Assembly (NCBI GenBank): GCA_963668035.1
Contig: OY764073.1
Coordinates: forward strand, 66,930-130,929
Direction: 5' to 3'
Source: Candidatus Poribacteria bacterium
GTDB lineage: Bacteria; Poribacteria; WGA-4E; WGA-3G
Length of the DNA: 64,000 nucleotides
The position numbers and the translations under genes were made by a program. Position 1 is the stretch's first letter, and the number at the start of each line of letters is the position of its first letter. The notes below the pieces were generated by a model that was not told where the DNA came from, ran no database searches, and saw nothing but the letters and a program-made list of their open reading frames with translations. Shown here one piece after another: positions 1-64,000 of the stretch.

Positions 1-1653
1 ACCTGCGACCAAAGGTTGGAAATCGATCAAGGTCAGGCGTAACCGTTGCGATGCGTTGGATTTGCAGCCATTGTGAACCGAAGTCGCGCGCGAATTCTAC
101 TGCTTTCGGGTCCGCTAACATCCGTTGAGTTTGTGCGTCAAGATTGTCAGTCAGCTGATTTTTCGCCGCGAGTTCAAAAAGTTCATCATCTGGCATACTA
201 CGCCATAGGAAATAGGAGAGCCGCGATGCAAGTTGGAACTCATCAATCGGGTGGGGATCGGGATTTTGTGGACGATCATCTAATTCCAATCGGAATAGGA
301 ACTTAGGCGAACAGAGAATAACTTTAATCGCCTGTTGAATGCCTGCTTCCCACTTCGCGCCATCGGCTTGAATGGATTGGACGAACTGTGTGAGTTGTTC
401 TATTTCGGTTTCGGTCGGCGGACGGCGATACCCTCGATGGAGCAAACGGGTCAACACTTCCCGCGTCTGTTCTATTTGCGGGAGGTCCGGTGTACATGCC
501 AAAATTTCGAGTTGGGTATCCGGACGGGTATCTAACGGACCTTCTGCCCAAAGCGTCCGAATCTGGAGTTTAGCGGACACCTCACCCTCTATAGGCTTAA
601 CCATCGCGATCCCGACTCTGTCGATGTTCGGGATCCCGGTAACAAGCACTTTGACAGTCTGTGTTTTTTTCGGGTCGCGGGCGGTAATCTCAAAAGTCTT
701 TAGGATCTTGATAGAGTTGTTCGATGCCGTGTCCACACCGATTAACCGCCCAAGTTCGGTTGGCGTGGAGACCTCCGCGAGTGATTCGCCTTGAATAAAG
801 AGGGCGATTTCAACAGGCACTTCACTATCAGTTTCAGCATAGAGTGTTGCCTTGTAAAGGATTTCTTCTTCGGGGAACATCCTGAAGAATGGCGCACCTG
901 TCGTAAAGGGGCCGGATTTCCACGTCTCTGTGGCGGTTGGATCGAGGAGTCGGAAGCGTTGATCGGGGACATCGTCGTGGCGTGGATCGAGGCGCGATCC
1001 TCTTTGGTAGCGTTTTGATGGCGGCGGTGGTTCTACTAAAATAACACGCGTCGCAATCGCTTCTGCTGCTTCAAGGTAGCGTTCCATCAGGAGCGGCGAC
1101 ATCGTTAGCACATCACCGATATTATCAAAGCCGTGTCCTACGTCGTCCGCTGGGAAATTTTCGGTCGGATCGAAATCAACACCGAGCAGGTCTCGTACGG
1201 TATTTTTGTATTCAACTTTATTCAGTCTGCGTATCGTGATGCGTCCTGGATCGGGTTTTGCTGTGCGATCTGCTTGTTCAAAGATTGATTCGATATGCGC
1301 AACGAACGCCTCTGATTCTGCTAAGGGGGGTTGAAGGTCACTCTCGGCGGGCGGCATGTAACCTGTCGCTACCATGTCTAAGACGCGGTCCCATACGTCG
1401 CGGTTCTCAATCAGGGAGCGTCCATCTGAAAATATATCAAGAGAGACTTCGGCAGCGGGTTGATCGCCGGTGTGGCAGCTGAAGCAGTATTTTTTCATGA
1501 AGGGGATGCCTTCTTTTGAGAAGCCTGAAGTGGCCTCTTCCCGCGGGGTCGCCGTAAAAACTACGAGGACTAATACCAGCATTAGACCGAGGCATTGTGG
1601 GATATATTTAGGAATGGTTATCTGTCCATGTTCGCGGATCTTAGTAAATGCCA
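1..1653 (-). CDS. PSCyt/DUF1587-DUF1592-family protein with N-terminal cytochrome-c CxxCH motif. Partial: 3' end runs off the window.
   Basis: Hand translation of the minus strand from the ATG at 1653 is open to position 1, so it is absent from the ORF track (no stop inside the window). Contains KKYCFSCH (heme-binding CxxCH) and a signal/TM segment. Overall resemblance to Planctomycete PSD/DUF1592-family proteins. Confidence 0.6.
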
Positions 1654-1887
1654 TATTTCTGCCCTTTTTCTGCGGTTATGCTAAGAGTTTGTATCATTAA
1701 GTATAAAACATTTTTGGCAAATAATCAACCTTTTCGAGCCTGAAAAGGTTACTTTTTACGCTAATCAGACGCAATTTGCTTTTTTAAGATGGTTTTGGTA
1801 AAATGGTGGCAATAGAGTCCCACAACCTACACTTATCTTCGGAATTCATACGCGTTGAAAACGCACGCGATAGGAGAATCTATATCC

Positions 1888-2958
1888 ATGAATCAACACG
1901 AACAAGAGGTAATTGTGAATGCAACGGCGTTGCAAAATGTCTGTAGCCGCCTCTATCAAGCAGTCGGTGTTACCCAATCGGATGCAGATACCGTCGCGGA
2001 AATGCAGGTCTTGATGGACTTGCGCGGCGTTCATTCACACGCGACACGCGGCGTACCGGGGTATGTCCGCGGCATCATCAGCGGGAGTATTAATCCCAAT
2101 CCACAACTTCGAACACTTGAGGATAACCCTGCCTCTGTTCTGTTAGATGGCGACCGCGGGTTGGGGCATCTCGTCGCGGTTCGTGCGATGAACATCGCTA
2201 TAGAAAAGGCGAAATCTGCTTCTATCGGTGTGGCTAGTGTTCGGAACAGCAATCACTTCGGGGCTGCCTCAAGTCATGCAATGCGCGCCTTGCCACACGA
2301 TATGATCGGTTTCGCAACAACTAACGGGCTCGGTGTGAATGTGGCTGTCTTCGGTGCCAGGAGCGTCTCTATCGGAAATAATGCGTTTTCCTATGCGATC
2401 CCTGCGGGTGAGGAACCGCCGATTGTGTTGGATATGGCCTGCGGTGCCGCTGCGGCTGGTCGGATCGGAACTGCAAGGTTATACGGAGAGAAAATTCCGA
2501 TGGGATGGGCACTTGACGCAGATGGCAACGAAACCGATGATCCAACGAAGGTAGCCGCTATCCTACCCGCTGCGGGTCCGAAAGGTTCTGCGCTTTCGAT
2601 AGTGATGGATGTTTTATGCGGACCGCTGAGTGGGGGGTTAATGGGTATCAATAAACAGTATCAGCCCGGGGACGCGCCCCCAGGGAAACGCGTATCGGCA
2701 CACTTTTTCTATGCTATTAATATCGCCAGTTTCACCGCTGTTTCAGAGTTCAAGGCAGAAATTGACCGTCAGATTCGGATGACCCGCCAAGCTACGCCAC
2801 GAGCCGGTTTTACGCGCGTTACCTTACCCGGCGAGATTGAGTCGGAATTGACGCAAGAACGCCTTGAAAACGGGATTCCGCTACACAAGGAACCCTTGCA
2901 ATCACTTGAGCAACTCGCCGATGAGTTAGGTGTCGAAATCCCGTGGAACAAGCAGTGA
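1888..2958 (+). CDS. Ldh_2 family (malate / L-lactate / sulfolactate type-2) dehydrogenase, paralogue 1
   Basis: 367-aa ORF whose first codon (1855) is TTG. An ATG at 1888 is preceded by AGGAG. Motifs SNHFGAA and the DMACGAAAAGRI region are typical of Ldh_2 (PF02615). Confidence 0.8.
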   Translation: MNQHEQEVIVNATALQNVCSRLYQAVGVTQSDADTVAEMQVLMDLRGVHSHATRGVPGYVRGIISGSINPNPQLRTLEDNPASVLLDGDRGLGHLVAVRAMNIAIEKAKSASIGVASVRNSNHFGAASSHAMRALPHDMIGFATTNGLGVNVAVFGARSVSIGNNAFSYAIPAGEEPPIVLDMACGAAAAGRIGTARLYGEKIPMGWALDADGNETDDPTKVAAILPAAGPKGSALSIVMDVLCGPLSGGLMGINKQYQPGDAPPGKRVSAHFFYAINIASFTAVSEFKAEIDRQIRMTRQATPRAGFTRVTLPGEIESELTQERLENGIPLHKEPLQSLEQLADELGVEIPWNKQ

Positions 2959-3043
2959 ATTTTTCCTTTTATCCTGCTAATCCCTAAATCAGAAAAATCA
3001 CAGTTCTAACAGTTTCAACAATTGAATACCTCTCGGATTAAAA

Positions 3044-3210
3044 CCAGGGTCATTCAATTGTACGATTTGGATCTTGGTTTTGCTTTACATAAGTGAACGT
3101 TCTTGGGAAAAGATCGCGAGCGACAAGAAACACCCTATCAAAAACACTCGCTCCTACAGGCGAAAAAATTCATATATGTAAAGTGAATAGGTACAATTGA
3201 ATAGCCCTGG
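3044..3210. repeat. Dispersed ~160-bp intergenic repeat, copy A (inverted relative to copy B at 44709-44859)
   Basis: The reverse complement of 3044-3210 aligns with 44709-44859. The ~45-bp flanks are near-identical (CAGGGCTATTCAATTGTACCTATTCACTT... and ...GTAAAGCAAAACCAAGATCCAAATCGTACAATTGAATG). It contains three CAATTG boxes and a central hairpin + T-tract (3107-3160). Confidence 0.8.
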
Positions 3211-3227
3211 ATTAAAACAAAAAATAT

Positions 3228-3256
3228 TTGACATTCCTTTAAAAGTTAGGTATAAT
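3228..3256 (+). promoter_or_regulatory. Consensus sigma70-type promoter, TTGACA-N17-TATAAT, upstream of the OTCase-like gene
   Basis: TTGACA at 3228-3233 and TATAAT at 3251-3256, with a 17-bp spacer, about 40 bp upstream of the ATG at 3298. Confidence 0.6.
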
Positions 3257-3297
3257 TATGGTTTCTTATTGAAACAATACATGTTGTGGAGGTAATT

Positions 3298-4236
3298 ATG
3301 CACCTAATTACATTGAACCCTTGGTCAGAAACAGATATTCTTGAGACAGTCGAAGCCAGCCTGAATATAAAAAAATATCCCGAAAAGTATAGGCACGCTG
3401 TGGGTGGAAAGAGTCTCTGCCTACTCTTCCAAAAAACCTCCACGCGCACCCGCTGTGCAGGCGAGATCGGTATGACACAGCTCGGTGGACACGCGCATTA
3501 CCTCGACTGGCGCACGACGAACTTCGCATTAGCCGACCTCGGCGATGAAATGCGTGTCCTCTCGGCGTACGTTGATATTATCTTAGCTCGCTTCTTAAAA
3601 CACGCTGAACTCGTTACGGCCGCGACTGCCGCAACGGTACCGGTCATTAACGGGTGTTGCGATAAGTATCATCCGACGCAAGCATTAGGCGATCTCATGA
3701 CGATACAGGAACACCTCGGTAGACTGGAAGGGGTCAAGTTGTGCTTTGTCGGGGTGCATAACAACGTCTGTAATTCGCTGATTGCTGCTGGCATGAAGGT
3801 CGGTATTGAAGTTACCGTCGTCGCACCGGAGGTGAACCCCGCTGCTGTGGATCGCGAATTATGGGATACTGCTGCGCGGAAAGGACTCTATAAAGTGCTG
3901 GATACGGAGAGTATCAACGTCGGTAGTGCGCTGGAAAATGTCATCGCCGAAAGTGATATTGTCTATACGGATACGTGGGTGGACATGGAATTTTTCACGG
4001 ATCCGGCTTTTGCGGAAGAACGGGAGCGTCGGTTAAAAAAGATGATGCCGTATCAATTGAATGCCGAGTTACTAAAAGGATACGCGGGTAAGATTATGCA
4101 CTGCCTCCCCGCACATCACGGATATGAAATCGCAGGTGAAATTGTCAACGATGAACGCGCAATTATCTTTGATCAGTCCGAAAATCGGCTGCATAGCATG
4201 AAAGCGATCCTTTTGAGATTGCTTGCGCACGCCTAA
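3298..4236 (+). CDS. argF: Ornithine carbamoyltransferase-family transcarbamylase
   Basis: STRTR carbamoyl-phosphate-binding motif and HCLP motif. The track start at 3286 is GTG. The ATG at 3298 follows GGAGG. Confidence 0.8.
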   Translation: MHLITLNPWSETDILETVEASLNIKKYPEKYRHAVGGKSLCLLFQKTSTRTRCAGEIGMTQLGGHAHYLDWRTTNFALADLGDEMRVLSAYVDIILARFLKHAELVTAATAATVPVINGCCDKYHPTQALGDLMTIQEHLGRLEGVKLCFVGVHNNVCNSLIAAGMKVGIEVTVVAPEVNPAAVDRELWDTAARKGLYKVLDTESINVGSALENVIAESDIVYTDTWVDMEFFTDPAFAEERERRLKKMMPYQLNAELLKGYAGKIMHCLPAHHGYEIAGEIVNDERAIIFDQSENRLHSMKAILLRLLAHA

Positions 4237-4246
4237 TTCACCTTCT

Positions 4247-5443
4247 ATGCTAACAAGGAAAAAGTTTTTGAACCGACATCCCTCTTTTTCACATAGCGAA
4301 ACATTAGAAGACCTTGTCTGCAGCAAGTGTGGTGAAATCTATCCGCATACGGTGCCGCAGAACGTCTGTACCGCTTGCGGGAAACCGCTGCTCGCGCGCT
4401 ACGCCCTTGAACAACTGGCAGGTACCTGGACGCGCGACACACTGCTATCACGACCCGCATCACTCTGGCGATATTCGGAACTCCTGCCTATATCCGATCC
4501 ATCGGACATCGTAACGCTTGGGGAAACAATGACACCGCTCCTCCACGCGAAAACATTGGGGGCGCGGTTCGGTCTCACGGAGGTGTGGGTGAAAGATGAA
4601 TCACGGTTGCCTACGGGTAGTTTCAAGGCACGCGGTTTAGCGATGGCAGTCTCTAAGGCAAAATCCCTCGGCGTGACGCAACTGGCGATCCCGTCCGCTG
4701 GTAACGCTGCGACCGCCCTCGCGCTTTATGCTGCCGCCGCAGGAATGACCGCCCACATCTTTATGCCACAGGATACACCCGCCTTCAATAAGGAGACGTG
4801 TCAACTCTCAGGAGCAAACGTTACCCTAATTGACGGTTTAATCACAGACGCTGGCAGAATCGTTGCGGAACGGAAAACGGGCGGAGGCTGGTTTGATGTG
4901 TCAACGCTCAAGGAACCGTACCGCGTGGAAGGCAAAAAGACGATGGGTTTTGAACTTGCAGAGCAATTTAAGTGGGAGCTACCGGACGTTATCATCTATC
5001 CTACGGGCGGTGGCACGGGTATCGTCGGGATGTGGAAAGGTTTCGCGGAGTTAGAGACGATCGGGTGGATCGGTAAGAAGAGACCGCGTTTTATATCGGT
5101 GCAATCTGCCGGCTGCGCGCCGATTGTTAAGGCGTGGGAAGAAGGTGCGACGGAGGCAATGCCGTGGCAGGGCGCTCACACGATAGCAAGCGGCTTGCGT
5201 GTGCCACAAGCGATCGGGGATTTTCTTATTTTAGAGGCGATTCGTAAGAGTAAGGGTGCCGCAATTGCCGTCACGGACGATGCCATCCGCGAGGCAATGC
5301 GACTGCTTCCTACAACTGAAGGGCTCTTAGCGGGTCCGGAAGGTGCCGCGACTGTCGCTGCACTTGCGCAACTCGTCGCGAACAAAATGATCGATCCTTC
5401 CGAACGCGTTGTCTTATTCAATACCGGTGGCTATCAGGCATGA
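4247..5443 (+). CDS. thrC: Threonine synthase with N-terminal Cys4 zinc ribbon
   Basis: SFKARG PLP-lysine motif. N-terminal CSKCG...CTACG. The track start at 4223 is TTG and overlaps the upstream gene. The first in-frame ATG is at 4247. Confidence 0.8.
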   Translation: MLTRKKFLNRHPSFSHSETLEDLVCSKCGEIYPHTVPQNVCTACGKPLLARYALEQLAGTWTRDTLLSRPASLWRYSELLPISDPSDIVTLGETMTPLLHAKTLGARFGLTEVWVKDESRLPTGSFKARGLAMAVSKAKSLGVTQLAIPSAGNAATALALYAAAAGMTAHIFMPQDTPAFNKETCQLSGANVTLIDGLITDAGRIVAERKTGGGWFDVSTLKEPYRVEGKKTMGFELAEQFKWELPDVIIYPTGGGTGIVGMWKGFAELETIGWIGKKRPRFISVQSAGCAPIVKAWEEGATEAMPWQGAHTIASGLRVPQAIGDFLILEAIRKSKGAAIAVTDDAIREAMRLLPTTEGLLAGPEGAATVAALAQLVANKMIDPSERVVLFNTGGYQA

Positions 5444-5453
5444 ACGGAGATCG

Positions 5454-6200
5454 CTATCGGTTTTCAAGATAGTCGTAAGTTGGGGCTTCCTTAGTTTCCT
5501 CGGTTTCCTCTCCTGTTTCAGATGCCTTTTTCTTCAGATGATAGCCGACCTCATGCTGTTCCACCGCTATAATTGGATAGGGACCGTCAAATCCGACGAC
5601 GATGCCTTGTACTTCAACGGGTTTACCAGTATTGCCTACATCTGTCCGGAGTTGATCGAACTCAGGATTGGCGTCAAAAACGAAGTTCTGTCCCTGATTC
5701 CTTGTGGTCATCGCATGCTGGATATTGGAGGTCTCTGGCCGCCAGCGTCGCCATGATGGAACGTTTCGGATATAGCTCCGGGCGAAGCCGGGGTGTGCGA
5801 ACATGTTGCCGCGGATAGTCGCATGCGTTTTAAGTACACGGGCACCACCGAGTCCATGTCGGCCCCGGAAACGTGAATCGTTCAGCTGCCGCATGATATT
5901 ATAAACGTCAAACGTGTGGGTCTCGCTATATTTGGAAACGCCCTGTCTCGGTTTGATTTCTACTACAGTCGTGAAGGGCCGTTTTCTGCCGTGCTTATCA
6001 ACGGCGGGACTAAAGGTAACATCCTTTGGGTCCGCCCACGGTTTTAACAGCCGCCGAATCTGCCATGCATCGGCATTGCTGACAACATCGGAAATCTCTA
6101 TTTTCAGGACAACCGCATCTTCAGCCATGCTGACCATGCTGATCCCTACAAATAGGATGACCACCAGAAAAGTGAGTAAATAGAAGTGTGTGCGTTTCAT
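5454..6200 (-). CDS. Secreted or membrane-anchored hypothetical protein
   Basis: N-terminal hydrophobic signal/TM segment (FYLLTFLVVILFVGISMVSMA). No recognisable catalytic motif. The ATG at 6200 has GAGGAG 8 nt upstream. Confidence 0.5.
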   Translation of the reverse strand: MKRTHFYLLTFLVVILFVGISMVSMAEDAVVLKIEISDVVSNADAWQIRRLLKPWADPKDVTFSPAVDKHGRKRPFTTVVEIKPRQGVSKYSETHTFDVYNIMRQLNDSRFRGRHGLGGARVLKTHATIRGNMFAHPGFARSYIRNVPSWRRWRPETSNIQHAMTTRNQGQNFVFDANPEFDQLRTDVGNTGKPVEVQGIVVGFDGPYPIIAVEQHEVGYHLKKKASETGEETEETKEAPTYDYLENR

Positions 6201-6865
6201 TCTCATCTCCTCGCTTAATTTTGTAAGTTTCTCTTTCCTAACCTATTAGACACCATTCAAAGTAAAAAGTTTCAAAAAAAATTACAGAACCTCAATCCGA
6301 TAGTTTCTATGACGTAAAATGCAACTTGATTCCAGTGCGGTCTAATTATTAGTGACGCGTTCTTTCGGTGAAAAGGGTGCATAATTTTTGATTCTCTGAA
6401 ACGTTAAACTGCCAAACGGAGAAAAAAGTTTACAGAGGTATCGGATAATTTACGAATTTTCGCTTCTGCGTCCAAAAGCAGTTTAGGTTATTAAGCGCGC
6501 CCTATTTCGTGCAATTAAATGTAAAGAATGCCCCATTTTGTGCAACGGTTCTCTGCGTTTTTGAGGGGAACAACGTAGGTGTCGTATTATTCAGATTGGC
6601 ACAGAATTTGCTACAATCTAAGCAACAGACTCGGTATTAGATAGATTTCGTAGGGGCGAGGGCCCCTCGTCTCCTGACAGCGAAATTGACACAAGTTCAA
6701 CTGGTTTTTACTAAAGTATATAGGATTTCCCGAAAAAAGTCAAAAAAACGGTTGTACAAATTCTTTGAAAATTACAAGGAAATATGCTAACATTTAAGAA
6801 ATGGACTCTATGCCATAAGCTTTGAGTCAAAGATAATATATAGGACAAAATAGGAGAAACACGTT

Positions 6866-7849
6866 ATGAAAAAGATGTTGTGGGTGGCGATGCTGTTTGT
6901 GATGTGTGTTGCTACCAGTTATGGACAATATAATGGTGAGTGTTGGGTTGTCAGTGGCGGAGATACAGTTTACAAATTGCATGCGAATGGCAACGCCGAT
7001 CCGACGGTCATTCCGAATCTGACGCAAGCGAGTGCTGCGGAGGTGAACCCGACCAACGGTGTCGCTTGGATCGCTATTTCTGCCTCGAATGCTGTCTTTA
7101 GATTTGATCCGACCCAGTCGCCAGAGGAACAATTCATACAATCACCAGAAATTAAGCGTCCCAGCATGATCGCTGTGAATCCGGCAGACGGTACCGTCTG
7201 GGTGGCGGGCCTCAGTGGGGTGTGGAAGTTGTCAAGCGATGGCAAACAAATTCTCGCGCAGGTCCTTCCAGAGGATAGCAATCCGTCCGCGGGCGCAGAA
7301 GGGTTCACGGAGACCGGTAGATTCAATGTGGCTGTGAACCCGAAGGATGGGAGTTGCTGGATAACGGATGCCCGAGGCCCTATTGGTCGTTACGATGCAA
7401 ACGGAAATCGGCTTGCCGCCGCGCCAGCGATGAAAGAACCTAAGGGCGGTGTAACAGTTGACTACGAAGGCAATGCATGGGTCGCTGACAGTCAATTTAA
7501 TACGCTCGTTCGGCTTTCGCCAACGGGTCAGGAGTTAGCGAAGCTGACGATAACAAATCCGGTTTCTCCGCGCGTCAATCCTAAGAATGGTAGCGTTTGG
7601 GTGGTTGCAGAACAATCGATGTTAGTCAATTTATCGGCAGATGGGACGAAAATAGGTGAATTTCCTGCCGGCATGGCAGTTGTCGGCATAAGTCTCTCAC
7701 CTGCCGATGACGGTATTTGGGTCGCAGATATACTCGGTGCTACATTCACAGGCGAAGTCAGTAAGTTCTCTACGAATGGAACGAAGCTATTCGGGAACCC
7801 TATTCCGCAGCCGTCCTCTGTTTCGGTCGGTTTTTGGGAAGGCAACTAA
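6866..7849 (+). CDS. Secreted beta-propeller repeat protein (Vgb-lyase/NHL-like repeats)
   Basis: Signal peptide. At least six degenerate repeats of the form VNPxDGxxWVA. Confidence 0.6.
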   Translation: MKKMLWVAMLFVMCVATSYGQYNGECWVVSGGDTVYKLHANGNADPTVIPNLTQASAAEVNPTNGVAWIAISASNAVFRFDPTQSPEEQFIQSPEIKRPSMIAVNPADGTVWVAGLSGVWKLSSDGKQILAQVLPEDSNPSAGAEGFTETGRFNVAVNPKDGSCWITDARGPIGRYDANGNRLAAAPAMKEPKGGVTVDYEGNAWVADSQFNTLVRLSPTGQELAKLTITNPVSPRVNPKNGSVWVVAEQSMLVNLSADGTKIGEFPAGMAVVGISLSPADDGIWVADILGATFTGEVSKFSTNGTKLFGNPIPQPSSVSVGFWEGN

Positions 7850-7884
7850 TCCTGAACCATCATAGATAAATATTGAGGTATCCT

Positions 7885-10320
7885 ATGGTTAAGTATCCCC
7901 TTTTGAAACAGGTTATAGGTTGCCAGTCCCTCCTGTTAAAGTTTGCAATAGGAATTTTTGTTGTTGGATTGTGCGCTACGAGTGGCTTTGCACAACTACC
8001 CGATTTTCGCGTTGATACGAACAGTATCACCTTTTCTAACCCGACACCCGTCGAAGGTGAAGAAATTACTGTTTGGGTTGACGTGAAGAACATTGGCGAG
8101 GGTACCCCAACGATGAACGAGGATCTCGTTGTTGAACTTTACGAGGGGGATCCAGCGACACAGCCGCTCCAAATCGTCTGTAAGGATGTGATCTTGGAAC
8201 TAAAGCCCGGAAAAACTGATCGGGTGCAAGCACAGTGGCAGCCGCCCCCGGGTCAGGCAGAAATTTATGCTGTCGTTAACCCTTCAGGCACTAAATATAT
8301 TGACGAAGCGGATGCAGGAAATAACGTTGCATATGCGACGCTTGTTGTGCAAACGCGGACGTTCCCTTCTGTCACGTCCGAGCAGATCCAGAACGCCATA
8401 AAAAAAGGCGTTGAGTGGATACAGGCGCAGCAGGGGAAGCATAGCCGTACCTGTTTGCAATGTGGTACTGAAAACCAGCTCATCTTAATTTGCATTACTT
8501 GCCAAGCGAGTCTGAAAGGGTTGGCTGAGAACTTCGTTCCGGATGCTGTATGGAATTTCGGTGAAGATCAGACACAGGAGACGGCACTGGCATTGCAAAC
8601 CTTGTTCGCAACAGGGCACACGCCTTCGCATCCATCCGTTAAAAACGGCTTAGAATTTCTATTGGCACAAAATTGGAACGAATTCGCAGTTTACCAACAT
8701 GCAGTGATTATTCCAGTGCTGGTAGCGACGCAGGATGAAAGCTACAGGGAACGGGCGCAATTTGCTGTGAATCAGCTGGTCAAAAAACAGCTGCCTATCG
8801 CCGATAGTGAGTTCGCTGACGAGCGCGACGATGGCGGCTGGGGTTACGGCTTTAGTGCTGATGGGGCGCACATGAACATGGTGATCTACGCCCTCTATGC
8901 TGCGAAGCAGTGGGGATTGGATATTCCACAGGATACCTGGACACGCGCCGAGCAGTGGATTCGCCGAAACCAAACCGAGACAGGCGGATGGCTCTATAAT
9001 TTAGTGGACGACGGTTCGCCTTGGGCGATCGGTGTCTACGGGAGTATGACCGCAACCGGATTGTGGGCACTTCGCGCCTGTGGTGTCCCTATTGAAGACC
9101 TACAGATCCAGAAAGGCATGGCGTGGGTGAAAAAGCACTGGACTTTAACGCGGAACCCCGGGTCTAACTCATGGCTCTACTACTATCTACTCTCGTTGCA
9201 ACGCTTCTGTGACATCCCCCCGACTTTGAACGCGTTTGCTGGCTACGATTGGTATAAGGAGATTTCACAGATGATGGTCGCTGAGCAAGAAGCGGATGGG
9301 AGATGGCGTGGATCGGAGAGCGATTTTTTAGCGACCTGTTTTGCGGTGATGTCTTTGAGTCATGCACTCGCCGGGCCAACGGAACCGAATATCGGTATCG
9401 TTCCACGAAGCCTCCGATTTTCGCCGCCTTCTCCGCGCGTCGGCGAAGCCGTCCGACTCAGCGCAACCCTCCGTAATACAGGCACGCCTTTTGATGGGAT
9501 TCTCAACGTCGATTTTTACGTAGATGACAAAAAAGTTACCACAACTGAGGTGCTTTGGACACCAAAGCTTGGTGAGACCGTTGTTTCGGCGGATTGGGCA
9601 CCTGAAACGGAAGGTGAAATAGAGCTTGTCGCGCGCGTGGCGATCGCAGATACAGATGAAAGCGACAATACTGCTTCCGAAAAACTCACGGTCTATCCAC
9701 AATCTACGGCGGCGACGGATGCGCTGTTGATGAAGCCCAAGAAAATTAGCGAAAACGTTCACCAACTCGGCAATGTCGTTTTGGATATCGGCAAACGTGA
9801 GGTATCCGTGCCGGCTGAAATTAACATTGTCGGTGGAGATGCGAATATCGAATTTTTTGCCTGCGGCAAGCTCGGCAAAACACATGAGAGTATTTTGATT
9901 ATTGATGCAGAACCTGTCCATATCCTTACAGCACTTGCCGCTTTGGAGTTGGAACCCGGCAGAAATCTCACTGTTGAAGGGGATCCACGCGTGCCAACAG
10001 GGGCACCCGTTGAAATCTGGGTGCAATGGAACCGAGGGGATACGGTGATTGAACGCCGCGCCCGCGAGTTGGTGTGGAACGCTTTCACGGAGCAACCGAT
10101 GCAAGAAACCCCATGGATCTTCACAGGTGGGCAGCTGAAAGGTAATCAACTGACCGCCCAGCTCTTTCATAATATTATTGCTGTCTATCGCGATCCGGAC
10201 TCTCTCTTTAATCATCCTTTGCCTACCGGCACCGATGACCGGACGTATCGCGTCAATACCGATGTAATTCCGCCTAAAGGCACAAAGGTGAAGGTAATTA
10301 TTAAGCCTCTCGCAGTTTAG
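7885..10320 (+). CDS. Multidomain secreted protein: CARDB, then a prenyltransferase/squalene-cyclase-like alpha/alpha-toroid, then CARDB, then an unknown C-terminal domain
   Basis: CARDB-like segments EGEEITVWVDVKNIGEG and RVGEAVRLSATLRNTG. Toroid repeats DDGGWGYGF, ETGGWLYN and EADGRWRGSE. The track start is TTG. The ATG at 7885 follows GAGGT. Confidence 0.7.
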   Translation: MVKYPLLKQVIGCQSLLLKFAIGIFVVGLCATSGFAQLPDFRVDTNSITFSNPTPVEGEEITVWVDVKNIGEGTPTMNEDLVVELYEGDPATQPLQIVCKDVILELKPGKTDRVQAQWQPPPGQAEIYAVVNPSGTKYIDEADAGNNVAYATLVVQTRTFPSVTSEQIQNAIKKGVEWIQAQQGKHSRTCLQCGTENQLILICITCQASLKGLAENFVPDAVWNFGEDQTQETALALQTLFATGHTPSHPSVKNGLEFLLAQNWNEFAVYQHAVIIPVLVATQDESYRERAQFAVNQLVKKQLPIADSEFADERDDGGWGYGFSADGAHMNMVIYALYAAKQWGLDIPQDTWTRAEQWIRRNQTETGGWLYNLVDDGSPWAIGVYGSMTATGLWALRACGVPIEDLQIQKGMAWVKKHWTLTRNPGSNSWLYYYLLSLQRFCDIPPTLNAFAGYDWYKEISQMMVAEQEADGRWRGSESDFLATCFAVMSLSHALAGPTEPNIGIVPRSLRFSPPSPRVGEAVRLSATLRNTGTPFDGILNVDFYVDDKKVTTTEVLWTPKLGETVVSADWAPETEGEIELVARVAIADTDESDNTASEKLTVYPQSTAATDALLMKPKKISENVHQLGNVVLDIGKREVSVPAEINIVGGDANIEFFACGKLGKTHESILIIDAEPVHILTALAALELEPGRNLTVEGDPRVPTGAPVEIWVQWNRGDTVIERRARELVWNAFTEQPMQETPWIFTGGQLKGNQLTAQLFHNIIAVYRDPDSLFNHPLPTGTDDRTYRVNTDVIPPKGTKVKVIIKPLAV

Positions 10321-10326
10321 AAAAAA

Positions 10327-11745
10327 ATGAAACAAAAACCTACAAACCCTCCCCCGAATATCCTCCGAGAAATCCAAGCGAATAAAATTTTACCCGTGTA
10401 CCTGCTTTGTGGTGAGGAGAGTTTTCTCATTGAGGGCACGCTCAAGCAGATGCTTGACCATCTGCTTACACCCGATACGCGCGATTTCAATCTCACTTTT
10501 TTAGAGGATACAGATATAACAATTCGAGAAATTCTCAGTCAGGCGGATCGCTATCCAGTCATGTCGGATTGGCGGATTGTCGTTGTCCGAGAGGCCCCTT
10601 TCTTTTCAGTTCAGCAACGGACGACACCGATAACAATCGTCCGAAGTGCATTTAAGGTTGAAAGGACAAACCCGCAAAAATCTATCTCTACATTGGCAAA
10701 ACTTTTAGAGGTGGGTACACAGCAGATCGCCGAAAATCATTTTAACTACATAAATGCCGTTAACTCGCTCATTGATGAATTAGGGACGAAGCTCTCCGAC
10801 GAAGAACGCGGGTTTCTTGAACGTTTGCCGGAAATCGCCCAACAACTGGATACATACGCTACGGATGTTGATGATACTGGCGATGTTGAGGTCCTCCTTG
10901 AATGGCTACAAGGCGATCTACCAAAAAATAGTGTGTTGATATTTACGGTGCAGGGACCCGTGAACGAGCGGAACCGGGTTGTAAAGGCCATTGAAACTGT
11001 CGGACGCTACCGATCTTTCGATCCAGTAGCAGAGGGACCCTCGCTAAACCGAGACCCGCTCTATATAAAAGTCTCGGACAAATTTAATGAATACGGTAAA
11101 CAGATCACACCACGCGCCTTCTCCCTACTAAGGACGCGAACCGGCGGCGATATGCACACTGTTGCTGAAGCCATCAATAAAATTGTCAGTTTTGTTGGCG
11201 ACAAAACCCAAATCGACGAACAGGATGTCCGGAACATGGTGACACAGAATACTTATGATGGCATTTTTGATCTCACAGATGCGATCGGAAAACGCGCAAT
11301 GGGGCAGGCGCTGAAGAGCCTTCATGAGGTGTTAGCGAGCGGTCAAGAATCGCCGATCTATGTGAACTTAATGATCATAAGACAATTCCGATTTGCCCTG
11401 CAAGCCAAGCTCATCGCTGAAAAACGGGAGATCCGAGCTATCCGGAGCCGAATGCCACTCCGTGATTTTACAGCAAACATTTTCCAGCCGCTCGCTGAGG
11501 AGATAAAGGAGCTCCTACCGAAATCAGCGGCTGACAACATCCTCAGGCAGAATCCTTATGTGGCCTACAAGACTTTTCAGACACTCAACGCTTTCACGGT
11601 TGAGGAATTGGTCGCCGCCCTTGAAAAAGCCTTGGAAGTGGACATCCAATTCAAAACAAGTACCCCGGATCCTATATCTGTTTTAGAGCAATTGGTATGT
11701 GAACTTTGCACGACCGCACCGGGAAGGAGACCGACTTCGCTTTAG
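10327..11745 (+). CDS. holA: DNA polymerase III delta subunit (elongated, 472 aa)
   Basis: N-terminus ILPVYLLCGEESFLIEG is diagnostic of HolA. It carries about 130 extra residues compared with typical delta subunits. Confidence 0.75.
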   Translation: MKQKPTNPPPNILREIQANKILPVYLLCGEESFLIEGTLKQMLDHLLTPDTRDFNLTFLEDTDITIREILSQADRYPVMSDWRIVVVREAPFFSVQQRTTPITIVRSAFKVERTNPQKSISTLAKLLEVGTQQIAENHFNYINAVNSLIDELGTKLSDEERGFLERLPEIAQQLDTYATDVDDTGDVEVLLEWLQGDLPKNSVLIFTVQGPVNERNRVVKAIETVGRYRSFDPVAEGPSLNRDPLYIKVSDKFNEYGKQITPRAFSLLRTRTGGDMHTVAEAINKIVSFVGDKTQIDEQDVRNMVTQNTYDGIFDLTDAIGKRAMGQALKSLHEVLASGQESPIYVNLMIIRQFRFALQAKLIAEKREIRAIRSRMPLRDFTANIFQPLAEEIKELLPKSAADNILRQNPYVAYKTFQTLNAFTVEELVAALEKALEVDIQFKTSTPDPISVLEQLVCELCTTAPGRRPTSL

Positions 11746-11821
11746 CGCGTATTAGAAACCGACGCAGTTTTTATTTCGTTTTATTATGTGTATGTTGCGT
11801 ATAAAATAAGGAGTTTCTTAT

Positions 11822-12589
11822 ATGAAAGGCACAAGACCCTTAGATAATACCGAAATCCGAAAGGTATCGGAAGCGTTTAGCGGGACGTTTGCGATTCGGA
11901 ATCGGAACCTGTTTATGTTAGGCGTATCCGTCGGGGGACGGATTAGCGAGTTACTTGCCTTGAAAGTGGGAGATGTATGGCAGAATAACAAGCCTGTCAA
12001 GGATCTGTTGTTTGATCGGAGTATTGTGAAAGGCGGCGAAGTGTCAAGAGCTGTGCCTGTGAATGCAGATGGGAGGCAGGCAATTGAAGCACTCATCGCT
12101 TGGCATATAGAATTATATGGCGGGGCCGATCCAACCCGTCCGCTGTTTCCGTCCCGGAAAGGCGGCGGCACGAAAGCGATGACGCGAATAGCGGCGCATG
12201 ATGTGCTGAAACCGGCGTTTGAGGCTGCGGGATTAAATGGAAAACTCGGCACACATTCGCTGCGGAAGTCGTATGCGCAGCGTCTTTATGAGCAGACGAA
12301 CGATATTTATGCTGTTCAAGAGATGTTAGGGCATAAAAAGGTGGTTACGACGCAACAATATTTAGGCGTGAATTACGCCAGTGTTCGGGAGGCGTCGGAG
12401 GCGATGTCGGTTCATTCCGAATCTAACAAAAGAGCCAAAACGTTAAGTTCAGTCAATGAAGCCAAAGATGATGAACTTCTCATTGAATTGCTCCGAAGAG
12501 GTTATGATGTCGCTCGACTCCTTCAAAAAGACGAAACAGAGCAACCTTTTCAACTGCCAGTTACGGAAACTGAATCGAAATTTGTTTAA
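11822..12589 (+). CDS. Tyrosine-type site-specific recombinase, catalytic domain only
   Basis: GGRISELLAL (box-I Arg), HSLRKSYA (H-x-x-R) and LGHKKVVTTQQY (His and catalytic Tyr). There is no N-terminal SAM-like DNA-binding domain. Good RBS (AAGGAG). Confidence 0.7.
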   Translation: MKGTRPLDNTEIRKVSEAFSGTFAIRNRNLFMLGVSVGGRISELLALKVGDVWQNNKPVKDLLFDRSIVKGGEVSRAVPVNADGRQAIEALIAWHIELYGGADPTRPLFPSRKGGGTKAMTRIAAHDVLKPAFEAAGLNGKLGTHSLRKSYAQRLYEQTNDIYAVQEMLGHKKVVTTQQYLGVNYASVREASEAMSVHSESNKRAKTLSSVNEAKDDELLIELLRRGYDVARLLQKDETEQPFQLPVTETESKFV

Positions 12590-12684
12590 AATCAATTGGA
12601 TGTGCATTTTTTACTCTCTTTTTCTCGTCTACCGACTCTAATAAAATGAAACTACATTTTATTTGAAAGTTGGAGGCATTGAAA

Positions 12685-12921
12685 ATGGGAGAAATCGTCC
12701 TGATTATCGCTATTGTATTTGGAAGTATCGCGATAACGACGCTCGGATGCGTATGGATGGGGACATCCTACTTTGCGAAGAAAAGAGGTTTGAAAAAAGG
12801 CGCGTCACAACGGCAGGTAGAAGCACTGCATCAGAAAGTCAACGACGTGCAGCAAGAAATTGATGTACTGAAAAATGAGGTGAAACGGCTCATCAAAATC
12901 GCTAAAAGTGGCGGCGAGTAA
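12685..12921 (+). CDS. Small bitopic membrane protein with a C-terminal coiled coil (paralogue A)
   Basis: GGAGG RBS. A TM helix followed by a heptad-like charged region. The motif TTLGCVWMGTSYF is shared with the downstream ORF. Confidence 0.55.
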   Translation: MGEIVLIIAIVFGSIAITTLGCVWMGTSYFAKKRGLKKGASQRQVEALHQKVNDVQQEIDVLKNEVKRLIKIAKSGGE

Positions 12922-12935
12922 GGAGGGGAACGGCT

Positions 12936-13274
12936 ATGTCGGTGTTACTACTGATTTTTATCGGACTGGTGTTCTTCTTTGTTATCAAGTTTACCGCTGC
13001 GGTTACTGCCATCATAGCAGTCGTTGCGGGGACGACAACAGTCACTATACTCGCGTGCGTCTGGGTGGCCACGTCGTATTACCTCAAAAAATCCGGATAT
13101 GACCCGAAGACCGCGCAAGAAACCTATAATCAAGTGGACTCGGATTTAAAACAGATGGCTGGGGATTTACAGGAAATCCGTTCGCAACTGGAGATGGCTG
13201 AGTCGCATCTACGGAATATGGAATTTCTAAAGTACGCCCGCCAAAATCACAAATCGGGAGAAAATGAATCATAG
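12936..13274 (+). CDS. Small membrane protein with a coiled coil (paralogue B of 12685-12921)
   Basis: AGGAGG RBS. Hydrophobic N-terminal half. TILACVWVATSYY parallels the upstream ORF and is followed by a coiled coil. Confidence 0.55.
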   Translation: MSVLLLIFIGLVFFFVIKFTAAVTAIIAVVAGTTTVTILACVWVATSYYLKKSGYDPKTAQETYNQVDSDLKQMAGDLQEIRSQLEMAESHLRNMEFLKYARQNHKSGENES

Positions 13275-13311
13275 GCAAGACATAGCTATGTTTTGCCTAT
13301 CGTGTTGGGTG

Positions 13312-14508
13312 CTAAAACAACCACCGTTGGAATAGCACCCCTTTTCCTTCAGGTTCAACCACGCGCAGCAACACCTTTCCATTCGTGTAAAAATCCACTG
13401 CCATGAAACCGGTATGCTGATGTGCAAACAGAGTGTTGTCCCCGGACATCACTTCTGTTACTTTTCGACTCGCGGCAGCCCCGCTGACAAGAAGATAATC
13501 GGTAACGTTGCCTTTCAGGACCTGTAAAGAGTGTTCATGTCCGGAGGCATAGATTAAAAGCGGTGTGCCTTCAGGTGGCAGTTTGCGCGTGGAAAATGCG
13601 CGGTTGAGTTGTGCTATCAAATTATTGTAGGGTGCGCTGCCGATATCTTGGTCAGGTGTGTAGAGGTGTCCTCTTGTGTACGCATACATTGAACCGAGGA
13701 TCGGTGTCGGAATCCAGAGCCACTTCTTTAAAACTCTGGCGGGAAATAGATGCGATTTCCAGTCAAAGTAGCCGCCGTGCGGACCGTAACTTTGCAATGA
13801 ATGGTGTCCGACAACGATGACTGGCAATTCTGTATCTAATAGTGCTATCAGTTCCGCTATAACTGTTTCAGGCGATTTCTCTGGTTTTTCATGTTTGTGA
13901 AGCCACCATTGTGTATCCAGCACAATAAGCCGGATGGCTGGATTGGCTTTCGGTAATTCGATCGCAACGGGTCCGGGTGAACCGCCAGCAGGCAGGAAAT
14001 TCTGTTCGCCAATGAGGGCATCGTTGATAAACTTTTCTTGTGTGCGCAGCGCGCTGTATCCTTCCGCGCCGCCGCTTGCCCAATCGTGGTTTCCGGGAAT
14101 AAAGAGTCCATGGACCCCCGCGTCTTTGACAACGGCGATTTGTGGGACGAGTCGTTCCGCTGCTTCATGCTTTCGGCGTTCTGTCATGCCTTCCGGGTAC
14201 ATATTATCCCCCAGAAAGACGATGCTCGTTTTTGTTGCGTCCTTTCGCGCCCACTCGCCGAGGGTTTTCAGGACGGGTTCATCCGGTTTCGGTGCCCCGC
14301 CATCACCGAGTAACAAAAGGCGGTAGCGGAGTACGCCTTCTGTTTCACGCGCACGTCTTTCAATATCAGGTATGTCGGGATGGTAATAGGGTTTGGTATG
14401 ACTGCACCCTGCACTTGTCAGCTGTATCGCCTGAATAATACAACAGAGCAAAATAATGTAGCGGGTAAGATGCGGGCGGTTTAAAAAACGGGAAGCGTTA
14501 TGTTTCAT
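13312..14508 (-). CDS. Calcineurin-like metallophosphoesterase, probably a lipoprotein
   Basis: GDNMY, GNHDW and GHEH metallophosphatase motifs. The start was chosen at MKH so that a lipobox-like LTSAGC follows a hydrophobic segment. Confidence 0.7.
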   Translation of the reverse strand: MKHNASRFLNRPHLTRYIILLCCIIQAIQLTSAGCSHTKPYYHPDIPDIERRARETEGVLRYRLLLLGDGGAPKPDEPVLKTLGEWARKDATKTSIVFLGDNMYPEGMTERRKHEAAERLVPQIAVVKDAGVHGLFIPGNHDWASGGAEGYSALRTQEKFINDALIGEQNFLPAGGSPGPVAIELPKANPAIRLIVLDTQWWLHKHEKPEKSPETVIAELIALLDTELPVIVVGHHSLQSYGPHGGYFDWKSHLFPARVLKKWLWIPTPILGSMYAYTRGHLYTPDQDIGSAPYNNLIAQLNRAFSTRKLPPEGTPLLIYASGHEHSLQVLKGNVTDYLLVSGAAASRKVTEVMSGDNTLFAHQHTGFMAVDFYTNGKVLLRVVEPEGKGVLFQRWLF

Positions 14509-15835
14509 GTGTGGACAACTGTTTGATATGTTCAACCAGTTCCTCCCGCGGGACGATTTGCTGTTCTCTATTCGCGAGGTTTCGGAGTGCAACTGTGCCA
14601 GCTGCTACTTCATCGGAGCCGAGGATAACAGCATACGGAATGCCTTTGGTATCCGCATACTTTATCTGTGCACTCATGCGCGCTGGTCGGGAATAAACCT
14701 CTGTACGGATACCGCTTTGCCGCAGCAGCGTCGCAACTTTCAAGGATTCCTGCGCGAGATCGGCATCGAAAACGGTTACTAATACCTGCGTCACCGTCTT
14801 CCCGACTGTAGGCGGAAACATATCCAATTCTGCTATAACATCAATAATCCTGTCAAGTCCGAAACTGATGCCGGTTGCCGGGTATCCCTGTTTACTAAAA
14901 CTTCCGATAAGTTCGTCATATCTACCGCCACCGGTGATGCTCCCGATTTTCGGTTCTTCAACGACAGTCTCATAGATCGGACCCGTATAGTATTCTAAGC
15001 CCCGTACCATCGCGACGTTCACGCGATAGAATTCCTCTGGAACGCCGAGCGTTGAGAGATAACCGAGCAACTCCTCCAATTCCGCTATACCTTCTCGTGC
15101 TGCTTCGGAATCACCGAGTTGCATATTGAGCGCATTCAAGACTGTCGCTGCATCACCTTCAATCTCAAGCAGAGCAAGGAGTTTCTCAATCACAGGCTCC
15201 GGTATCTGGTTTTCTGCTAATTCGGCTCTGACACCTCCTAACCCAATTTTATCCAGTTTATCGATGGAACGATAGAGACCGCCAAGTTGTTCAGTCGGTA
15301 CGCCAGCGAATTGTCCGATGCCGGTGATGAGCTTCCGGTCATTGATGTTAATCTCAAATTGCTTGAAACCGAGTCGAGTTAGTAACTGATAGATGAGATT
15401 GACGTTTTCAGCATCAGCGAGCATACTCTCGCTGCCGACCGTATCTGCATCACATTGGAAGAATTGACGGTAACGCCCCTTTTGTGGACGTTCCGCTCGC
15501 CAGACCGGATCGATCTGGTATCGCTTAAACGGTTTCGGGAGTTGTGGATACATCGCGACAACTCGACAGAGCGGCACTGTAAGATCGTAGCGGAGGGAGA
15601 GGTCCTCTTTTCCACCGGTGTGTCCTGCCTGATAGATAAGTTTCTCTGCATCCGGTCCGTATTTACCTGTGAGGACTTCGGATAACTCGAGGGCAGGGGT
15701 CTGTAAAGGTTCAAACCCGAATTCCTCGAACACCTCACGAATCACACCTATGACGTACTGCCTGCGAATCATCTGTTCAGGTAAGATGTCGCGCATCCCG
15801 CGGGGAACGCGCGGTTTAATGAATGGGGTTGCCAT
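14498..15835 (-). CDS. hisS: Histidine--tRNA ligase
   Basis: Class-II aaRS motifs and full-length similarity to HisRS (RGLEYYTG, GGGRYD). The ATG at 15835 has AGGAG 8 nt upstream. Confidence 0.9.
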   Translation of the reverse strand: MATPFIKPRVPRGMRDILPEQMIRRQYVIGVIREVFEEFGFEPLQTPALELSEVLTGKYGPDAEKLIYQAGHTGGKEDLSLRYDLTVPLCRVVAMYPQLPKPFKRYQIDPVWRAERPQKGRYRQFFQCDADTVGSESMLADAENVNLIYQLLTRLGFKQFEININDRKLITGIGQFAGVPTEQLGGLYRSIDKLDKIGLGGVRAELAENQIPEPVIEKLLALLEIEGDAATVLNALNMQLGDSEAAREGIAELEELLGYLSTLGVPEEFYRVNVAMVRGLEYYTGPIYETVVEEPKIGSITGGGRYDELIGSFSKQGYPATGISFGLDRIIDVIAELDMFPPTVGKTVTQVLVTVFDADLAQESLKVATLLRQSGIRTEVYSRPARMSAQIKYADTKGIPYAVILGSDEVAAGTVALRNLANREQQIVPREELVEHIKQLSTHET

Positions 15836-15892
15836 ACGTTTTGCTCCTATAGACATATCACCCCTATGGGGTGAGGGATAATTGACGCAAAT

Positions 15893-16675
15893 CTAAATGT
15901 GTCCGGGAAGTGTTTGGCTGCGTCTTCTTCGCAAACCTTTCTGGAGCGTCTGCTTGAACGCTTCAATTTTTTCCCGTTTCCAAGAATCTCTGAGTGCCTT
16001 CGGGTTGGCGATGAGCGTAGATTCGGATTCGCGTAAAAGTTCAATCTCCTTGAGCGCATTCGCCTTGATTGTGCGCCGGGATGCTGTCGAGTTGTCGATG
16101 ATGGCATCGGCTTCCTCTGGTGGTTTCCCCTCGGTTGCCCCGAAGGACAGCATAAGCGTGATCGGCGACTGGTAAGAACCGCGCGTATTCAACCGCTTCC
16201 ACGGTGTTAAAATTGTCGGAGCAACCCTGTTTTCAGTCTTTTCAAGGATATATTTCTCGGCGATATTCAGATATTCGGTAGAAATGAGGATGTCTCCATC
16301 GGCGCGGTTCATCAAATCCTCAAATGTGCTGATGTCTTCCCGTTCCTCACGGACAGCGAGAATAATATCAATGTGTCCATATTCGAGAGGCAGGATCTCT
16401 TCAACATCTGAATCTGTTTCTTCAACCCAATCTTGACCGGTAATCCCAACGTCGTAAAAATCATCCATGCCGACATAGACGGGTATCTCTTGTGGACGTG
16501 AAATCTTGATCTGAAATTCGCTATCATTGCAAAAGGTTGCGCGATAGGATCGATCCGTTGCGGTATAACCCTTGAGTTCATAACCGGCACGCTGAAACAT
16601 TTCAAGGGTATCCGCTTGTAGACTCCCTTTCGGTAAAAGTAGTTTCAGCGTCCGTTGTGATTCCGTTTGCATCAT
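15893..16675 (-). CDS. hisG: ATP phosphoribosyltransferase catalytic subunit (HisZ-dependent type, with insertions)
   Basis: LKLLLPKGSLQ N-terminus and a ...DAIIDNSTASRRTIKANAL signature region. The start was moved to the ATG at 16675 (AAGGAG RBS) to avoid a 74-nt overlap with hisZ. Confidence 0.8.
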   Translation of the reverse strand: MMQTESQRTLKLLLPKGSLQADTLEMFQRAGYELKGYTATDRSYRATFCNDSEFQIKISRPQEIPVYVGMDDFYDVGITGQDWVEETDSDVEEILPLEYGHIDIILAVREEREDISTFEDLMNRADGDILISTEYLNIAEKYILEKTENRVAPTILTPWKRLNTRGSYQSPITLMLSFGATEGKPPEEADAIIDNSTASRRTIKANALKEIELLRESESTLIANPKALRDSWKREKIEAFKQTLQKGLRRRRSQTLPGHI

Positions 16676-16688
16676 GGTTCTCCTTCTT

Positions 16689-18113
16689 CTATGAAAGATC
16701 ATCAACAGCGACAACCTGTGTGTCACCCGTTTTAATGTGAATTCGTTGGATCGGTTTATCACGGTCTAAACGGAGCAGATAAGTGTAGTTCGCGTGTGCC
16801 GCATAATCCTGTTGTACCTGTAGATCGCGTTCCATCAGATCCACTTCCACGTGCTTGCCTTGCGCCCGTAATGTTTCAGCGAGTCGTTGCGCTTGGGCGA
16901 CACACTCTGGGGTTTTTGCAGCGATGAAATAATCTCTGCTTCCGTTACCGGTCGCCGCGCCTGTGGCCGCAAAGGCTTGGACAAGTACCTCAAATTGGAA
17001 CGCAAAGCCAGCACCGGGTATTGAGGGACCGCCAAAAGAAGCGATGAGCTCGTCATATCTTCCACCGCCACAGAGCGGTAATCCTTTTTCGGAGGCTTCA
17101 ATCTGAAAGACCGTGCCGGTATAGAAATCAAACCCGCGCGTGATACCCAAATTGATCTCAAAATCTGTAATATTGTAGTTTTCCAAACAGTTGCAGAGTG
17201 CCATCAGTTCTTGACGTGCCGTTTTTGCAGTGTCGCCGAGAAGTGTCTCCCACGATGCCATGACGGTATCCTTATCGCCACAAATCTTTGAGACATCTAT
17301 ACACCGTTGTGCTGTCTCTTCGGAAACGTTGAAATAGCGGAGCCACCGTGCTTTATAGGTCTCTTCGGCGATTGCTGGTAATTTCTCTACGTAAGTGTCG
17401 GTTAATTCCTGAACTGTAGAAGCCTCAATTTTATTGGCACCTTGGTAGTCGGGTCCTTGTGACCGACGCAGCATATTGAGCGTCTCTTGGAGTGTCTCCA
17501 GATCCCAGAGATGGCTTTCGTTGCGGAGACGGACGAGGTAATCAATATCCCATATAATTTCAGCGTGGTCCTTGGTATCTAATGCGACCTGTTTGAAAAT
17601 CTCGCGGAAGATCCCGGTATTACCGATTCTTAATTGCGTCTGTGAGATGTTGAGTTTCTCAAGGATTCGGATCGGGATCGCAATGATTTCGGCATCAGCA
17701 TGGACAGAAGCCGGTCCAACGAGTTCAACGCCTGCCTGTCGGAATTCGCGTTTGACTTCGGTGCCATCGGTGATCGGCTCCTGCCGGACACACTGCCCGA
17801 TGTAGTAGAGTTTATACGGATAGGGCAGGTGTTTGAGTTCGCCATTGGCAATGAGACGGCAGACAGGCGCGGTCAACTCAGGGCGCAGCGCATAATCTAC
17901 CCTATCCGAACCGACGAAGGTAAACATTTTGTGACGGATTTCTTCGCCGGCTTGTGCGGACAGAAGTGCGAAGGATTCAAACAACGGTGTCTGTACCTGT
18001 GCGTATCCGTAGGTTTCAAAGGTTTCACGTACGATATTCTCAACGAAATTTCGCTGAGCCATCTGCTCGGGTAGAAAGTCATTCGTCCCGGCAGGTTTAT
18101 CAAAATTTTCCAT
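16689..18113 (-). CDS. hisZ: ATP phosphoribosyltransferase regulatory subunit (HisRS paralogue)
   Basis: HisRS-like catalytic-core fold motifs without an anticodon-binding domain signature. Sits immediately upstream of hisG. Confidence 0.75.
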   Translation of the reverse strand: MENFDKPAGTNDFLPEQMAQRNFVENIVRETFETYGYAQVQTPLFESFALLSAQAGEEIRHKMFTFVGSDRVDYALRPELTAPVCRLIANGELKHLPYPYKLYYIGQCVRQEPITDGTEVKREFRQAGVELVGPASVHADAEIIAIPIRILEKLNISQTQLRIGNTGIFREIFKQVALDTKDHAEIIWDIDYLVRLRNESHLWDLETLQETLNMLRRSQGPDYQGANKIEASTVQELTDTYVEKLPAIAEETYKARWLRYFNVSEETAQRCIDVSKICGDKDTVMASWETLLGDTAKTARQELMALCNCLENYNITDFEINLGITRGFDFYTGTVFQIEASEKGLPLCGGGRYDELIASFGGPSIPGAGFAFQFEVLVQAFAATGAATGNGSRDYFIAAKTPECVAQAQRLAETLRAQGKHVEVDLMERDLQVQQDYAAHANYTYLLRLDRDKPIQRIHIKTGDTQVVAVDDLS

Positions 18114-18302
18114 ATTTTTTATGTCCCTAAGGGTCCATCCTTTATCTATTTATCTATTTTCAAAAAACTTAAAAATTCTCAATCCGGCCGCGATCTCGGC
18201 AGAAACCCGTTTTTTTGACCATCAACTCGTCTTCCGCATTTTATTTTATAAAGGCACGAGTTGATGATCAAAACGGAAAAAACGGAGCGAAAACTTAATA
18301 GT

Positions 18303-18388
18303 TAAAAATAAAAAAACCAGTAAACGTCTGCTCTTTTCTCGCGCATGCTGACAACATAGCACGGAGGAGAGCGGCTCGTTTACTGGGA
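18303..18388 (-). terminator. Intrinsic terminator of the his leader (attenuator)
   Basis: On the minus-strand transcript, CCAGUAAACG...CGUUUACUGG (10-bp stem enclosing further pairing) is followed by UUUUUUUAUUUUU. It lies between the His-leader peptide and hisZ. Confidence 0.65.
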
Positions 18389-18451
18389 TCCAAACAGGTT
18401 AAACTTGCTTCGTATCAAAGATGTTTATTTATATTCCCTCATCCGCTCTAC

Positions 18452-18508
18452 TCAAAGGTGGACCGAATGATGGTGATGCATGTTGAATATGTTATTAATG
18501 TTACGCAT
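18452..18508 (-). promoter_or_regulatory. Histidine-rich leader peptide ORF. Core MHHHHSVHL (18452-18481); a possible 18-aa form is MRNINNIFNMHHHHSVHL.
   Basis: Minus-strand reading ATG CAT CAC CAT CAT TCG GTC CAC CTT TGA. Five His in nine codons, directly upstream of a terminator and of hisZ-hisG-hisS. Confidence 0.65.
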
Positions 18509-18650
18509 TTTCTTTGTTTTTTTGTAGGAGCGACCTCCCGGTCGCGATCTTTTCTTGTCAAGAAAACCAATGATTTTAATTCCATTTAATGATATTATAC
18601 CGTATTGGAAGATGAATGTCAAATTTTTTTAAAGGTCGCCAAATAACGCA

Positions 18651-20294
18651 ATGAGAATTAAAGCTATTTTTATCATCGCAATACTCGGTGTACTGTTGTC
18701 GGTACTCCTATGCGGTATCTATTTTCAGTTCACCTATTTTGAACCGGATACCGTCTCCTACCTGTTCCAAGCGAAGTTGTTCGCAGACGGTAAACTCTCG
18801 GTGCCCGCGCCCCCGGAACACGGATTCTCTTCTTCACCACATATTAACATTTTCAACGGCAAATGGTATTCAAAATACCCGTTCGGCAACGCCTTGATGC
18901 TGATGTTCGGGGTGTTTGTCAACGCACCGTGGCTGATTCCCGCGCTGGCGACAGGCGGTGCGCTCCTGTTTCTTTTCCTTTTTGTGAAAGAGATATACGG
19001 GGACATTCATAATGGCATTGCGCTCCTCGCTGCGGTGCTTGGGCTCATTTCGCCGGCAACGCTCGGTATGGGGTCAACGTGGTTTAGTGAACCGGTGAGT
19101 CGTTTTTACCTCGCGCTTTTCCTGTTTACACTCCTCAAGACCTTGAATTGCAAAAGCGATGCGCCGCTGCTCGCGCGGATCGGTTATCCGTTGCTTTCCG
19201 GGTTTGCATTGGGATATGCGTTCAATACGCGTCCGCTCTCGGCTATCGTCTTTGGCGTTGTTGGCGCAGGGTTAACACTCTATCATCTTTTCACGCAACG
19301 GCAGCAGTGGCAAGTACTATCCGCTACGTTGAAACGTTTCGGATTCTTCTTTATTCCGTTTGTTGTGATGCTCGGCGTGTGTATGGCGTGGAACGCACAT
19401 TTCACAGAAGATCCGTTCATGTTCACACATACGGTTGCGCAACCTTATGATAAAATCGGGTTCGGGGCGCGGACAGAAGGCTATGCCCCTAACATAGAAC
19501 AGGCGTTTATTTTCACGCCGTCATGGGCCATTGAAAGGACGTGGCGGCATATTCTGCCGTGTATCAGTTTCAACGCGCTCGGGTGGGGGAGTTATCATCA
19601 CAATTTGTTGAGGGATGCCGAATTGTCGTTGACGTGGCTCATCGCCTTTGTGCCGCTAATTCTGCCCTGGTGTCTGCTACTTGTTCCCTTTTTCCATCAA
19701 TCTCGGAACAGGTATGATGTGTTTTGTCTGGCACTACTTGTGGCTAATTTGCTGCTCTATGCCTTTTTCTATTTTGAAGGTTCAACGTGGGGATTCACGC
19801 CTGTCAATGCGCGTTATTATACCGAGTCGACATTTCTCGGTTTCATTCCGTTAGTAGCACGCGGGATGGTTATCTGTTATGAAGGGTTCAAGCTGCGCCA
19901 GCGACGCGGGTTTGCGTTTGTTGTCGGTGTATGCCTATTGCTGTTCAGCGTCAATACTGTGTGGAGTTATGTCCGTATTGGGGAAAGGTATCAGAATTGG
20001 GGACATGTTTATCAGAAGCTGCCCCCGATGGTGGCGGAGCAGGATATTCACAACGCCGTTATTTTCGTATCTCGCCACCGGGGTGCGCCAATTGGGGATT
20101 ATCCGTTTAAGAGTCTCGAAGAGGCGGATATCGTCTATTTTAAACTGGGTCCCGCACCGCGCTGGAAGTTGACCAACAGCGATTGGGAGAATGTGTACGC
20201 ACAGTATTTCACTGGTAGGAACGCGTATCTGTATGTACCCGGTGAAAACAAGTTGACCCCTTTACTGAATAAGGAGGTTTCTATAGATGAATGA
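18651..20294 (+). CDS. Polytopic membrane protein, GT-C/ArnT-PMT-like putative glycosyltransferase
   Basis: About 12 predicted TM segments. N-terminal region resembles dolichyl-phosphate-mannose/ArnT-type transferases. Confidence 0.5.
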   Translation: MRIKAIFIIAILGVLLSVLLCGIYFQFTYFEPDTVSYLFQAKLFADGKLSVPAPPEHGFSSSPHINIFNGKWYSKYPFGNALMLMFGVFVNAPWLIPALATGGALLFLFLFVKEIYGDIHNGIALLAAVLGLISPATLGMGSTWFSEPVSRFYLALFLFTLLKTLNCKSDAPLLARIGYPLLSGFALGYAFNTRPLSAIVFGVVGAGLTLYHLFTQRQQWQVLSATLKRFGFFFIPFVVMLGVCMAWNAHFTEDPFMFTHTVAQPYDKIGFGARTEGYAPNIEQAFIFTPSWAIERTWRHILPCISFNALGWGSYHHNLLRDAELSLTWLIAFVPLILPWCLLLVPFFHQSRNRYDVFCLALLVANLLLYAFFYFEGSTWGFTPVNARYYTESTFLGFIPLVARGMVICYEGFKLRQRRGFAFVVGVCLLLFSVNTVWSYVRIGERYQNWGHVYQKLPPMVAEQDIHNAVIFVSRHRGAPIGDYPFKSLEEADIVYFKLGPAPRWKLTNSDWENVYAQYFTGRNAYLYVPGENKLTPLLNKEVSIDE

Positions 20295-22296
20295 ATTATC
20301 GCGCTTTTCTGAACAAAACAGTCGTAGCAGCGGTGATGAGACCGCCTTGGGGTTACCCGAGGGAGCGATTGCTCGGTTAGGTAGGGGACGTATAGCTGAT
20401 TTGGCGTTTTCTCCGGATGGCGAGTCCCTTGCAATCGCAACTACCGTTGGAGTCTGGATCTATGAACTCGCTACCATGGAACCCATCGCGTTGTGGGAAA
20501 CTGAAAGGGGACTGGTTTCTACCGTCGTCTTTTCTCCTAATGGACAATGGATTGCCACCATCAACTGGGACGGTATCATTAAGATAAGGGAGACAGAGAC
20601 GCAACGGTGCACCGCTAAGATACAAATATCGCGCTATCGGAACGCCCTTGCTTTTTCCTCGGATAGCCAATATCTCGCTGCATCCGGGAGTGGTTACGGT
20701 GGTGCTTATGTATGGGACGCAGAAACCGGCAGGCATGTCACAAGTTTCCAAGGCGCAGCACCCCTGAAGGAAGGAGAACAGGCACCCGCCAGGTTTTTGG
20801 TCCATTTTTCACCCGACGGGCAGTGTCTCGCCTATGTTTTGGGGCGAGTCGAGCTTGCTGTCCGGCATATAGAAACGAAAGAACACATCGCGCGCCTCAA
20901 GCATTCATCCCGAACACGCCGTATACAAGGTTTCGCCTTTTCACCGTGTGGAAGGTTCCTTGCTGTTAGTAGTCAAAATACGTCCAGCAAGCGTCAGGGC
21001 ACTACTGAGTTACAGGTGTGGAATATTGATGAAGAAACCCTTGAGATGACTGATTCGGATTATGGTGGAGATAAATTGATACCCGCCTACTCGTCTGATG
21101 GAACCTTACGGGTTGCCGACTTGCATGAGGATAAGGTGGTACTGTGGGATGCATCCCAGCGAGAGCCGCTGGACACTTTCGAATACAGCGGAAATGTCAG
21201 AAACGCCTGCAGGTTTTCTTCTGATAGGCAGCAATTCGCAATCGCCACAGAATGTGAGATGCGCGTGTGGCGCGCGGATGCCCCGCTCACGGTAGCATCT
21301 CATCTGGAACATACGGCGAGCAGGGTTCGGGCACTGTTTTTTATGCAAGGTGGTAAGACATTGGTGAGCGGGTACGGTGGTCAAAGCGGTATTATGTTCT
21401 GGGATGTTGTCCAAAGGCGAGTACAGCGAACACTTAGGCCCTCTTACGGAAAGTGTGTTTTATCCCCGTGTGAAAACATGTTGGCTATCAACGTTGGCGA
21501 GAATGGGGAAACGATTGAAGTTTTAAGGGGTGCCTCCGGGATACCGGTGACAACGCTCACTGAACATAAACAGGAAGTAACTGCCCTTGCATTCTCACCT
21601 ACCGGTGAACACCTTGTTAGCGGAGATTTGGAAGGAAACTTGTGTGTATGGTCTGTTGAGTCTTGGCGGGAGCTGCGAAAATTCATCGGACATACGACTT
21701 GGGTTACAACCTTAGCATTTCATCCGAGTGGCGAGAAAGTTGCTACGGCAGCCCGCGACTACACAGTTCGAGTCTGGGATGTTGAAAGCGGTGAACAGCT
21801 CGCTTTGCTACCCCTACCCTTCTTAGCCGAGGAACCAGATGTATCCCTATATAGAGGCGACCAACGGCAAATCCGGCGCATCTTAAATCGTTTGAGTCAG
21901 GGTTACACTGATAGGTCCTCCCTTCATTCCATCACCTTTTCTCCATCTGGCGATCTCATTGCTGGTGGACTGCATCGTGAGGTATGTTTGTGGGATGCTA
22001 CGACTTACGAGACTCACATGGTGATAGTCCCACCGGATACTTGTCAGCGTCCTATGGCATTGATATTTTCACCGTGTGGACGCTATCTTGTCTCCGGTTC
22101 TTGGTGGCAAGAGGGACAAGAAAAGGTGTCTATCCGGTTGTGGGAAGTTTCAACAGGTGAGAATATTGCGACTTTCTGGAGCCATCCGACAGATATTCAG
22201 GAACTTGCTTTTTCACCGGATGGCACGCTTTTAGCGAGCGGAAGTTTGGATTCCACCATCCTACTCTGGGATATGAAACCCGTGATAGGCACTTAA
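20287..22296 (+). CDS. WD40 / beta-propeller repeat protein
   Basis: Many repeats of the form FSPDGxxLA...V(W)D. Its start overlaps the upstream stop (ATGAATGA). Confidence 0.8.
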   Translation: MNELSRFSEQNSRSSGDETALGLPEGAIARLGRGRIADLAFSPDGESLAIATTVGVWIYELATMEPIALWETERGLVSTVVFSPNGQWIATINWDGIIKIRETETQRCTAKIQISRYRNALAFSSDSQYLAASGSGYGGAYVWDAETGRHVTSFQGAAPLKEGEQAPARFLVHFSPDGQCLAYVLGRVELAVRHIETKEHIARLKHSSRTRRIQGFAFSPCGRFLAVSSQNTSSKRQGTTELQVWNIDEETLEMTDSDYGGDKLIPAYSSDGTLRVADLHEDKVVLWDASQREPLDTFEYSGNVRNACRFSSDRQQFAIATECEMRVWRADAPLTVASHLEHTASRVRALFFMQGGKTLVSGYGGQSGIMFWDVVQRRVQRTLRPSYGKCVLSPCENMLAINVGENGETIEVLRGASGIPVTTLTEHKQEVTALAFSPTGEHLVSGDLEGNLCVWSVESWRELRKFIGHTTWVTTLAFHPSGEKVATAARDYTVRVWDVESGEQLALLPLPFLAEEPDVSLYRGDQRQIRRILNRLSQGYTDRSSLHSITFSPSGDLIAGGLHREVCLWDATTYETHMVIVPPDTCQRPMALIFSPCGRYLVSGSWWQEGQEKVSIRLWEVSTGENIATFWSHPTDIQELAFSPDGTLLASGSLDSTILLWDMKPVIGT

Positions 22297-22969
22297 TCCG
22301 TTCCCTGCACCTGTTCCAAAATAACGATGTCCCCAGGATTCCACGATTGGACGATTCGGAGTAACCTGTCGTAACGTAAAGCATGCCATCAATATGCGTT
22401 ACGCCAGTCGGCACAAACTTCCCGCCTTCACTGAAATAGGTGTTGACGGCTCGATGCTTGAAATCCGTTGTTGCGCCTGGGGTTTCCAACGTATGCACCA
22501 GTTGACCTTCTAATGTTGTAGTGAAGATTTTACCGACATCGTTTGCTGGAAAAGAGAGGTAAGGCGTACCAGCAGATGTCGTCCAGACGGTTACATAGTG
22601 GGCGTTCGCCTTTTTCAACGCAGCTGGGGTCTTAATCAGTCGCGTTGTTTTCAGATCAGCACTGATTTGGATGATACCGACTCCCGGTAATGCGAAATAC
22701 GTTTCGCCTTTGCCTTGGCGTCGGTCAACGTCAAATCCGCCGTGTGCCTTGTCAATCGCGGCGATAACCTCTGGTCGGAAATGCTCACGTGTATAGAGCA
22801 CTCTGAACTTAAGCGCGCCCTGTCCACTGGTCAGTTTCGCGTCAGGTACCTCGTGATGCGCGACAAACTGGTAAGAGTCCATTTCTGTTGATGGATGTCC
22901 TATTAGGTGTGCATGAACGTGCCCGACTATAAAGATAAGGGCAAAAGTTAAAAAGACGATCTGTCTCAT
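22130..22969 (-). CDS. Secreted hypothetical protein (possible small beta-propeller). Its 3' end is questionable.
   Basis: Signal peptide and a strong RBS. The last ~55 codons overlap the convergent WD40 gene by 166 nt and look low-complexity. A frameshift or earlier true stop is possible. Confidence 0.5.
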   Translation of the reverse strand: MRQIVFLTFALIFIVGHVHAHLIGHPSTEMDSYQFVAHHEVPDAKLTSGQGALKFRVLYTREHFRPEVIAAIDKAHGGFDVDRRQGKGETYFALPGVGIIQISADLKTTRLIKTPAALKKANAHYVTVWTTSAGTPYLSFPANDVGKIFTTTLEGQLVHTLETPGATTDFKHRAVNTYFSEGGKFVPTGVTHIDGMLYVTTGYSESSNRGILGTSLFWNRCRERIKCLSRVSYPRVGWWNPNFRSLKACHPVKKQVPEYLSDGSRKSQYSHLLKLPTTG

Positions 22970-22984
22970 TCCGAAATCTCCTCT

Positions 22985-23758
22985 CTATGTCTGTAGCATC
23001 GCTCGGAATTGCTTGGTAAATTCGCAGCTGCGCGCTATGCTCGCCACATCTTCCATCTTATATTGGACGACCAGCGGTCCGGAGAAACCGATCTCCTTCA
23101 AACCTTGCGCGAACGTCTTGAAATCAAAAACGCCACCACCGGGTTCACCGCGATTGCTTCCCGATACATGTACATCACCGAGGCACGCTTTCATGGCGTG
23201 TGCCGCGGCGTGCGGCTCGGCACTATCGTTGAAAAGATGATATGTATCGCAGGTCAGATAGACAGGCAATCCTGTGTCTTCAATGAATGCAATGCCTTCG
23301 CGGTAGTTATCGAGCGGGCATCCCTTCTCGAACTCAAGCGCGATTATCATTCCGTTTTCACGGCACGGGTCTATCATCTGGGACAGGTTATCTGCGAGTG
23401 CGTCCAGAGATTCTTGCCGTGACACACCTTCTGATGGGTTTACCCATACGCCGATGACATCGGCATCGAACCGACAGGCGACTTCAAGCACAATCTCAAA
23501 ATGTTGCAACGCCTCGGCTTTACGGGTTGGTGTTGTCAAAATATGGTTGCCGAAGCCGATTGTTGGCGCGACGAGTCCATGGTTTTCGGCGAGGTTCACC
23601 GCGTCGCCTATCTCCGCAGCGGAGAGTTCACCGAGAAAACCTGCATGGACAGGGATATTGATACCTTCGTAGCCTGCTTCGGCGACGAGCTCAAAAATTT
23701 CGGCACGTGTGAATCTGCCTAATGTGCCGGCGTAAGGGTCGTAACAGACAGTTAGCAT
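22985..23758 (-). CDS. Sugar-phosphate isomerase/epimerase (xylose-isomerase-like TIM barrel)
   Basis: Length and conserved acidic/His pattern of AP-endonuclease-2/XylA-like TIM barrels. RBS AAGAGGAAA. Its start overlaps the upstream small ORF by 7 nt. Confidence 0.7.
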   Translation of the reverse strand: MLTVCYDPYAGTLGRFTRAEIFELVAEAGYEGINIPVHAGFLGELSAAEIGDAVNLAENHGLVAPTIGFGNHILTTPTRKAEALQHFEIVLEVACRFDADVIGVWVNPSEGVSRQESLDALADNLSQMIDPCRENGMIIALEFEKGCPLDNYREGIAFIEDTGLPVYLTCDTYHLFNDSAEPHAAAHAMKACLGDVHVSGSNRGEPGGGVFDFKTFAQGLKEIGFSGPLVVQYKMEDVASIARSCEFTKQFRAMLQT

Positions 23759-23982
23759 TTTTCCTCTTTTGAATCCGTCTCTTTTGATAGCGGATACGGG
23801 TCTTCTGTTGTTAATTCACCGTTGGGGAGTTCGTAGTAGAGATGTCCGTTGAAATCATACACATTGGGGATCCCTTTTTTGCGGTTTTCCTCTTGTGCCC
23901 TTTTGACAGCGCGATTGCCAATCCGCAAGAGCTCAAGTGTCTGTTTATGAATATCAACAGAATCTAATTTATCTTGGGGCAT
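23752..23982 (-). CDS. 76-aa hypothetical protein, translationally coupled between the kinase and isomerase genes
   Basis: ATG overlaps the kinase stop (TAATG). Basic, helical N-terminus (RIGNRAVKRAQEENRKKG). No recognised family. Confidence 0.5.
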   Translation of the reverse strand: MPQDKLDSVDIHKQTLELLRIGNRAVKRAQEENRKKGIPNVYDFNGHLYYELPNGELTTEDPYPLSKETDSKEEKC

Positions 23983-24569
23983 TATACACCTCCATTGGGA
24001 ATGTCTTGCATAAATAATTCAAAGAAATCTTCATTTATCACTGTAACCTGATTTTTCTTACCAAACGCAACTACCTGAAAACGTTCCGTAGAATTGTAGT
24101 ACAGATGCCATTGATCTACCAGCTCTCTATACGTATACCAGAAGTTATGTTTGCTCCGATAAAACCGACGGATGACATCTTCCGTTGGTACATGGTGTCC
24201 GCCAGCACTTACCCGGTTTCGTACACGAGCGACGCTTGTCTCAGGAGATTTGAGAAAAATAAAGACGATGGTGACCGTATAGCCGGCATGTTTCAATTGA
24301 GAGATAGTTCTTGCAAATCCTTTGCCTGAGAGCGTCACCTCTACGATAAAATCTGTGCCTGCTGCAATGAGCTCCTGGATCTCCTTTATAAAGAGTCGTC
24401 CAGCTTGAATTTTAACACTGTCCATCTCCTCCGGTCTGGAGACCAGTCTTTCGGCGATCGCATCGGCACTGATATATACAGAGACCTCTGAATCGCGGAG
24501 ATATTGGGACACAAAAGTCGTTTTGCCGGATCCGTTTGGGCCGGCAATAATCAACACATTTTTTGACAA
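23982..24569 (-). CDS. Zeta-toxin / AAA_33-like small P-loop kinase
   Basis: Walker A IIAGPNGSGKTTF near the N-terminus. About 195 aa. TTG start with a GGAGG RBS. Confidence 0.65.
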   Translation of the reverse strand: MSKNVLIIAGPNGSGKTTFVSQYLRDSEVSVYISADAIAERLVSRPEEMDSVKIQAGRLFIKEIQELIAAGTDFIVEVTLSGKGFARTISQLKHAGYTVTIVFIFLKSPETSVARVRNRVSAGGHHVPTEDVIRRFYRSKHNFWYTYRELVDQWHLYYNSTERFQVVAFGKKNQVTVINEDFFELFMQDIPNGGV

Positions 24570-24696
24570 AGTTTTACCTCCAGGGCTTACGCAATTGTTC
24601 CATGAAATACTACGTAGGGGGCCCCTGGAAAGGTTAGGAAACCTCGCCAGCGAGAGGGGCTGCGTAAGTTTTACCTCTCTAACGAAGGAAACTGGG

Positions 24697-25998
24697 TCAT
24701 TGCTTGTTTAGACAGCACTGTTTATACTTTCGACCACTGCCGCACGGGCACGGCGAGTTCCGTCCGACTTTTTGTGAGGCTTGCGAAACTGTTGCAGTGT
24801 TATTAGCATGCATCTTTTCCTGCTGACGCTGCCGCAGGGTAGGCATGATACTATTCGCCGGTCGTCCAGCTTGCAGCGCGGAAGCCATCATCTTCATCGG
24901 TTCGTCGATGTGATTGAAAAACTGCTTATAGCCTGCACAGAGGTAGTTCAACCCGTCTTCACCTGTAGGTGTTTTGATGAAACGGTTTTTCGGGCAACCG
25001 CCATTGCAGACAAACTTCACTTCGCAGCTGCGGCAGTATTCAGGGAGCGTGTCCCGTTTATCCGTACCGAATTTGCGTTGGAACGTCGAATCCACCATCT
25101 CCGCAATCGTGTTCTCCGCAATGTTGCCGACGTGATAGTCAGGCGTAACGAAATGGTCGCAGGAGTAGAGGTCGCCGTTATGTTCAATCGCGAGCGCGTC
25201 GCCGCAGGTTTCGTTGAAGACACAGAGGCTCGGGTTATAGCCCAACCATGCTTCTAAGGCGACATCGAAAATCTGGACAAAAATTTTGCCGATGTCGTTG
25301 ACCACCCATTCATCAAAAATCGCGCAGAGGAATTTACCGTACTGACGTGCAGTAACAGAACGCGGGGACACATTCTTACCACCGAAATGCTCAACCGCAG
25401 GGATAAACTGCATAAACTCTGCACCGAGTTCCTTGAAATAGTGATAGACCTCCGTCGGATACTCGGCATTGTGCTTATTAACGACGCACAGAATATTGTA
25501 GTCAACTTTGTGCTTCTGTAAGATGCGTAAACCACCGATAACCTGTTCGGACGATGGGCGACCGCGTTTGTCGTAGCGGTATTTATCGTGAATCTCTGGC
25601 GGTCCGTCGATGCTCACCCCGATCAAAAATCTGTTCCGTTTGAAAAATTCGCCCCATTCATCGTTGAGGAGCGTGGCGTTCGTCTGAAACGAATTCTGGA
25701 TCTGCATGCCCGGGCGGCGATATTTCTGCTGGTATCGGATCGCTTGTCGGAAGAAGTCTACACCCATCAGTGTCGGTTCGCCGCCTTGCCATGCGAACGT
25801 GACTTCGTTAGTTTCCTGCGCTTCAATGTACTGCTTAACGTAATTTTCCAAGACTGCGTCATCCATCCGGAAAGAGCGTGTTTCCGGATAGAGTTCTTCT
25901 TTGTCGAGATAGAAGCAGTATTCGCAATCCAGGTTGCATATCGGCCCGATGGGCTTTGTCATCACATGAAATGCGCGCGGTGTGTTTTGTTGAACCAT
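24697..25998 (-). CDS. Radical SAM / SPASM anaerobic sulfatase-maturating enzyme-like protein with a C-terminal SEC-C zinc motif
   Basis: CNLDCEYC radical-SAM cluster motif. C-terminal Cys-rich SPASM region. Final CPCGSGRKYKQCC SEC-C tail. Confidence 0.8.
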   Translation of the reverse strand: MVQQNTPRAFHVMTKPIGPICNLDCEYCFYLDKEELYPETRSFRMDDAVLENYVKQYIEAQETNEVTFAWQGGEPTLMGVDFFRQAIRYQQKYRRPGMQIQNSFQTNATLLNDEWGEFFKRNRFLIGVSIDGPPEIHDKYRYDKRGRPSSEQVIGGLRILQKHKVDYNILCVVNKHNAEYPTEVYHYFKELGAEFMQFIPAVEHFGGKNVSPRSVTARQYGKFLCAIFDEWVVNDIGKIFVQIFDVALEAWLGYNPSLCVFNETCGDALAIEHNGDLYSCDHFVTPDYHVGNIAENTIAEMVDSTFQRKFGTDKRDTLPEYCRSCEVKFVCNGGCPKNRFIKTPTGEDGLNYLCAGYKQFFNHIDEPMKMMASALQAGRPANSIMPTLRQRQQEKMHANNTATVSQASQKVGRNSPCPCGSGRKYKQCCLNKQ

Positions 25999-26112
25999 CT
26001 GATAGTCCTCTTTTTATTTGGCCTCATAAAGATGTCTTAAAGTTTAACATATCTCACGCGAATCTACAAGAAGAAAATTTAATGCACGGAAATGCGTTTG
26101 GCAAACAGGAAA

Positions 26113-26262
26113 AGGATGTGATATAATATCTAAAATGAAGGACAGGACTTACGCAATTTTGATCATCGCCAGCACTATGAGAAACAGAGCGTCCAAAAAA
26201 CGCAGGCGGTTTGTGGCACAACCTAACAGGTTATGCTACAAAAGAGCGGCATGCGTAAGTCC
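26113..26262 (+). promoter_or_regulatory. Extended -10 promoter (TGaTATAAT) plus a long-range 12-bp inverted repeat in the 5' leader of the LamG gene
   Basis: TGTGATATAAT at 26115-26125. AGGACTTACGCA (26141-26152) pairs with TGCGTAAGTCCT (26250-26261), which would enclose about 100 nt of the putative leader. Confidence 0.4.
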
Positions 26263-26346
26263 TAAAGGATATACAAGGAGAATTGTTATCCTAATGTCTT
26301 AAAACTATTATGGGTCCAAAAATGTTTTGGACATGGAGGAGTCAAA

Positions 26347-27117
26347 ATGAGATTACTGATTACAAGTATTGCGTTGCTCTTATGTCTTTGCGCCGTTTCG
26401 TGGGCACTTGAAGAAGATGATCCAGCGATTGTTGGTGTATGGCTCTTTGAAGGCGACGTTAAAGATTCATCAGGCAACGGCAATGATGGAGACATTAACG
26501 GCAATTTTAAATTTGAAAACGGTAAATTTGGTAAGGCAGTCGTCGCTGGTGGCGGTGGCAGCATTGATGTCCAAGATTCAAAAAGTCTCCAGAGTGTCAG
26601 CAAGGAATTGACTGTGGCTGCATGGTTCCGAGTCGATGCCGACTCAGATACCGGTGTCAGGAAAAATGGTGCTTATCTGTTGGAAGACCAGTCCGGTGGT
26701 GAACCGATCCCTGACGGTTTCTCGTTTAGAGTCTGGACCGATGCGGGTATCACCCCTGGATTCTATGGTAAAACAGAACTGGAACAGGGAAAGTGGCATC
26801 ACGTCGCCGGCACTTATGATGGGCAAAATGTTGAGATGTACGTTGATGGCGAACCTGAAAGCGAGAAAGGTGCGTTGGATTCCGGCAAGGCAGATTGGAA
26901 ACCGGAATGGAACGGCAAGGTCGCCGCGGGTCAAGTCTTGCAACTCAAATTCGGGCCAGAGTCGTTTACCGGTGGTATTGACGAGATTGTCATTCTCAGT
27001 CGCGCCCTTGAGGCAGATGAGATTCAGCAGCTCCTCAACGGTTGGGACGAAGCTTTCGCCGTTGAGCCGGAAGATAAACTGGCGACGACGTGGGGAAGAG
27101 TGAAGGCTGCCCGATAG
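26347..27117 (+). CDS. Secreted LamG / concanavalin-A-like lectin domain protein
   Basis: Signal peptide. Laminin_G_3-like pattern (WHHVAGTYDG...YVDG). Confidence 0.7.
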   Translation: MRLLITSIALLLCLCAVSWALEEDDPAIVGVWLFEGDVKDSSGNGNDGDINGNFKFENGKFGKAVVAGGGGSIDVQDSKSLQSVSKELTVAAWFRVDADSDTGVRKNGAYLLEDQSGGEPIPDGFSFRVWTDAGITPGFYGKTELEQGKWHHVAGTYDGQNVEMYVDGEPESEKGALDSGKADWKPEWNGKVAAGQVLQLKFGPESFTGGIDEIVILSRALEADEIQQLLNGWDEAFAVEPEDKLATTWGRVKAAR

Positions 27118-27149
27118 TTGCACCGGAGTAAAATAGATTCATATTTTAT

Positions 27150-27182
27150 GTGCGGGGACGCTTTCAATAGCAGTCCTCGCAC
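27150..27182. terminator. Hairpin between the convergent LamG and methyltransferase genes (possible bidirectional terminator)
   Basis: GTGCGGGGAC...GTCCTCGCAC imperfect 10-bp stem. T-tracts are weak. Confidence 0.35.
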
Positions 27183-27188
27183 AACATC

Positions 27189-28673
27189 TCAAGCCTTTCT
27201 ATCGAATTCCAGTATTTTCTTAATCTTACCCGGTTGTGCCCAATTGCACTTTCCCGCGCCGTTGAGTTGTCGCAACAGAGTCGGAATCTCTGGGTGCTCA
27301 AGCGCGGTCTTAATCCGTTGTGCTTCACGTTCAGACCAGCACGGAATAAATGCGTGCATTGCCTGATTGCCTTGCCATACCTGTCCTGCTATACTGCTCA
27401 GCACGACCGGCGTGAAATCGCTTTTTCCATACGCCTGCCAGATCACTTTAAAGGGCGCGAACGCGTAAGAACCCACACCGAGCAGTGCCCACCAATTGCC
27501 TCGCTTCATAGCAGATCGGAGGAGCGTTCCCTTTCGCGCTTGTAGGATGTCTTGCGCGTTCTGGAGGTGCTCTTTTAAAGTATCCCACTGTTGAATTTCA
27601 TTCCATGTAAGCGGTTTTCCCGTTTGTTGATGATACGGCAACAGGATCCACTTTTGGGGTAGGAATGTTTCCTGCCGCCATATCTCCTTCGTTGCAAGCG
27701 GATATAGGAACTGTTCAGGGAGATGTGAAGGTTTGTGGTCGAAAATAAAAACGCTATTGGCACCGCAGGTATTCACACCCTGTCGCGGTTTTTGTTCTGG
27801 CGACAATCTGATTTCAAGATTTGTTTCTGTATGTAGTTCGTCAAGATTTCGCACGACTCGCCACGGGTCTGTCGGGTTTCTGAGTGGCAGTGCCTTGTGT
27901 GCAGTCCATTTTCCATCTAACTCTCGAATATAAGAGACTGGAAAATCTTGGCGTGTGTCTACCTGAAATTTCGCGCAACAATACGATGTCCCGACCCCTT
28001 CAAATACTTTTGTGGAAGTGAATTCATAGACGGTATCTACGGCAAAATCCCTTTGAGAATCATGACCGTTTGCAGTGTAATTCCGAAATCCGCTATGCGT
28101 ACCCTCACCGAAAAAGAGAGAAGTAGGCACGTAAAAATAGCCAACTCCATTCTTTTTAAGCAATCTTCCCAAAGCCACCTTCAGCACCAGTGCTGCGATG
28201 TCGACCCGTGAGGCGCCCAAAAGCGTCTTCTGTCTGTCTGGCACGAGTCCTTCTTCAAGGAAAAAAGGTTTTAGACGTGTTTTATATGCCAACGGTAAAT
28301 CTCCGAAGTTCGTCCACGGTGGATTCCCGATGAGAATGTCATATTTTCCTGCATGTGTCTCCGTAATCACATCTTGGCAAAAGATTTGAGCAATCGGAAA
28401 ATCAACGCCGAACTCACGCTTAACGTTTTCTCTGAACCGTTCAAGATGTGAGGGGACTATCTCAATAAGCGTTAGGCGTGATAGGCGTTCAGGCGTAATA
28501 GGAACCCCTTTTCGCTTCGCAATATGGAGCATCGCGAGCGGGAACGCGCCTTGTCCAGCAGTCGGGTCGCAGATATGTGCGCCGTTGAGCCATGCATCGA
28601 AGATGTTCCACCTGTTGATGAGCCATTCTGACCATTTGAGTGGTGTAAAAACCTGTCCGATTTGTTTTTTCAT
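27189..28673 (-). CDS. Gamma-class N6-adenine DNA methyltransferase (stand-alone)
   Basis: Ordered motifs VFTP (motif X), DPTAGQGAF (motif I, AdoMet binding) and NPPW (motif IV). The C-terminal ~250 aa is consistent with a target-recognition domain. No adjacent restriction endonuclease ORF. Confidence 0.8.
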   Translation of the reverse strand: MKKQIGQVFTPLKWSEWLINRWNIFDAWLNGAHICDPTAGQGAFPLAMLHIAKRKGVPITPERLSRLTLIEIVPSHLERFRENVKREFGVDFPIAQIFCQDVITETHAGKYDILIGNPPWTNFGDLPLAYKTRLKPFFLEEGLVPDRQKTLLGASRVDIAALVLKVALGRLLKKNGVGYFYVPTSLFFGEGTHSGFRNYTANGHDSQRDFAVDTVYEFTSTKVFEGVGTSYCCAKFQVDTRQDFPVSYIRELDGKWTAHKALPLRNPTDPWRVVRNLDELHTETNLEIRLSPEQKPRQGVNTCGANSVFIFDHKPSHLPEQFLYPLATKEIWRQETFLPQKWILLPYHQQTGKPLTWNEIQQWDTLKEHLQNAQDILQARKGTLLRSAMKRGNWWALLGVGSYAFAPFKVIWQAYGKSDFTPVVLSSIAGQVWQGNQAMHAFIPCWSEREAQRIKTALEHPEIPTLLRQLNGAGKCNWAQPGKIKKILEFDRKA

Positions 28674-28855
28674 TTCATTAAAGGATACCCGTTATTCTCG
28701 GTTTTTGCAACGATTAATAAAGTTTGGACGATTTTTAAGCGATAGATATGGCACCCCTACAGTGCCTTGCATCGATGCGTCTGTGTTCGTTTTTCTGTGG
28801 GTTTGTTTTGTCTATAAGGCTCAGCAATACGAAAAATAGGACTATCATTTCTATT

Positions 28856-28930
28856 TTAGTCCCGTAGGGACGGTATGTTTATAGAGATGCGTCCGTCCTA
28901 TTGTTTAGCCCCGTAGGGGCGACATGTGTG
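28856..28930. repeat. Imperfect ~21-bp direct repeat pair (TTTAGYCCCGTAGGGRCGRYATGT) with an intervening inverted segment
   Basis: TTTAGTCCCGTAGGGACGGTATGT and TTTAGCCCCGTAGGGGCGACATGT are separated by AGAGATGCGTCCGTCCTATTG, which contains CCGTCC complementary to GGACGG. Confidence 0.5.
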
Positions 28931-29106
28931 TAGGAAGAATGAACTCTTTTAGCGAAATATTTACACACCGATTTTAACTTGATAATGGGTACGAAACACG
29001 CTATAATTAGAACAATATCCTGCTGATGATGAGTCAATTATGAGGAAACTCCAATATCCATTTATAGGAGTGTCCAATACGGCGATGAGGTCCCTCAACC
29101 CAGATT

Positions 29107-30051
29107 ATGACACAAAAAACAGGTTTCGCCTATCATCCAGATTACCTTAATCACGATACCGGTCCAGGGCATCCTGAACGGCCGGATCGTTTACGCGCGA
29201 GTTTAGCTGCACTCCAACAAAGCGATGTATGGGATCAATTGCACCAGATTGACCCAACACCTGCAAGTATTGAACAGATCGCTTACGCGCATAACCCTGC
29301 CTATAGTGAACATATCCGACAACACTGTGAAAAAGAAATCCCGCTTAGTTATGACACCACTGTCTGTTATGAATCGTTTGATATCGCGTTGCTTTCAACA
29401 GGCGGTGTGTTGCGTGCAGCAGATGTGGTCGCAACCGGGGTCGTCCAAAACGCTTTTGCGATGGTCCGTCCGCCCGGACACCACGCCACACCGGGGCAAA
29501 GTATGGGATTTTGTCTATTTAATAACATCGCAATTGCGGCGCGCTATCTCCAGCGCGAACACGGTGTCGGGAAAGTCGCGATTGTTGACTGGGATGTGCA
29601 TCACGGTAACGGCACACAAGACATTTTCTACGGGGATGAGACGGTCTTCTTTTTCTCTATCCACCAATCGCCGCTCTATCCGGGGACCGGTTCAAGTCGT
29701 GAGCGCGGTACCGGAAAGGCGCGCGGCACGACTTTAAACGTCCCGATGCCTGCCGGCAGTGGCGATGCCGAATACATCAAAGTCTTTACAGATATTCTTA
29801 TCCCGGCATTGCGAGACTTCTCGCCAGAAGTGCTATTAATCTCAGCAGGCTTTGATGCGCACTACCTCGACCCACTCGCCAATATTGAATTAACAGCGGA
29901 TGGGTTTGCCACACTCACGGATCTGATGCTTGAACTTGCTGGGGAGACAGCATCGGGACGCGTTGTTTCTACGTTGGAAGGTGGGTATAGTTTAGAAGGC
30001 GTATCCGAGTCTGTTGTCGCACATGTTGAAGGGTTGAGCAGAGTTTTCTGA
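29107..30051 (+). CDS. Histone-deacetylase-family amidohydrolase (AcuC / acetylpolyamine aminohydrolase-like)
   Basis: PPGHHA, DWDVHHGNGTQ and SIHQ...YPGTG motifs of class I/II HDAC-like enzymes. Confidence 0.8.
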   Translation: MTQKTGFAYHPDYLNHDTGPGHPERPDRLRASLAALQQSDVWDQLHQIDPTPASIEQIAYAHNPAYSEHIRQHCEKEIPLSYDTTVCYESFDIALLSTGGVLRAADVVATGVVQNAFAMVRPPGHHATPGQSMGFCLFNNIAIAARYLQREHGVGKVAIVDWDVHHGNGTQDIFYGDETVFFFSIHQSPLYPGTGSSRERGTGKARGTTLNVPMPAGSGDAEYIKVFTDILIPALRDFSPEVLLISAGFDAHYLDPLANIELTADGFATLTDLMLELAGETASGRVVSTLEGGYSLEGVSESVVAHVEGLSRVF

Positions 30052-30064
30052 TCGCCCGATAGCG

Positions 30065-31675
30065 TTAGGTATGAAGTGCTGATGGGGCTTCTTGGACTAC
30101 AGGAATAACATAACTCCGAAGCGTTAGGCCTGACACCCTCTCTGTCTCTACCATCGGCTCCGGATTCTGGCGGTGATCGAAGACGATATAGTAGCCTTTC
30201 TCCGCGCCCTCCGATTTTAAGTAGGCAGCGAGTTGTTGTTTCCCCGCCGCATAACGGCTCGATCCTTCCCAAATCTTGGTTTCGATGATGTATTTCTGCT
30301 GGTTATGGAGAATAAGCAGGTCGAGTCTGCCGCGCCCAGTTGTCACTTCGTGGAACATCGTTCCGCCCATAGTGCGAACAAACTGATCGAGATAGGCAGA
30401 AAGCAGGTATTGCCCAACAAATTCCTGGGGGGTTTCTGGCACTTGGAGGATCTTGTAACCTGCGCGAGTGATAAAGTCCTTGAAATTTTCAATAAGCAGC
30501 CCTATCTCAATATCTCCATCGGAAGTAAGATATTCAGAAAGGTCGGGACTGGTATTTTCAGGAAAGTAGTCATTCTCCAGTCCATTAAGCAAGGGTTGGA
30601 ACGTTTGCATGATACATTGCTGATAAATCGGGTTGATGATCTCACACATACCATCAGCCCCTTTTCCGATAACCCCATAAGTGGCGAGTTCACTGATGAT
30701 GTCGTCACGGAGCAGGAAAGGCACGCCTTTGTCATAAGAGATGATTTTCATCAATACGGTTTCAAATCGACGGTTTTTTCGGATGTTCGTCGTTAGATGC
30801 GACAGATTGGTATTATCCTCCGCAAGGAGTTGTGTAAGGGCCTGTGCGAAGTGCTCCATTGCAATCGTCTCGGTTTTCGGAGTATCCAGTTCTGTGGTAA
30901 GAATCTGTCCGAGCCGATTGACGAGGAAGGGTTGTCCTGCGGTCTGTCTGTGAATAGATTCAATCACTTCGGGTGCGAAGGGTTGTCCGACTTCATCGGT
31001 ATATTGCCCAAAGAGGTCGCCCACCTGTTCCAAGGTAAAGTTCGGCAGGTGAAATTCGTCTTGGATGTTGAAGGGCGAGATAGACCGGTCATAGTTGAGT
31101 TGTGCGATGCTCTTGACTCCTACAATGCCAACGCTGTGCAGGCATCGCTCGTCTTCAAAATGGTAGATGTGGCGGAGTGTATGAAGGAAATCGCTGACGG
31201 CAGCTGGGGGGATGCCATCAAACTCGTCAATGATGAAGACCACTTTTTGCTCCCCATATTCCACCGTCAATAAACTCGCGAAATCTTCAAAAAACTCCAG
31301 CATTGAACCGTGATGGCTGAATGTAGTGTTATCCAAGAGTTGTGTCAATGCTTCAGAAAGTCCGTGACCGCGTTTCTGAAAAACGTTCTCTATCTGTTTG
31401 CGGATCCTTTTGTAAAGCAATTCGTAAAAATCGGGAGGCGAGAAGTTTTTATAGATATCAAAGCTGAGTTGGATCGGGAAATAGGTTAGGTCTTCCGCAT
31501 CGAGCGTGGCGAGTGCCAATCGGAAAAACGTTGTCTTGCCGGTCTGGCGCGGCGCGAAAAGAACGATGTACCGTCCATCCTTCACGCGATTGATGAAATC
31601 TTTAATCTCGTCGGTGCGGGGGACGACGTAATGCCGGTCAGGTCGTACCGAGCCTTGGGTGCCAAACGTTCGCAT
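30065..31675 (-). CDS. AAA-ATPase-like N-domain + C-terminal PD-(D/E)xK nuclease-fold protein (DUF1703/PDDEXK_9-type), paralogue 1
   Basis: Walker A APRQTGKTTFF. C-terminal GRGRLDL...YIIETKIW (D...ExK). About 60% identical to 45019-46614. Confidence 0.75.
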   Translation of the reverse strand: MRTFGTQGSVRPDRHYVVPRTDEIKDFINRVKDGRYIVLFAPRQTGKTTFFRLALATLDAEDLTYFPIQLSFDIYKNFSPPDFYELLYKRIRKQIENVFQKRGHGLSEALTQLLDNTTFSHHGSMLEFFEDFASLLTVEYGEQKVVFIIDEFDGIPPAAVSDFLHTLRHIYHFEDERCLHSVGIVGVKSIAQLNYDRSISPFNIQDEFHLPNFTLEQVGDLFGQYTDEVGQPFAPEVIESIHRQTAGQPFLVNRLGQILTTELDTPKTETIAMEHFAQALTQLLAEDNTNLSHLTTNIRKNRRFETVLMKIISYDKGVPFLLRDDIISELATYGVIGKGADGMCEIINPIYQQCIMQTFQPLLNGLENDYFPENTSPDLSEYLTSDGDIEIGLLIENFKDFITRAGYKILQVPETPQEFVGQYLLSAYLDQFVRTMGGTMFHEVTTGRGRLDLLILHNQQKYIIETKIWEGSSRYAAGKQQLAAYLKSEGAEKGYYIVFDHRQNPEPMVETERVSGLTLRSYVIPVVQEAPSALHT

Positions 31676-31720
31676 CGCTTTCTCCTTTCAATCAAATTAT
31701 ACGCCAAAAATGAGAGTTCG

Positions 31721-32434
31721 TCAACTCGGCTTCTTCCCAACATGAATCGCAACGATGCCGAATGTTTTTCGAGAATACTGCACATCTGTCAGTCCGCACT
31801 GCTCCATAATGCCCTTCAACGCTTCACAATTCGGGAATTGCATAACAGAACGCGGGAGATACCCGTACGCGTCGTCTTTGTTCCGAGAGATAAGGTTTCC
31901 GATAAAGGGTAGAATCTTTGTGAAATAGGAGTAATAGAGGCTCCGAAACAACGGGTTTACGGGTTGTGTGAACTCCAAGATAACGACCCTGCCACCCGGG
32001 GCAGCAACGCGCACCATCTCTCGGATCCCCAACTCTAAATCGGAAACGTTCCGAATCCCGAAGCCGACAGAGACAACGTCAAAGGTATTTTCTAAAAACG
32101 GGAGGATGAGCGTGTCTGCTGCCAGGAAGTTTGTAGTGCGGTTAGAAACCGCACCTACCGGCTGCTGAAGTTTCTGATCCCCGATAACGAGCATCTCGAA
32201 GCAGAAGTCTGAGCCGATAACGAAACCGTCTGTCCCAAGTTTGTCCGAGTATGCAAGGGCGAGTTCACCTGTCCCCGTACAGACATCTAACACCTTGCTC
32301 GTCGGTTCAACTTCGCTTGCTTGGACTGTTTCCCGTCGCCACATCTTGTCGCGCTTGAGGCTTAGCAGCGAGTTAAGAAAGTCATAATAGCGAGCAATGG
32401 CTGAAAATAGGTTTTTTATCCGATGTGCCTGCAT
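31721..32434 (-). CDS. ubiE: Demethylmenaquinone / ubiquinone C-methyltransferase
   Basis: LDVCTGTGELA SAM-binding motif. UbiE/MenG family length and pattern. Confidence 0.8.
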   Translation of the reverse strand: MQAHRIKNLFSAIARYYDFLNSLLSLKRDKMWRRETVQASEVEPTSKVLDVCTGTGELALAYSDKLGTDGFVIGSDFCFEMLVIGDQKLQQPVGAVSNRTTNFLAADTLILPFLENTFDVVSVGFGIRNVSDLELGIREMVRVAAPGGRVVILEFTQPVNPLFRSLYYSYFTKILPFIGNLISRNKDDAYGYLPRSVMQFPNCEALKGIMEQCGLTDVQYSRKTFGIVAIHVGKKPS

Positions 32435-32522
32435 AGTGTCTTGTCAACTTCGAAGCGTTGTACGGGCGAGGTAACCTCGCCCCTACGAACCTGAGAGCAG
32501 ATATCTCTAAAATTGAGCTCAC

Positions 32523-34913
32523 CTACATCCGTAGTTCCGCACCTAGTTCCTGATTGAGACGTTTGACAACCTTATCGTGAAGGGCGTTGACTGCCTTGTC
32601 TGTCAAGGTTTCGGTTGCAGAGTGATACGTGATCGCGTAGGCGAGACTCTTCTTGCCTTCCGGAACTTGTTCGCCTTCATAGACATCAAATAGGCGGACC
32701 GACTCGACTAATTCGCCACCCGTCGCATAGATAAGTGCTGTCGGCATATCTGACAATATCACCTTATCCACGACAATCGCAAGGTCACGCTCAACCTTCG
32801 GATAGACAGGGATAGGTTCAAAGCGTTTGGCAAATATGGCAGCGTCTACTAACGCTTCCATGTCAAAATCAAAGAGATACGCCTTATAAGGCAGATTATA
32901 GGTCTCGAGCACCTCTGGGTGTGCCTCCCCGAATGTGCCGAGCTGATTGTCGTTGAATAGGACAGCTGCATTACGACCCGGGTGGAAGGTTGGCGTGTCC
33001 GTTTTCTGGAGCGTGTAATCAACGATCCCGCACACCTCAAGTATTCGTTCCACAAGCCCTTTGATGTCATAGAAATCCGGTTCCCGGTACGGGTTACTAT
33101 ATACGCCATCCCCGATCTGCCCAGCGAGAACGCCTGTAACCCGTTCCGGTTCTCTCTGTTCGCCGTTACCAATGAAAACGCTTCCGATCTCAAAGAGCGC
33201 GATGGTGTCTATCTGATGATTGTGGTTATACTGCGCGTTTTCAAGGAGGCTCGGTATCAATGTTGTGCGGAGCACCGACATTTCTGGGCTCAACGGATTT
33301 CGCAACTTCAAGGCAGCGCGGCGTGGATCGTCAGCCGTGAAACGAATTTTGTCAAAGCAGTTCGGATCACAGAAGCTATAATTGATCGCTTCCATCATTC
33401 CGGCAGCAAGAAGAAATTCTTTTATACGCTTGCGGACTTCTCTGCTCGGATTCGGGGCAGGCACAGGAATATCACCCTTAGGCAGCGTTGTCGGAATATT
33501 ATCGTAGCCGTGAACACGCGCAATCTCTTCAATAAGGTCAATTTCACGCGTAACATCTGATCGGAACGTAGGCACGGTGGCCTGATACGTCTCACCCGCT
33601 GCATTCACATCGAAACCGAGGTCGCTTAAAATCTGTACCATCTCTGTTGCTGCAAGTGCGGTGCCTAATATAAAATTCACACGCTCTGGATGGAACTGAA
33701 TCCGATGCAGGGGTTGTTGTCCCGGATACACATCGACAGTGCCTTTACAGACGCTACCGCCTGCCAGTTCAGTGATGAGTTGTGTCGCCCGGTCCATGGC
33801 AGTTAGGACTGCGCTGGGGTCGGCACCCCGCTCAAATCTGTAGGAGGCTTCCGTGCTGATTCCCAATGCTTTCGCGGTCGCACGGATACTTGATGGATTG
33901 AAATAGGCACTCTCTAACAACACGTCACAAGTGGTTTCTGTGATTTCGGAATCGTATCCGCCCATAATCCCCGCGAGGGCGACCGGCTTTTCAGCATCCG
34001 CAATAACGAGCATGTCAGGTGTGAGTTCACGTGCGATCTCATCAAGCGTTGTTAGGGTTTCACCCGCCGCTGCACGCCGCACAACAATACGATTTTCCGC
34101 AAGTTTGTGATAATCGAAGGCGTGGAGCGGCTGCCCGTATTCCATCAGGACGAAGTTCGTAATATCAACAATGTTGTTAATAACGCCGACACCGACAGAT
34201 TCAAGGCGTTGCTGTAGCCATGCTGGAGACTGTCCTACGCTAACGCCTCGGATAACACGTGCAGCATAACGCGGACAGAGGTCAGATGCTTCAATTGTCA
34301 CAGATGTCATCTCTTGAATATCGGTTTCATCTTCGTTGAGGGTAACTTCAGGCAGTTTTAAGGCATTTCCTGTCTCCGCACGGATTTCGCGGGCAACGCC
34401 GATCAGACTCAAACAATCTGGACGGTTGGGCGTAATTTCCAGTTCAAACACGACATCATCGAGTCCTAAAGCGGTTGATAGAGATGTGCCAACGGGTATA
34501 TCCGCCGATAGTTCCATTAAACCCGCGGCATCGTCGGAGAGACCCAACTCTTTTTCGGAGCAGAGCATCCCGTGCGAAGGTTCGCCGCGCAGTTTCGCTT
34601 GTTTGATTGTTAAACCGATGGGCAGCGTGGCACCGATTGTGGCTACGGGGGCAAGCATCCCTTCTCGGACGTTCGGCGCGCCACAAACAATCTGGAGTGC
34701 TTCTCCGATGTCTACCTGACAGAGGACGAGTTTGTCGGCGTTTGGATGCGGTCGGATAGCGGTGACGCTCCCGACGACCACGCCTTCAAGTTCGGCACCG
34801 AGCTGCTTGATGGATTCAACTTCAATGCCCAACATCGTTAATCGGTCTGCGAGTTCGTTCGGCGAAAAATCAAAATCAATGTAGGTTTTAAGCCAATTGA
34901 GGGTTACGTTCAT
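32523..34913 (-). CDS. pheT: Phenylalanine--tRNA ligase beta subunit
   Basis: N-terminus MNVTLNWLKTYIDFDFSP. Full-length PheT architecture (796 aa). Confidence 0.92.
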   Translation of the reverse strand: MNVTLNWLKTYIDFDFSPNELADRLTMLGIEVESIKQLGAELEGVVVGSVTAIRPHPNADKLVLCQVDIGEALQIVCGAPNVREGMLAPVATIGATLPIGLTIKQAKLRGEPSHGMLCSEKELGLSDDAAGLMELSADIPVGTSLSTALGLDDVVFELEITPNRPDCLSLIGVAREIRAETGNALKLPEVTLNEDETDIQEMTSVTIEASDLCPRYAARVIRGVSVGQSPAWLQQRLESVGVGVINNIVDITNFVLMEYGQPLHAFDYHKLAENRIVVRRAAAGETLTTLDEIARELTPDMLVIADAEKPVALAGIMGGYDSEITETTCDVLLESAYFNPSSIRATAKALGISTEASYRFERGADPSAVLTAMDRATQLITELAGGSVCKGTVDVYPGQQPLHRIQFHPERVNFILGTALAATEMVQILSDLGFDVNAAGETYQATVPTFRSDVTREIDLIEEIARVHGYDNIPTTLPKGDIPVPAPNPSREVRKRIKEFLLAAGMMEAINYSFCDPNCFDKIRFTADDPRRAALKLRNPLSPEMSVLRTTLIPSLLENAQYNHNHQIDTIALFEIGSVFIGNGEQREPERVTGVLAGQIGDGVYSNPYREPDFYDIKGLVERILEVCGIVDYTLQKTDTPTFHPGRNAAVLFNDNQLGTFGEAHPEVLETYNLPYKAYLFDFDMEALVDAAIFAKRFEPIPVYPKVERDLAIVVDKVILSDMPTALIYATGGELVESVRLFDVYEGEQVPEGKKSLAYAITYHSATETLTDKAVNALHDKVVKRLNQELGAELRM

Positions 34914-34958
34914 AGATAGGATCCTGCGTTACGGCACGGCGGAGCGTGCCTACTACTT

Positions 34959-35975
34959 TTAAAACTGGCGTAGGAAACGGAGATCGTTCTCATAAAGGGT
35001 ACGTATATCAGGGATACGGAATTGGAGGTTCGCGATCCGCTCTACCCCCATACCGAAGGCAAACCCGGTAACTTCGTTCGGGTCATAGTTCACCGCTTCA
35101 AATACGGCTGGGTCAACAGCACCGGCACCCAAAATTTCGACCCATCCAGTACCGCCACAGCTCCGACATCCTTTGCCTTGACAGACAGCACAGGATATAT
35201 CCATTTCTGCGCTGGGTTCAGTGAATGGAAAGAAGTGTGGACGGAAACGCATCTGTGTCTGGTCACCGAACATCTGACGGGCGAAAGCGGTCAAAACGCC
35301 CTTTAGATCGCTAAAGGTGGCATGCGTATCCACGAGCAAACCCTCTACCTGATGGAACATTGGTGTGTGTGAGACATCGTAATCCACCCGATAGCATTTT
35401 CCTGGCACGATAATACGGACCGGAGGTTTCTGATTCTCCATTGCCCGGATCTGAACAGGGGAGTTATGCGTTCGTAACAGGTGACCATCCATAAGATAAA
35501 AAGTATCGTGTAAGTCGCGAGCCGGATGATCGGCAGGCGTGTTCAGCGCATCGAAGTTATAATATTCGGTCTCAATGTTTGGGCCGGTCACAACTGCGAA
35601 CCCCATTTGGCGGAAGATCGCCTCGATCCGCTCCAAGGTCTGTGTGATAGGGTGCGCTTTCCCGTAAGCCGGCTTTCGTCCGGGAAGTGTGATGTCAACA
35701 GCTTCTGCGGCAAGTTGATGCTCTTGTTGCTGGCGATGCAGTGCTTGTGTCGCTGCTTCAAACGCTTGCGTGAGCGTAGTGCGTACCTCATTGGCGAGTT
35801 TTCCAATCTCTGGACGCTCCGCTTTGGAGAGTTTACCCATGCCTTTCATAACATCTGTTAGTTTGCCCCTGCGTCCAAAATATGTGATCCTGAGCGATTC
35901 AAGCGCGTCTGGCGTTTCCACCGATTTTAATGCCGCAAGTGCTTCTGCCTGAATCGCCTGCAGTTCTGCTTTCAT
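34959..35975 (-). CDS. pheS: Phenylalanine--tRNA ligase alpha subunit
   Basis: Class-II aaRS motifs (FRPHFFPFTEPS, GxGxGxERI). Confidence 0.92.
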   Translation of the reverse strand: MKAELQAIQAEALAALKSVETPDALESLRITYFGRRGKLTDVMKGMGKLSKAERPEIGKLANEVRTTLTQAFEAATQALHRQQQEHQLAAEAVDITLPGRKPAYGKAHPITQTLERIEAIFRQMGFAVVTGPNIETEYYNFDALNTPADHPARDLHDTFYLMDGHLLRTHNSPVQIRAMENQKPPVRIIVPGKCYRVDYDVSHTPMFHQVEGLLVDTHATFSDLKGVLTAFARQMFGDQTQMRFRPHFFPFTEPSAEMDISCAVCQGKGCRSCGGTGWVEILGAGAVDPAVFEAVNYDPNEVTGFAFGMGVERIANLQFRIPDIRTLYENDLRFLRQF

Positions 35976-36388
35976 ATTTACCTCGTAAAATGTTTGTGGC
36001 AGGAAAACATTTCCGATGCCGACATAAGCCTACTGACAACCGATAACCGAAAACTGACAATTGTTAAAAGGAAAAACCTATCCCTCTGCCCCGTAACTTC
36101 AATCTCGTGGTTGAAGTTATTATGGGGACGAAAGCGATAGGCATCTACTTCCGCGGTACCACCCCGCTTGGCAGCTTGTTGCTACAAGTCTGCCCGCTTC
36201 ATTTTCTAATTTGCCCCTTACCCAGCAACGGGCAGGGACTCCAGCTCCAGGATGAAATTCGACTGCTGCTCTCAAAACCGCGCTTCCAGCCGATGACGCG
36301 GTCTCTCTATTTGGGAGGTCTCAACAGTTTACGTGTGTCCCTTCGTAGCCTTTTATCTTTTAATTTTATTAACAGCGATTGTGTTATT

Positions 36389-36736
36389 CTACCCCTTTGC
36401 AAGGGCGACCAGCTGCCCAAAACCGGCTTCGTCGTTCACTGCGATGTCGGCGAGGACCTTCCTGTCCAGTTCAATGCCTGCGGTTTTGAGCCCGTGTATA
36501 AATCGGCTGTAAGAGAGGCCGTGCAATCTGGCGGCGGCGTTAATTCTGGCGATCCAGAGTCGTCTAAAATCGCGTTTGCGTGCGCGGCGATGCGCGTAGG
36601 CGTGGTTCCAACCCTTCTCCACCGCCTCCATAGCGGTACGCTTGAGGTTGTTCCGCCCGCCGCGGTAACCTTTGGAATGCTTGAGCATCCGACTGCGCCG
36701 TTTGCGTCGGACATTTCCTGTTTTTACTCGTGCCAT
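36389..36736 (-). CDS. rplT: 50S ribosomal protein L20
   Basis: [16 protein letters not shown]... canonical bL20. Confidence 0.95.
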
Positions 36737-36837
36737 TTAAATAAAACTCCTATCGCGAGCAGCGTTGCCGTTCACGATCACTTCCACTATTTTGCCCATG
36801 GTTCATTCGGGCATCCATTTCTACTGATGAATGAGGT

Positions 36838-37032
36838 CTACTGATGAATGAGGCGTTTCAAGCGTTTCGTATTGCTTGGGTCAACAAGCGTCGCTTGCCG
36901 CAACCTACGTTTCTGCTTTGACGACTTTGAGAGAAATAGGTGTCCAGCGTAAGCACGCTTGCGACGGATTTTACCTTTTGCGGTGAATTTGAAACGTTTT
37001 GCCGCGCCTTTATGCGTTTTAATTTTCGGCAT
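36838..37032 (-). CDS. rpmI: 50S ribosomal protein L35
   Basis: MPKIKTHKGAAKRFKFTAKGKIRR canonical bL35. Confidence 0.95.
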   Translation of the reverse strand: MPKIKTHKGAAKRFKFTAKGKIRRKRAYAGHLFLSKSSKQKRRLRQATLVDPSNTKRLKRLIHQ

Positions 37033-37161
37033 TTGTAAGTACCATCCGTTTTCAGTGCGCGACCGACGGTCGCTGCTACAAAAAATATATATCGCGGTTG
37101 TGTCCCTACCCGTTAGTGGGGAGGGAACCCGCGCCTACAGAAAGAGTGCAACGACAAAACA

Positions 37162-37707
37162 TTACACAGATTTTGGTGTAAGGATCATTGACATGACACG
37201 CGTTTCCATGCGTGGTGGTTGTTCGACATCGGCAATTTCTGCAAGGTCATCTTTGAGCCGTGAGAGTAGATTGTTACCGAGTTCGGTATGGAGCATCTCA
37301 CGTCCCCGAAATCGGACAGTTGCCCGGACCTTCCACCCATTTTTCAGGAAATCCTCAACATGCCGTTTCTTGAATTGATAGTCGTGTTCCGCGGTATCCG
37401 GTCGGAACTGCATCCCTTTTAAGACAACCTTCGTCTGCTTTTTTCGAGCCTCACGCGCGCGCTTGTTTCTCTCGTACTGGTATTTCCCGTAATCCATGAT
37501 CTTACAAACGGGCGGATTAGCGTTCGGTGAAACCTCTACCAAATCCAATCCAACTTCTTCAGCGCGTTTCAGGGCATCACGCGGCGACATAACGCCCACC
37601 TGCTTATTCTCGTGATCTATTAGTAAAATCTCTTTGGCTCGAATCTGATAATTTGAACGACTCTGTCTTTCCTTCGTTCTCTGATTACGTTTGCCTCTGT
37701 AGTGTAT
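37162..37707 (-). CDS. infC: Translation initiation factor IF-3 (probable non-AUG AUA start)
   Basis: The track ORF (GTG at 37599) lacks the IF3 N-terminal domain. The upstream in-frame extension reads ...RGKRNQRTKERQSRSNYQIRAKEILLIDHENKQVGVMS, which is the IF3 N-domain. The in-frame stop TGA lies immediately upstream of an ATA codon at 37707, with a GGGGG tract 8 nt before it. Confidence 0.7.
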   Translation of the reverse strand: MHYRGKRNQRTKERQSRSNYQIRAKEILLIDHENKQVGVMSPRDALKRAEEVGLDLVEVSPNANPPVCKIMDYGKYQYERNKRAREARKKQTKVVLKGMQFRPDTAEHDYQFKKRHVEDFLKNGWKVRATVRFRGREMLHTELGNNLLSRLKDDLAEIADVEQPPRMETRVMSMILTPKSV

Positions 37708-37954
37708 TTTTCACACCCCCAAGTAAAGGCGCTATCAACGCGCCGCTTACAAGCTATAACCCATAGCGCGCCGCTATTAAAACGACTCATAGCACTACGG
37801 TATTAAGCACTCTATCTACCTACAAAACGTTTTGCATTGACTCGGACGTTACGAAACGCACCACTTGCTCTAAAACAGTGAAGCGAAAGAGCTGAGTACC
37901 TTACATCCGAATCACGATTAATTAATTATACCATATAGGTACTGTAAATGCAAG

Positions 37955-38311
37955 TTAAAAAAAACCGATAGTCCATAACGTGCGTAAAACGATCAAACCG
38001 CCTGCCAAACCTCCGAAAACGACGATTAAACTGATACTGACGATCAGCGCGAGCCGAATAATCTGCTCGCCAAGTTCAGGTTGTTCACTTGCCCAAGCGC
38101 GCGCTAACCAGAAGGTTAACACGACGCTTATTAAACTCAGGAGGCACGCGCCCAGAACCGCCAACAGGATCCCAGAAAAATCTACCATCTGTATCGTTTC
38201 CGGGAGCGAACCGAATTGAGAGTAGCTTTGGATAACACCGATTAAAATGCCACCCAAAACCACAATAAAACCGATAAAAACAATTAGGGTTTTCTTAAAC
38301 GCTTTTCCCAT
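37955..38311 (-). CDS. Small polytopic membrane protein, hypothetical
   Basis: Three or four hydrophobic helices. The track start is TTG. The first ATG is at 38311. The start is uncertain. Confidence 0.45.
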   Translation of the reverse strand: MGKAFKKTLIVFIGFIVVLGGILIGVIQSYSQFGSLPETIQMVDFSGILLAVLGACLLSLISVVLTFWLARAWASEQPELGEQIIRLALIVSISLIVVFGGLAGGLIVLRTLWTIGFF

Positions 38312-38487
38312 TTTAACCAAGACTTTCTCCAAACTTGCAAAGTGCTTTTCGACAATTGTAACATATTGACGGAGCTGATGGCAAAATTTATTGAAATATC
38401 CACGAAAATCTTAAAAGACTTGATATATTCAGCAAAAGGTGCTAAACTAAATTTCAACTGACCAATTTGCATACGGAGGAGTTTTAG

Positions 38488-39078
38488 ATGAATATAGCAT
38501 ACACACCGGCGATCGCCGAAGTTATCGAAAAATTGAAAGCAGGTAATCCGCTACCGACACTTGTCCCGCAGAAGGCGTGGAGCACCGAACTGACAGATGC
38601 GTTGCAAGCGACATCCGTTGAGGAACTTTTTGAGGGGGAAGGCGTGACGAATACCACGCTGGGTGAAGGTATCAAGAGCGGTCTGCTTTTGTGGAACGAT
38701 GCCCTGGATGAATCACATAATATTTCGCAAGAACTCGATAATCAGACAGGCAGCTACTGGCACGGTATGATGCACCGCCGTGAGCCGGACTACAGCAACG
38801 CCAAGTATTGGTTCGGCAGGGTCGGTAGGCACCCGATTTTCCCGGAACTCCGCGAACGCGCCCTTGCAATCTTCAAAGAGACCGCGAATCCGTCAGACGC
38901 ATTGGCACGTATTGCAGAGACGATTGAGGCAGAAGATAGTTGGGATGCGTATCAATTTATTGATTGGTGTCAAGCAGCCGAAGACAATTCTGCCCCTGAT
39001 GTAACCCGTTTTTTGCAACAGGTACAGGCGGAAGAAATCAAACTTTTATTGGCGTATGCCTATCGGCACGCCGTTTAA
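38488..39078 (+). CDS. Hypothetical protein (196 aa)
   Basis: GGAGG RBS. Not assignable to a family by eye (contains SYWHGMMHRREPDY). Confidence 0.55.
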   Translation: MNIAYTPAIAEVIEKLKAGNPLPTLVPQKAWSTELTDALQATSVEELFEGEGVTNTTLGEGIKSGLLLWNDALDESHNISQELDNQTGSYWHGMMHRREPDYSNAKYWFGRVGRHPIFPELRERALAIFKETANPSDALARIAETIEAEDSWDAYQFIDWCQAAEDNSAPDVTRFLQQVQAEEIKLLLAYAYRHAV

Positions 39079-39108
39079 AACCCGCCAATTAACCTGAAGG
39101 AGGCTAAA

Positions 39109-40119
39109 ATGCTTGCCCGAAATAAAACCCGTAGAGAAAGCCGGTGGTATTTGCTCGTTATCGTACTCACCGGATTCGCCGGACTCAGTTCTTGTGTGAG
39201 CACGACGCTTAACACAACCGGTTCAGCTTCAATGACAAGTAACGAGGCGTACGCCGACATCAAAATGACTGCTGAACAACTTGAATATAGCGGTGATCCA
39301 GATGCGCACGAGATGTTCATTGAGAAATCAAGGGCTTTTATCAAGGCACACCCGAAATATAAACGCGTCGATGAGGTATATTATCTGCTCGGAACCAGTT
39401 TAATGCAGCGCAACCGTGCCGAAGAAGGGATTGCAGTATTTGAGGAACTCATTCGGTACTACCCTACTGCCGATTACGTTGAACCGAGTTTGTTAATGTT
39501 GGGATTGGCTTACGATAAAGCCGGTGAACACGATAAGGCGGATCCGCTTTACGAAAAACTGGTAAATCGTACGAGGGACCATGGTAGGAGTAGATACTCT
39601 GAAATCGCACAGCAGCTCCTTGAACAGGATAGAGATGCCAGAACAGGCGAATTAGCTGACGCATCTGCCGCGGACACGGGGCCAAGTGCGAGTCAATTTA
39701 TTAATAAACCTGCGTTAGATTTTCAGGTGACGGATTTGTGGGGCGAATCGCTCTCGCTGTCGCAGTATCGTGGACAGGTCGTGCTGCTCGATTTCTGGGC
39801 GACGTGGTGTTCACCCTGTATCGCTGAGATGCCGAACGTTAAGAGGACCTACGCGAAGTACAAAAACCAGAAGTTTGAGATTATTGGCATCAGTTTAGAT
39901 CAGTCAACAGCACCGCTTGAAGCGTACATCGCAGATAAAGGGCTCACGTGGCGACAATATTGGGATAATAACGACAGGATTGGCAATATGTACAACGTTC
40001 GCTCAATACCGTCAACTTTTCTGATTGATGGTGCAGGCATTATCCGTCAAGTCAATCTGCGGGGCAGCGCGCTTGAGACAGCGGTTGCTGCACTCGTGCA
40101 GGAGAATTTGGAGAATTAA
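39109..40119 (+). CDS. Lipoprotein with an N-terminal TPR-like domain and a TlpA/ResA-type thioredoxin domain
   Basis: Lipobox LSSC. FWATWCSPCIAEMP (WCxxC redox motif). GGAGG RBS. Confidence 0.75.
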   Translation: MLARNKTRRESRWYLLVIVLTGFAGLSSCVSTTLNTTGSASMTSNEAYADIKMTAEQLEYSGDPDAHEMFIEKSRAFIKAHPKYKRVDEVYYLLGTSLMQRNRAEEGIAVFEELIRYYPTADYVEPSLLMLGLAYDKAGEHDKADPLYEKLVNRTRDHGRSRYSEIAQQLLEQDRDARTGELADASAADTGPSASQFINKPALDFQVTDLWGESLSLSQYRGQVVLLDFWATWCSPCIAEMPNVKRTYAKYKNQKFEIIGISLDQSTAPLEAYIADKGLTWRQYWDNNDRIGNMYNVRSIPSTFLIDGAGIIRQVNLRGSALETAVAALVQENLEN

Positions 40120-40183
40120 ATACCGTTTTGCTGGTGAGGTTTACGATAACAAACAAGTTTCAACAAAGCTGAGGAGGTTGAAG

Positions 40184-41947
40184 ATGTTCTGGAAAAATAA
40201 AGTAGGTTCACAACAGAGGGAAAATAGAGGTTTCTGTAATGTCCTTGTTGGCGCGCTCACAGGTCTTGTGCTAATCGGTTTTTGTATGAACTTCGCTGGT
40301 GCCGATGCCGATTCGTTGAAAGCCGCTTACAAATATCAGGAAATTAAGGCGATTACTAAGAGCCTTAGGAAACAGAACACGTCTGAAAATTTAGAGAAGT
40401 TGATGGCGAAAACCAGAGACTTTGTTAAGGCACACCCGGAATACAAACGCGTGGATGAAGTTTACTATCTTCTCGGTAACGCTTTGGTTCGCTTGGAGCG
40501 TGTTGACGAAGGCATTGAAGTCTTTAACGGACTTATCAAGGATCGTCCGAATGCACGCTACGTTGAACGCTGCCTATTAGAATTAGGATTAGCGTATGAC
40601 AAACTCGGCAAGCACGATGAAGCCGATGCGGCTTACCAGCAATTAATAAATCACCCGAAGTACGGCTCACGATCACAAGCGAAACTCGCGAAGAAGATCC
40701 TTGAGCAGGAAAGAACCGACCGAAAGGGCGAATTGCCCAAACCGCCCGGGGCAAGTCCTGCACCCGGAATGCGGCCGAGCGAATGGCTTAACAAACCCGC
40801 ATTGGATTTTCAGGTGACAGATTTAAACGGTGAAACACTCTCCTTAGAAAACTACCGTGGACAAGTTGTTTTGCTCGACTTCTGGGCGACGTGGTGTCCG
40901 CCTTGTATCGCAGAGATACCGAACGTTAAAAGGACTTATGAAAAGTATAAGGATCAGAAGTTCCAAATCATCGGTATCAGTCTTGACAGGTCAAAAGAAC
41001 CGCTTGCGGCATACATTGAGGAAAAGGGGCTCGGATGGCTCCAATATTGGGACAACACGCGCAAAGTTAGCAATCTTTACAAAGTCCAGGCGATCCCGTC
41101 AACCTTTTTGATTGATGGTGAAGGTGTTATCCGCAAGACGAGTCTCCGCGGTCACTCGCTTGAGCATGCCGTCGCCGAATTGGTGAAGGAAAATCTTGCG
41201 AAACCTACCGAGTCGATACCTGCAACGAAGATTCTTAAACAGGAGACAACGCCTGAAGGCGCGCAACGGACGGAACCTAATGTCAGAGACATCATCACTG
41301 CTGCTGTCGCTGCACACGGCGGACTTGAGAAACTACAAGCCGTGAAAAATATCGTGACAGAATCTCACAGTTTTGAACATTTTCCTGATGGGGATGTGCA
41401 GGATGAGGGACGCTCTAAAGCGTACTTTTACCGCGACAAATTCCGTAGCGATTGGGAGGCAAACGGTCAAACAGGCGGTTTAATCTTTGATGGTAATTCT
41501 CTCTTTCAGTTAGCAGATGGCGCGGTCCAACCTGTACCCGCTGAAGCAACTCAATCTTATATTACCTTCTTTAAAGATAGCTTTTTTCGGGAACCGATCT
41601 GGCTTTTACCCATGCTCTCAAAAGGCGATATTCCGGTTCAATACGCAGGCACAGCGGAAGTCAAGGGGATGCCTACGTCCGTTCTTCTTGTTACGCAGCC
41701 TTCTGGGAAAAAGCTGAAAGTCTTCATTAGCGATACAACGCACTATATCGTCCAGTTTAGTTATGACGTTGAGATCGGCGGCGGCGTGGAAAACGTGGTA
41801 GCGTTCTTTGAAGATTATCGGGATGTGGATGGCATTAAAATCGCACATCATCGCGCCACAAAGAACGGTGAATATCGGCAAATCTTGATTACCGATGTTA
41901 AATTGAACGCTGAAGTTGACGAGGCACTGTTTCGACCGGGAGAATAA
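40184..41947 (+). CDS. Paralogous TPR + TlpA-type thioredoxin protein with an extra ~250-aa C-terminal domain
   Basis: FWATWCPPCIAEIP. About 45% identical to the upstream gene over the shared region. The track start (40025) overlaps the previous gene. The ATG at 40184 follows GGAGG. Confidence 0.75.
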   Translation: MFWKNKVGSQQRENRGFCNVLVGALTGLVLIGFCMNFAGADADSLKAAYKYQEIKAITKSLRKQNTSENLEKLMAKTRDFVKAHPEYKRVDEVYYLLGNALVRLERVDEGIEVFNGLIKDRPNARYVERCLLELGLAYDKLGKHDEADAAYQQLINHPKYGSRSQAKLAKKILEQERTDRKGELPKPPGASPAPGMRPSEWLNKPALDFQVTDLNGETLSLENYRGQVVLLDFWATWCPPCIAEIPNVKRTYEKYKDQKFQIIGISLDRSKEPLAAYIEEKGLGWLQYWDNTRKVSNLYKVQAIPSTFLIDGEGVIRKTSLRGHSLEHAVAELVKENLAKPTESIPATKILKQETTPEGAQRTEPNVRDIITAAVAAHGGLEKLQAVKNIVTESHSFEHFPDGDVQDEGRSKAYFYRDKFRSDWEANGQTGGLIFDGNSLFQLADGAVQPVPAEATQSYITFFKDSFFREPIWLLPMLSKGDIPVQYAGTAEVKGMPTSVLLVTQPSGKKLKVFISDTTHYIVQFSYDVEIGGGVENVVAFFEDYRDVDGIKIAHHRATKNGEYRQILITDVKLNAEVDEALFRPGE

Positions 41948-41987
41948 AGCGATGTGGGAGGGGTTGTAACCCCAAATTACGAAAATT

Positions 41988-43100
41988 ATGGCACAGGTCA
42001 CCTTAAAAGATGTCACCAAAATTTACGACGGTGATGTCCTTGCAGTTGAACAGGCGGATTTTCAGATTCCAGATGAGTCGTTTACCGTGCTTGTCGGTCC
42101 CTCAGGATGTGGCAAATCCACGATCTTACGGATGATTGCCGGGTTGGAGGAGATTACCGAAGGCGACATCTACATCGACGACGAACGCATCAACGACACG
42201 CCGCCTAAGGATAGAGACATCGCTATGGTCTTCCAAAACTACGCACTCTATCCGCACATGACGGTGTATAAGAATATGGCGTTCGGGCTGAAACTCCGCA
42301 AATATCCGAAAGCGGAGATCGAACAACGCGTCAAAGCAGCGGCGGAGATTCTGAGTATTTCGCACCTGTTGAATCGTAAACCAAAACATCTCTCCGGTGG
42401 TGAACGCCAACGCGTTGCGGTTGGCAGAGCAATCGTGCGACAGCCGAAGGTATTCCTCTTTGATGAGCCGTTGAGCAATCTTGACGCGAAGCTGCGTGTG
42501 CAAATGCGGATGGAGATCAGCCGTCTACATGACAGGCTTAACGCCACCATCGTCTACGTCACACATGACCAGGTTGAAGCGATGACGATGGGGGACCAGA
42601 TCGTCGTTCTCAATGAGGGGAAAATCCAACAGATTGCGGATCCGGGGACGCTCTACCACAAACCCACAAACCAATTCGTCGGTGGCTTCATCGGCACGCC
42701 ACCGATGAACTTTATAGAGACGGACATCGTGAATAACGGTGGCGACCCGAAACTTAGATTTGAGGGTTTTGAGGTGGCACTGAATTCGCAGCTCCAGTCG
42801 AGACTGAACACACTTTCGGGAGATGCAGTAACGCTCGGTATCCGACCCGAGGATATTCATATCGGCGAAAACGGTGCAAGCTACGCTGAAAATCGCATTG
42901 AAACGCAGGTGGAACTGGTTGAGCCGCTTGGGAATCACGCGCTTTTGTACCTGCGGACAGAGAAAAATAGTTTCGTTGCCCAATCGGATCTCGCTGATTT
43001 ACCACAACACAACGCGCCCTTGACCGTTAGCTTTGACATGAACAAAGCACACCTATTTCACTCAGAGACAGGTGAATCCTTGATTATTAAGGGAGGTTGA
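41988..43100 (+). CDS. ABC transporter ATP-binding protein, MalK/UgpC type (no permease adjacent)
   Basis: Walker A GPSGCGKST. LSGGERQRVAVGRA signature. Walker B VFLFDEPLSNLD. C-terminal TOBE-like domain. Confidence 0.85.
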   Translation: MAQVTLKDVTKIYDGDVLAVEQADFQIPDESFTVLVGPSGCGKSTILRMIAGLEEITEGDIYIDDERINDTPPKDRDIAMVFQNYALYPHMTVYKNMAFGLKLRKYPKAEIEQRVKAAAEILSISHLLNRKPKHLSGGERQRVAVGRAIVRQPKVFLFDEPLSNLDAKLRVQMRMEISRLHDRLNATIVYVTHDQVEAMTMGDQIVVLNEGKIQQIADPGTLYHKPTNQFVGGFIGTPPMNFIETDIVNNGGDPKLRFEGFEVALNSQLQSRLNTLSGDAVTLGIRPEDIHIGENGASYAENRIETQVELVEPLGNHALLYLRTEKNSFVAQSDLADLPQHNAPLTVSFDMNKAHLFHSETGESLIIKGG

Positions 43101-43103
43101 CCA

Positions 43104-43517
43104 ATGAAGCATACAACACAAATTGAACTCGCGAATAGAAAAGACCAGATTTTGGCAGAAGCTGGAGTTATCAAACCTGAAGACATTCGACGGGTAGTCG
43201 TTAAAGACGCTGTTGTGGATACTGGCGCGACGGGGTTGGCTTTACCGAAACCGATCATCGAACAACTCGGGCTGACACCTATCAGGAGCCGAAGGGCCCA
43301 AACGACGAATGGCATCGTTACTCGCACTGTTTATTCGGATGTGGAATACTCAGTATTGGATAGAGAGGGGATTATGTTGGTAACCGACCTACCTGAATCC
43401 CTGCCTGTTCTCGTCGGTCACATGGTTTTGGAATACCTGGATCTCTGTCTGGACATCAAAAAAGGCTTAATTTATAACCCTGACCATGAAGGTGAATGGA
43501 TTGAAGACCAGCTCTGA
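43104..43517 (+). CDS. Retropepsin-like (clan AA) aspartic protease domain protein
   Basis: VVDTGATGLALP (D-T-G-A catalytic motif). 137 aa. The GGGAGG RBS sits 4 nt after the ABC ATPase stop. Confidence 0.65.
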   Translation: MKHTTQIELANRKDQILAEAGVIKPEDIRRVVVKDAVVDTGATGLALPKPIIEQLGLTPIRSRRAQTTNGIVTRTVYSDVEYSVLDREGIMLVTDLPESLPVLVGHMVLEYLDLCLDIKKGLIYNPDHEGEWIEDQL

Positions 43518-43532
43518 GAGGGGTTTTGGATA

Positions 43533-44552
43533 TTATAACATTTTAATTTGGGTCCACGTTTCCGCGTCTATCGGAATGCCTTCCCGTTCCCGTTTGCGTT
43601 GTTCTTCCCAACCGCGTTCCCCTGGCATCCGAATGGTGTCAATACCGGCAGCGCGCTTTGCGGATTTGAGATACCCAATAAACCGCGCTATCTCCGCGCT
43701 GAATCCAGGAAACTCTCTAAAACTTGCAACATTAATCACGAGGACAAACAATCCGTTGCCGACGCGGGCATCTTCACCTTGGCTACACCCTGCACCTGTC
43801 AGCGCGCCCGCAAGAATATCGACAATAACACTCAGCCCGAATCCTTTATGTGCAGCGATCCCACCGAACGGCAATAAGGCAGCCGGTGGCGTGCTATAGA
43901 AATCATTTGCATCTGTCGTCGACTTGCCTGCTGCGTCAATCAACCATCCGTGTGGCAGTGCCTCCTCTCGGTGCTGTTTAACCCGAAGCTTCCCCGATGC
44001 CACAACACTCGTAGACATATCTAATATGATCGGATCTTGTCCTTCAACAGGCACTGCACACGCGATCGGATTCGTAGAGAGTCTACCTTCAACCCCGCCG
44101 TGTGGTGCGACACACGTGCCTCCGCCGTGATCGTTTGCCATGAGCAACGCGATCATTTCCGCATCTGCCGCGAGGCAGGCATAACCGCCTAACCTACCGA
44201 CTTCATTGCACCGTGAAACAGCAACGGAACTTATATCCGTGTGCTTCGCTTTCTGGATTGCCAATTCAACGGCGCGCGTCGCAATTACGGGACCGAACCC
44301 CCAATTGCCATCTAACACCGCAATAGACGCGGATTCGTGCAGCGTCTCTGTTGGTGCGCCGGGTTGGATTAATCCTGCTTCCAGTTCGCGGACATATTTT
44401 GGGAGGTGGATAACGCCGTGGGAATCGTGTCCGACGCGATTGGCATCCACCATAGAGCGGGTTACGATTTCCGCTTCGGCTGCGGGCACCTTTAATTTTT
44501 CAAAGACGTTAAGGCAAATAGCGGTGAGTTCTGCTGCTGTAAAGTTCGGCAT
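43533..44552 (-). CDS. Ldh_2 family dehydrogenase, paralogue 2
   Basis: HDSHG, AAHKGFGLS and PGERG motifs of the Ldh_2 family. The ATG at 44552 has GAAGGAG upstream. The 48 N-terminal codons of the track ORF are an artefact of reading through the upstream direct repeats. Confidence 0.8.
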   Translation of the reverse strand: MPNFTAAELTAICLNVFEKLKVPAAEAEIVTRSMVDANRVGHDSHGVIHLPKYVRELEAGLIQPGAPTETLHESASIAVLDGNWGFGPVIATRAVELAIQKAKHTDISSVAVSRCNEVGRLGGYACLAADAEMIALLMANDHGGGTCVAPHGGVEGRLSTNPIACAVPVEGQDPIILDMSTSVVASGKLRVKQHREEALPHGWLIDAAGKSTTDANDFYSTPPAALLPFGGIAAHKGFGLSVIVDILAGALTGAGCSQGEDARVGNGLFVLVINVASFREFPGFSAEIARFIGYLKSAKRAAGIDTIRMPGERGWEEQRKREREGIPIDAETWTQIKML

Positions 44553-44581
44553 TGCGATGCGGCTCCTTCGCTGGCGAGGTG

Positions 44582-44625
44582 TTTTTGCTTGGGTGTTTCT
44601 GCATATTGCTTGGGTATTTCTGCGG
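44582..44625. promoter_or_regulatory. Tandem 18-19-bp direct repeat (TTGCTTGGGTRTTTCTGC x2), operator-like, 30-75 bp upstream of Ldh_2 paralogue 2
   Basis: GTTTTTGCTTGGGTGTTTCTGCATATTGCTTGGGTATTTCTGCGG. Confidence 0.45.
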
Positions 44626-44708
44626 ATTTCCCCTAGGAACCTCACTATATGGGATACTGCTATTTTACAAATCTCCATCGGTGTTGTCAAGTGCAAATGA
44701 GAAAAAAT

Positions 44709-44859
44709 CAGGGCTATTCAATTGTACCTATTCACTTTATATATGTGAATTTTTTCGTCTGTAGGAGCGAGCTGTGCTCGCGATTTTTTGCTAATAACAT
44801 TCACTTGTGTAAAGCAAAACCAAGATCCAAATCGTACATCCAAATCGTACAATTGAATG
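44709..44859. repeat. Dispersed ~160-bp intergenic repeat, copy B. Contains a terminator-like hairpin GCGAGC-tgt-GCTCGC + T6 at 44764-44790.
   Basis: See copy A. Also an internal 12-bp tandem duplication TCCAAATCGTACA x2 and CAATTG boxes at 44719 and 44850. Confidence 0.8.
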
Positions 44860-45018
44860 TCTCTGAGAAAAAATTTGCCCGTTGTAAGATTTTCCGATTA
44901 AGTTGATAAAAATCCGAAAAGGAGATAAACTAATAGAAAAGCAAATATCTTTTGTGCTATACTTTACAACAACAAGCTTTGACTTACGGAGTGGAGAAAT
45001 GCACAAGGTGGTAAAAAA

Positions 45019-46614
45019 ATGAGACGTTTCGGAACCCAAGGCCGCGTGTACCCTGAAGATAATTACGTTGTCCCGCGCACAGCAGAGGTCGTCGATTTTA
45101 ACAACCGCGTCAAACAGGGACGGTACATCGTTCTGTTCGCGCCCCGGCAAACCGGCAAAACCACCTTTTTCCAGCTGGCACTTGATGAACTCGTCGCAAG
45201 AGATTCAACTTATTTCCTAATTCAACTCAATTTTGAGGCGTATGAAGACTGCACGCCCCCGGAGTTTTACGAGGGGCTCACAGGTGATATGCGTGAGAAA
45301 ATCACAGATTTCTTTCAAGAACGTGGACAGGCACTCCCTAAGACACTCACCGACTTATTAGAAACCACGCAATTCACTAATCACCTCTCTCTGCGACAAT
45401 TCCTTAAGGCGTTGGGAAGAGTGTTAAAGGATCGACGCGTTGTCCTCATCATTGATGAGTTCGACGCTATTCCACGTGATGCCCTGAAAGGTTTTCTTCG
45501 CGTGCTCCGCGATATCTATCTCTCTGGCAGGACGCGATGTCCGCATAGCGTTGGTATTATTGGGGTTAAAGACATCAAACAGCTGGATTACGACAGATCC
45601 ATTTCGCCGTTTAATATCCAAGATGAGTTTCACTTGCCCAATTTCACAGTTGCACAGGTCTGTGAGTTGCTTGTACAGTACACCGACGAGGTCGGTCAAG
45701 TGTTTGAGCCTGAAGTTATTAGGAGCATTCATAGGCAGACCGCCGGACAACCGTTCCTTGTCAACCGATTTGCACAGATTCTCACCGAGGAGCTCGATAT
45801 CCCGAAGAATGAGGCGATCCAGATGGCGCACTTTGCCTCGGCACATACGCAACTCCTTGAAGAAACAAATGCCAATATCAGCCATCTACTAACCAATATC
45901 CGCAGAAATCCGCGTTTTGAAAGCGTCCTGATGCGAATCACTTCTTACGAAACCGGCCTCCGCTTTAATCCTGACGACGAAATCATTAATGAGCTCACTA
46001 CTTATGGAGTCATTACAAAAGGATCCGACCGGATGTGTGAGATACTCAATCCGATATATCAGCAGCGTATCATGCAAGCGTTCAAGCCGCTCGTCAATGG
46101 ATTAGAAAACGAATATTTTTCCAAGGATACCCATCAAGGCTTGGCGGATTATCTGACCCCTACAAGTCAAATTAAGATGGACTCGCTCCTTGACAACTTT
46201 CGGGATTTTATTGCGCGGGCGGGCTTCCGGATTCTATTGGTGCCGAATACACCAAAAGAGTTCGTCGGACAGCATCTTCTCTACGCGTATCTGGATCAAT
46301 TCGTCCAATTAATAAATGGGCATATCTACCTTGAAGGGCAAACTGGACGCGGCAAAATAGACCTCGCGATTTTCCATAACGCCCAAAAATACATCGTTGA
46401 GACCAAGATATGGGAAGGGCTCCGGTCCTATCGAGCTGGCAAGAAACAACTTGCGGCGTATCTGCAATTGGAAGGTGCCGTTGAGGGGTACTATATCGTT
46501 TTTGATCATCGTGAACAACCAGAGCCACAAGTAGAAACGGAGACGGTAGATGGAACGAAGATTCGGAGCTACGTTATCCCCGTGATGCAAAAACGGCCTT
46601 CACAAGCCGGTTAA
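45019..46614 (+). CDS. AAA-ATPase-like + PD-(D/E)xK protein, paralogue 2
   Basis: APRQTGKTTFF. GRGKIDL...YIVETKIW. Paralogous to 30065-31675 on the opposite strand. Confidence 0.75.
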   Translation: MRRFGTQGRVYPEDNYVVPRTAEVVDFNNRVKQGRYIVLFAPRQTGKTTFFQLALDELVARDSTYFLIQLNFEAYEDCTPPEFYEGLTGDMREKITDFFQERGQALPKTLTDLLETTQFTNHLSLRQFLKALGRVLKDRRVVLIIDEFDAIPRDALKGFLRVLRDIYLSGRTRCPHSVGIIGVKDIKQLDYDRSISPFNIQDEFHLPNFTVAQVCELLVQYTDEVGQVFEPEVIRSIHRQTAGQPFLVNRFAQILTEELDIPKNEAIQMAHFASAHTQLLEETNANISHLLTNIRRNPRFESVLMRITSYETGLRFNPDDEIINELTTYGVITKGSDRMCEILNPIYQQRIMQAFKPLVNGLENEYFSKDTHQGLADYLTPTSQIKMDSLLDNFRDFIARAGFRILLVPNTPKEFVGQHLLYAYLDQFVQLINGHIYLEGQTGRGKIDLAIFHNAQKYIVETKIWEGLRSYRAGKKQLAAYLQLEGAVEGYYIVFDHREQPEPQVETETVDGTKIRSYVIPVMQKRPSQAG

Positions 46615-46628
46615 ACAGCGGCACACCG

Positions 46629-47456
46629 TTAGGTGTCTTCTACTTTTTTCAACAATTCTGCTATCCGTGTAGCAAAACGGAACGCGCTGTTGTCCTCTGG
46701 CGCGTAACCTATTACCTTCCGTGCGTTAGTGATACTCCAGAACTTATGTGAATTATCGCTGATACCGTAGAAGATTTGGAACGGAATCCCGTTTTCGTCC
46801 GCTATATTTTCTGTCTCAATACTCTTGACGAAGAGTTGAACTTGATCGCGAACACTTAAATATGCGCCGAGGGCGCGGTGCATCTTCTGATAATTATCCG
46901 CTGTGACATCGTCCATATCTGTTTCTCGCGGGGCACCGATACGGATCTGCACATTTTGCAGCTTTTTATTTTTTCTGAACCCACTTGCAAAGACAAAACC
47001 GAGATGCTCGTAAGCCTCTTTTGCCCACCCGTAGAAGTTATCCGACAATGGACGCGTCTCTGGTGTCACAAAATCCCATTTGCCTGCCCAGATAAGGTTT
47101 TCATAATAATCCGCTGCGTGATTGGAACTACAGACGACAACGCGTCGGACATCCGTTTCCCAACAGGTGTGATAGATGTTGTATGCCATCTGAATATTGG
47201 CAAGTTCGTCCTCAAAACCGCCACCTTTGAAAGCACAGTGAACAACTGCGTCAACACCTTCAAAATAGTGGCGATAGAGCTCGCGATCAGGGTTGCTAAC
47301 ATCAACGATGTGAATATCTTCGACCGCTTCGCCTTGCCGATTTGTGGTTCTCACGTCCAACAAGACGAGTTCATAGCGTTCGCGAAACTCTGGAAGCATC
47401 CGTCCGGCGACATAACCCGATGCTCCGGTGATAAGGACTTTTCTACGGTTTTTCAT
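46629..47456 (-). CDS. NAD(P)-dependent epimerase/dehydratase (SDR family)
   Basis: TGASGYVAG Rossmann motif. 275 aa. Confidence 0.75.
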   Translation of the reverse strand: MKNRRKVLITGASGYVAGRMLPEFRERYELVLLDVRTTNRQGEAVEDIHIVDVSNPDRELYRHYFEGVDAVVHCAFKGGGFEDELANIQMAYNIYHTCWETDVRRVVVCSSNHAADYYENLIWAGKWDFVTPETRPLSDNFYGWAKEAYEHLGFVFASGFRKNKKLQNVQIRIGAPRETDMDDVTADNYQKMHRALGAYLSVRDQVQLFVKSIETENIADENGIPFQIFYGISDNSHKFWSITNARKVIGYAPEDNSAFRFATRIAELLKKVEDT

Positions 47457-47600
47457 GGGGTAAACCTCTATTTTTGATCGGATAATTTTCTCTCTACCTC
47501 TTGTATCAATCTATCAAATAATTGACTTGAAACAGGTCTATTTAACGCGATGGCAAACAATCCGTGGTGCGTCGTTTGAAACCGAGATTCACGATCAGTC

Positions 47601-48776
47601 TCATTCCTGAAAACCTCGATCAACTTCCAGCATAAATTCTTTATCAGTATACAAAGTGTAGATGAAAGGTGAATGCGTTGCAATAAAAAACTGATTTCCA
47701 GTGCTTTGATCAAGGAGAGTCGGTAGAAGGAGTCTTTCCCAATCGATGTGCAAGCTTAATTCCGGTTCATCAATAAAAATAGCCGTGTTGTCATTAAAGG
47801 CGTTGTAGCATAAAAAACTGAGCATCTGCTTCTCGCCAGCGGAAAGTTTGTTAGAGGAGATAGCATCCTTTGCTTCCCCAACCGTAACGCCGTCTTTTCC
47901 TTCACCCAAGGTAATCCCACCTGTTTTTTCACCACGGATCACACGTCCAGGAATACGAATCGCGTCATATCGTAGAATCTTCCGAGACAGCTCAGATAAC
48001 ACAGAAAAGGGTTTACTCAACTGTTCTCGTTCTTCATTAACTTTCTGAATGGCATTCAGAACAGCTGAAGAATCCTGAGGTATCTCAGAAGCTTTGTCCT
48101 TATCTGGATTTTTTTGTATCTCTTTTGAAATGTTTTCTAATACCTGTGCCTGACGTGTGCTGATTTCTTCATAAATATCGGCATATTTCTGTATGAGCAG
48201 TTCACCGAGATCCTCTGTTGAGATCGAAGCGATGAACTTGTGTCCATTGATTGATGCCTCATCAGAAAATCTTGACATTGAAGCTTGAAGCATTTCTGGC
48301 GTGGAAGCGAGCAACCGCGTCGCTGAATCGTCGGTGTTTGTGGGGATTTTTGAAAAACCGCCTTCAATTCTTCTAAAGGTAGGGAAGAATAGACTCTGAT
48401 CGGTCATTCGCGCAATCTGCTTTTCAAGTGCTTTTACTCTGTCCACATCTGCCCGGCTGACCCTTCCGGTTTCTGCATCTATGGCAATAGGGTTGCTCGT
48501 GTCTTCTTCTTTACCGAATCTGTAAAAAAATATAATTAGGTCGGGTTCATCGCGTTCCATAGTGAAATCAAACAGATCCGTTTGAATTGAAATCGTACGA
48601 AACGGAATTTCAATAAGGATTTGCTGTAGGTGTCCGCTGATGAGATACCATATTAGTTTCAGTAGAGTCGTTTTACATGAACCGTTTGGACCGGTGAAAA
48701 TATTCAGATCCTCATGGAATTCAAATTCACCACTCAGCCGATGATTAAGTTCCTCAACTTTAAGATTTTGGATCAT
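47601..48776 (-). CDS. AAA_21/AAA_15-type ABC ATPase (mini-SMC/RecF-like) lacking a transmembrane or nuclease domain
   Basis: Walker A GPNGSCKTT. A ~200-aa helical insert. LSAGEKQMLSFL signature. Walker B IFIDEPELSLH. H-loop ATHS. The ATG sits 3 nt after the stop of the upstream 560-aa ORF. Confidence 0.75.
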   Translation of the reverse strand: MIQNLKVEELNHRLSGEFEFHEDLNIFTGPNGSCKTTLLKLIWYLISGHLQQILIEIPFRTISIQTDLFDFTMERDEPDLIIFFYRFGKEEDTSNPIAIDAETGRVSRADVDRVKALEKQIARMTDQSLFFPTFRRIEGGFSKIPTNTDDSATRLLASTPEMLQASMSRFSDEASINGHKFIASISTEDLGELLIQKYADIYEEISTRQAQVLENISKEIQKNPDKDKASEIPQDSSAVLNAIQKVNEEREQLSKPFSVLSELSRKILRYDAIRIPGRVIRGEKTGGITLGEGKDGVTVGEAKDAISSNKLSAGEKQMLSFLCYNAFNDNTAIFIDEPELSLHIDWERLLLPTLLDQSTGNQFFIATHSPFIYTLYTDKEFMLEVDRGFQE

Positions 48777-48779
48777 GCT

Positions 48780-50462
48780 TCAGCTCCTTATTTCCAGTTT
48801 TTCTTTGCAATAACGGGCAAGCGTTTTCATCTCTGAGAGGATCTGTGCCTCGGTTTTAATCAGATGACTAAAGAGCGGCGGTATCGGTTGCCTATTAAAA
48901 ACTCTGTCAAAAAAACTGCGCTGTGCGGCTGTGGGTATCCCGAAGTGTGAATTGTCGGTGCGGGACGGGTCTATTCCTAAGTATTCAATGGAGAGATAGT
49001 GCGCGACCGCTTCCTCTGTGATGTTCCCTTCATGGATACTGCCCGTATTTCTGCGTCCATAATTCACAGCATAACCTCTACCGCTCTTATGGCTAAGCAC
49101 AGTGTAACCACCCGCATCAACGGTTTCGTTCCAACACTTCTCAAAGCCGTTCTTCGGGAGACGTTCGCGGAGTTCTTCGGCAGAACGCACCACAAATCTG
49201 TTCTGATGCGGCGTTTTGATAATCAGAAAACCTTCATCTTGCGCCGCTGATGGCGATTGTCCTGTGAGTAAGTCAACGGAATCCAGGGTCCAGATGGTCC
49301 CGTCTCGGATACCCTTCGCCATGTTATGATGTCTCTCAACGAATTCACTATTCAACGGATGCAGGCGATAAGTGCCGTTTCCGTTAAATATTTCCCGCAA
49401 TTTTCGGCGGTGTTCTATCACGGAGAACCGCTTATTAGGAATACGGATCTCCAAGCGCAGTGTATATCCGGTCTGTAAATCGGTTGTAAGGTTCAGTTGT
49501 GATTGACGGAGTTCGGCTAAGCGAGTCAAGGCAGTTTGGCTTTTAGATAAGACGCGTCCGATGAGATATTCGCGGCGAAGCGTTGGAATTTCTCTCGCGA
49601 GGCGTTCAAGCGTTGGCGCATCGAGTTGCTCCAACATGATCTTATGTTCCCATCGTGTCCCGCGTTCATGTATTAGAATTTGGAACTGCTGCATATCACC
49701 ATCAGTTCGGATGTAACCGAGTGAGGTCCACGGGTCAAACGTTGCGCGATAGTTACCGCTGGTTTCCGCATCGCCATTCGCCAAGACACAATCCCGGCGT
49801 TCATATCGGGAGTAGAGCCCGAATTGAAATTCAAAGTCTTCGTAGGGAGACAACGCCTCCCGCAAATCGCGTGCGAACTCACTGCCGCGTGCAAACTGTT
49901 TAAAAATTTGCTCAGTGCGTTGTGGCTGATTCAAGGCATCAAGAAACGTTCCAATCCGAATACCGCCTTCTTCCACGCCTTCATCTTCGCTTTTTCCGAA
50001 AACCTTGGTTTTGGTTTTGAAAGGTGGATTGCGGAGCGATACATCGCGTTGTGAGACCAGCTGCAATGCGATGTCATCTGCTATGTCTTTGAGGGCAGGG
50101 GCATCCCCAAGGATTTCCGCGAGTTTGACATCGTCAATTTTTTCTGTCAAATCAATCCCACGTTTCAGTTCCGCGAAATGGATGATGTCGTCAAAACTGT
50201 ACTGCAGAGGTGCACTCGAAGAGAGGTTATCATAGTTAGAACGATGGAAGCGGATCCGTGGCTTGATGCGAAAGACGGGTGTGAGTCCGTAATCTTTCAG
50301 CAAAACGTATAGTGTGACAGTATAAGAATCGGCGTGGACCTTCTGTGCCAGAATACCCTCCGGTTTCGCGTCGCCTTCCACGATTAACCGTTCCTGGACG
50401 AGACGGCTGTCGTTGCCGAAAATCATCATTCGATGTTCTTCTCTGTTATCATCAACTAACAT
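48780..50462 (-). CDS. Unknown-function protein (560 aa), first gene of a two-gene operon with the ABC ATPase
   Basis: Long uninterrupted ORF. No motif I can assign: no P-loop, HNH, YxDD or obvious PD-(D/E)xK. Confidence 0.6.
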   Translation of the reverse strand: MLVDDNREEHRMMIFGNDSRLVQERLIVEGDAKPEGILAQKVHADSYTVTLYVLLKDYGLTPVFRIKPRIRFHRSNYDNLSSSAPLQYSFDDIIHFAELKRGIDLTEKIDDVKLAEILGDAPALKDIADDIALQLVSQRDVSLRNPPFKTKTKVFGKSEDEGVEEGGIRIGTFLDALNQPQRTEQIFKQFARGSEFARDLREALSPYEDFEFQFGLYSRYERRDCVLANGDAETSGNYRATFDPWTSLGYIRTDGDMQQFQILIHERGTRWEHKIMLEQLDAPTLERLAREIPTLRREYLIGRVLSKSQTALTRLAELRQSQLNLTTDLQTGYTLRLEIRIPNKRFSVIEHRRKLREIFNGNGTYRLHPLNSEFVERHHNMAKGIRDGTIWTLDSVDLLTGQSPSAAQDEGFLIIKTPHQNRFVVRSAEELRERLPKNGFEKCWNETVDAGGYTVLSHKSGRGYAVNYGRRNTGSIHEGNITEEAVAHYLSIEYLGIDPSRTDNSHFGIPTAAQRSFFDRVFNRQPIPPLFSHLIKTEAQILSEMKTLARYCKEKLEIRS

Positions 50463-50514
50463 TTTTTCATTTACCTTGCGGTTAAGTTTCGCAGGTTAAA
50501 AGTTTCATATCTAT

Positions 50515-51516
50515 CTATCCTGAGCCGCCTTCCATTTCATTTGCAGAGGCAGAATATCGTTGCCGTGCCAGTGCTGCTGCGCCAAGAATACCGGAATTAT
50601 CGCCGAGTTTCGCTGGCACGATCTGTACCCCGTCTAATGTATTGGGGAGTGCGTATTTTTCTGCAGCGGCGCGGATATTGTCTAAAAATGTATCGTCGAG
50701 TGCCTCAACGACACCGCCGCCTAAAACGATCATCTCAGGATTCAAGAAATTCACGATGGAGCCGATGCCGATACCGAGATATTTCGTCGCCTTTTTGATA
50801 ATTTTCAGGGTGAGCTTATCTTTTGACCGAATCGCCTTCGCCAAAACGCCGCTCCGAATAGTGCTCAAGTCGCCATCGGTGAGTTTGGCGATCACACTCT
50901 TCTTTCCGCGTTTCAGGATTGCCTTCTGAAATTGCTTTGCCATAGCGGTTCGGCTTGCGACTGCCTCTAAACAGCCCCGCGTGCCGCATCCGCATTTCGG
51001 GCCACCGGCTTTGACGATGATATGTCCAATTTCGCCAGCTGTCTTGCTCGCGCCGTGGAACAGCTCGCCTTGCAGAATAATACCGCCCCCAATGCCGGTG
51101 CCTACAAAAATCCCGACCACATTTTGGACCCCTTTTCCCGCACCGAACACGTGTTCGCCGAGTGTTCCGATGTTCACATCGTTGTCAACGAACGTCGGGA
51201 TACCGACGCGTGCTTCAAGTTCAGTTTTCAGTGGAACATCCCGCCACCCGAGGTTCGGCGCGAAAATAACAATGCCAGTCTCCGGATCCAGCGGGCCCGG
51301 GGCACCGATGCCGACTGCCTGAATTGATGTGTTATCAACGCCGGACTTGTCAACAGCCTTTTGGATACTATCGGCAATCCGATCAATCACAGCCGATGTC
51401 CCGGCATCCGCCTTCGTTGGAACTTTGGCTGTCCCTAAAATATTGCCTTCAGCGTCTATGACAGCGGACAGAATCTTGGTGCCGCCCATATCAACACCGA
51501 TAACATTAGTGCTCAT
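50515..51516 (-). CDS. ROK-family glucokinase (possibly polyphosphate/ATP-dependent)
   Basis: IGVDMGGTK N-terminal ATPase motif. ROK zinc motif CGCGTRGCLE. The ATG at 51516 has GGGAG upstream. Confidence 0.8.
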   Translation of the reverse strand: MSTNVIGVDMGGTKILSAVIDAEGNILGTAKVPTKADAGTSAVIDRIADSIQKAVDKSGVDNTSIQAVGIGAPGPLDPETGIVIFAPNLGWRDVPLKTELEARVGIPTFVDNDVNIGTLGEHVFGAGKGVQNVVGIFVGTGIGGGIILQGELFHGASKTAGEIGHIIVKAGGPKCGCGTRGCLEAVASRTAMAKQFQKAILKRGKKSVIAKLTDGDLSTIRSGVLAKAIRSKDKLTLKIIKKATKYLGIGIGSIVNFLNPEMIVLGGGVVEALDDTFLDNIRAAAEKYALPNTLDGVQIVPAKLGDNSGILGAAALARQRYSASANEMEGGSG

Positions 51517-51576
51517 CGCGATTATCTCCCATACGCACGTTTTCAACGTGTTTTTTACAATATATAATTGAGTTGG

Positions 51577-52071
51577 TTATGAGGTCAAAAATGACAATAA
51601 TTTCTGTTTGAAATCTATTGCTGATAAGTGTTCCCATTTTTCCAAAAATGTTTTATAATCCACGTTTCGGGTTTCTCTTGCCTGAGCAATGAGCTTAGCG
51701 ATACCTGGTACCACAACTCCCTGCTCCGGTTGCGCCCCATAATCGGTTAGAACTGCTAAGACGACATCGCAGTCGTGGATATCACCGAGTATTTCTTGTA
51801 GGTCAACAATCACTTCAAGGAATTCCGTAAAACGTGCAGCTTCTCTGGCATGCATTTTTGGGGACCCGTAAGCGACCCGAAAAAGTTCCATCGTATACCG
51901 GAGGCGTTTAATCGAGATCCGCATATTATGGAGCTCTTCACGTTTCGCTGCGTCCCGAATAAACGGTTCCCATGTGTAGACCTCTTCAACCTTCTGCGGA
52001 AGAATAATGCGTGCGTTTTCGCGATAGCTGCGCAACGGCTGAACACCGGTAATTTTATGTGCTTTTGCCAT
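51577..52071 (-). CDS. CHAD-domain protein, C-terminal half
   Basis: HNMRISIKRLRYTMELF (CHAD conserved His/Arg helix). Confidence 0.55.
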   Translation of the reverse strand: MAKAHKITGVQPLRSYRENARIILPQKVEEVYTWEPFIRDAAKREELHNMRISIKRLRYTMELFRVAYGSPKMHAREAARFTEFLEVIVDLQEILGDIHDCDVVLAVLTDYGAQPEQGVVVPGIAKLIAQARETRNVDYKTFLEKWEHLSAIDFKQKLLSFLTS

Positions 52072-52084
52072 TTTTTAATAGACC

Positions 52085-52567
52085 TTACGCGTATTCGCCA
52101 TGCTCCTTAAAGAATGTCAAGAACTTTCTCTCAAAATCGGTCTCTTCAAGTTTCGCAAAGAGCGTTAGCATCGGTTTTCGAACGGCTTCGCGTTGCTGCT
52201 GTAGGTGTTCTATTAACCTACGGATATCTGCTTGTTCATCTGCAGATAAAGTGCCTAATTCTTCTTCAAACCGAGCGATAAGCACATCCAAATCACGTAC
52301 AGCTCCCAACGTTCGCGTTATAGATTTTACCCTTTTGTAGTGTTTATTAAACGCCTTCTTAGGAAAACAGTCAACAAAATTGTCCATTGCGGTGCGTAAA
52401 CGTCGCGAGGTAACGCGCATCTCGTGAACAAATTCAATATCACACCCCGCTTTGGCACCGTCTTTATAGGACATCATTTGCTGAAAATAGTTGACGATGA
52501 TCTGCCGCGCGCAAACTTCAAGCGTTTCGTCAGGTGAGATTCTGCTGATTCTCGGTGCTGTAGTCAT
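52085..52567 (-). CDS. CHAD-domain protein, N-terminal half
   Basis: HEMRVTSRRLRTAMDNF. Ends 13 nt before the next ATG, in a different frame. Together the two ORFs span one typical CHAD domain. The track start is GTG. The ATG at 52567 has GGGAG upstream. Confidence 0.55.
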   Translation of the reverse strand: MTTAPRISRISPDETLEVCARQIIVNYFQQMMSYKDGAKAGCDIEFVHEMRVTSRRLRTAMDNFVDCFPKKAFNKHYKRVKSITRTLGAVRDLDVLIARFEEELGTLSADEQADIRRLIEHLQQQREAVRKPMLTLFAKLEETDFERKFLTFFKEHGEYA

Positions 52568-52685
52568 TGTGCTATGCTCCCACACATTCTGATAGTCTGT
52601 CACATCTAAACTGATAGGCGGTTCAAGGCGATGAATCGCCTTACTACGAACCGGGTTTACCGCTCATTTGAAAGTTGACAGAACG

Positions 52686-53771
52686 TTAGGATTTTGCACG
52701 TTGGCGGAGCAGATGATCTGTGAGAACAAGTGCCGCCATCGCCTCTACAATCGCAGGCGCGCGCACTAACACACACGGATCATGTCGTCCGCTTGCTGCT
52801 AACGTTACCGCGTTTCCATCCATATCAACCGTCTCTTGCGGCTTGCCAATCGTTGCTGTCGGTTTGAATGCGACCTGGAACACAATATTTTCGCCGTTTG
52901 AAATACCGCCTTGTGTGCCGCCGGAACGGTTCGTGCGGGTACGAATGTGTTCTCCTGTGTCGTTTTTTTGGATATAAAAAGGGTCGTTGTGTTCGGAGCC
53001 TGTCATCGTGGTCCCGTCAAACCCGGATCCGATTTGGAAACCCATTGTTGCGGGAAGCGACATCATCGCTTTTGCCAAATCTGCCTTGAGTTTATCGAAA
53101 ACCGGTTCGCCGAGTCCGATGGGAACGTTCCGCGCTACAGACTCTATGATACCACCGAGAGAATCCCGATCGCGCCGTGCTTGATCGATGCGTTCCGCCA
53201 TTTTTGGACTCACAATCGGGTCAGGACACCGCACCGGACTCTCTTCTATCTGTTCGAGCGTCACTGTGTTTGTATCTATTGAGGCTTCTAATGTATGAAT
53301 CTGTTTGACATAAGCGAGCGTCTCAGTTTCGGCGTGCTCACGCAAAATCTGCTTCGCAATCGCACCCGCGGCGACGCGACCGATCGTTTCCCGCGCGCTC
53401 GCTCTGCCCCCACCCTGCCAGTTTCGGATACCGTACTTCTGTTGATACGTGAAATCTGCGTGTGAGGGGCGGTAGAGGTCTTTCAGGTGGTCGTAAGCCG
53501 AAGGCCGCGCATCCTTATTCCATACCAACATGGAGATAGGCGTTCCGAGCGTTTTGCCTTCAAAGACCCCAGAAAGTATTTCGACTTCATCGCCTTCTTG
53601 ACGCTGGGTCGTGAGACGGCTTTGCCCCGGCTTCCGCCGGTCGAGTTCAAATTGTATCGCGGATTTATCTAGGGCGATCTGCGACGGACAGCCGTCAACC
53701 ACAACGCCGACGGCACCACCGTGTGATTCGCCCCAGGTCGTAATCCGAAAAAGATGACCGAACGTGTTCAT
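52686..53771 (-). CDS. aroC: Chorismate synthase
   Basis: GESHG N-terminal motif. Full-length AroC pattern. Confidence 0.92.
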
Positions 53772-53891
53772 TTTTACTTACATAGGCACTTTGAAAGCGT
53801 GCCATTTTGCTTTTAGGATTGGACATTTTAGACATCTTATGATATACTATAGCAGATTCTATCCTAAAATACAAACAATTTAAGGGGACTT

Positions 53892-54584
53892 ATGGTAGCA
53901 CTTTTTAAACGTTATATCGCCCTGCTTCTGATTTTTATAGGTATTGTATTTTTGTGGAATACACTGTTTGTGTATCCGCTCAAAATCTTCGTCGTGTTCA
54001 TGCATGAAGTGAGTCACGGGCTTGCCGCAATCGTGACCGGCGGCAGGATCGTCGAGATTCAAATTAACCCGCAGCAGGGTGGACATGCGATTACACAAGG
54101 CGGTTCACGGTTCTGGACGTTGACTGCAGGTTATCTCGGCAGCTTACTCTGGGGCGGGCTTATCCTGCTGCTCGCAGCGAGGACGCACCTTGATAAGGCG
54201 ATTAGTGTTATTATCGGTTTGGGCATGGTGGCGATCACTATTGGCTTCGGTGAAAGCGCATTTACCTATCTGTTCGGTATAGGTTTCGGGGTCGTGTTGC
54301 TCGCTATCGGGTTTTTTCTCCCAGAACCTGTCAACGATTGGGTCTTACGTGTCATCGGCGTAACGAGCTGCCTTTACGCGATCCTTGACATCAAGAGCGA
54401 TGTCCTTGACAGATCGCATCTGCGTTCAGATGCACGGATGCTCTCAGAAGTGACAAATCTTCCAACGGAATTCTGGGGCATCCTCTGGATTCTCATCGCA
54501 ATCGGTCTCACGGTATGGTTTCTCTATCTTGCAGGTAAACCTATCACGACTGACCAATCAACCGCAACTGAAGAAAATCTCTAA
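53892..54584 (+). CDS. Membrane metalloprotease-like protein (HExxH within TM helices, M50B-like)
   Basis: FMHEVSHGLAA. Six hydrophobic helices. Confidence 0.55.
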   Translation: MVALFKRYIALLLIFIGIVFLWNTLFVYPLKIFVVFMHEVSHGLAAIVTGGRIVEIQINPQQGGHAITQGGSRFWTLTAGYLGSLLWGGLILLLAARTHLDKAISVIIGLGMVAITIGFGESAFTYLFGIGFGVVLLAIGFFLPEPVNDWVLRVIGVTSCLYAILDIKSDVLDRSHLRSDARMLSEVTNLPTEFWGILWILIAIGLTVWFLYLAGKPITTDQSTATEENL

Positions 54585-54608
54585 TTGTGTGCCGACGCTA
54601 ATCCGATA

Positions 54609-54830
54609 TCAACCAAATGGACTAAAGTTTTCAGACGACACGCCACTGAAAAAAAGAAACCATACACAAAGTCCTAACACGAAAAGCGGAACACAGATCA
54701 ACGCGATGAGAATGAAGCATCCCCACACCCATGAACCTTTGGATTTGGCAGCTGTTCCGAGACGTGCGATTAACATGCCGCCACATATCATAATGATAAC
54801 GACGAGACCGAATACTGCTGCTGTCAGCAT
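54609..54830 (-). CDS. Small two-TM membrane protein (PLDc_N-like)
   Basis: 73 aa, two hydrophobic helices. GGAG 12 nt upstream. Divergent from the next gene, with only 33 bp between the two starts. Confidence 0.4.
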   Translation of the reverse strand: MLTAAVFGLVVIIMICGGMLIARLGTAAKSKGSWVWGCFILIALICVPLFVLGLCVWFLFFSGVSSENFSPFG

Positions 54831-54863
54831 GTCCTGCTATCTCCTTTCAAGCGTGTAACTTGC

Positions 54864-56804
54864 ATGAGACACCCTTCAAAAAACTCCATCACCCTACGCG
54901 CAACGCTGATCGGTATCATCCTCATTCCATTCAATAGTTATTGGGTTCTACATCTCAGCTATATCTGGGATTCCAACCGTCCCACGAGTTTGGCGTTGCT
55001 GTTCAATGTATTGTTTACGTTGCTTGTGCTTATCGGACTCGGTGCGATACTCCGGCGTTTGCGTCCAGCATTGGCATTCACGCAGACCGAATTGCTAACG
55101 ATCTATGTGATGCTGTGCCAAGCCTCCGTTTTCGCTGGACGCGATATGTTACAAGTTTTGGTGCCGTTGATGGGCAACGGTTTTTGGTATGCGACGACCG
55201 AAAATGAATGGGCACAACTCTTTCATCAGCATCTCCCGGAATGGCTTGTTGTCGGAAAACAGGAGGTCTTACGTGGGTTCTATGAAGGTGAAAGCACCTT
55301 ATATCTTCAGGCACACATACACGCATGGCTGCTGCCGACGCTGATTTGGGTCAGTTTCTGCCTCGTTATCGGTGCAACAATGCTTTGTCTGAATGTGCTT
55401 TTGCGCAAACAGTGGCAGGAACATGAACGGCTTACCTACCCAATTGCGCAACTCCCTTATGAAATCACACGCGCAGCGTTAAATACAGGCAATCTCCGAA
55501 ACACGCCGAATCTGTTTTTTAATCGGCGAATAATGGTTGTCGGTTTAAGCATTGCTGCTGTCTTAAACCTACTCTATAGTTTACACCAAATTGACCCCGT
55601 TTTTCCAACAATTCCACTTTACCGAGGCTTTAGACTTGCAGAGAAACCGTGGAGTGCAATGAATAACCCCGGCTTCCGTATCAGTTTCTTTCCGTTTGCG
55701 ATCGGCGTAGGTTTCCTAATACCGCTCGATTTGGGGTTCTCTTGCTGGTTTTTCCATCTGTTTTGGCACTTCCAAAGGATTATGGGTGAGAGTTTCGGCT
55801 GGCGAGGGGCTATCGGGTTTCCGAAAGAGATGGCACAAATTCGGGGGGTATGGATGGCACTTTTTCTCTGGACGTTATGGATGGGGCGCGCACATGTCAA
55901 GATCGTACTGCAAACGGTTTTCAGATGGCGGACACCTTCCGCGAATGACGAAGGCGAAGCGTTGCGTTATAGGACAGCAGCAATTGGGGTGATCATCGGT
56001 TTTATCTTGATTCTGGCGTTCTGCATCAAGGCAGGGATGTCTCTCTGGTTCGCGGGTCTGTTTTTCATCCTCTATTTCGCGATGTCGGTGACGATCACCC
56101 GTATCCGTGCCGAACTCGGGCCGCCCGCACACGACCTTTACAATGCCGGTCCTGATCTGCTCCTAACAGATGCCCTCGGTACGCGGCGCATCGGCAATCG
56201 TAACCTTTCGGTGATGTCGCTCTTTTTCTGGTTAAATCACCTCTCTTACCGCGCACACCCGATGCCGCACCAGCTGGAAGGGTTAAAACTCGCGCATCAG
56301 ACGCGTTTTAATCCCTCGCAACTCCTCTGGGTATTAGCAATCGCTATTTTCGTAGGCGCGCTCTCTGCTGCGTGGGGGCACCTGCATCTCTCCTACCAAG
56401 TCGGTTTAGAGCAGGCGCGTTCGTGGTATGCCCGCGCCGCTTTCAACAGGCTCGCGGGCTGGCTCTATAACCCCAGCGAAACGAGTATCAGCGGTATGCT
56501 CTATACTGCTGGCGGATTTGGTTTTGCTATTAGTCTCTTGTTCTTGCGATGGCGGTTCATTCAGTGGCCCCTACATCCTGTCGGATACGTGGTTTCAAGT
56601 TGGTGGACATTTACCGGGCTTTGGTTTCCACTCCTCATCAGCTGGACGATTAAACGGATACTGCTTTCAACAGGCGGTGTCCGGTTATATCGACGTTCAA
56701 TCCCATTTTTCATCGGTTTGGTCATCGGTGATGTGATCGTCGCCTCCGTGATTAGTATTCTGGGACTGATTTTCGATTTTCGTGTGGTCTATCTGAGTTG
56801 GTGA
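54864..56804 (+). CDS. Large polytopic membrane protein of unknown function (about 14 TM)
   Basis: Long ORF with regular hydrophobic segments. No catalytic motif recognised. Confidence 0.6.
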   Translation: MRHPSKNSITLRATLIGIILIPFNSYWVLHLSYIWDSNRPTSLALLFNVLFTLLVLIGLGAILRRLRPALAFTQTELLTIYVMLCQASVFAGRDMLQVLVPLMGNGFWYATTENEWAQLFHQHLPEWLVVGKQEVLRGFYEGESTLYLQAHIHAWLLPTLIWVSFCLVIGATMLCLNVLLRKQWQEHERLTYPIAQLPYEITRAALNTGNLRNTPNLFFNRRIMVVGLSIAAVLNLLYSLHQIDPVFPTIPLYRGFRLAEKPWSAMNNPGFRISFFPFAIGVGFLIPLDLGFSCWFFHLFWHFQRIMGESFGWRGAIGFPKEMAQIRGVWMALFLWTLWMGRAHVKIVLQTVFRWRTPSANDEGEALRYRTAAIGVIIGFILILAFCIKAGMSLWFAGLFFILYFAMSVTITRIRAELGPPAHDLYNAGPDLLLTDALGTRRIGNRNLSVMSLFFWLNHLSYRAHPMPHQLEGLKLAHQTRFNPSQLLWVLAIAIFVGALSAAWGHLHLSYQVGLEQARSWYARAAFNRLAGWLYNPSETSISGMLYTAGGFGFAISLLFLRWRFIQWPLHPVGYVVSSWWTFTGLWFPLLISWTIKRILLSTGGVRLYRRSIPFFIGLVIGDVIVASVISILGLIFDFRVVYLSW

Positions 56805-56885
56805 TACTTTCAACAGGACAATTGAGGACGATCGAAAATAAAAATATAGCCTTGAAATTTCCGCGGAAACTTGTTATTATTATTC

Positions 56886-57818
56886 ATGATGGATACAACA
56901 AACCAGTCCCTCAACGTAAATATCGGCGGGATACAGATGCGGAACCCCGTGATGACCGCATCTGGCACGTTTGGCTACGGCAGTGAATACGCCAATTTCG
57001 TGGATCTGAACCGACTCGGCGCAGTGGTCGTTAAAGGCGTTACAAGCACTCCGTGGCCCGGCAATCCGATGCAACGTATCATGGAAACGCCTTCCGGGAT
57101 GCTCAACGCAATCGGGTTACAAAATGTCGGAGTGGACGGTTTTATTTCCGAGAAACTGCCGTATCTACGCGATTTTGAGGTGCCGGTAATTGTCAACGTC
57201 TGTGGCAAAACGGTTGAAGAATACCTAAGGGTCATTGACAAGCTAAGCACGGTGGATGGCATTGCGGGTGTAGAACTCAATATTTCCTGTCCGAACTTGG
57301 ATTGCGGCGGTATGAGCTTCGGTGTCGACGCAACATTGGCACATCAGCTCGTTAAAGAGGTCCGCGCAATAACATATCTACCCCTATTGGTGAAATTATC
57401 CCCTAATGTAACGGACATTACTATTATTGCGCGGGCCGTTGCGGATGCCGGGGCGGACGCGCTCTCTGCCATCAATACACTTATAGGTATGGCGATTAAC
57501 GCCGAAACGCGAAGACCGGAACTCGCAAACGTCACAGGCGGGCTTTCGGGACCCGCGATAAAGCCGGTAGCATTACGTCTGGTTTGGGAGGTCTATAAAA
57601 GTGTCTCTATTCCAATTGTCGGGATGGGCGGTATTATGACGGCGACAGATGCTATAGAATTTTTCATCGCCGGTGCGTCTGCTGTCGCGGTCGGAACAGC
57701 AAATTTCGTCAATCCGCAGGCATCGATAGAGGTAGTCAAAGGCATTCGCGCCTATCTCCAAGAGGCTAATATGAGATCCATTAAAGAACTCATCGGGAGT
57801 CTGAGAGTCGATTCGTGA
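56886..57818 (+). CDS. pyrD: Dihydroorotate dehydrogenase catalytic subunit (class 1B type)
   Basis: NPVMTASGTFGYG. CPN...G active-site region. The track start is TTG. The first ATG is at 56886. Confidence 0.88.
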   Translation: MMDTTNQSLNVNIGGIQMRNPVMTASGTFGYGSEYANFVDLNRLGAVVVKGVTSTPWPGNPMQRIMETPSGMLNAIGLQNVGVDGFISEKLPYLRDFEVPVIVNVCGKTVEEYLRVIDKLSTVDGIAGVELNISCPNLDCGGMSFGVDATLAHQLVKEVRAITYLPLLVKLSPNVTDITIIARAVADAGADALSAINTLIGMAINAETRRPELANVTGGLSGPAIKPVALRLVWEVYKSVSIPIVGMGGIMTATDAIEFFIAGASAVAVGTANFVNPQASIEVVKGIRAYLQEANMRSIKELIGSLRVDS

Positions 57819-57838
57819 TTATGACTGAGAGGAGAACA

Positions 57839-58918
57839 ATGCGGCATCTGGTAACACTTGACGATTTATCTAATTTTGAAATTGAGCAGATTTTTCGACT
57901 CGCAGCGGGGATGCAGTCGCAACAAGAGACGTGGGCGGGGATCTGCCGCGGTAAATTGCTCGCAACGCTTTTCTATGAACCGAGCACACGCACCCGGCTC
58001 TCTTTTGAGAGTGCTATGGAACGACTCAACGGCGGAACGCTCGGTTTCTCTGATCCGCGTGCGACTTCCACTGCTAAAGGCGAAACCCTCGCCGATACCG
58101 CACGGATGGTAACGAATTATGCCGATCTCATCGTCGTGCGACACAACTGGGCCGGCGCGGCACGGGTTATCGCACACCACGCACATGTTCCTGTTATCAA
58201 CGGCGGTGATGGCAGCCACACCCACCCGACGCAGGCACTCGCGGATCTCTATACGATTATACAGCGGAAATCGGAGATAAATGGATTAACGGTCGGTATC
58301 TGCGGAGACCTTCAGTTTGGACGCGCAGCGCACTCTTTCGCACTTGCCGTCGCACGATTCGGCGGGAAACTGATTCATATCGCCCCGAAACCACTACAGA
58401 TGCCACCTTGGGTGCTCGCGCAGCTCGAACAGTGTCACGGACAAAAACCGCTTGAAGTGGAAAGCGTTACAGAGGTAATCGATAAACTGGATGTCATCTA
58501 TGTCAATCGACTTCAAGAGGAACGGCTCCCACTGAATATGGATGCCGCCGCTGTTCGTGACAGTTATCTGTTGAATGCAGCAGTCATGCAGCATGCCAAA
58601 CCCGATGCGATGATTATGCACCCGCTCCCGCGCGTCAACGAACTCGCTTATGAGTTAGATGACGACCCGCGCGCCGCCTATTTCGAGCAGTCGGCGAACG
58701 CTGTGCCGGTTCGGATGGCACTGATTGCGAGTCTTATGGGATTGGAACAGCTCATCTTAACGCAACCGCCGGAACGAGACATCGCTGCGACTGATAAACC
58801 TTGTGAAAACCGAAACTGTGTCACCAACCATGAGACGTATCTAACGCCTGAGCGTGAAACCTTTGGTCGTAGGACTGCGTTACATGCCTGCGCCTACTGT
58901 GGGAATCTTGTGCTTTAA
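57839..58918 (+). CDS. pyrB: Aspartate carbamoyltransferase catalytic chain fused to a C-terminal PyrI-like Cys4 zinc domain
   Basis: STRTR and HPLPR motifs. C-terminal C-x4-C...C-x2-C (CENRNC...CAYCG). The ATG at 57839 follows GAGGAG. The track start is GTG and overlaps the pyrD stop. Confidence 0.88.
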   Translation: MRHLVTLDDLSNFEIEQIFRLAAGMQSQQETWAGICRGKLLATLFYEPSTRTRLSFESAMERLNGGTLGFSDPRATSTAKGETLADTARMVTNYADLIVVRHNWAGAARVIAHHAHVPVINGGDGSHTHPTQALADLYTIIQRKSEINGLTVGICGDLQFGRAAHSFALAVARFGGKLIHIAPKPLQMPPWVLAQLEQCHGQKPLEVESVTEVIDKLDVIYVNRLQEERLPLNMDAAAVRDSYLLNAAVMQHAKPDAMIMHPLPRVNELAYELDDDPRAAYFEQSANAVPVRMALIASLMGLEQLILTQPPERDIAATDKPCENRNCVTNHETYLTPERETFGRRTALHACAYCGNLVL

Positions 58919-58936
58919 GGGCGAAGATCAAGAGAT

Positions 58937-60292
58937 TCACTTGCTTTCTGCGCCTTCGCTGGTTTGTAGCACCTCTTTTTCAAGGATCGCCATCTTTGTC
59001 GTCCGCCAAAACAGATCCCCTGGACCCACAGCGTGCCATTGTCCATTTACGAACGTCATCACAGCACCATCTCTCCTTTCCGGTGAAAGTGTACTGCGCG
59101 GAAAACTGTGCTTGTCTCCCCAATTTGAATAAGTGAGCGGTTCGCCGTTCTGCCACACCCATTCCCCCTCTTTCTCCGCATCGCTGAGCCCGATCCAATA
59201 GAGATGATTCCCAAAGAGTCCTGATAGCCACTTCTGTTCCGCTTCGTCATTAATAGCGACGAGATGCGCGCCTTCGGCAGCGGCTCGGTTTTTCGCGTCA
59301 TCCAGACTTCTACACCGTATCTTTCTATAGGCGTGCCCATTTGCTGGATTTACTGCCCAGGCATCTTTCTCCCACGGCGGACGTATCTGCCGGACGGGTT
59401 CAGGACTTGTTACACGCGTCGTTGTTACGCCCGGTTTTACTTCCACCTGTTTAACTTCAACACGATTTGGTGCAGCAGGGTTTGTTTGATCGGACGGTTT
59501 TGATCCACCTGTCAATTTACGTAGGAGATCGGGCAGTGACTCCTTAGGACGTTTTGATTGCGTTGGTGCAGGGGCGGACGGTGCCTCGCCATCGAGTGTC
59601 AGTACCAAATTGTCATGGCGCCCACCCGGTTCAATTTCAAACTGTTCCGACTCCGCCGCCAAACCCTTATATTTCACCGAGACCTTGCAAGTTACGGGTT
59701 CCTCGTTGTCATCGAGGTAATGCACAAAATAGCCGTCGGTGTCCGTAGTTGCGCTCCCGCTGTGTGTGCCGTTGCTCTGAATTACCTTAGAAATAGAAGC
59801 GTTCCTTAAGGGGTCCCTGTCTTTGAAAACGACTCTTGTCCGAATTCGCATCCGCGGACGCACAGTAACCGCTATATTTTTGAAGTGACTTCCCGGTTTG
59901 GTGGCAAATCTTAGGTTTCTGAAAGGCGGAGGCTCGCCTTGATAAAGTGTTATCCCTCCGATTTTAATGGAGACAATTTCATTGTCCGGTTCAAGGTTGA
60001 ATGTAGGCTTGCCATCTTTCCCGAACTGCTGCGGCGGAATCATAATTTGCGCCGGTCCGGCAGGGACATCAGTGAACGTGAAAGCTCCATTTTCATCGGT
60101 CTTTGCTATTTGAAAAGCTGGTGCCAGGCTAATGTTAAATCCTGTAATCGGTTTTCCCGTCGTATCAATAACGACACCGGAGAGTGTCCCTTTTTCGGTT
60201 TCTGCGATGCAAGGGTTCAAAGCGATGAGGGAAAGTGATACTGCAATTCCGATGCGGCATAGAACGCCCATAAAATTCAAACGATTCATCAT
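58937..60292 (-). CDS. Secreted carboxypeptidase-regulatory-like (CarbopepD_reg) + C-type lectin domain protein, paralogue 1
   Basis: Signal peptide. LSGVVIDTTGKPITG. C-terminal CTLD (WAVNPANGHAY...C...YWIGLSD...EGEWVWQNGEP). Confidence 0.8.
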   Translation of the reverse strand: MMNRLNFMGVLCRIGIAVSLSLIALNPCIAETEKGTLSGVVIDTTGKPITGFNISLAPAFQIAKTDENGAFTFTDVPAGPAQIMIPPQQFGKDGKPTFNLEPDNEIVSIKIGGITLYQGEPPPFRNLRFATKPGSHFKNIAVTVRPRMRIRTRVVFKDRDPLRNASISKVIQSNGTHSGSATTDTDGYFVHYLDDNEEPVTCKVSVKYKGLAAESEQFEIEPGGRHDNLVLTLDGEAPSAPAPTQSKRPKESLPDLLRKLTGGSKPSDQTNPAAPNRVEVKQVEVKPGVTTTRVTSPEPVRQIRPPWEKDAWAVNPANGHAYRKIRCRSLDDAKNRAAAEGAHLVAINDEAEQKWLSGLFGNHLYWIGLSDAEKEGEWVWQNGEPLTYSNWGDKHSFPRSTLSPERRDGAVMTFVNGQWHAVGPGDLFWRTTKMAILEKEVLQTSEGAESK

Positions 60293-60307
60293 AAATTCTC
60301 CTTGTTG

Positions 60308-61522
60308 CTAATTGTCCTTAGAGCGGGTCTCAACGGCTAAGGATGCTTTTTCAAGAATCGCCACTTTGATAAAATCCGCTCCGCCACCAGGGCCAGATGC
60401 AACCGCCGTCCATCTGCCAAGAAATCCGGTGATGACATAGTCTTTCATCTCAGTGTTACCACCCTCTTTTTCATGTTCTTGCCAATTGGTGTAGGTAACA
60501 GGTTCGCCGCTGTGCCATTGCCACTGTCCCTCCTCGGTGACATCGGTCAGCCCGATCCAAAAACTATCTCGGTCAAAGATACCTTGTAGCCATGCGTTTT
60601 CCGCCTTATCGTTAATGGAAACGAGGTAAGCCCCTTCTCCAGCAGCTTGGTTCATCGCATCTTCTACACTTTGACAATAAATCTTTTTGTAAGCGTGTCC
60701 GTTTGCGGGGTTCACTACCCACACTGTTGGTGGATTAAGAAATGCCTCGAACAGAGGCGGCTCTAGCGGACGTTTAGCCGGGGGAACTGGATTGCCGTTG
60801 AGGGTCAAAAGAAGGTGGACTTGCGGTTGCCCCTCATGCAAAATAAAAGGCGGTGCTTTCGCGAGGAGTCCTTGATGTTCAACACCGATCACGTAGAAGT
60901 GAGGATCGTCATCTTTAAGGTCTTGCACGAAATATCCATCCGCATTGGTTTGTGCTGTGCTACCTGAATACCCGCTTCCACTGCCGTCCAGATCCCTGTG
61001 TAGTATGTGCGTACGAATTTGAGCGTTGGTAACCGGTGTTTTGTCAGCAAAAACGACGCGCGCACGGACCTGCGGCCGGATATTTGTCTTCACCGTAATA
61101 ACAGCGTCTTCGATGTTCATCCCTGCCGCCAGGGAAAACGGCATTTCCCGAAAATGTGGATGAATATTCGGATAAAGCGTGAGTTCACCGATTTGGATAG
61201 ACAGAATTTGTGTTTCTGTCTGTTCGTCTTCTACGGCAAATCTAACGGATTCCGCCGGTGTAATATGTGAGATAGAGAAGCGTCCTTCCAAACCGGTCTG
61301 CCTTTGCCATATTTCTACCCATCCGCCTATTCGTTTGTTACCCATAATTTTATACGGTTGGATCGCTATTGAAATACCGACAACCGGATCCCCGACTTCA
61401 TTAACAACACGTCCGGAAACCGTCACCCCTTCTTCCGCAAAGGTAGATGCGGATACCAAAACGGATAGCACTGCAATCCCGATAAAAAATCCGAGATTTT
61501 GCCTGAAACTTTGAACCTTCAT
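60308..61522 (-). CDS. CarbopepD_reg + C-type lectin protein, paralogue 2
   Basis: Same architecture. The start was moved to the ATG at 61522 (GAAGGAG RBS, immediately followed by a signal peptide). Confidence 0.8.
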   Translation of the reverse strand: MKVQSFRQNLGFFIGIAVLSVLVSASTFAEEGVTVSGRVVNEVGDPVVGISIAIQPYKIMGNKRIGGWVEIWQRQTGLEGRFSISHITPAESVRFAVEDEQTETQILSIQIGELTLYPNIHPHFREMPFSLAAGMNIEDAVITVKTNIRPQVRARVVFADKTPVTNAQIRTHILHRDLDGSGSGYSGSTAQTNADGYFVQDLKDDDPHFYVIGVEHQGLLAKAPPFILHEGQPQVHLLLTLNGNPVPPAKRPLEPPLFEAFLNPPTVWVVNPANGHAYKKIYCQSVEDAMNQAAGEGAYLVSINDKAENAWLQGIFDRDSFWIGLTDVTEEGQWQWHSGEPVTYTNWQEHEKEGGNTEMKDYVITGFLGRWTAVASGPGGGADFIKVAILEKASLAVETRSKDN

Positions 61523-61637
61523 ACTAGATTCTCCTTCTATAGACATACTACCCCTACCGGGTAAAGAACTGTTCTTATAGCATATAGAGACATCTACTCT
61601 TAAAAAGGAGAGTAAAAAAACAGACGGTGTCAACTAT

Positions 61638-63029
61638 TTATGGTTTCTCTTCGGCAATCGGATTTTCAAGCACATCTGGCTTTTCAAGGATCGCCATCGC
61701 TGTCATCCGTAGAAGCAGACTGTTGGGACTAACGGCGTACCATTTTCCATCGGTGAACGTCATGATAGCGTGAGGCCTTTCACTGGCATCGAAGGATTCG
61801 GAGAAGAAATCATCGGGTAGCCAATTTTCATAACCGATAGGTTCTCCGCTATCCCACTGCCACGCTTCTTCAACCCGACTGAGGCCGATCCAATGGCATT
61901 CTTCTCCGAAGACTGCGGTTAACCATGCCTGTTCTTTGGCGTCGTTAATTGTAACGAGATGTGCTTTTTCTTCAGTGGCTTGGGCAACCGCCGCTTCGCG
62001 AGACTCACACGGGACCCTTTTATAGGCGTGTCCATTTGCAGGGTTCACTATCCACACCTCGCTCGACTCTGGTTTCGGTGGTGGGTCTGGGTCTGATGGC
62101 TGTTCAGTTTCGGCAGTTTCTGTCTTTTGCTGTGGCGGTTCAGGTGGAATCGGTTCGCCCTCGAACGTGAACGTCAGTCCATCAATCCGCTGCCCTGATT
62201 CAAGACGCACAGGTTCAGCCGCTGCAGAGAGCCCTTGGTATTCTACGGAAAATGTGTAATCTGCAGTATCGTCTTCCCTTTGCAGATAACAGATAAAGTA
62301 GCCCTCCGCGTCTGTCCGTGGGTTTCCGCCGGACTGTCGGTGTCCGCTTCCATCTACCCTCTGAGCACGATAGTGAAGCCGCACCTGAGTGTTGGGAAGC
62401 GGTGTGCCATTCGCAAAAACGATCCGCGCGCGAAGCCGCATACGGGGTTGTACTGTAATTTGTACGTTTTTAATGTCTGTTCCCGGTTCAATGCCGAACG
62501 CGAGCGGCTCTGAATCATACTTGGGATAGAAGGTTGTCCCTTGAATGCGGAGGGATAGAATTTCGACATCGGGTTCAAAATCCCCGTATCTCATCCCGAA
62601 ACCCTTAGCAAGGAACGCCTCTATATCGGCTTCTGTTATTTTTCGCCAATCCCTGGACACCCACGCCTCTATAGTTTCTTTGAAGTCGCTGGGCAAACGT
62701 TTGTCTATGTTGTAAGGGAGTGCCCCGAAATAAACAGACCCTTGCGGGACATCCGTTATGGAAAACTGTCCTGCTGCATCTGTATCTGCACGACGCATCT
62801 GAAAGTACTCGTCCGGCAGAAAGAGGGTGTCTACCCACTCACCCTCAATTGTCAGCGGCGCGATAAATACGGGTAACTCTACAACCGGGTTACCCTCTGT
62901 ATCGACAACGCGTCCAGAAAAAGTAATCGGCTCTTCCTGGGCGATACTGTGTGAAGTGAAACCGATGAAAAGGACGACAATTGCTGTCAGGAGTGCCAAA
63001 AGAGGCTTGTTAAATTCTATGTGTTTCAT
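61638..63029 (-). CDS. CarbopepD_reg + C-type lectin protein, paralogue 3
   Basis: Signal peptide. WIVNPANGHAYKRVPC...HWIGLS...WQWDSGEP. GGAGG RBS. Confidence 0.8.
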   Translation of the reverse strand: MKHIEFNKPLLALLTAIVVLFIGFTSHSIAQEEPITFSGRVVDTEGNPVVELPVFIAPLTIEGEWVDTLFLPDEYFQMRRADTDAAGQFSITDVPQGSVYFGALPYNIDKRLPSDFKETIEAWVSRDWRKITEADIEAFLAKGFGMRYGDFEPDVEILSLRIQGTTFYPKYDSEPLAFGIEPGTDIKNVQITVQPRMRLRARIVFANGTPLPNTQVRLHYRAQRVDGSGHRQSGGNPRTDAEGYFICYLQREDDTADYTFSVEYQGLSAAAEPVRLESGQRIDGLTFTFEGEPIPPEPPQQKTETAETEQPSDPDPPPKPESSEVWIVNPANGHAYKRVPCESREAAVAQATEEKAHLVTINDAKEQAWLTAVFGEECHWIGLSRVEEAWQWDSGEPIGYENWLPDDFFSESFDASERPHAIMTFTDGKWYAVSPNSLLLRMTAMAILEKPDVLENPIAEEKP

Positions 63030-64000
63030 TTTTCCTCCACCGGCGGTTTTTCCCGCTCAAGAATTGCTGTTCGCGTAAAATTCCAATGATGGTCTCCCGG
63101 CCCGATGTCCATCCATTGACCCGCGAGCAGAATAACGTAATCCTCATCGCCTTTGTCACTGTCTTCTGGTTCGTTATAGCTCCCCCAATTCGTATAGGTG
63201 ACAGGTTCCCCACTGTGCCAGACCCACTCTCCCTCTTTTTCGAGGTCGTTGAGTCCAATAAAAGTGTGATGAAGTTTGAAAACCCGTCCCAACCAATGTT
63301 GTTCTGCTGCATCGTTAATCGCGACGAGATAAGCATCTTCTGCTGTGGCTTGCGCGATAGCATTTTCCGGGTCGCTACACGAAATCTTTTTGTAGGCGTG
63401 CCCATTTGCGGGGTTGACGATCCAGACCCCGCCCGCGTCAATTTCGTTGCCAGTTGCATCCGGCGCGTTTGCCTGAAGTCCGTGGGCAGCCCCGTCAACT
63501 ATATCAGACATGAGCAGGTTTTTGAACGTAAAGATGACCTTGTGGGTTTGAGCTTCAGGTTTAACCACAACAGGCTTTGCCGCGACGCGCTGCCCTTGGT
63601 ATGCTACAGACATGATGTAAAACTCGGGGGCATCCGCGTAACTCTCTATATATTGCACAAAATCTCCGGCAACGTCTGTCTCTATTCCCCACGATCTGTC
63701 GCCACCATCTCCATCAAAACTCAGTTGTCGAACCCTGAATTTGATCCGCGCATTATCAAGTGGGGTGCCGTCCATACGGTGAACTTTCGCTTGAACTTGC
63801 AGGAAGGGGCGTGCTGTAATCTCAATGTTTTCAAGCGGTTTGTCCGGTGCCGGTGCAAACACAATGCCCCGTCCGACCGCGTGTCCACTTGGATACGCGA
63901 ATATTTTTCCGATTTTAACCTTCAAAATCGCGGCTTCTGGTTTATAGTAGGGGAGCAGCGTTAGCATCACAGAACCTTGGATGAGAGCCTTAATAGTGAA
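63026..64000 (-). CDS. CarbopepD_reg + C-type lectin protein, paralogue 4 (5' end beyond the window)
   Basis: C-terminal CTLD (WIVNPANGHAYKKISC...FIGLND...EGEWVWHSGEP). The reading frame stays open past 63970 to the window edge. Its stop overlaps the start of paralogue 3 (ATGA). Confidence 0.75.
   Translation of the reverse strand, partial: FTIKALIQGSVMLTLLPYYKPEAAILKVKIGKIFAYPSGHAVGRGIVFAPAPDKPLENIEITARPFLQVQAKVHRMDGTPLDNARIKFRVRQLSFDGDGGDRSWGIETDVAGDFVQYIESYADAPEFYIMSVAYQGQRVAAKPVVVKPEAQTHKVIFTFKNLLMSDIVDGAAHGLQANAPDATGNEIDAGGVWIVNPANGHAYKKISCSDPENAIAQATAEDAYLVAINDAAEQHWLGRVFKLHHTFIGLNDLEKEGEWVWHSGEPVTYTNWGSYNEPEDSDKGDEDYVILLAGQWMDIGPGDHHWNFTRTAILEREKPPVEEK

Follow-up and report, generated by a model that had tools for sequence, protein, structure and literature searches.

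The window analysed here is a stretch of 64,000 nucleotides (64 kb) from a Candidatus Poribacteria genome, in which two copies of a short intergenic element, A and B, lie in inverted orientation. Each lies upstream of a promoter, which belongs to an OTCase-like gene in the case of copy A and to Ldh_2 paralogue 2 in that of copy B, copy B sitting entirely inside the 466-bp spacer that separates the start codons of its two neighbour genes, and in both cases the right end of the element is directed towards a gene. The two copies are one and the same element, as 3045-3209 on the plus strand aligns end to end with 44865-44709 on the minus strand; by alignment and repeat finder the flanks are 90-95% identical and the middle is divergent (the repeat finder gives 63-nt arms at 95% and 90% and 38-nt arms at 84%). 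A sequence-only reading had already described this inverted pair with conserved flanks and a divergent centre, and the repeats it placed at 3044-3210 and 44709-44859 are real, but their exact ends are 3045-3209 (165 bp) and 44709-44865 (157 bp). Its 28-nt insertion in copy A turned out to be a net gain of 21 nt, the hairpin loop being 25 nt in this copy against 4 in the others; the tandem duplication that it saw in copy B is present but measures 13 bp and not 12; and its count of three CAATTG boxes per copy was too high, given that the third site of copy A (3019) lies outside the element and copy B has two. The features of the window are as follows.

3016-3034, minus strand: possible relic TIR left by an earlier element (CAACAATTGAATACCTCTC, four mismatches), with 10 nt between its tip and that of copy A on the left side
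3036-3044: left target-site duplication (TSD) of copy A, GATTAAAAC, read in the sequence and computed
3045-3209, plus strand: MITE copy A, 165 bp, canonical orientation, from the alignment with copy B
3045-3063, plus strand: left terminal inverted repeat (TIR) of copy A, CAGGGTCATTCAATTGTAC, by repeat finder and pattern search
3113-3157, minus strand: internal hairpin module of copy A, loop enlarged by 21 nt, terminator-like structure weakened
3169-3197, plus strand: outward promoter-like site at the right end of copy A, TTCATA-17-TACAAT, -10 within the TIR, consensus match only
3191-3209, minus strand: right TIR of copy A, CAGGGCTATTCAATTGTAC, by repeat finder and pattern search
3210-3218: right TSD of copy A, GATTAAAAC, read in the sequence and computed
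3228-3256, plus strand: predicted host promoter of the OTCase-like gene, TTGACA-17-TATAAT, 12/12, -35 starting 18 nt past the tip of copy A
18524-18548, plus strand: hairpin-only fragment without TIRs, by module match
44662-44690, minus strand: predicted host promoter of Ldh_2 paralogue 2, TTGACA-17-TAAAAT, 11/12, -35 starting 18 nt past the tip of copy B
44700-44708: promoter-proximal TSD of copy B, ATTTTTTCT on the minus strand, read and computed, single in the empty site of locus L030
44709-44865, canonical orientation on the minus strand: MITE copy B, 157 bp, from the alignment with copy A
44709-44727, plus strand: right TIR of copy B, CAGGGCTATTCAATTGTAC, by pattern search
44721-44749, minus strand: outward promoter-like site at the right end of copy B, TTCACA-17-TACAAT, consensus match only
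44761-44784, plus strand: internal hairpin of copy B, GCGAGC-tgtg-GCTCGC followed by GATTTTTT, terminator-like, on the strand opposite to the neighbour gene
44825-44850, minus strand: 13-bp tandem duplication, two units of GTACGATTTGGAT, private to copy B
44847-44865, minus strand: left TIR of copy B, CAGAGACATTCAATTGTAC, one mismatch to the pattern, by pattern search
44866-44874: distal TSD of copy B, read in the sequence and computed

Both copies end in TIRs of 19 bp (CAGGGnnATTCAATTGTAC). This 19-mer pattern has four matches in the window where 0.26 are expected, and for the 12-mer ATTCAATTGTAC 0.38 occurrences are expected in 64 kb but four are present, each of them at an end of copy A or copy B. 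A search for TIRs and target-site duplications had been proposed on the strength of the letters, and both were found, with TSDs of 9 bp at each copy that are unlike each other; such direct repeats private to each copy are what transposition by a staggered cut leaves behind. Matched with nhmmer against a profile of seven copies, copy A gave an E-value of 1.9e-40 and copy B one of 5.4e-41. The element ranges from 143 to 165 bp, with a consensus of about 143 bp, well within the limit of about 600 bp used for MITEs, and has no coding capacity. It should be noted that mechanically called ORFs touch copy B (43533-44696, 44552-44764, 44649-44906, and 44791-45150) and lie near copy A (3246-3449); as such ORFs enter both copies, the non-coding status of the MITE was judged by its size and position and not from the ORF list. 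No ISAs1-family transposase is encoded in the 64-kb window. The relic TIR candidate beside copy A has an exact core of 11 nt, which was equalled in 4-7 of 500 shuffles, and is only suggestive of the remnant of an earlier element.

Two 'Candidatus Poribacteria' MAGs contain a 27-mer taken from the right MITE end, and when metagenome contigs were scanned with the TIR 19 loci were identified; the same scan of viral contigs gave no match. Full copies outside the window were found at loci L001, L002 (two copies, a and b), and L015, with a diverged variant in L024/L025, giving seven full copies at unrelated loci across the window, the two Poribacteria MAGs, and metagenome contigs. The TSDs at these sites are all different (L001 GGGACACTAT, L015 CCCTTTTTC, L024 CCAACAGGT, and L002a TTGCA[C/A]ACGT), and direct repeats of 9-10 bp flank five of six copies of this element (MITE1) and the L024 variant, while no clean TSD was found at copy L002b or at the type-2 element of L027. 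Copy B is identical in L022 and L023, which are contigs of the same population (99.5% identical). Locus L030 represents the site of copy B in its unoccupied state: ATTTTTTT occurs there once, joined directly to the left flank and to the promoter with no MITE in between, the alignment across this empty site scores 81 against a shuffle maximum of 37, and the locus carries an orthologue of Ldh_2 paralogue 2 with 91% amino acid identity. No simple empty site for copy A was present among relatives, where other elements occupy that site; here an exact look-up of Ldh_2 paralogue 1 gave no match and orthologues of at most 90% identity were used instead. The element is thus dispersed in multiple copies and polymorphic for presence and absence, as a MITE is expected to be, and of the two alternatives offered by the sequence-only reading the MITE-like one is supported.

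All surviving copies are intergenic and their neighbour genes share no common function. The sequence-only reading had attached weight to the proximity of each window copy to an Ldh_2 gene, and had rightly seen that the two Ldh_2 proteins are only distantly alike (about 30% identity claimed, 32% found), but tblastn at all loci detected no Ldh_2 beside the copies of L001, L002, and L015. As no other copy has an Ldh_2 neighbour this adjacency is a coincidence. The possibility, left open by the same reading, that only two copies exist and that these have no terminal repeats is contradicted by the five further copies and by the 19-bp TIRs.

The surroundings of the two copies are variable in several respects. 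In the 5' UTR of Ldh_2 paralogue 2 (window 44580-44625, minus strand) there is a 21-bp tandem repeat, GCAGAAA[T/C]ACCCAAGCAA[T/A]A[T/A], which is one unit shorter in L023 than in the window and L022. Compared to window 44573-46571, the 95% identical locus L029 has neither the AAA_35 ATPase gene nor MITE B nor the Ldh_2 paralogue 2 promoter, and its epimerase gene directly adjoins Ldh_2 paralogue 2. The AAA_35 gene may be a variable cargo in its own right, and in L036 a further IS copy is located immediately upstream of an AAA_35 gene. The window contains two AAA_35 ATPase paralogues (30099-31675 and 45019-46614) which are inverted and 66-70% identical in DNA (repeat I1). Direct repeats at 39310-41075 and 59312-63427, termed D1/D3 (two units about 1085 bp apart) and D2 (four units about 1350 bp apart), look like tandem arrays of paralogous genes. 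On the side of copy A, synteny of L024/L025 with window 1-3044 breaks exactly at the MITE site: the OTCase gene (99.5% identical in nucleotides) is preceded there by a gene for a 1125-aa protein, so that the gene upstream of the same OTCase promoter in L024 differs from the Ldh_2 paralogue 1 of the window, and in L027, a TARA contig, the Ldh_2-OTCase order is kept. This comparison of gene orders suggests a rearrangement at these elements. L024 (2810-2978, also in L025) further carries an insert of about 165 bp with TIR GGACTTACGCA/TGCGTCAGTCC between the OTCase promoter and the ribosome-binding site, which is absent from the window and resembles another small mobile or palindromic element.

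The same TIRs are found at the ends of an autonomous IS. At L010 (6810-8147) a 1338-bp IS with the TIRs of the MITE carries ORFs matching PF13808 and PF01609, and the intact 392-aa transposase of L016 matches NF033564, 'ISAs1 family transposase', with 213.7 bits against a cut-off of 70. No extra domain, such as a sigma-like one, was detected in the transposase at E-values up to 10. An IS with a matching 19-bp TIR is present at L010, L016, and L031-L038, the full copies in L031-L038 being 1341-1347 bp long with TSDs of 9-10 bp; across the IS copies 12 exact TSDs measure 10 bp and that of L031 measures 9 bp. Relatives of this IS number more than 2000, many of them on contigs of 1.3 kb, and several lie on Mb-size contigs matched in length to those with Poribacteria Ldh_2 orthologues; in metagenome MKWU01 the IS and MITE copy L015 are both present. 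A sister IS of 62% identity (L039-L044) has the TIR CAGAGGGGTTCAGTTTTAG and 10-bp TSDs, and a more distant member (L013) is 1233 bp long with 35-40% amino acid identity. IS elements of the ISAs1 family are about 1.2-1.5 kb in length, and the MITE1 ends start with CAGGG at seven of the eight window and locus ends (CAGAG at the left end of copy B). The family is characterised by inverted repeats of 14-22 bp starting with CAGGG and by 10-bp direct repeats (PMC11946415; PMC6305408), and ISArsp11 has a length of 1306 bp (PMC6305408). In inverted repeats, direct repeats, transposase domains, and IS length, the MITE ends and their partner IS agree with this family.

On these sequence features the MITE is an element with ISAs1-type ends, whose putative partner is a 1.34-kb autonomous IS in the same hosts, and it would be mobilised in trans by the ISAs1 transposase. 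The relationship extends to the ends only. The left 100 nt of the MITE aligned to the IRL region of the IS with a score of 41 (shuffle mean 28.9, maximum 44), and similarity of the right end to the IS beyond the TIR was not significant, so that we do not claim the MITE as a deletion derivative of the IS; since its interior is unlike the IS beyond the TIR, only shared ends are claimed and the IS is a partner by its ends. Two further observations concern the repeats with these ends. The ISAs1 copy of L010 has no TSD and a frameshifted transposase, and directly upstream of it (5336-6676) there is a 446-aa ORF which is transposase-like by reading only; this looks like a cluster of ISs in decay. 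L011, L017, and L021, which are JAAUXW01 contigs, share the 19-bp TIR and a different common interior (CCTAATTCAACACTGGG...) with outer flanks that are alike, and may represent a further repeat family with these ends in another community.

The position of the insertions relative to promoters was analysed in a set of 26 independent events (8 MITEs and 18 ISs) with 49 outward flanks, a small set assembled by exact-match scanning and from a few transposase look-ups. Reading outward from the right tip of either window copy, one meets the 9-bp TSD, nine further bases, and then TTGACA, a fixed spacing that, like the TSDs, had gone unnoticed in the sequence-only reading. A match of at least 5/6 to TTGACA, with promoters predicted by consensus match only, was found at offset 18 or 19 in 18 of the 49 flanks (offset 18, n = 6; offset 19, n = 12), while the remaining 43 offsets pooled gave 17 matches, offsets 0-17 and 20-44 averaging 0.4 each; the excess at offsets 18-19 corresponds to a Poisson p of about 1e-18. 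Three insertions at the OTCase promoter share this one promoter and are not mutually independent in this count. A TAnnnT -10 box at a spacer of 16-18 accompanies 16 of the 18 hexamer flanks, the spacer being 17 in 15 of these, and the genes downstream are in the same direction as the promoter. The probability of a random window site having such a hexamer on either side is 0.0245, compared to 17 of 26 events observed. The ISs show a preferred orientation, the promoter lying on the side of the end downstream of the transposase gene in 11 cases and on the other side in 2 (p 0.02). In L002a, L031, and L044 the geometry is kept with a weak -35 hexamer, and in about a third of the insertions (L001, L015, L010, L019, and L034) there is no promoter at the expected offset.

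As a control, seven ISAs1 members from plasmids, 25-35% identical, were analysed in the same way. These have other TIRs (CAGGGCTGATGCAAAG, CAGGGCAAACGCATC, CAGGGTGAGAGCGTGAAC, and others) and exact 10-bp TSDs in five cases, none being found for L047 and L048, and none of the seven shows a TTGACA-like hexamer at offset 18-19. Promoter targeting across the whole ISAs1 family is ruled out by these members, and the landing rule is therefore specific to the clade with ATTCAATTGTAC ends, in which the distant member L013 also follows it.

Insertion beside a promoter has in several instances been repeated at the same place. In L035 the order is a relic end, AGATCCAGA, the MITE, AGATCCAGA, the IS, GAGATCCAGA, 9 nt, and TTGAGA-17-TATAAT, and at both L040 and L041 the IS sits flush against one tip of a previously inserted MITE. 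The promoter interval of the OTCase gene is occupied by three elements in three lineages, namely copy A, the L024 variant with its TSD CCAACAGGT, and in L027 (4390-4570) a second type of TIR element of about 180 bp. This stacking is expected if the promoter-proximal copy of the target is left intact by each insertion. Two arrangements allow two readings each. In L016 (3694-3741) two ISs lie head to tail with 10 bp between them (CTTTAATTAT), which is either stacking at a single target or a tandem, circle-junction-like arrangement; in L026 (1-71) the right TIR of copy A and its TSD GATTAAAAC are followed by a different interior, the contig ending 52 nt inside, which is either a second element stacked there or an assembly join in a repeat.

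We hold with considerable confidence that the element is an ISAs1-family MITE of Poribacteria-like genomes which would be moved by a transposase supplied in trans and targeted to positions upstream of promoters, and that both window copies are such insertions. The CAATTG boxes would be the transposase-binding ends, the 19-bp ends being recognised by the DDE transposase of the 1.34-kb autonomous IS, which would excise or copy the MITE and insert it by a staggered cut of 9-10 bp to give the flanking direct repeats. The target would be a 9-10-mer that is separated, on its promoter side, by 9 bp (in rare cases 8) from a -35 of TTGACA type further downstream, and that lies at roughly -45 to -54 from the transcription start. 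Because insertion upstream of the -35 leaves the core promoter intact, the gene would not be disrupted; because each insertion would regenerate the promoter-proximal target copy, further elements could stack at the same place; and near-exact landing upstream of promoters would place both window copies in front of genes. Less firmly, though we consider it the likelier state of affairs, this ISAs1 clade and its MITEs use sigma-70-type promoters as a landing signal, at a fixed 9 bp upstream of the -35, with the transposase gene usually in the same direction as the promoter and with the target regenerated. The cue might be TTGACA itself, read directly, or promoter-bound RNA polymerase sensed by the transposase. 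Each of these is favoured by a single case: L032, where the target has a TTGACA to either side, one of which lacks a -10 box, favours direct reading of the DNA, and L002a, with a poor -35 hexamer and an extended -10 box at the right distance, favours sensing of the promoter.

The same distribution could in principle arise if insertion were random and purifying selection removed all but harmless copies, promoter proximity then being a matter of survivorship. That only intergenic copies survive fits this explanation, as does the third of insertions lacking a promoter at the expected offset, and the promoters themselves are consensus predictions. Selection of this kind predicts a broad spread upstream of promoters and downstream of genes, however, and not the single-base peak observed, nor does it account for the reuse of an identical 9-10-mer by repeated insertions; moreover, the other ISAs1 members, subject to the same kind of selection, show no peak. 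We consider survivorship unlikely, and the geometry points instead to a clade-specific choice of target about 9 bp upstream of the -35.

The sequence-only reading had also offered a shared operator or promoter cassette, in which pairs of CAATTG boxes would be operators of a host regulator and the element would be retained for the promoter or terminator that it supplies to its neighbours. Several features would suit such a role, including the outward promoter-like T(T/C)CA(C/T)A-17-TACAAT at the right end, which in both window copies is aimed at a gene, the terminator-like hairpin with a T-run on the other strand, and the recurrence of the hairpin module, with compensatory stem changes, in other MITE subfamilies. 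The boxes, however, are TIRs in common with a transposase-encoding IS and occur only as TIRs. The neighbour genes own near-consensus promoters, and the presence of that of Ldh_2 paralogue 2 in L030 without a MITE means that the strong promoters are outside the element and older than it. The hairpin points away from the genes next to it, in copy A it is disrupted, the copies of L001 and L015 are not beside promoters, the neighbouring functions are unrelated, and Rfam gave no match. A cassette of this kind is on this evidence quite improbable.

Scarcely more than a slight chance is left for a small structured RNA gene or REP-like palindrome spread by a non-DDE mechanism. The whole element does fold as one long hairpin through its ends (z of -5.1 and -4.5) and the inner hairpin is conserved, but the long fold is unremarkable because any MITE forms one by pairing of its TIRs, and the inner hairpin alone is no more stable than shuffles (z of -0.7 to -1.0). 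Rfam 15 gave no matches over the whole window, the flanking genes are encoded on the other strand from the hairpin and T-run, which is not the arrangement of an intrinsic terminator or REP-like element, and CAGGG ends with duplications of 9-10 bp are the ISAs1 signature. The hairpin module, GTAGGAGCGA-N-TCGCGAT, is common to several MITE subfamilies and occurs three times in the window (once in each copy and once at 18524-18548) against none in shuffles, in agreement with the third hairpin of the same type noted earlier near 18524. This third occurrence sits in a divergent spacer, has a 38-nt match to the L001 copy (E 1.3e-5) with compensatory stem changes, and matches the inner hairpin of the L041 MITE subfamily at 21 of 24 positions. 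It was rejected as a full degenerate MITE, matching profile positions 60-98 only (E 0.015) without TIRs, and is probably the relic of a related, sister MITE subfamily.

Finally, a relic of segmental duplication, or gene conversion between two intergenic regions, would suit the presence of just two full copies in the 64-kb window but is, as the sequence-only reading had also concluded of segmental duplication, hardly conceivable, since homology ends precisely at the TIR tips, the 9-bp direct repeat is private to each copy, copies exist at unrelated loci of other genomes, and there is an orthologous empty site.

Bacterial MITEs such as the Correia elements of Neisseria, the MaeMITEs of Microcystis, and the Tn3-derived TIMEs are likewise small, non-coding, and intergenic, with TIRs, a TSD, and several copies, and have ends in common with an autonomous IS able to supply the transposase in trans; the MITE described here differs from these in its ISAs1-type ends, in a hairpin module common to sister subfamilies, and in its promoter-fixed insertion point. 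The partner IS resembles the ISAs1 family (ISAs1, IS1358, the H-repeats of E. coli, ISArsp11, and ISPa60) in its length of 1.34 kb, its 19-bp CAGGG inverted repeats, its 9-10-bp direct repeats, and its one ORF with DDE_Tnp_1_assoc and DDE_Tnp_1 (NF033564), but has a distinct inner inverted repeat (ATTCAATTGTAC) and promoter-proximal targets, which are absent in the seven plasmid-borne members. Insertion at a fixed distance and in a partly fixed orientation, into a harmless landing place used repeatedly, is also known from IS1202-group elements at dif/pdif, IS1111/IS110 elements at REP or attC, and Tn7 at attTn7. These systems rely on Xer sites, guide RNAs, or a dedicated target selector (TnsD), whereas here a one-ORF DDE IS lands beside a generic promoter element of which there are hundreds per genome. 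Ty3 at Pol III start sites and Tf1 at Pol II promoters similarly integrate just upstream of transcription units and spare the coding sequence, but with unrelated enzymes and with tethering to transcription factors that has been demonstrated. In the literature searched we found no description of ISAs1-derived MITEs in Poribacteria and, in a limited search, no account of ISAs1 or other DDE ISs choosing promoter-proximal targets.

A MITE in an uncultured phylum is a matter of routine annotation, relevant to gene calling and to assembly breaks, as several contigs terminate within these repeats. The MITE itself is ordinary, and it is the clade-specific landing rule that is the interesting part. A fixed landing place accounts for the local hot spots and synteny breaks beside these elements. 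If the rule is true, a simple DDE transposase would have a built-in 'safe harbour' rule, which would explain the persistence of these elements in compact genomes, and insertions would mark real promoters in unculturable organisms, each of them flagging a -35/-10 pair. It would also provide a testable case of a transposase reading a generic promoter element, and thus a bacterial counterpart of the promoter-targeted integration of Ty3 or Tf1.

Follow-up and report, generated by a model that had tools for sequence, protein, structure and literature searches.

Introduction

Leader-peptide attenuators have been documented mostly in the Proteobacteria, the Actinobacteria and a few Firmicutes. The his leader of Escherichia coli and Salmonella (hisL; Rfam family RF00514) lies directly upstream of the ATP phosphoribosyltransferase gene of the hisGDCBHAFI operon and consists of a short open reading frame (ORF) with tandem His codons, seven in all, followed by an intrinsic terminator; the position of the translating ribosome chooses the pairing that forms, and the model for Salmonella is a six-segment A-F cascade. 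E. coli trpL follows a three-strand logic, in which strand 2 is covered while the ribosome stands at the stop codon, and pheM-pheST of E. coli provides a precedent for an aminoacyl-tRNA synthetase under leader-peptide attenuation.

His-leader attenuators have been predicted in several groups of Firmicutes. In the Bacillus cereus group they precede hisZ and a hisS paralogue (PMC2965389), in Clostridioides difficile and relatives of B. cereus they precede hisZ (PMC4833913), and in Peptostreptococcaceae and Erysipelotrichales they precede his operons (PMC9413887). These leaders are described as lineage-specific, without similarity between lineages (PMC2965389, PMC9413887, PMC4833913). The His T-boxes of Firmicutes and Actinobacteria (RF00230), found upstream of hisS and his genes, likewise sense the charging of tRNA-His and act through terminator read-through (PMC2965389, PMC9413887).

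Here we consider a leader element upstream of hisZ-hisG-hisS in 64,000 nucleotides of DNA from a Candidatus Poribacteria genome (the window); the element and the operon are encoded on its minus strand. From the sequence and its conservation, we consider it highly probable that a functional, His-tRNA-sensing leader-peptide transcription attenuator controls this operon. No paper that we found connects the Poribacteria with an element of this kind. Like hisL, it has a short ORF with tandem His codons in front of an intrinsic terminator, and it stands directly upstream of an ATP phosphoribosyltransferase gene. Unlike hisL, it has four consecutive His codons and one more rather than seven, shows no match to the enterobacterial leader in sequence or structure, and precedes hisZ, a short hisG and hisS instead of hisGDCBHAFI. 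Its predicted architecture, three strands pairing as 1:2, 2:3 and 3:4 with an additional central hairpin, also differs from that of hisL and recalls the logic of trpL, from which it is set apart by its amino acid and an unrelated sequence; the same two differences separate it from pheM-pheST. With the Firmicutes hisZ leaders, compared here by their published descriptions, it shares a run of 3-5 His codons, a predicted terminator/antiterminator pair, a setting outside the Proteobacteria and the predicted control of a HisRS-family gene, but it belongs to another phylum and its hisZ-hisG operon includes a bona fide hisS (PMC2965389, PMC9413887, PMC4833913). In contrast to a T-box, which binds uncharged tRNA directly and needs no translation, the Poribacteria leader would depend on a translating ribosome.

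Results

Organization of the operon and its leader

The first gene of the operon, hisZ (16689-18113), encodes a 474-residue regulatory subunit of ATP phosphoribosyltransferase, a paralogue of histidyl-tRNA synthetase (HisRS) that lacks the anticodon-binding domain; the product has the HisRS catalytic fold and scores as HisZ/HisS-like. The short-form hisG (15893-16675, 260 residues) has its real start at the ATG at 16675, behind an AAGGAG Shine-Dalgarno sequence and 13 nt downstream of the hisZ stop codon. It is followed after 36 nt by hisS (14498-15856), a histidine-tRNA ligase gene of 452 codons with an HGTP_anticodon domain, whose product is a complete HisRS (396.6 bits against a cut-off of 286.75). 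The ORF after hisS is weakly metallophosphoesterase-like. Within the operon, neither a credible terminator nor a strong promoter was found, and nothing of either kind scored above chance. The order hisZ-hisG-hisS is kept in 80 of 80 related loci, and this synteny, together with the very short gaps between the genes, supports the proposal of the preliminary description that hisS is co-regulated with hisG and hisZ.

Upstream of hisZ lies a hisL-like leader ORF of 18 codons and a TGA stop (18452-18508; MRNINNIFNMHHHHSVHL). From the ATG at 18508, the minus strand continues CGT AAC ATT AAT AAC ATA TTC AAC ATG, then the four regulatory codons CAT CAC CAT CAT (18478-18467), then TCG GTC CAC CTT and the stop codon (18454-18452). 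The preliminary description had given the part from the inner ATG onwards exactly. It had also noted that an upstream in-frame ATG exists, which is so, but had started the peptide at the inner one; the ATG at 18508, nine codons upstream of the His run in the clade of the window, is the conserved start, and the inner ATG (18481) is confined to a few genomes, most relatives having Ile at that position. An intrinsic terminator (18304-18386) begins 66 nt after the leader stop codon, close to the 65 nt first estimated. Its 10-bp base stem pairs CCAGTAAACG (18386-18377) with CGTTTACTGG (18326-18317), encloses structured middle and apical stems, and runs directly into a T7-A-T5 tract (18316-18304), also as first reported.

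A sigma-70-type promoter, TTGACA-17 nt-TATAAT (18594-18622), precedes the leader and matches the consensus at 12 of 12 positions in a simple scan, so placed that transcription would start near 18587. The attenuator had initially been delimited as 18114-18510, a span that does contain everything from leader to terminator; the element itself begins further upstream, at this promoter. The presumptive 5' untranslated region (18509-18587) carries a small hairpin, GCGACC-GGGA-GGTCGC (18545-18530), and becomes A-rich just before the ATG; the region as a whole is not conserved between clades.

Conservation across the phylum

Relatives were collected by a HisZ protein scan with one genome per species, which gave 80 loci. 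All belong to Candidatus Poribacteria, with HisZ identities of 55-89%, and all come from uncultured genomes assembled from metagenomes or single cells. Two loci have no informative upstream sequence (L001, L032), and two further contigs are cut inside the leader (L011, L048) but retain its downstream parts. The leader element is present in 78 of the 78 informative loci. In 76 of these the available sequence extends upstream into the leader ORF, and in 74 of the 76 three or more His codons follow one another without a break; the exceptions read H-R-H-H-S-H (L049) and H-N-H-S-V-H (L075). The ORF ends as HHH(H)-S-[VI]-H-x-stop in 74 loci. A separate metagenome scan with a degenerate core pattern returned five loci, four of them ordinary orthologues and the fifth a divergent one, L082.

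These counts bear on whether the His-codon run and the terminator could have come together by chance, without function. The preliminary description held four consecutive His codons in a tiny ORF, placed before a terminator and a his operon, to be hard to explain by chance. One qualification concerns the run taken alone: CAYCAYCAY occurs three times in the window against 3.8 expected, so that a run of three His codons is not in itself unusual. The only other His run in the window besides that of the leader, at 41290, lies inside a long ORF. What lifts the leader above chance is its context and its conservation in all 78 informative loci. With the arrangement kept across the phylum and a terminator that covaries (see below), the chance explanation is effectively refuted.

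Signs of translation in the leader frame

The constraint on the leader falls on particular parts of it. Over its N-terminal half the peptide varies freely and differs wholly between the two main clades (MLNTTTFNI... in one, MLMLFF... in the other), whereas the His run and its four-codon distance to the stop codon are fixed. In 75 aligned sequences, CAT and CAC replace one another synonymously and the three core His codons never become another amino acid. Four independent 3-nt indels in the ORF preserve the frame, the stop codon alternates between TGA and TAA, and in two cases where a single nucleotide beside the stop has been deleted, an adjacent TAG takes its place. We take the synonymous His codons, the 3-nt indels and the rescued stops as signs that the leader frame is read. 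No Shine-Dalgarno sequence was found before the leader ATG, where there is only the A-rich stretch, and about 57% of the ORFs in the window have one. 

The missing Shine-Dalgarno sequence is one of several features that would suit a different kind of sensor, in which leader and terminator do regulate the operon but respond to a protein, to tRNA-His or to histidine itself, in the manner of a riboswitch, a T-box or a HutP/TRAP system. The His-codon block would then be kept only as one strand of a hairpin (1:2, described below), and it is indeed strongly constrained as RNA: the helix is 96-100% paired, and Ser-to-Pro changes downstream of the His run keep the pairing rather than the peptide. The conserved block GAGUAGAG also contains NAG triplets, which are recognised by HutP/TRAP-type proteins. 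There are just two of these, however, and they are adjacent, in contrast to the spaced arrays of HutP or TRAP. An untranslated RNA would have no need of an ATG, a frame, a stop codon, a four-codon spacing, 3-nt indels or rescued stops. The His codons vary only synonymously, and the strand proposed as antiterminator falls where a ribosome standing at the stop would have its footprint. No T-box or other Rfam family is matched even at E <= 10. We regard a sensor other than the ribosome as improbable.

Terminator and hairpins

The base stem of the terminator is 97.8% paired across the aligned sequences, and three of its pairs have changed on both sides. When the two clades were realigned separately, both-side changes appeared in 6 of 19 terminator pairs in clade A and 5 of 18 in clade B, mostly in the apical stem. 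The predicted terminator is thus well supported by covariation.

Minimum-energy folds of the full-length leader give much the same picture for nearly all sequences: hairpin 1:2 and the terminator each appear in 73 of 75, together with a small central hairpin. Hairpin 1:2 is formed by the regulatory codons, which serve as segment 1 and its 5' strand, and by a 3' strand (18436-18445; CGGATGAGGG) that overlaps segment 2 by 3 nt, and it sequesters the His codons. Its register differs by clade, with CAUCAUUCAAUCC paired to GGAUUAGAAUGAUG in the second clade and UCAUUCG to CGGAUGA in the other, and this shift argues that the sequestering of the His codons is itself under selection. The central hairpin, GCAAGT-TTA-ACCTGT (18394-18408), lies between segment 2 and the terminator and is 99.4% paired.

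A proposed antiterminator

An alternative pairing joins the region of the leader stop codon to the terminator. The antiterminator proposed here has as its 5' strand segment 2 (18443-18453; GAGTAGAGCGG), whose first nucleotide is the second base of the stop codon; segment 3 (18364-18374; CCGCTCTCCTC) is the inner 5' strand of the terminator, common to both structures. Within segment 2 the core GAGUAGAGCGG (18453-18443) hardly varies between loci and matches the complement of CCGCUCUCCUC (18374-18364) except for one constant U-C mismatch. The most conserved block of the alignment (A1) is not the peptide but the non-coding UGAGUAGAGCGGAU, from the stop codon on. Over 74 distinct sequences helix 2:3 is 87.9% paired; sliding the partners by 1-3 columns lowers pairing to about 40%, a control figure that covers the whole tested structure rather than 2:3 alone. 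Even L079 and L082, which diverge most from the rest, keep the pairing with its details rearranged.

Other lines of evidence speak less clearly for this helix. Across the aligned sequences, both-side changes were found in 0 of 11 pairs of helix 2:3. Against shuffled G-rich controls the mean z of the duplex energy is -1.5, and 17 of 200 shuffles equal the window sequence, a weak result because a G-rich strand pairs readily with a pyrimidine-rich one. We therefore propose the antiterminator on the strength of conserved complementarity and position, and not of covariation or duplex energy. Helix 2:3 would exclude the base stem of the terminator only in a nested structure, a pseudoknot being topologically possible. 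We also inspected the leader for antiterminators built directly on the base arm of the terminator, CCCUGGUAAAC, and rejected these as they amount to AU-rich options of 4-5 bp.

We modelled the two ribosome positions by masking the mRNA under the ribosome and ending the RNA upstream of the 3' terminator arm. With the ribosome halted on the final His codon of the run, 2:3 is the minimum-energy structure in 62 of 75 truncated folds. With the ribosome at the stop codon, 2:3 becomes impossible and the inner terminator stems form instead; in these masked folds the His-stalled state is the more stable, with a mean difference of -8.0 kcal/mol. The same procedure applied to E. coli hisL gave the D:E antiterminator in both ribosome states, and since it does not separate them it is no validated predictor.

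Proposed mechanism of attenuation

The arrangement suggests how the element might work. Transcription would begin at the strong promoter (18622-18594), and the 18-codon leader ORF would be translated as RNA polymerase advances. When charged tRNA-His is scarce, the ribosome would stall at the four His codons (18478-18467). By the geometry of established ribosome footprints, a ribosome with its A site at the last of these codons would cover about 12 nt downstream; segment 2 starts 16 nt downstream and would be left free, and its core GAGUAGAGCGG could pair with CCGCUCUCCUC once segment 3 has been transcribed. Formation of 2:3 would disrupt the inner stems from which the terminator hairpin nucleates, and would so allow read-through into hisZ, hisG and hisS.

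When charged tRNA-His is plentiful, the ribosome would instead reach the UGA, where its 12-nt footprint would correspond exactly to segment 2. After its release, the His-codon region may pair with CGGAUGAGGG to form hairpin 1:2. Either way segment 3 would be left free, the terminator would form and transcription would end at the T tract (18316-18304). This corresponds to the logic of the trp and his attenuators. The response to histidine expected of the operon would arise from ribosome stalling and from a kinetic competition between 2:3 and the terminator.

Promoter position and the spacer

The position of the promoter matters for a further alternative, that the ORF is an independent gene for a His-rich micropeptide and that hisZ-hisG-hisS is transcribed from a promoter in the spacer. 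The ORF does have its own strong promoter and its own strong terminator, and the window spacer (18114-18303) contains a weak promoter-like site (18271-18243, 9 of 12 positions). This spacer runs 190 nt from the T tract to the hisZ ATG at 18113, the distance that had been noted initially, and forms a long hairpin at 18285-18207. Yet it lies outside the conserved attenuator: its sequence is not conserved between loci, and its length varies from 24 to 539 nt with a median of 85. In five genomes it is only 24-31 nt, too short for a promoter and a 5' untranslated region, so that hisZ must there be reached by read-through. The peptide is not conserved beyond the His run, conservation is higher in the non-coding block downstream of the stop than in the peptide itself, and the element always stands directly upstream of hisZ (hisG in L082). 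We judge a separate micropeptide gene to be very improbable.

Upstream of the leader, 71 of 75 aligned sequences have a promoter matching 11-12 of 12 consensus positions; at least two of the remaining four (L008, L009) are contigs cut short upstream. The preliminary description had named three observations that would speak against attenuation: loss of the His run in orthologues, lack of an alternative antiterminator pairing, and a hisZ promoter downstream of the leader. Computation turned up none of them. The His run persists in 74 of 76 loci (the others retaining H-R-H-H and H-N-H), a conserved alternative pairing of GAGUAGAGCGG with CCGCUCUCCUC overlaps the stop codon, and the promoter lies upstream of the leader, with spacers of 24-31 nt in several genomes. 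The attenuation reading is in this sense supported.

A spacer motif, AAGTTTTCGCTCCGTTTTTTCCG, was considered as a dispersed repeat and rejected: it has a single copy in the window, and none outside the spacer in about 750 kb of related loci.

Comparison with known RNA families

Searches against Rfam 15 gave no match to the leader in the whole window, in 18050-18700 at E <= 10, or in ten diverse loci; weak miRNA-like matches only reflect the long spacer hairpin. Membership of the His_leader family RF00514 was rejected, with no match at the gathering threshold of 49 bits or at E <= 10, under conditions in which the E. coli hisL positive control scored 131.6 bits. A T-box (RF00230) or another known riboswitch was likewise rejected, with no match in the window, the leader region or the ten diverse loci. 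The weak or absent match to the His-leader family had been anticipated in the preliminary description, and both the His_leader and the T-box models indeed remain unmatched.

Discussion

The Poribacteria leader appears to work like the enterobacterial his leader, yet lies outside that family. Its sequence family is undescribed and its mechanism is well known; no new mechanism is revealed. The locus had first been presented as classic attenuation in a non-proteobacterial context. The context is indeed non-proteobacterial, but the observation is less novel than was implied, as His leaders upstream of hisZ had already been predicted in Firmicutes (PMC2965389, PMC9413887, PMC4833913).

The element, if it acts as we propose, brings a candidate phylum of uncultured sponge symbionts into the known range of classic leader-peptide attenuation, and it represents a well-conserved candidate RNA family absent from Rfam. 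It also has consequences for annotation, in that the 18-codon ORF should not be taken for a hypothetical gene, nor the premature terminator for the end of an operon. The model predicts that the charging of tRNA-His tunes both HisRS and the initial step of histidine synthesis in Poribacteria, which bears on their amino-acid economy in sponges.

A broader reading, which we offer tentatively and consider rather unlikely, is that the element belongs to an independently evolved, phylum-wide family of His-leader RNAs that places HisZ/HisG and histidyl-tRNA synthetase under one attenuator and, in the deepest relatives, uses the promoter of a tRNA-His gene. If this were true, one transcription unit would contain the tRNA that is sensed together with its sensor, the synthetase and the gatekeeper enzyme of the pathway, and the strong promoter of the window could be a relic of a tRNA promoter.

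tRNA-His genes beside the most divergent leaders

The only tRNA genes in all related loci are two copies of tRNA-His(GTG). One is in L079 and the other in L082, the most divergent loci; each is encoded just upstream of the His leader and in the same orientation, a placement that fits a histidine/tRNA-His module. In L082, a perfect promoter precedes the tRNA-His gene, the leader ATG follows 41 nt downstream of the tRNA, and no promoter-like site other than that of tRNA-His was found before the leader ATG. The attenuator of this locus is directly followed by hisG, without hisZ, so that the order reads promoter, tRNA-His, leader, terminator, hisG, hisS.

A tRNA-His gene beside the leader in divergent loci

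The only tRNA genes detected in about 800 kb of related loci are two copies of tRNA-His(GTG), found in L079 (3033-3107) and L082 (2716-2790 on the minus strand as stored; region 544-870 in leader orientation), the two most divergent of these loci. In both, the tRNA gene lies 5' of the predicted attenuator's His leader and on the same strand. The arrangement in L082 runs from a perfect TTGACA-17-TATAAT promoter through tRNA-His and a 41-nt gap to the leader ATG, with no second promoter-like site found between the tRNA promoter and that ATG. This order of elements suggests that, in L082, tRNA-His and the attenuator are carried on one transcript.

The region that follows the attenuator in L082, a divergent metagenome contig, begins directly with hisG (region at approximately 930-2650 in leader orientation), and no match to hisZ was obtained. 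HisS-like matches start 125 nt past hisG, cover only residues 210-450 and are split over two frames; this stretch could represent a frameshifted gene, a truncated gene or an assembly problem.

Natural variants of the leader stop codon

In two other related loci, L017 and L030, TGG replaces the leader stop TGA, and the ORF is consequently 9-11 codons longer and passes through segment 2, the 5' strand of the proposed antiterminator. The peptide there reads HFWVERMRGK or HFWVERMRVNK. This natural TGG variant should alter the behaviour of the attenuator.

The spacer, the hisG-hisS gap and HisZ

The spacer separating the terminator T tract from hisZ varies from 24 to 539 nt across loci. In the window it contains a long hairpin of 79 nt and the motif AAGTTTTCGCTCCGTTTTTTCCG (together 18207-18296, minus strand), and other Poribacteria loci contain 13 copies of related motifs, some in each orientation, all of them confined to this same spacer. 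The spacer could be a site prone to insertion, or it could hold a second clade-specific structure.

The 36-nt gap between hisG and hisS has a single Shine-Dalgarno-like purine run, which lies inside a 7-bp hairpin (TCACCCC-ATA-GGGGTGA, 15858-15874, minus strand) ending 1 nt before the hisS ATG. Because the hairpin encloses that purine run, it might modulate translation of hisS; lacking a T tract, it does not qualify as a terminator.

The hisZ gene (16689-18113, minus strand) encodes 474 residues, which is long for a HisZ; almost all the Poribacteria loci have conserved this size. The window protein scores 281.5 bits on the hisS model (cut-off 286.75) and 235.5 bits on the hisZ model (cut-off 271.65). 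Its Pfam match falls in two separate stretches, which suggests an insertion within the protein.

Genes flanking the his operon

A fourth ORF after hisS (13312-14592, minus strand), with a weak metallophosphoesterase match (E = 1.2e-4), keeps its synteny in roughly half the loci, and it may be part of the hisZ-hisG-hisS operon. A terminator-like site lies 3' of it, at 13108-13092.

On the far side of the leader promoter region, two plus-strand genes (18651-22296) are transcribed in the divergent direction. An ORF of 547 aa matches nothing in Pfam or NCBIfam, and its companion encodes a 669-aa WD40 beta-propeller protein. Proteins with eukaryote-like repeats of this type are often reported in Poribacteria.

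Near the other end of the operon, a 255-aa plus-strand ORF (11822-12589) matches XerC/XerD-type tyrosine recombinases in their C-terminal catalytic part only, well below family cut-offs; it may encode an integrase that is either truncated or divergent.
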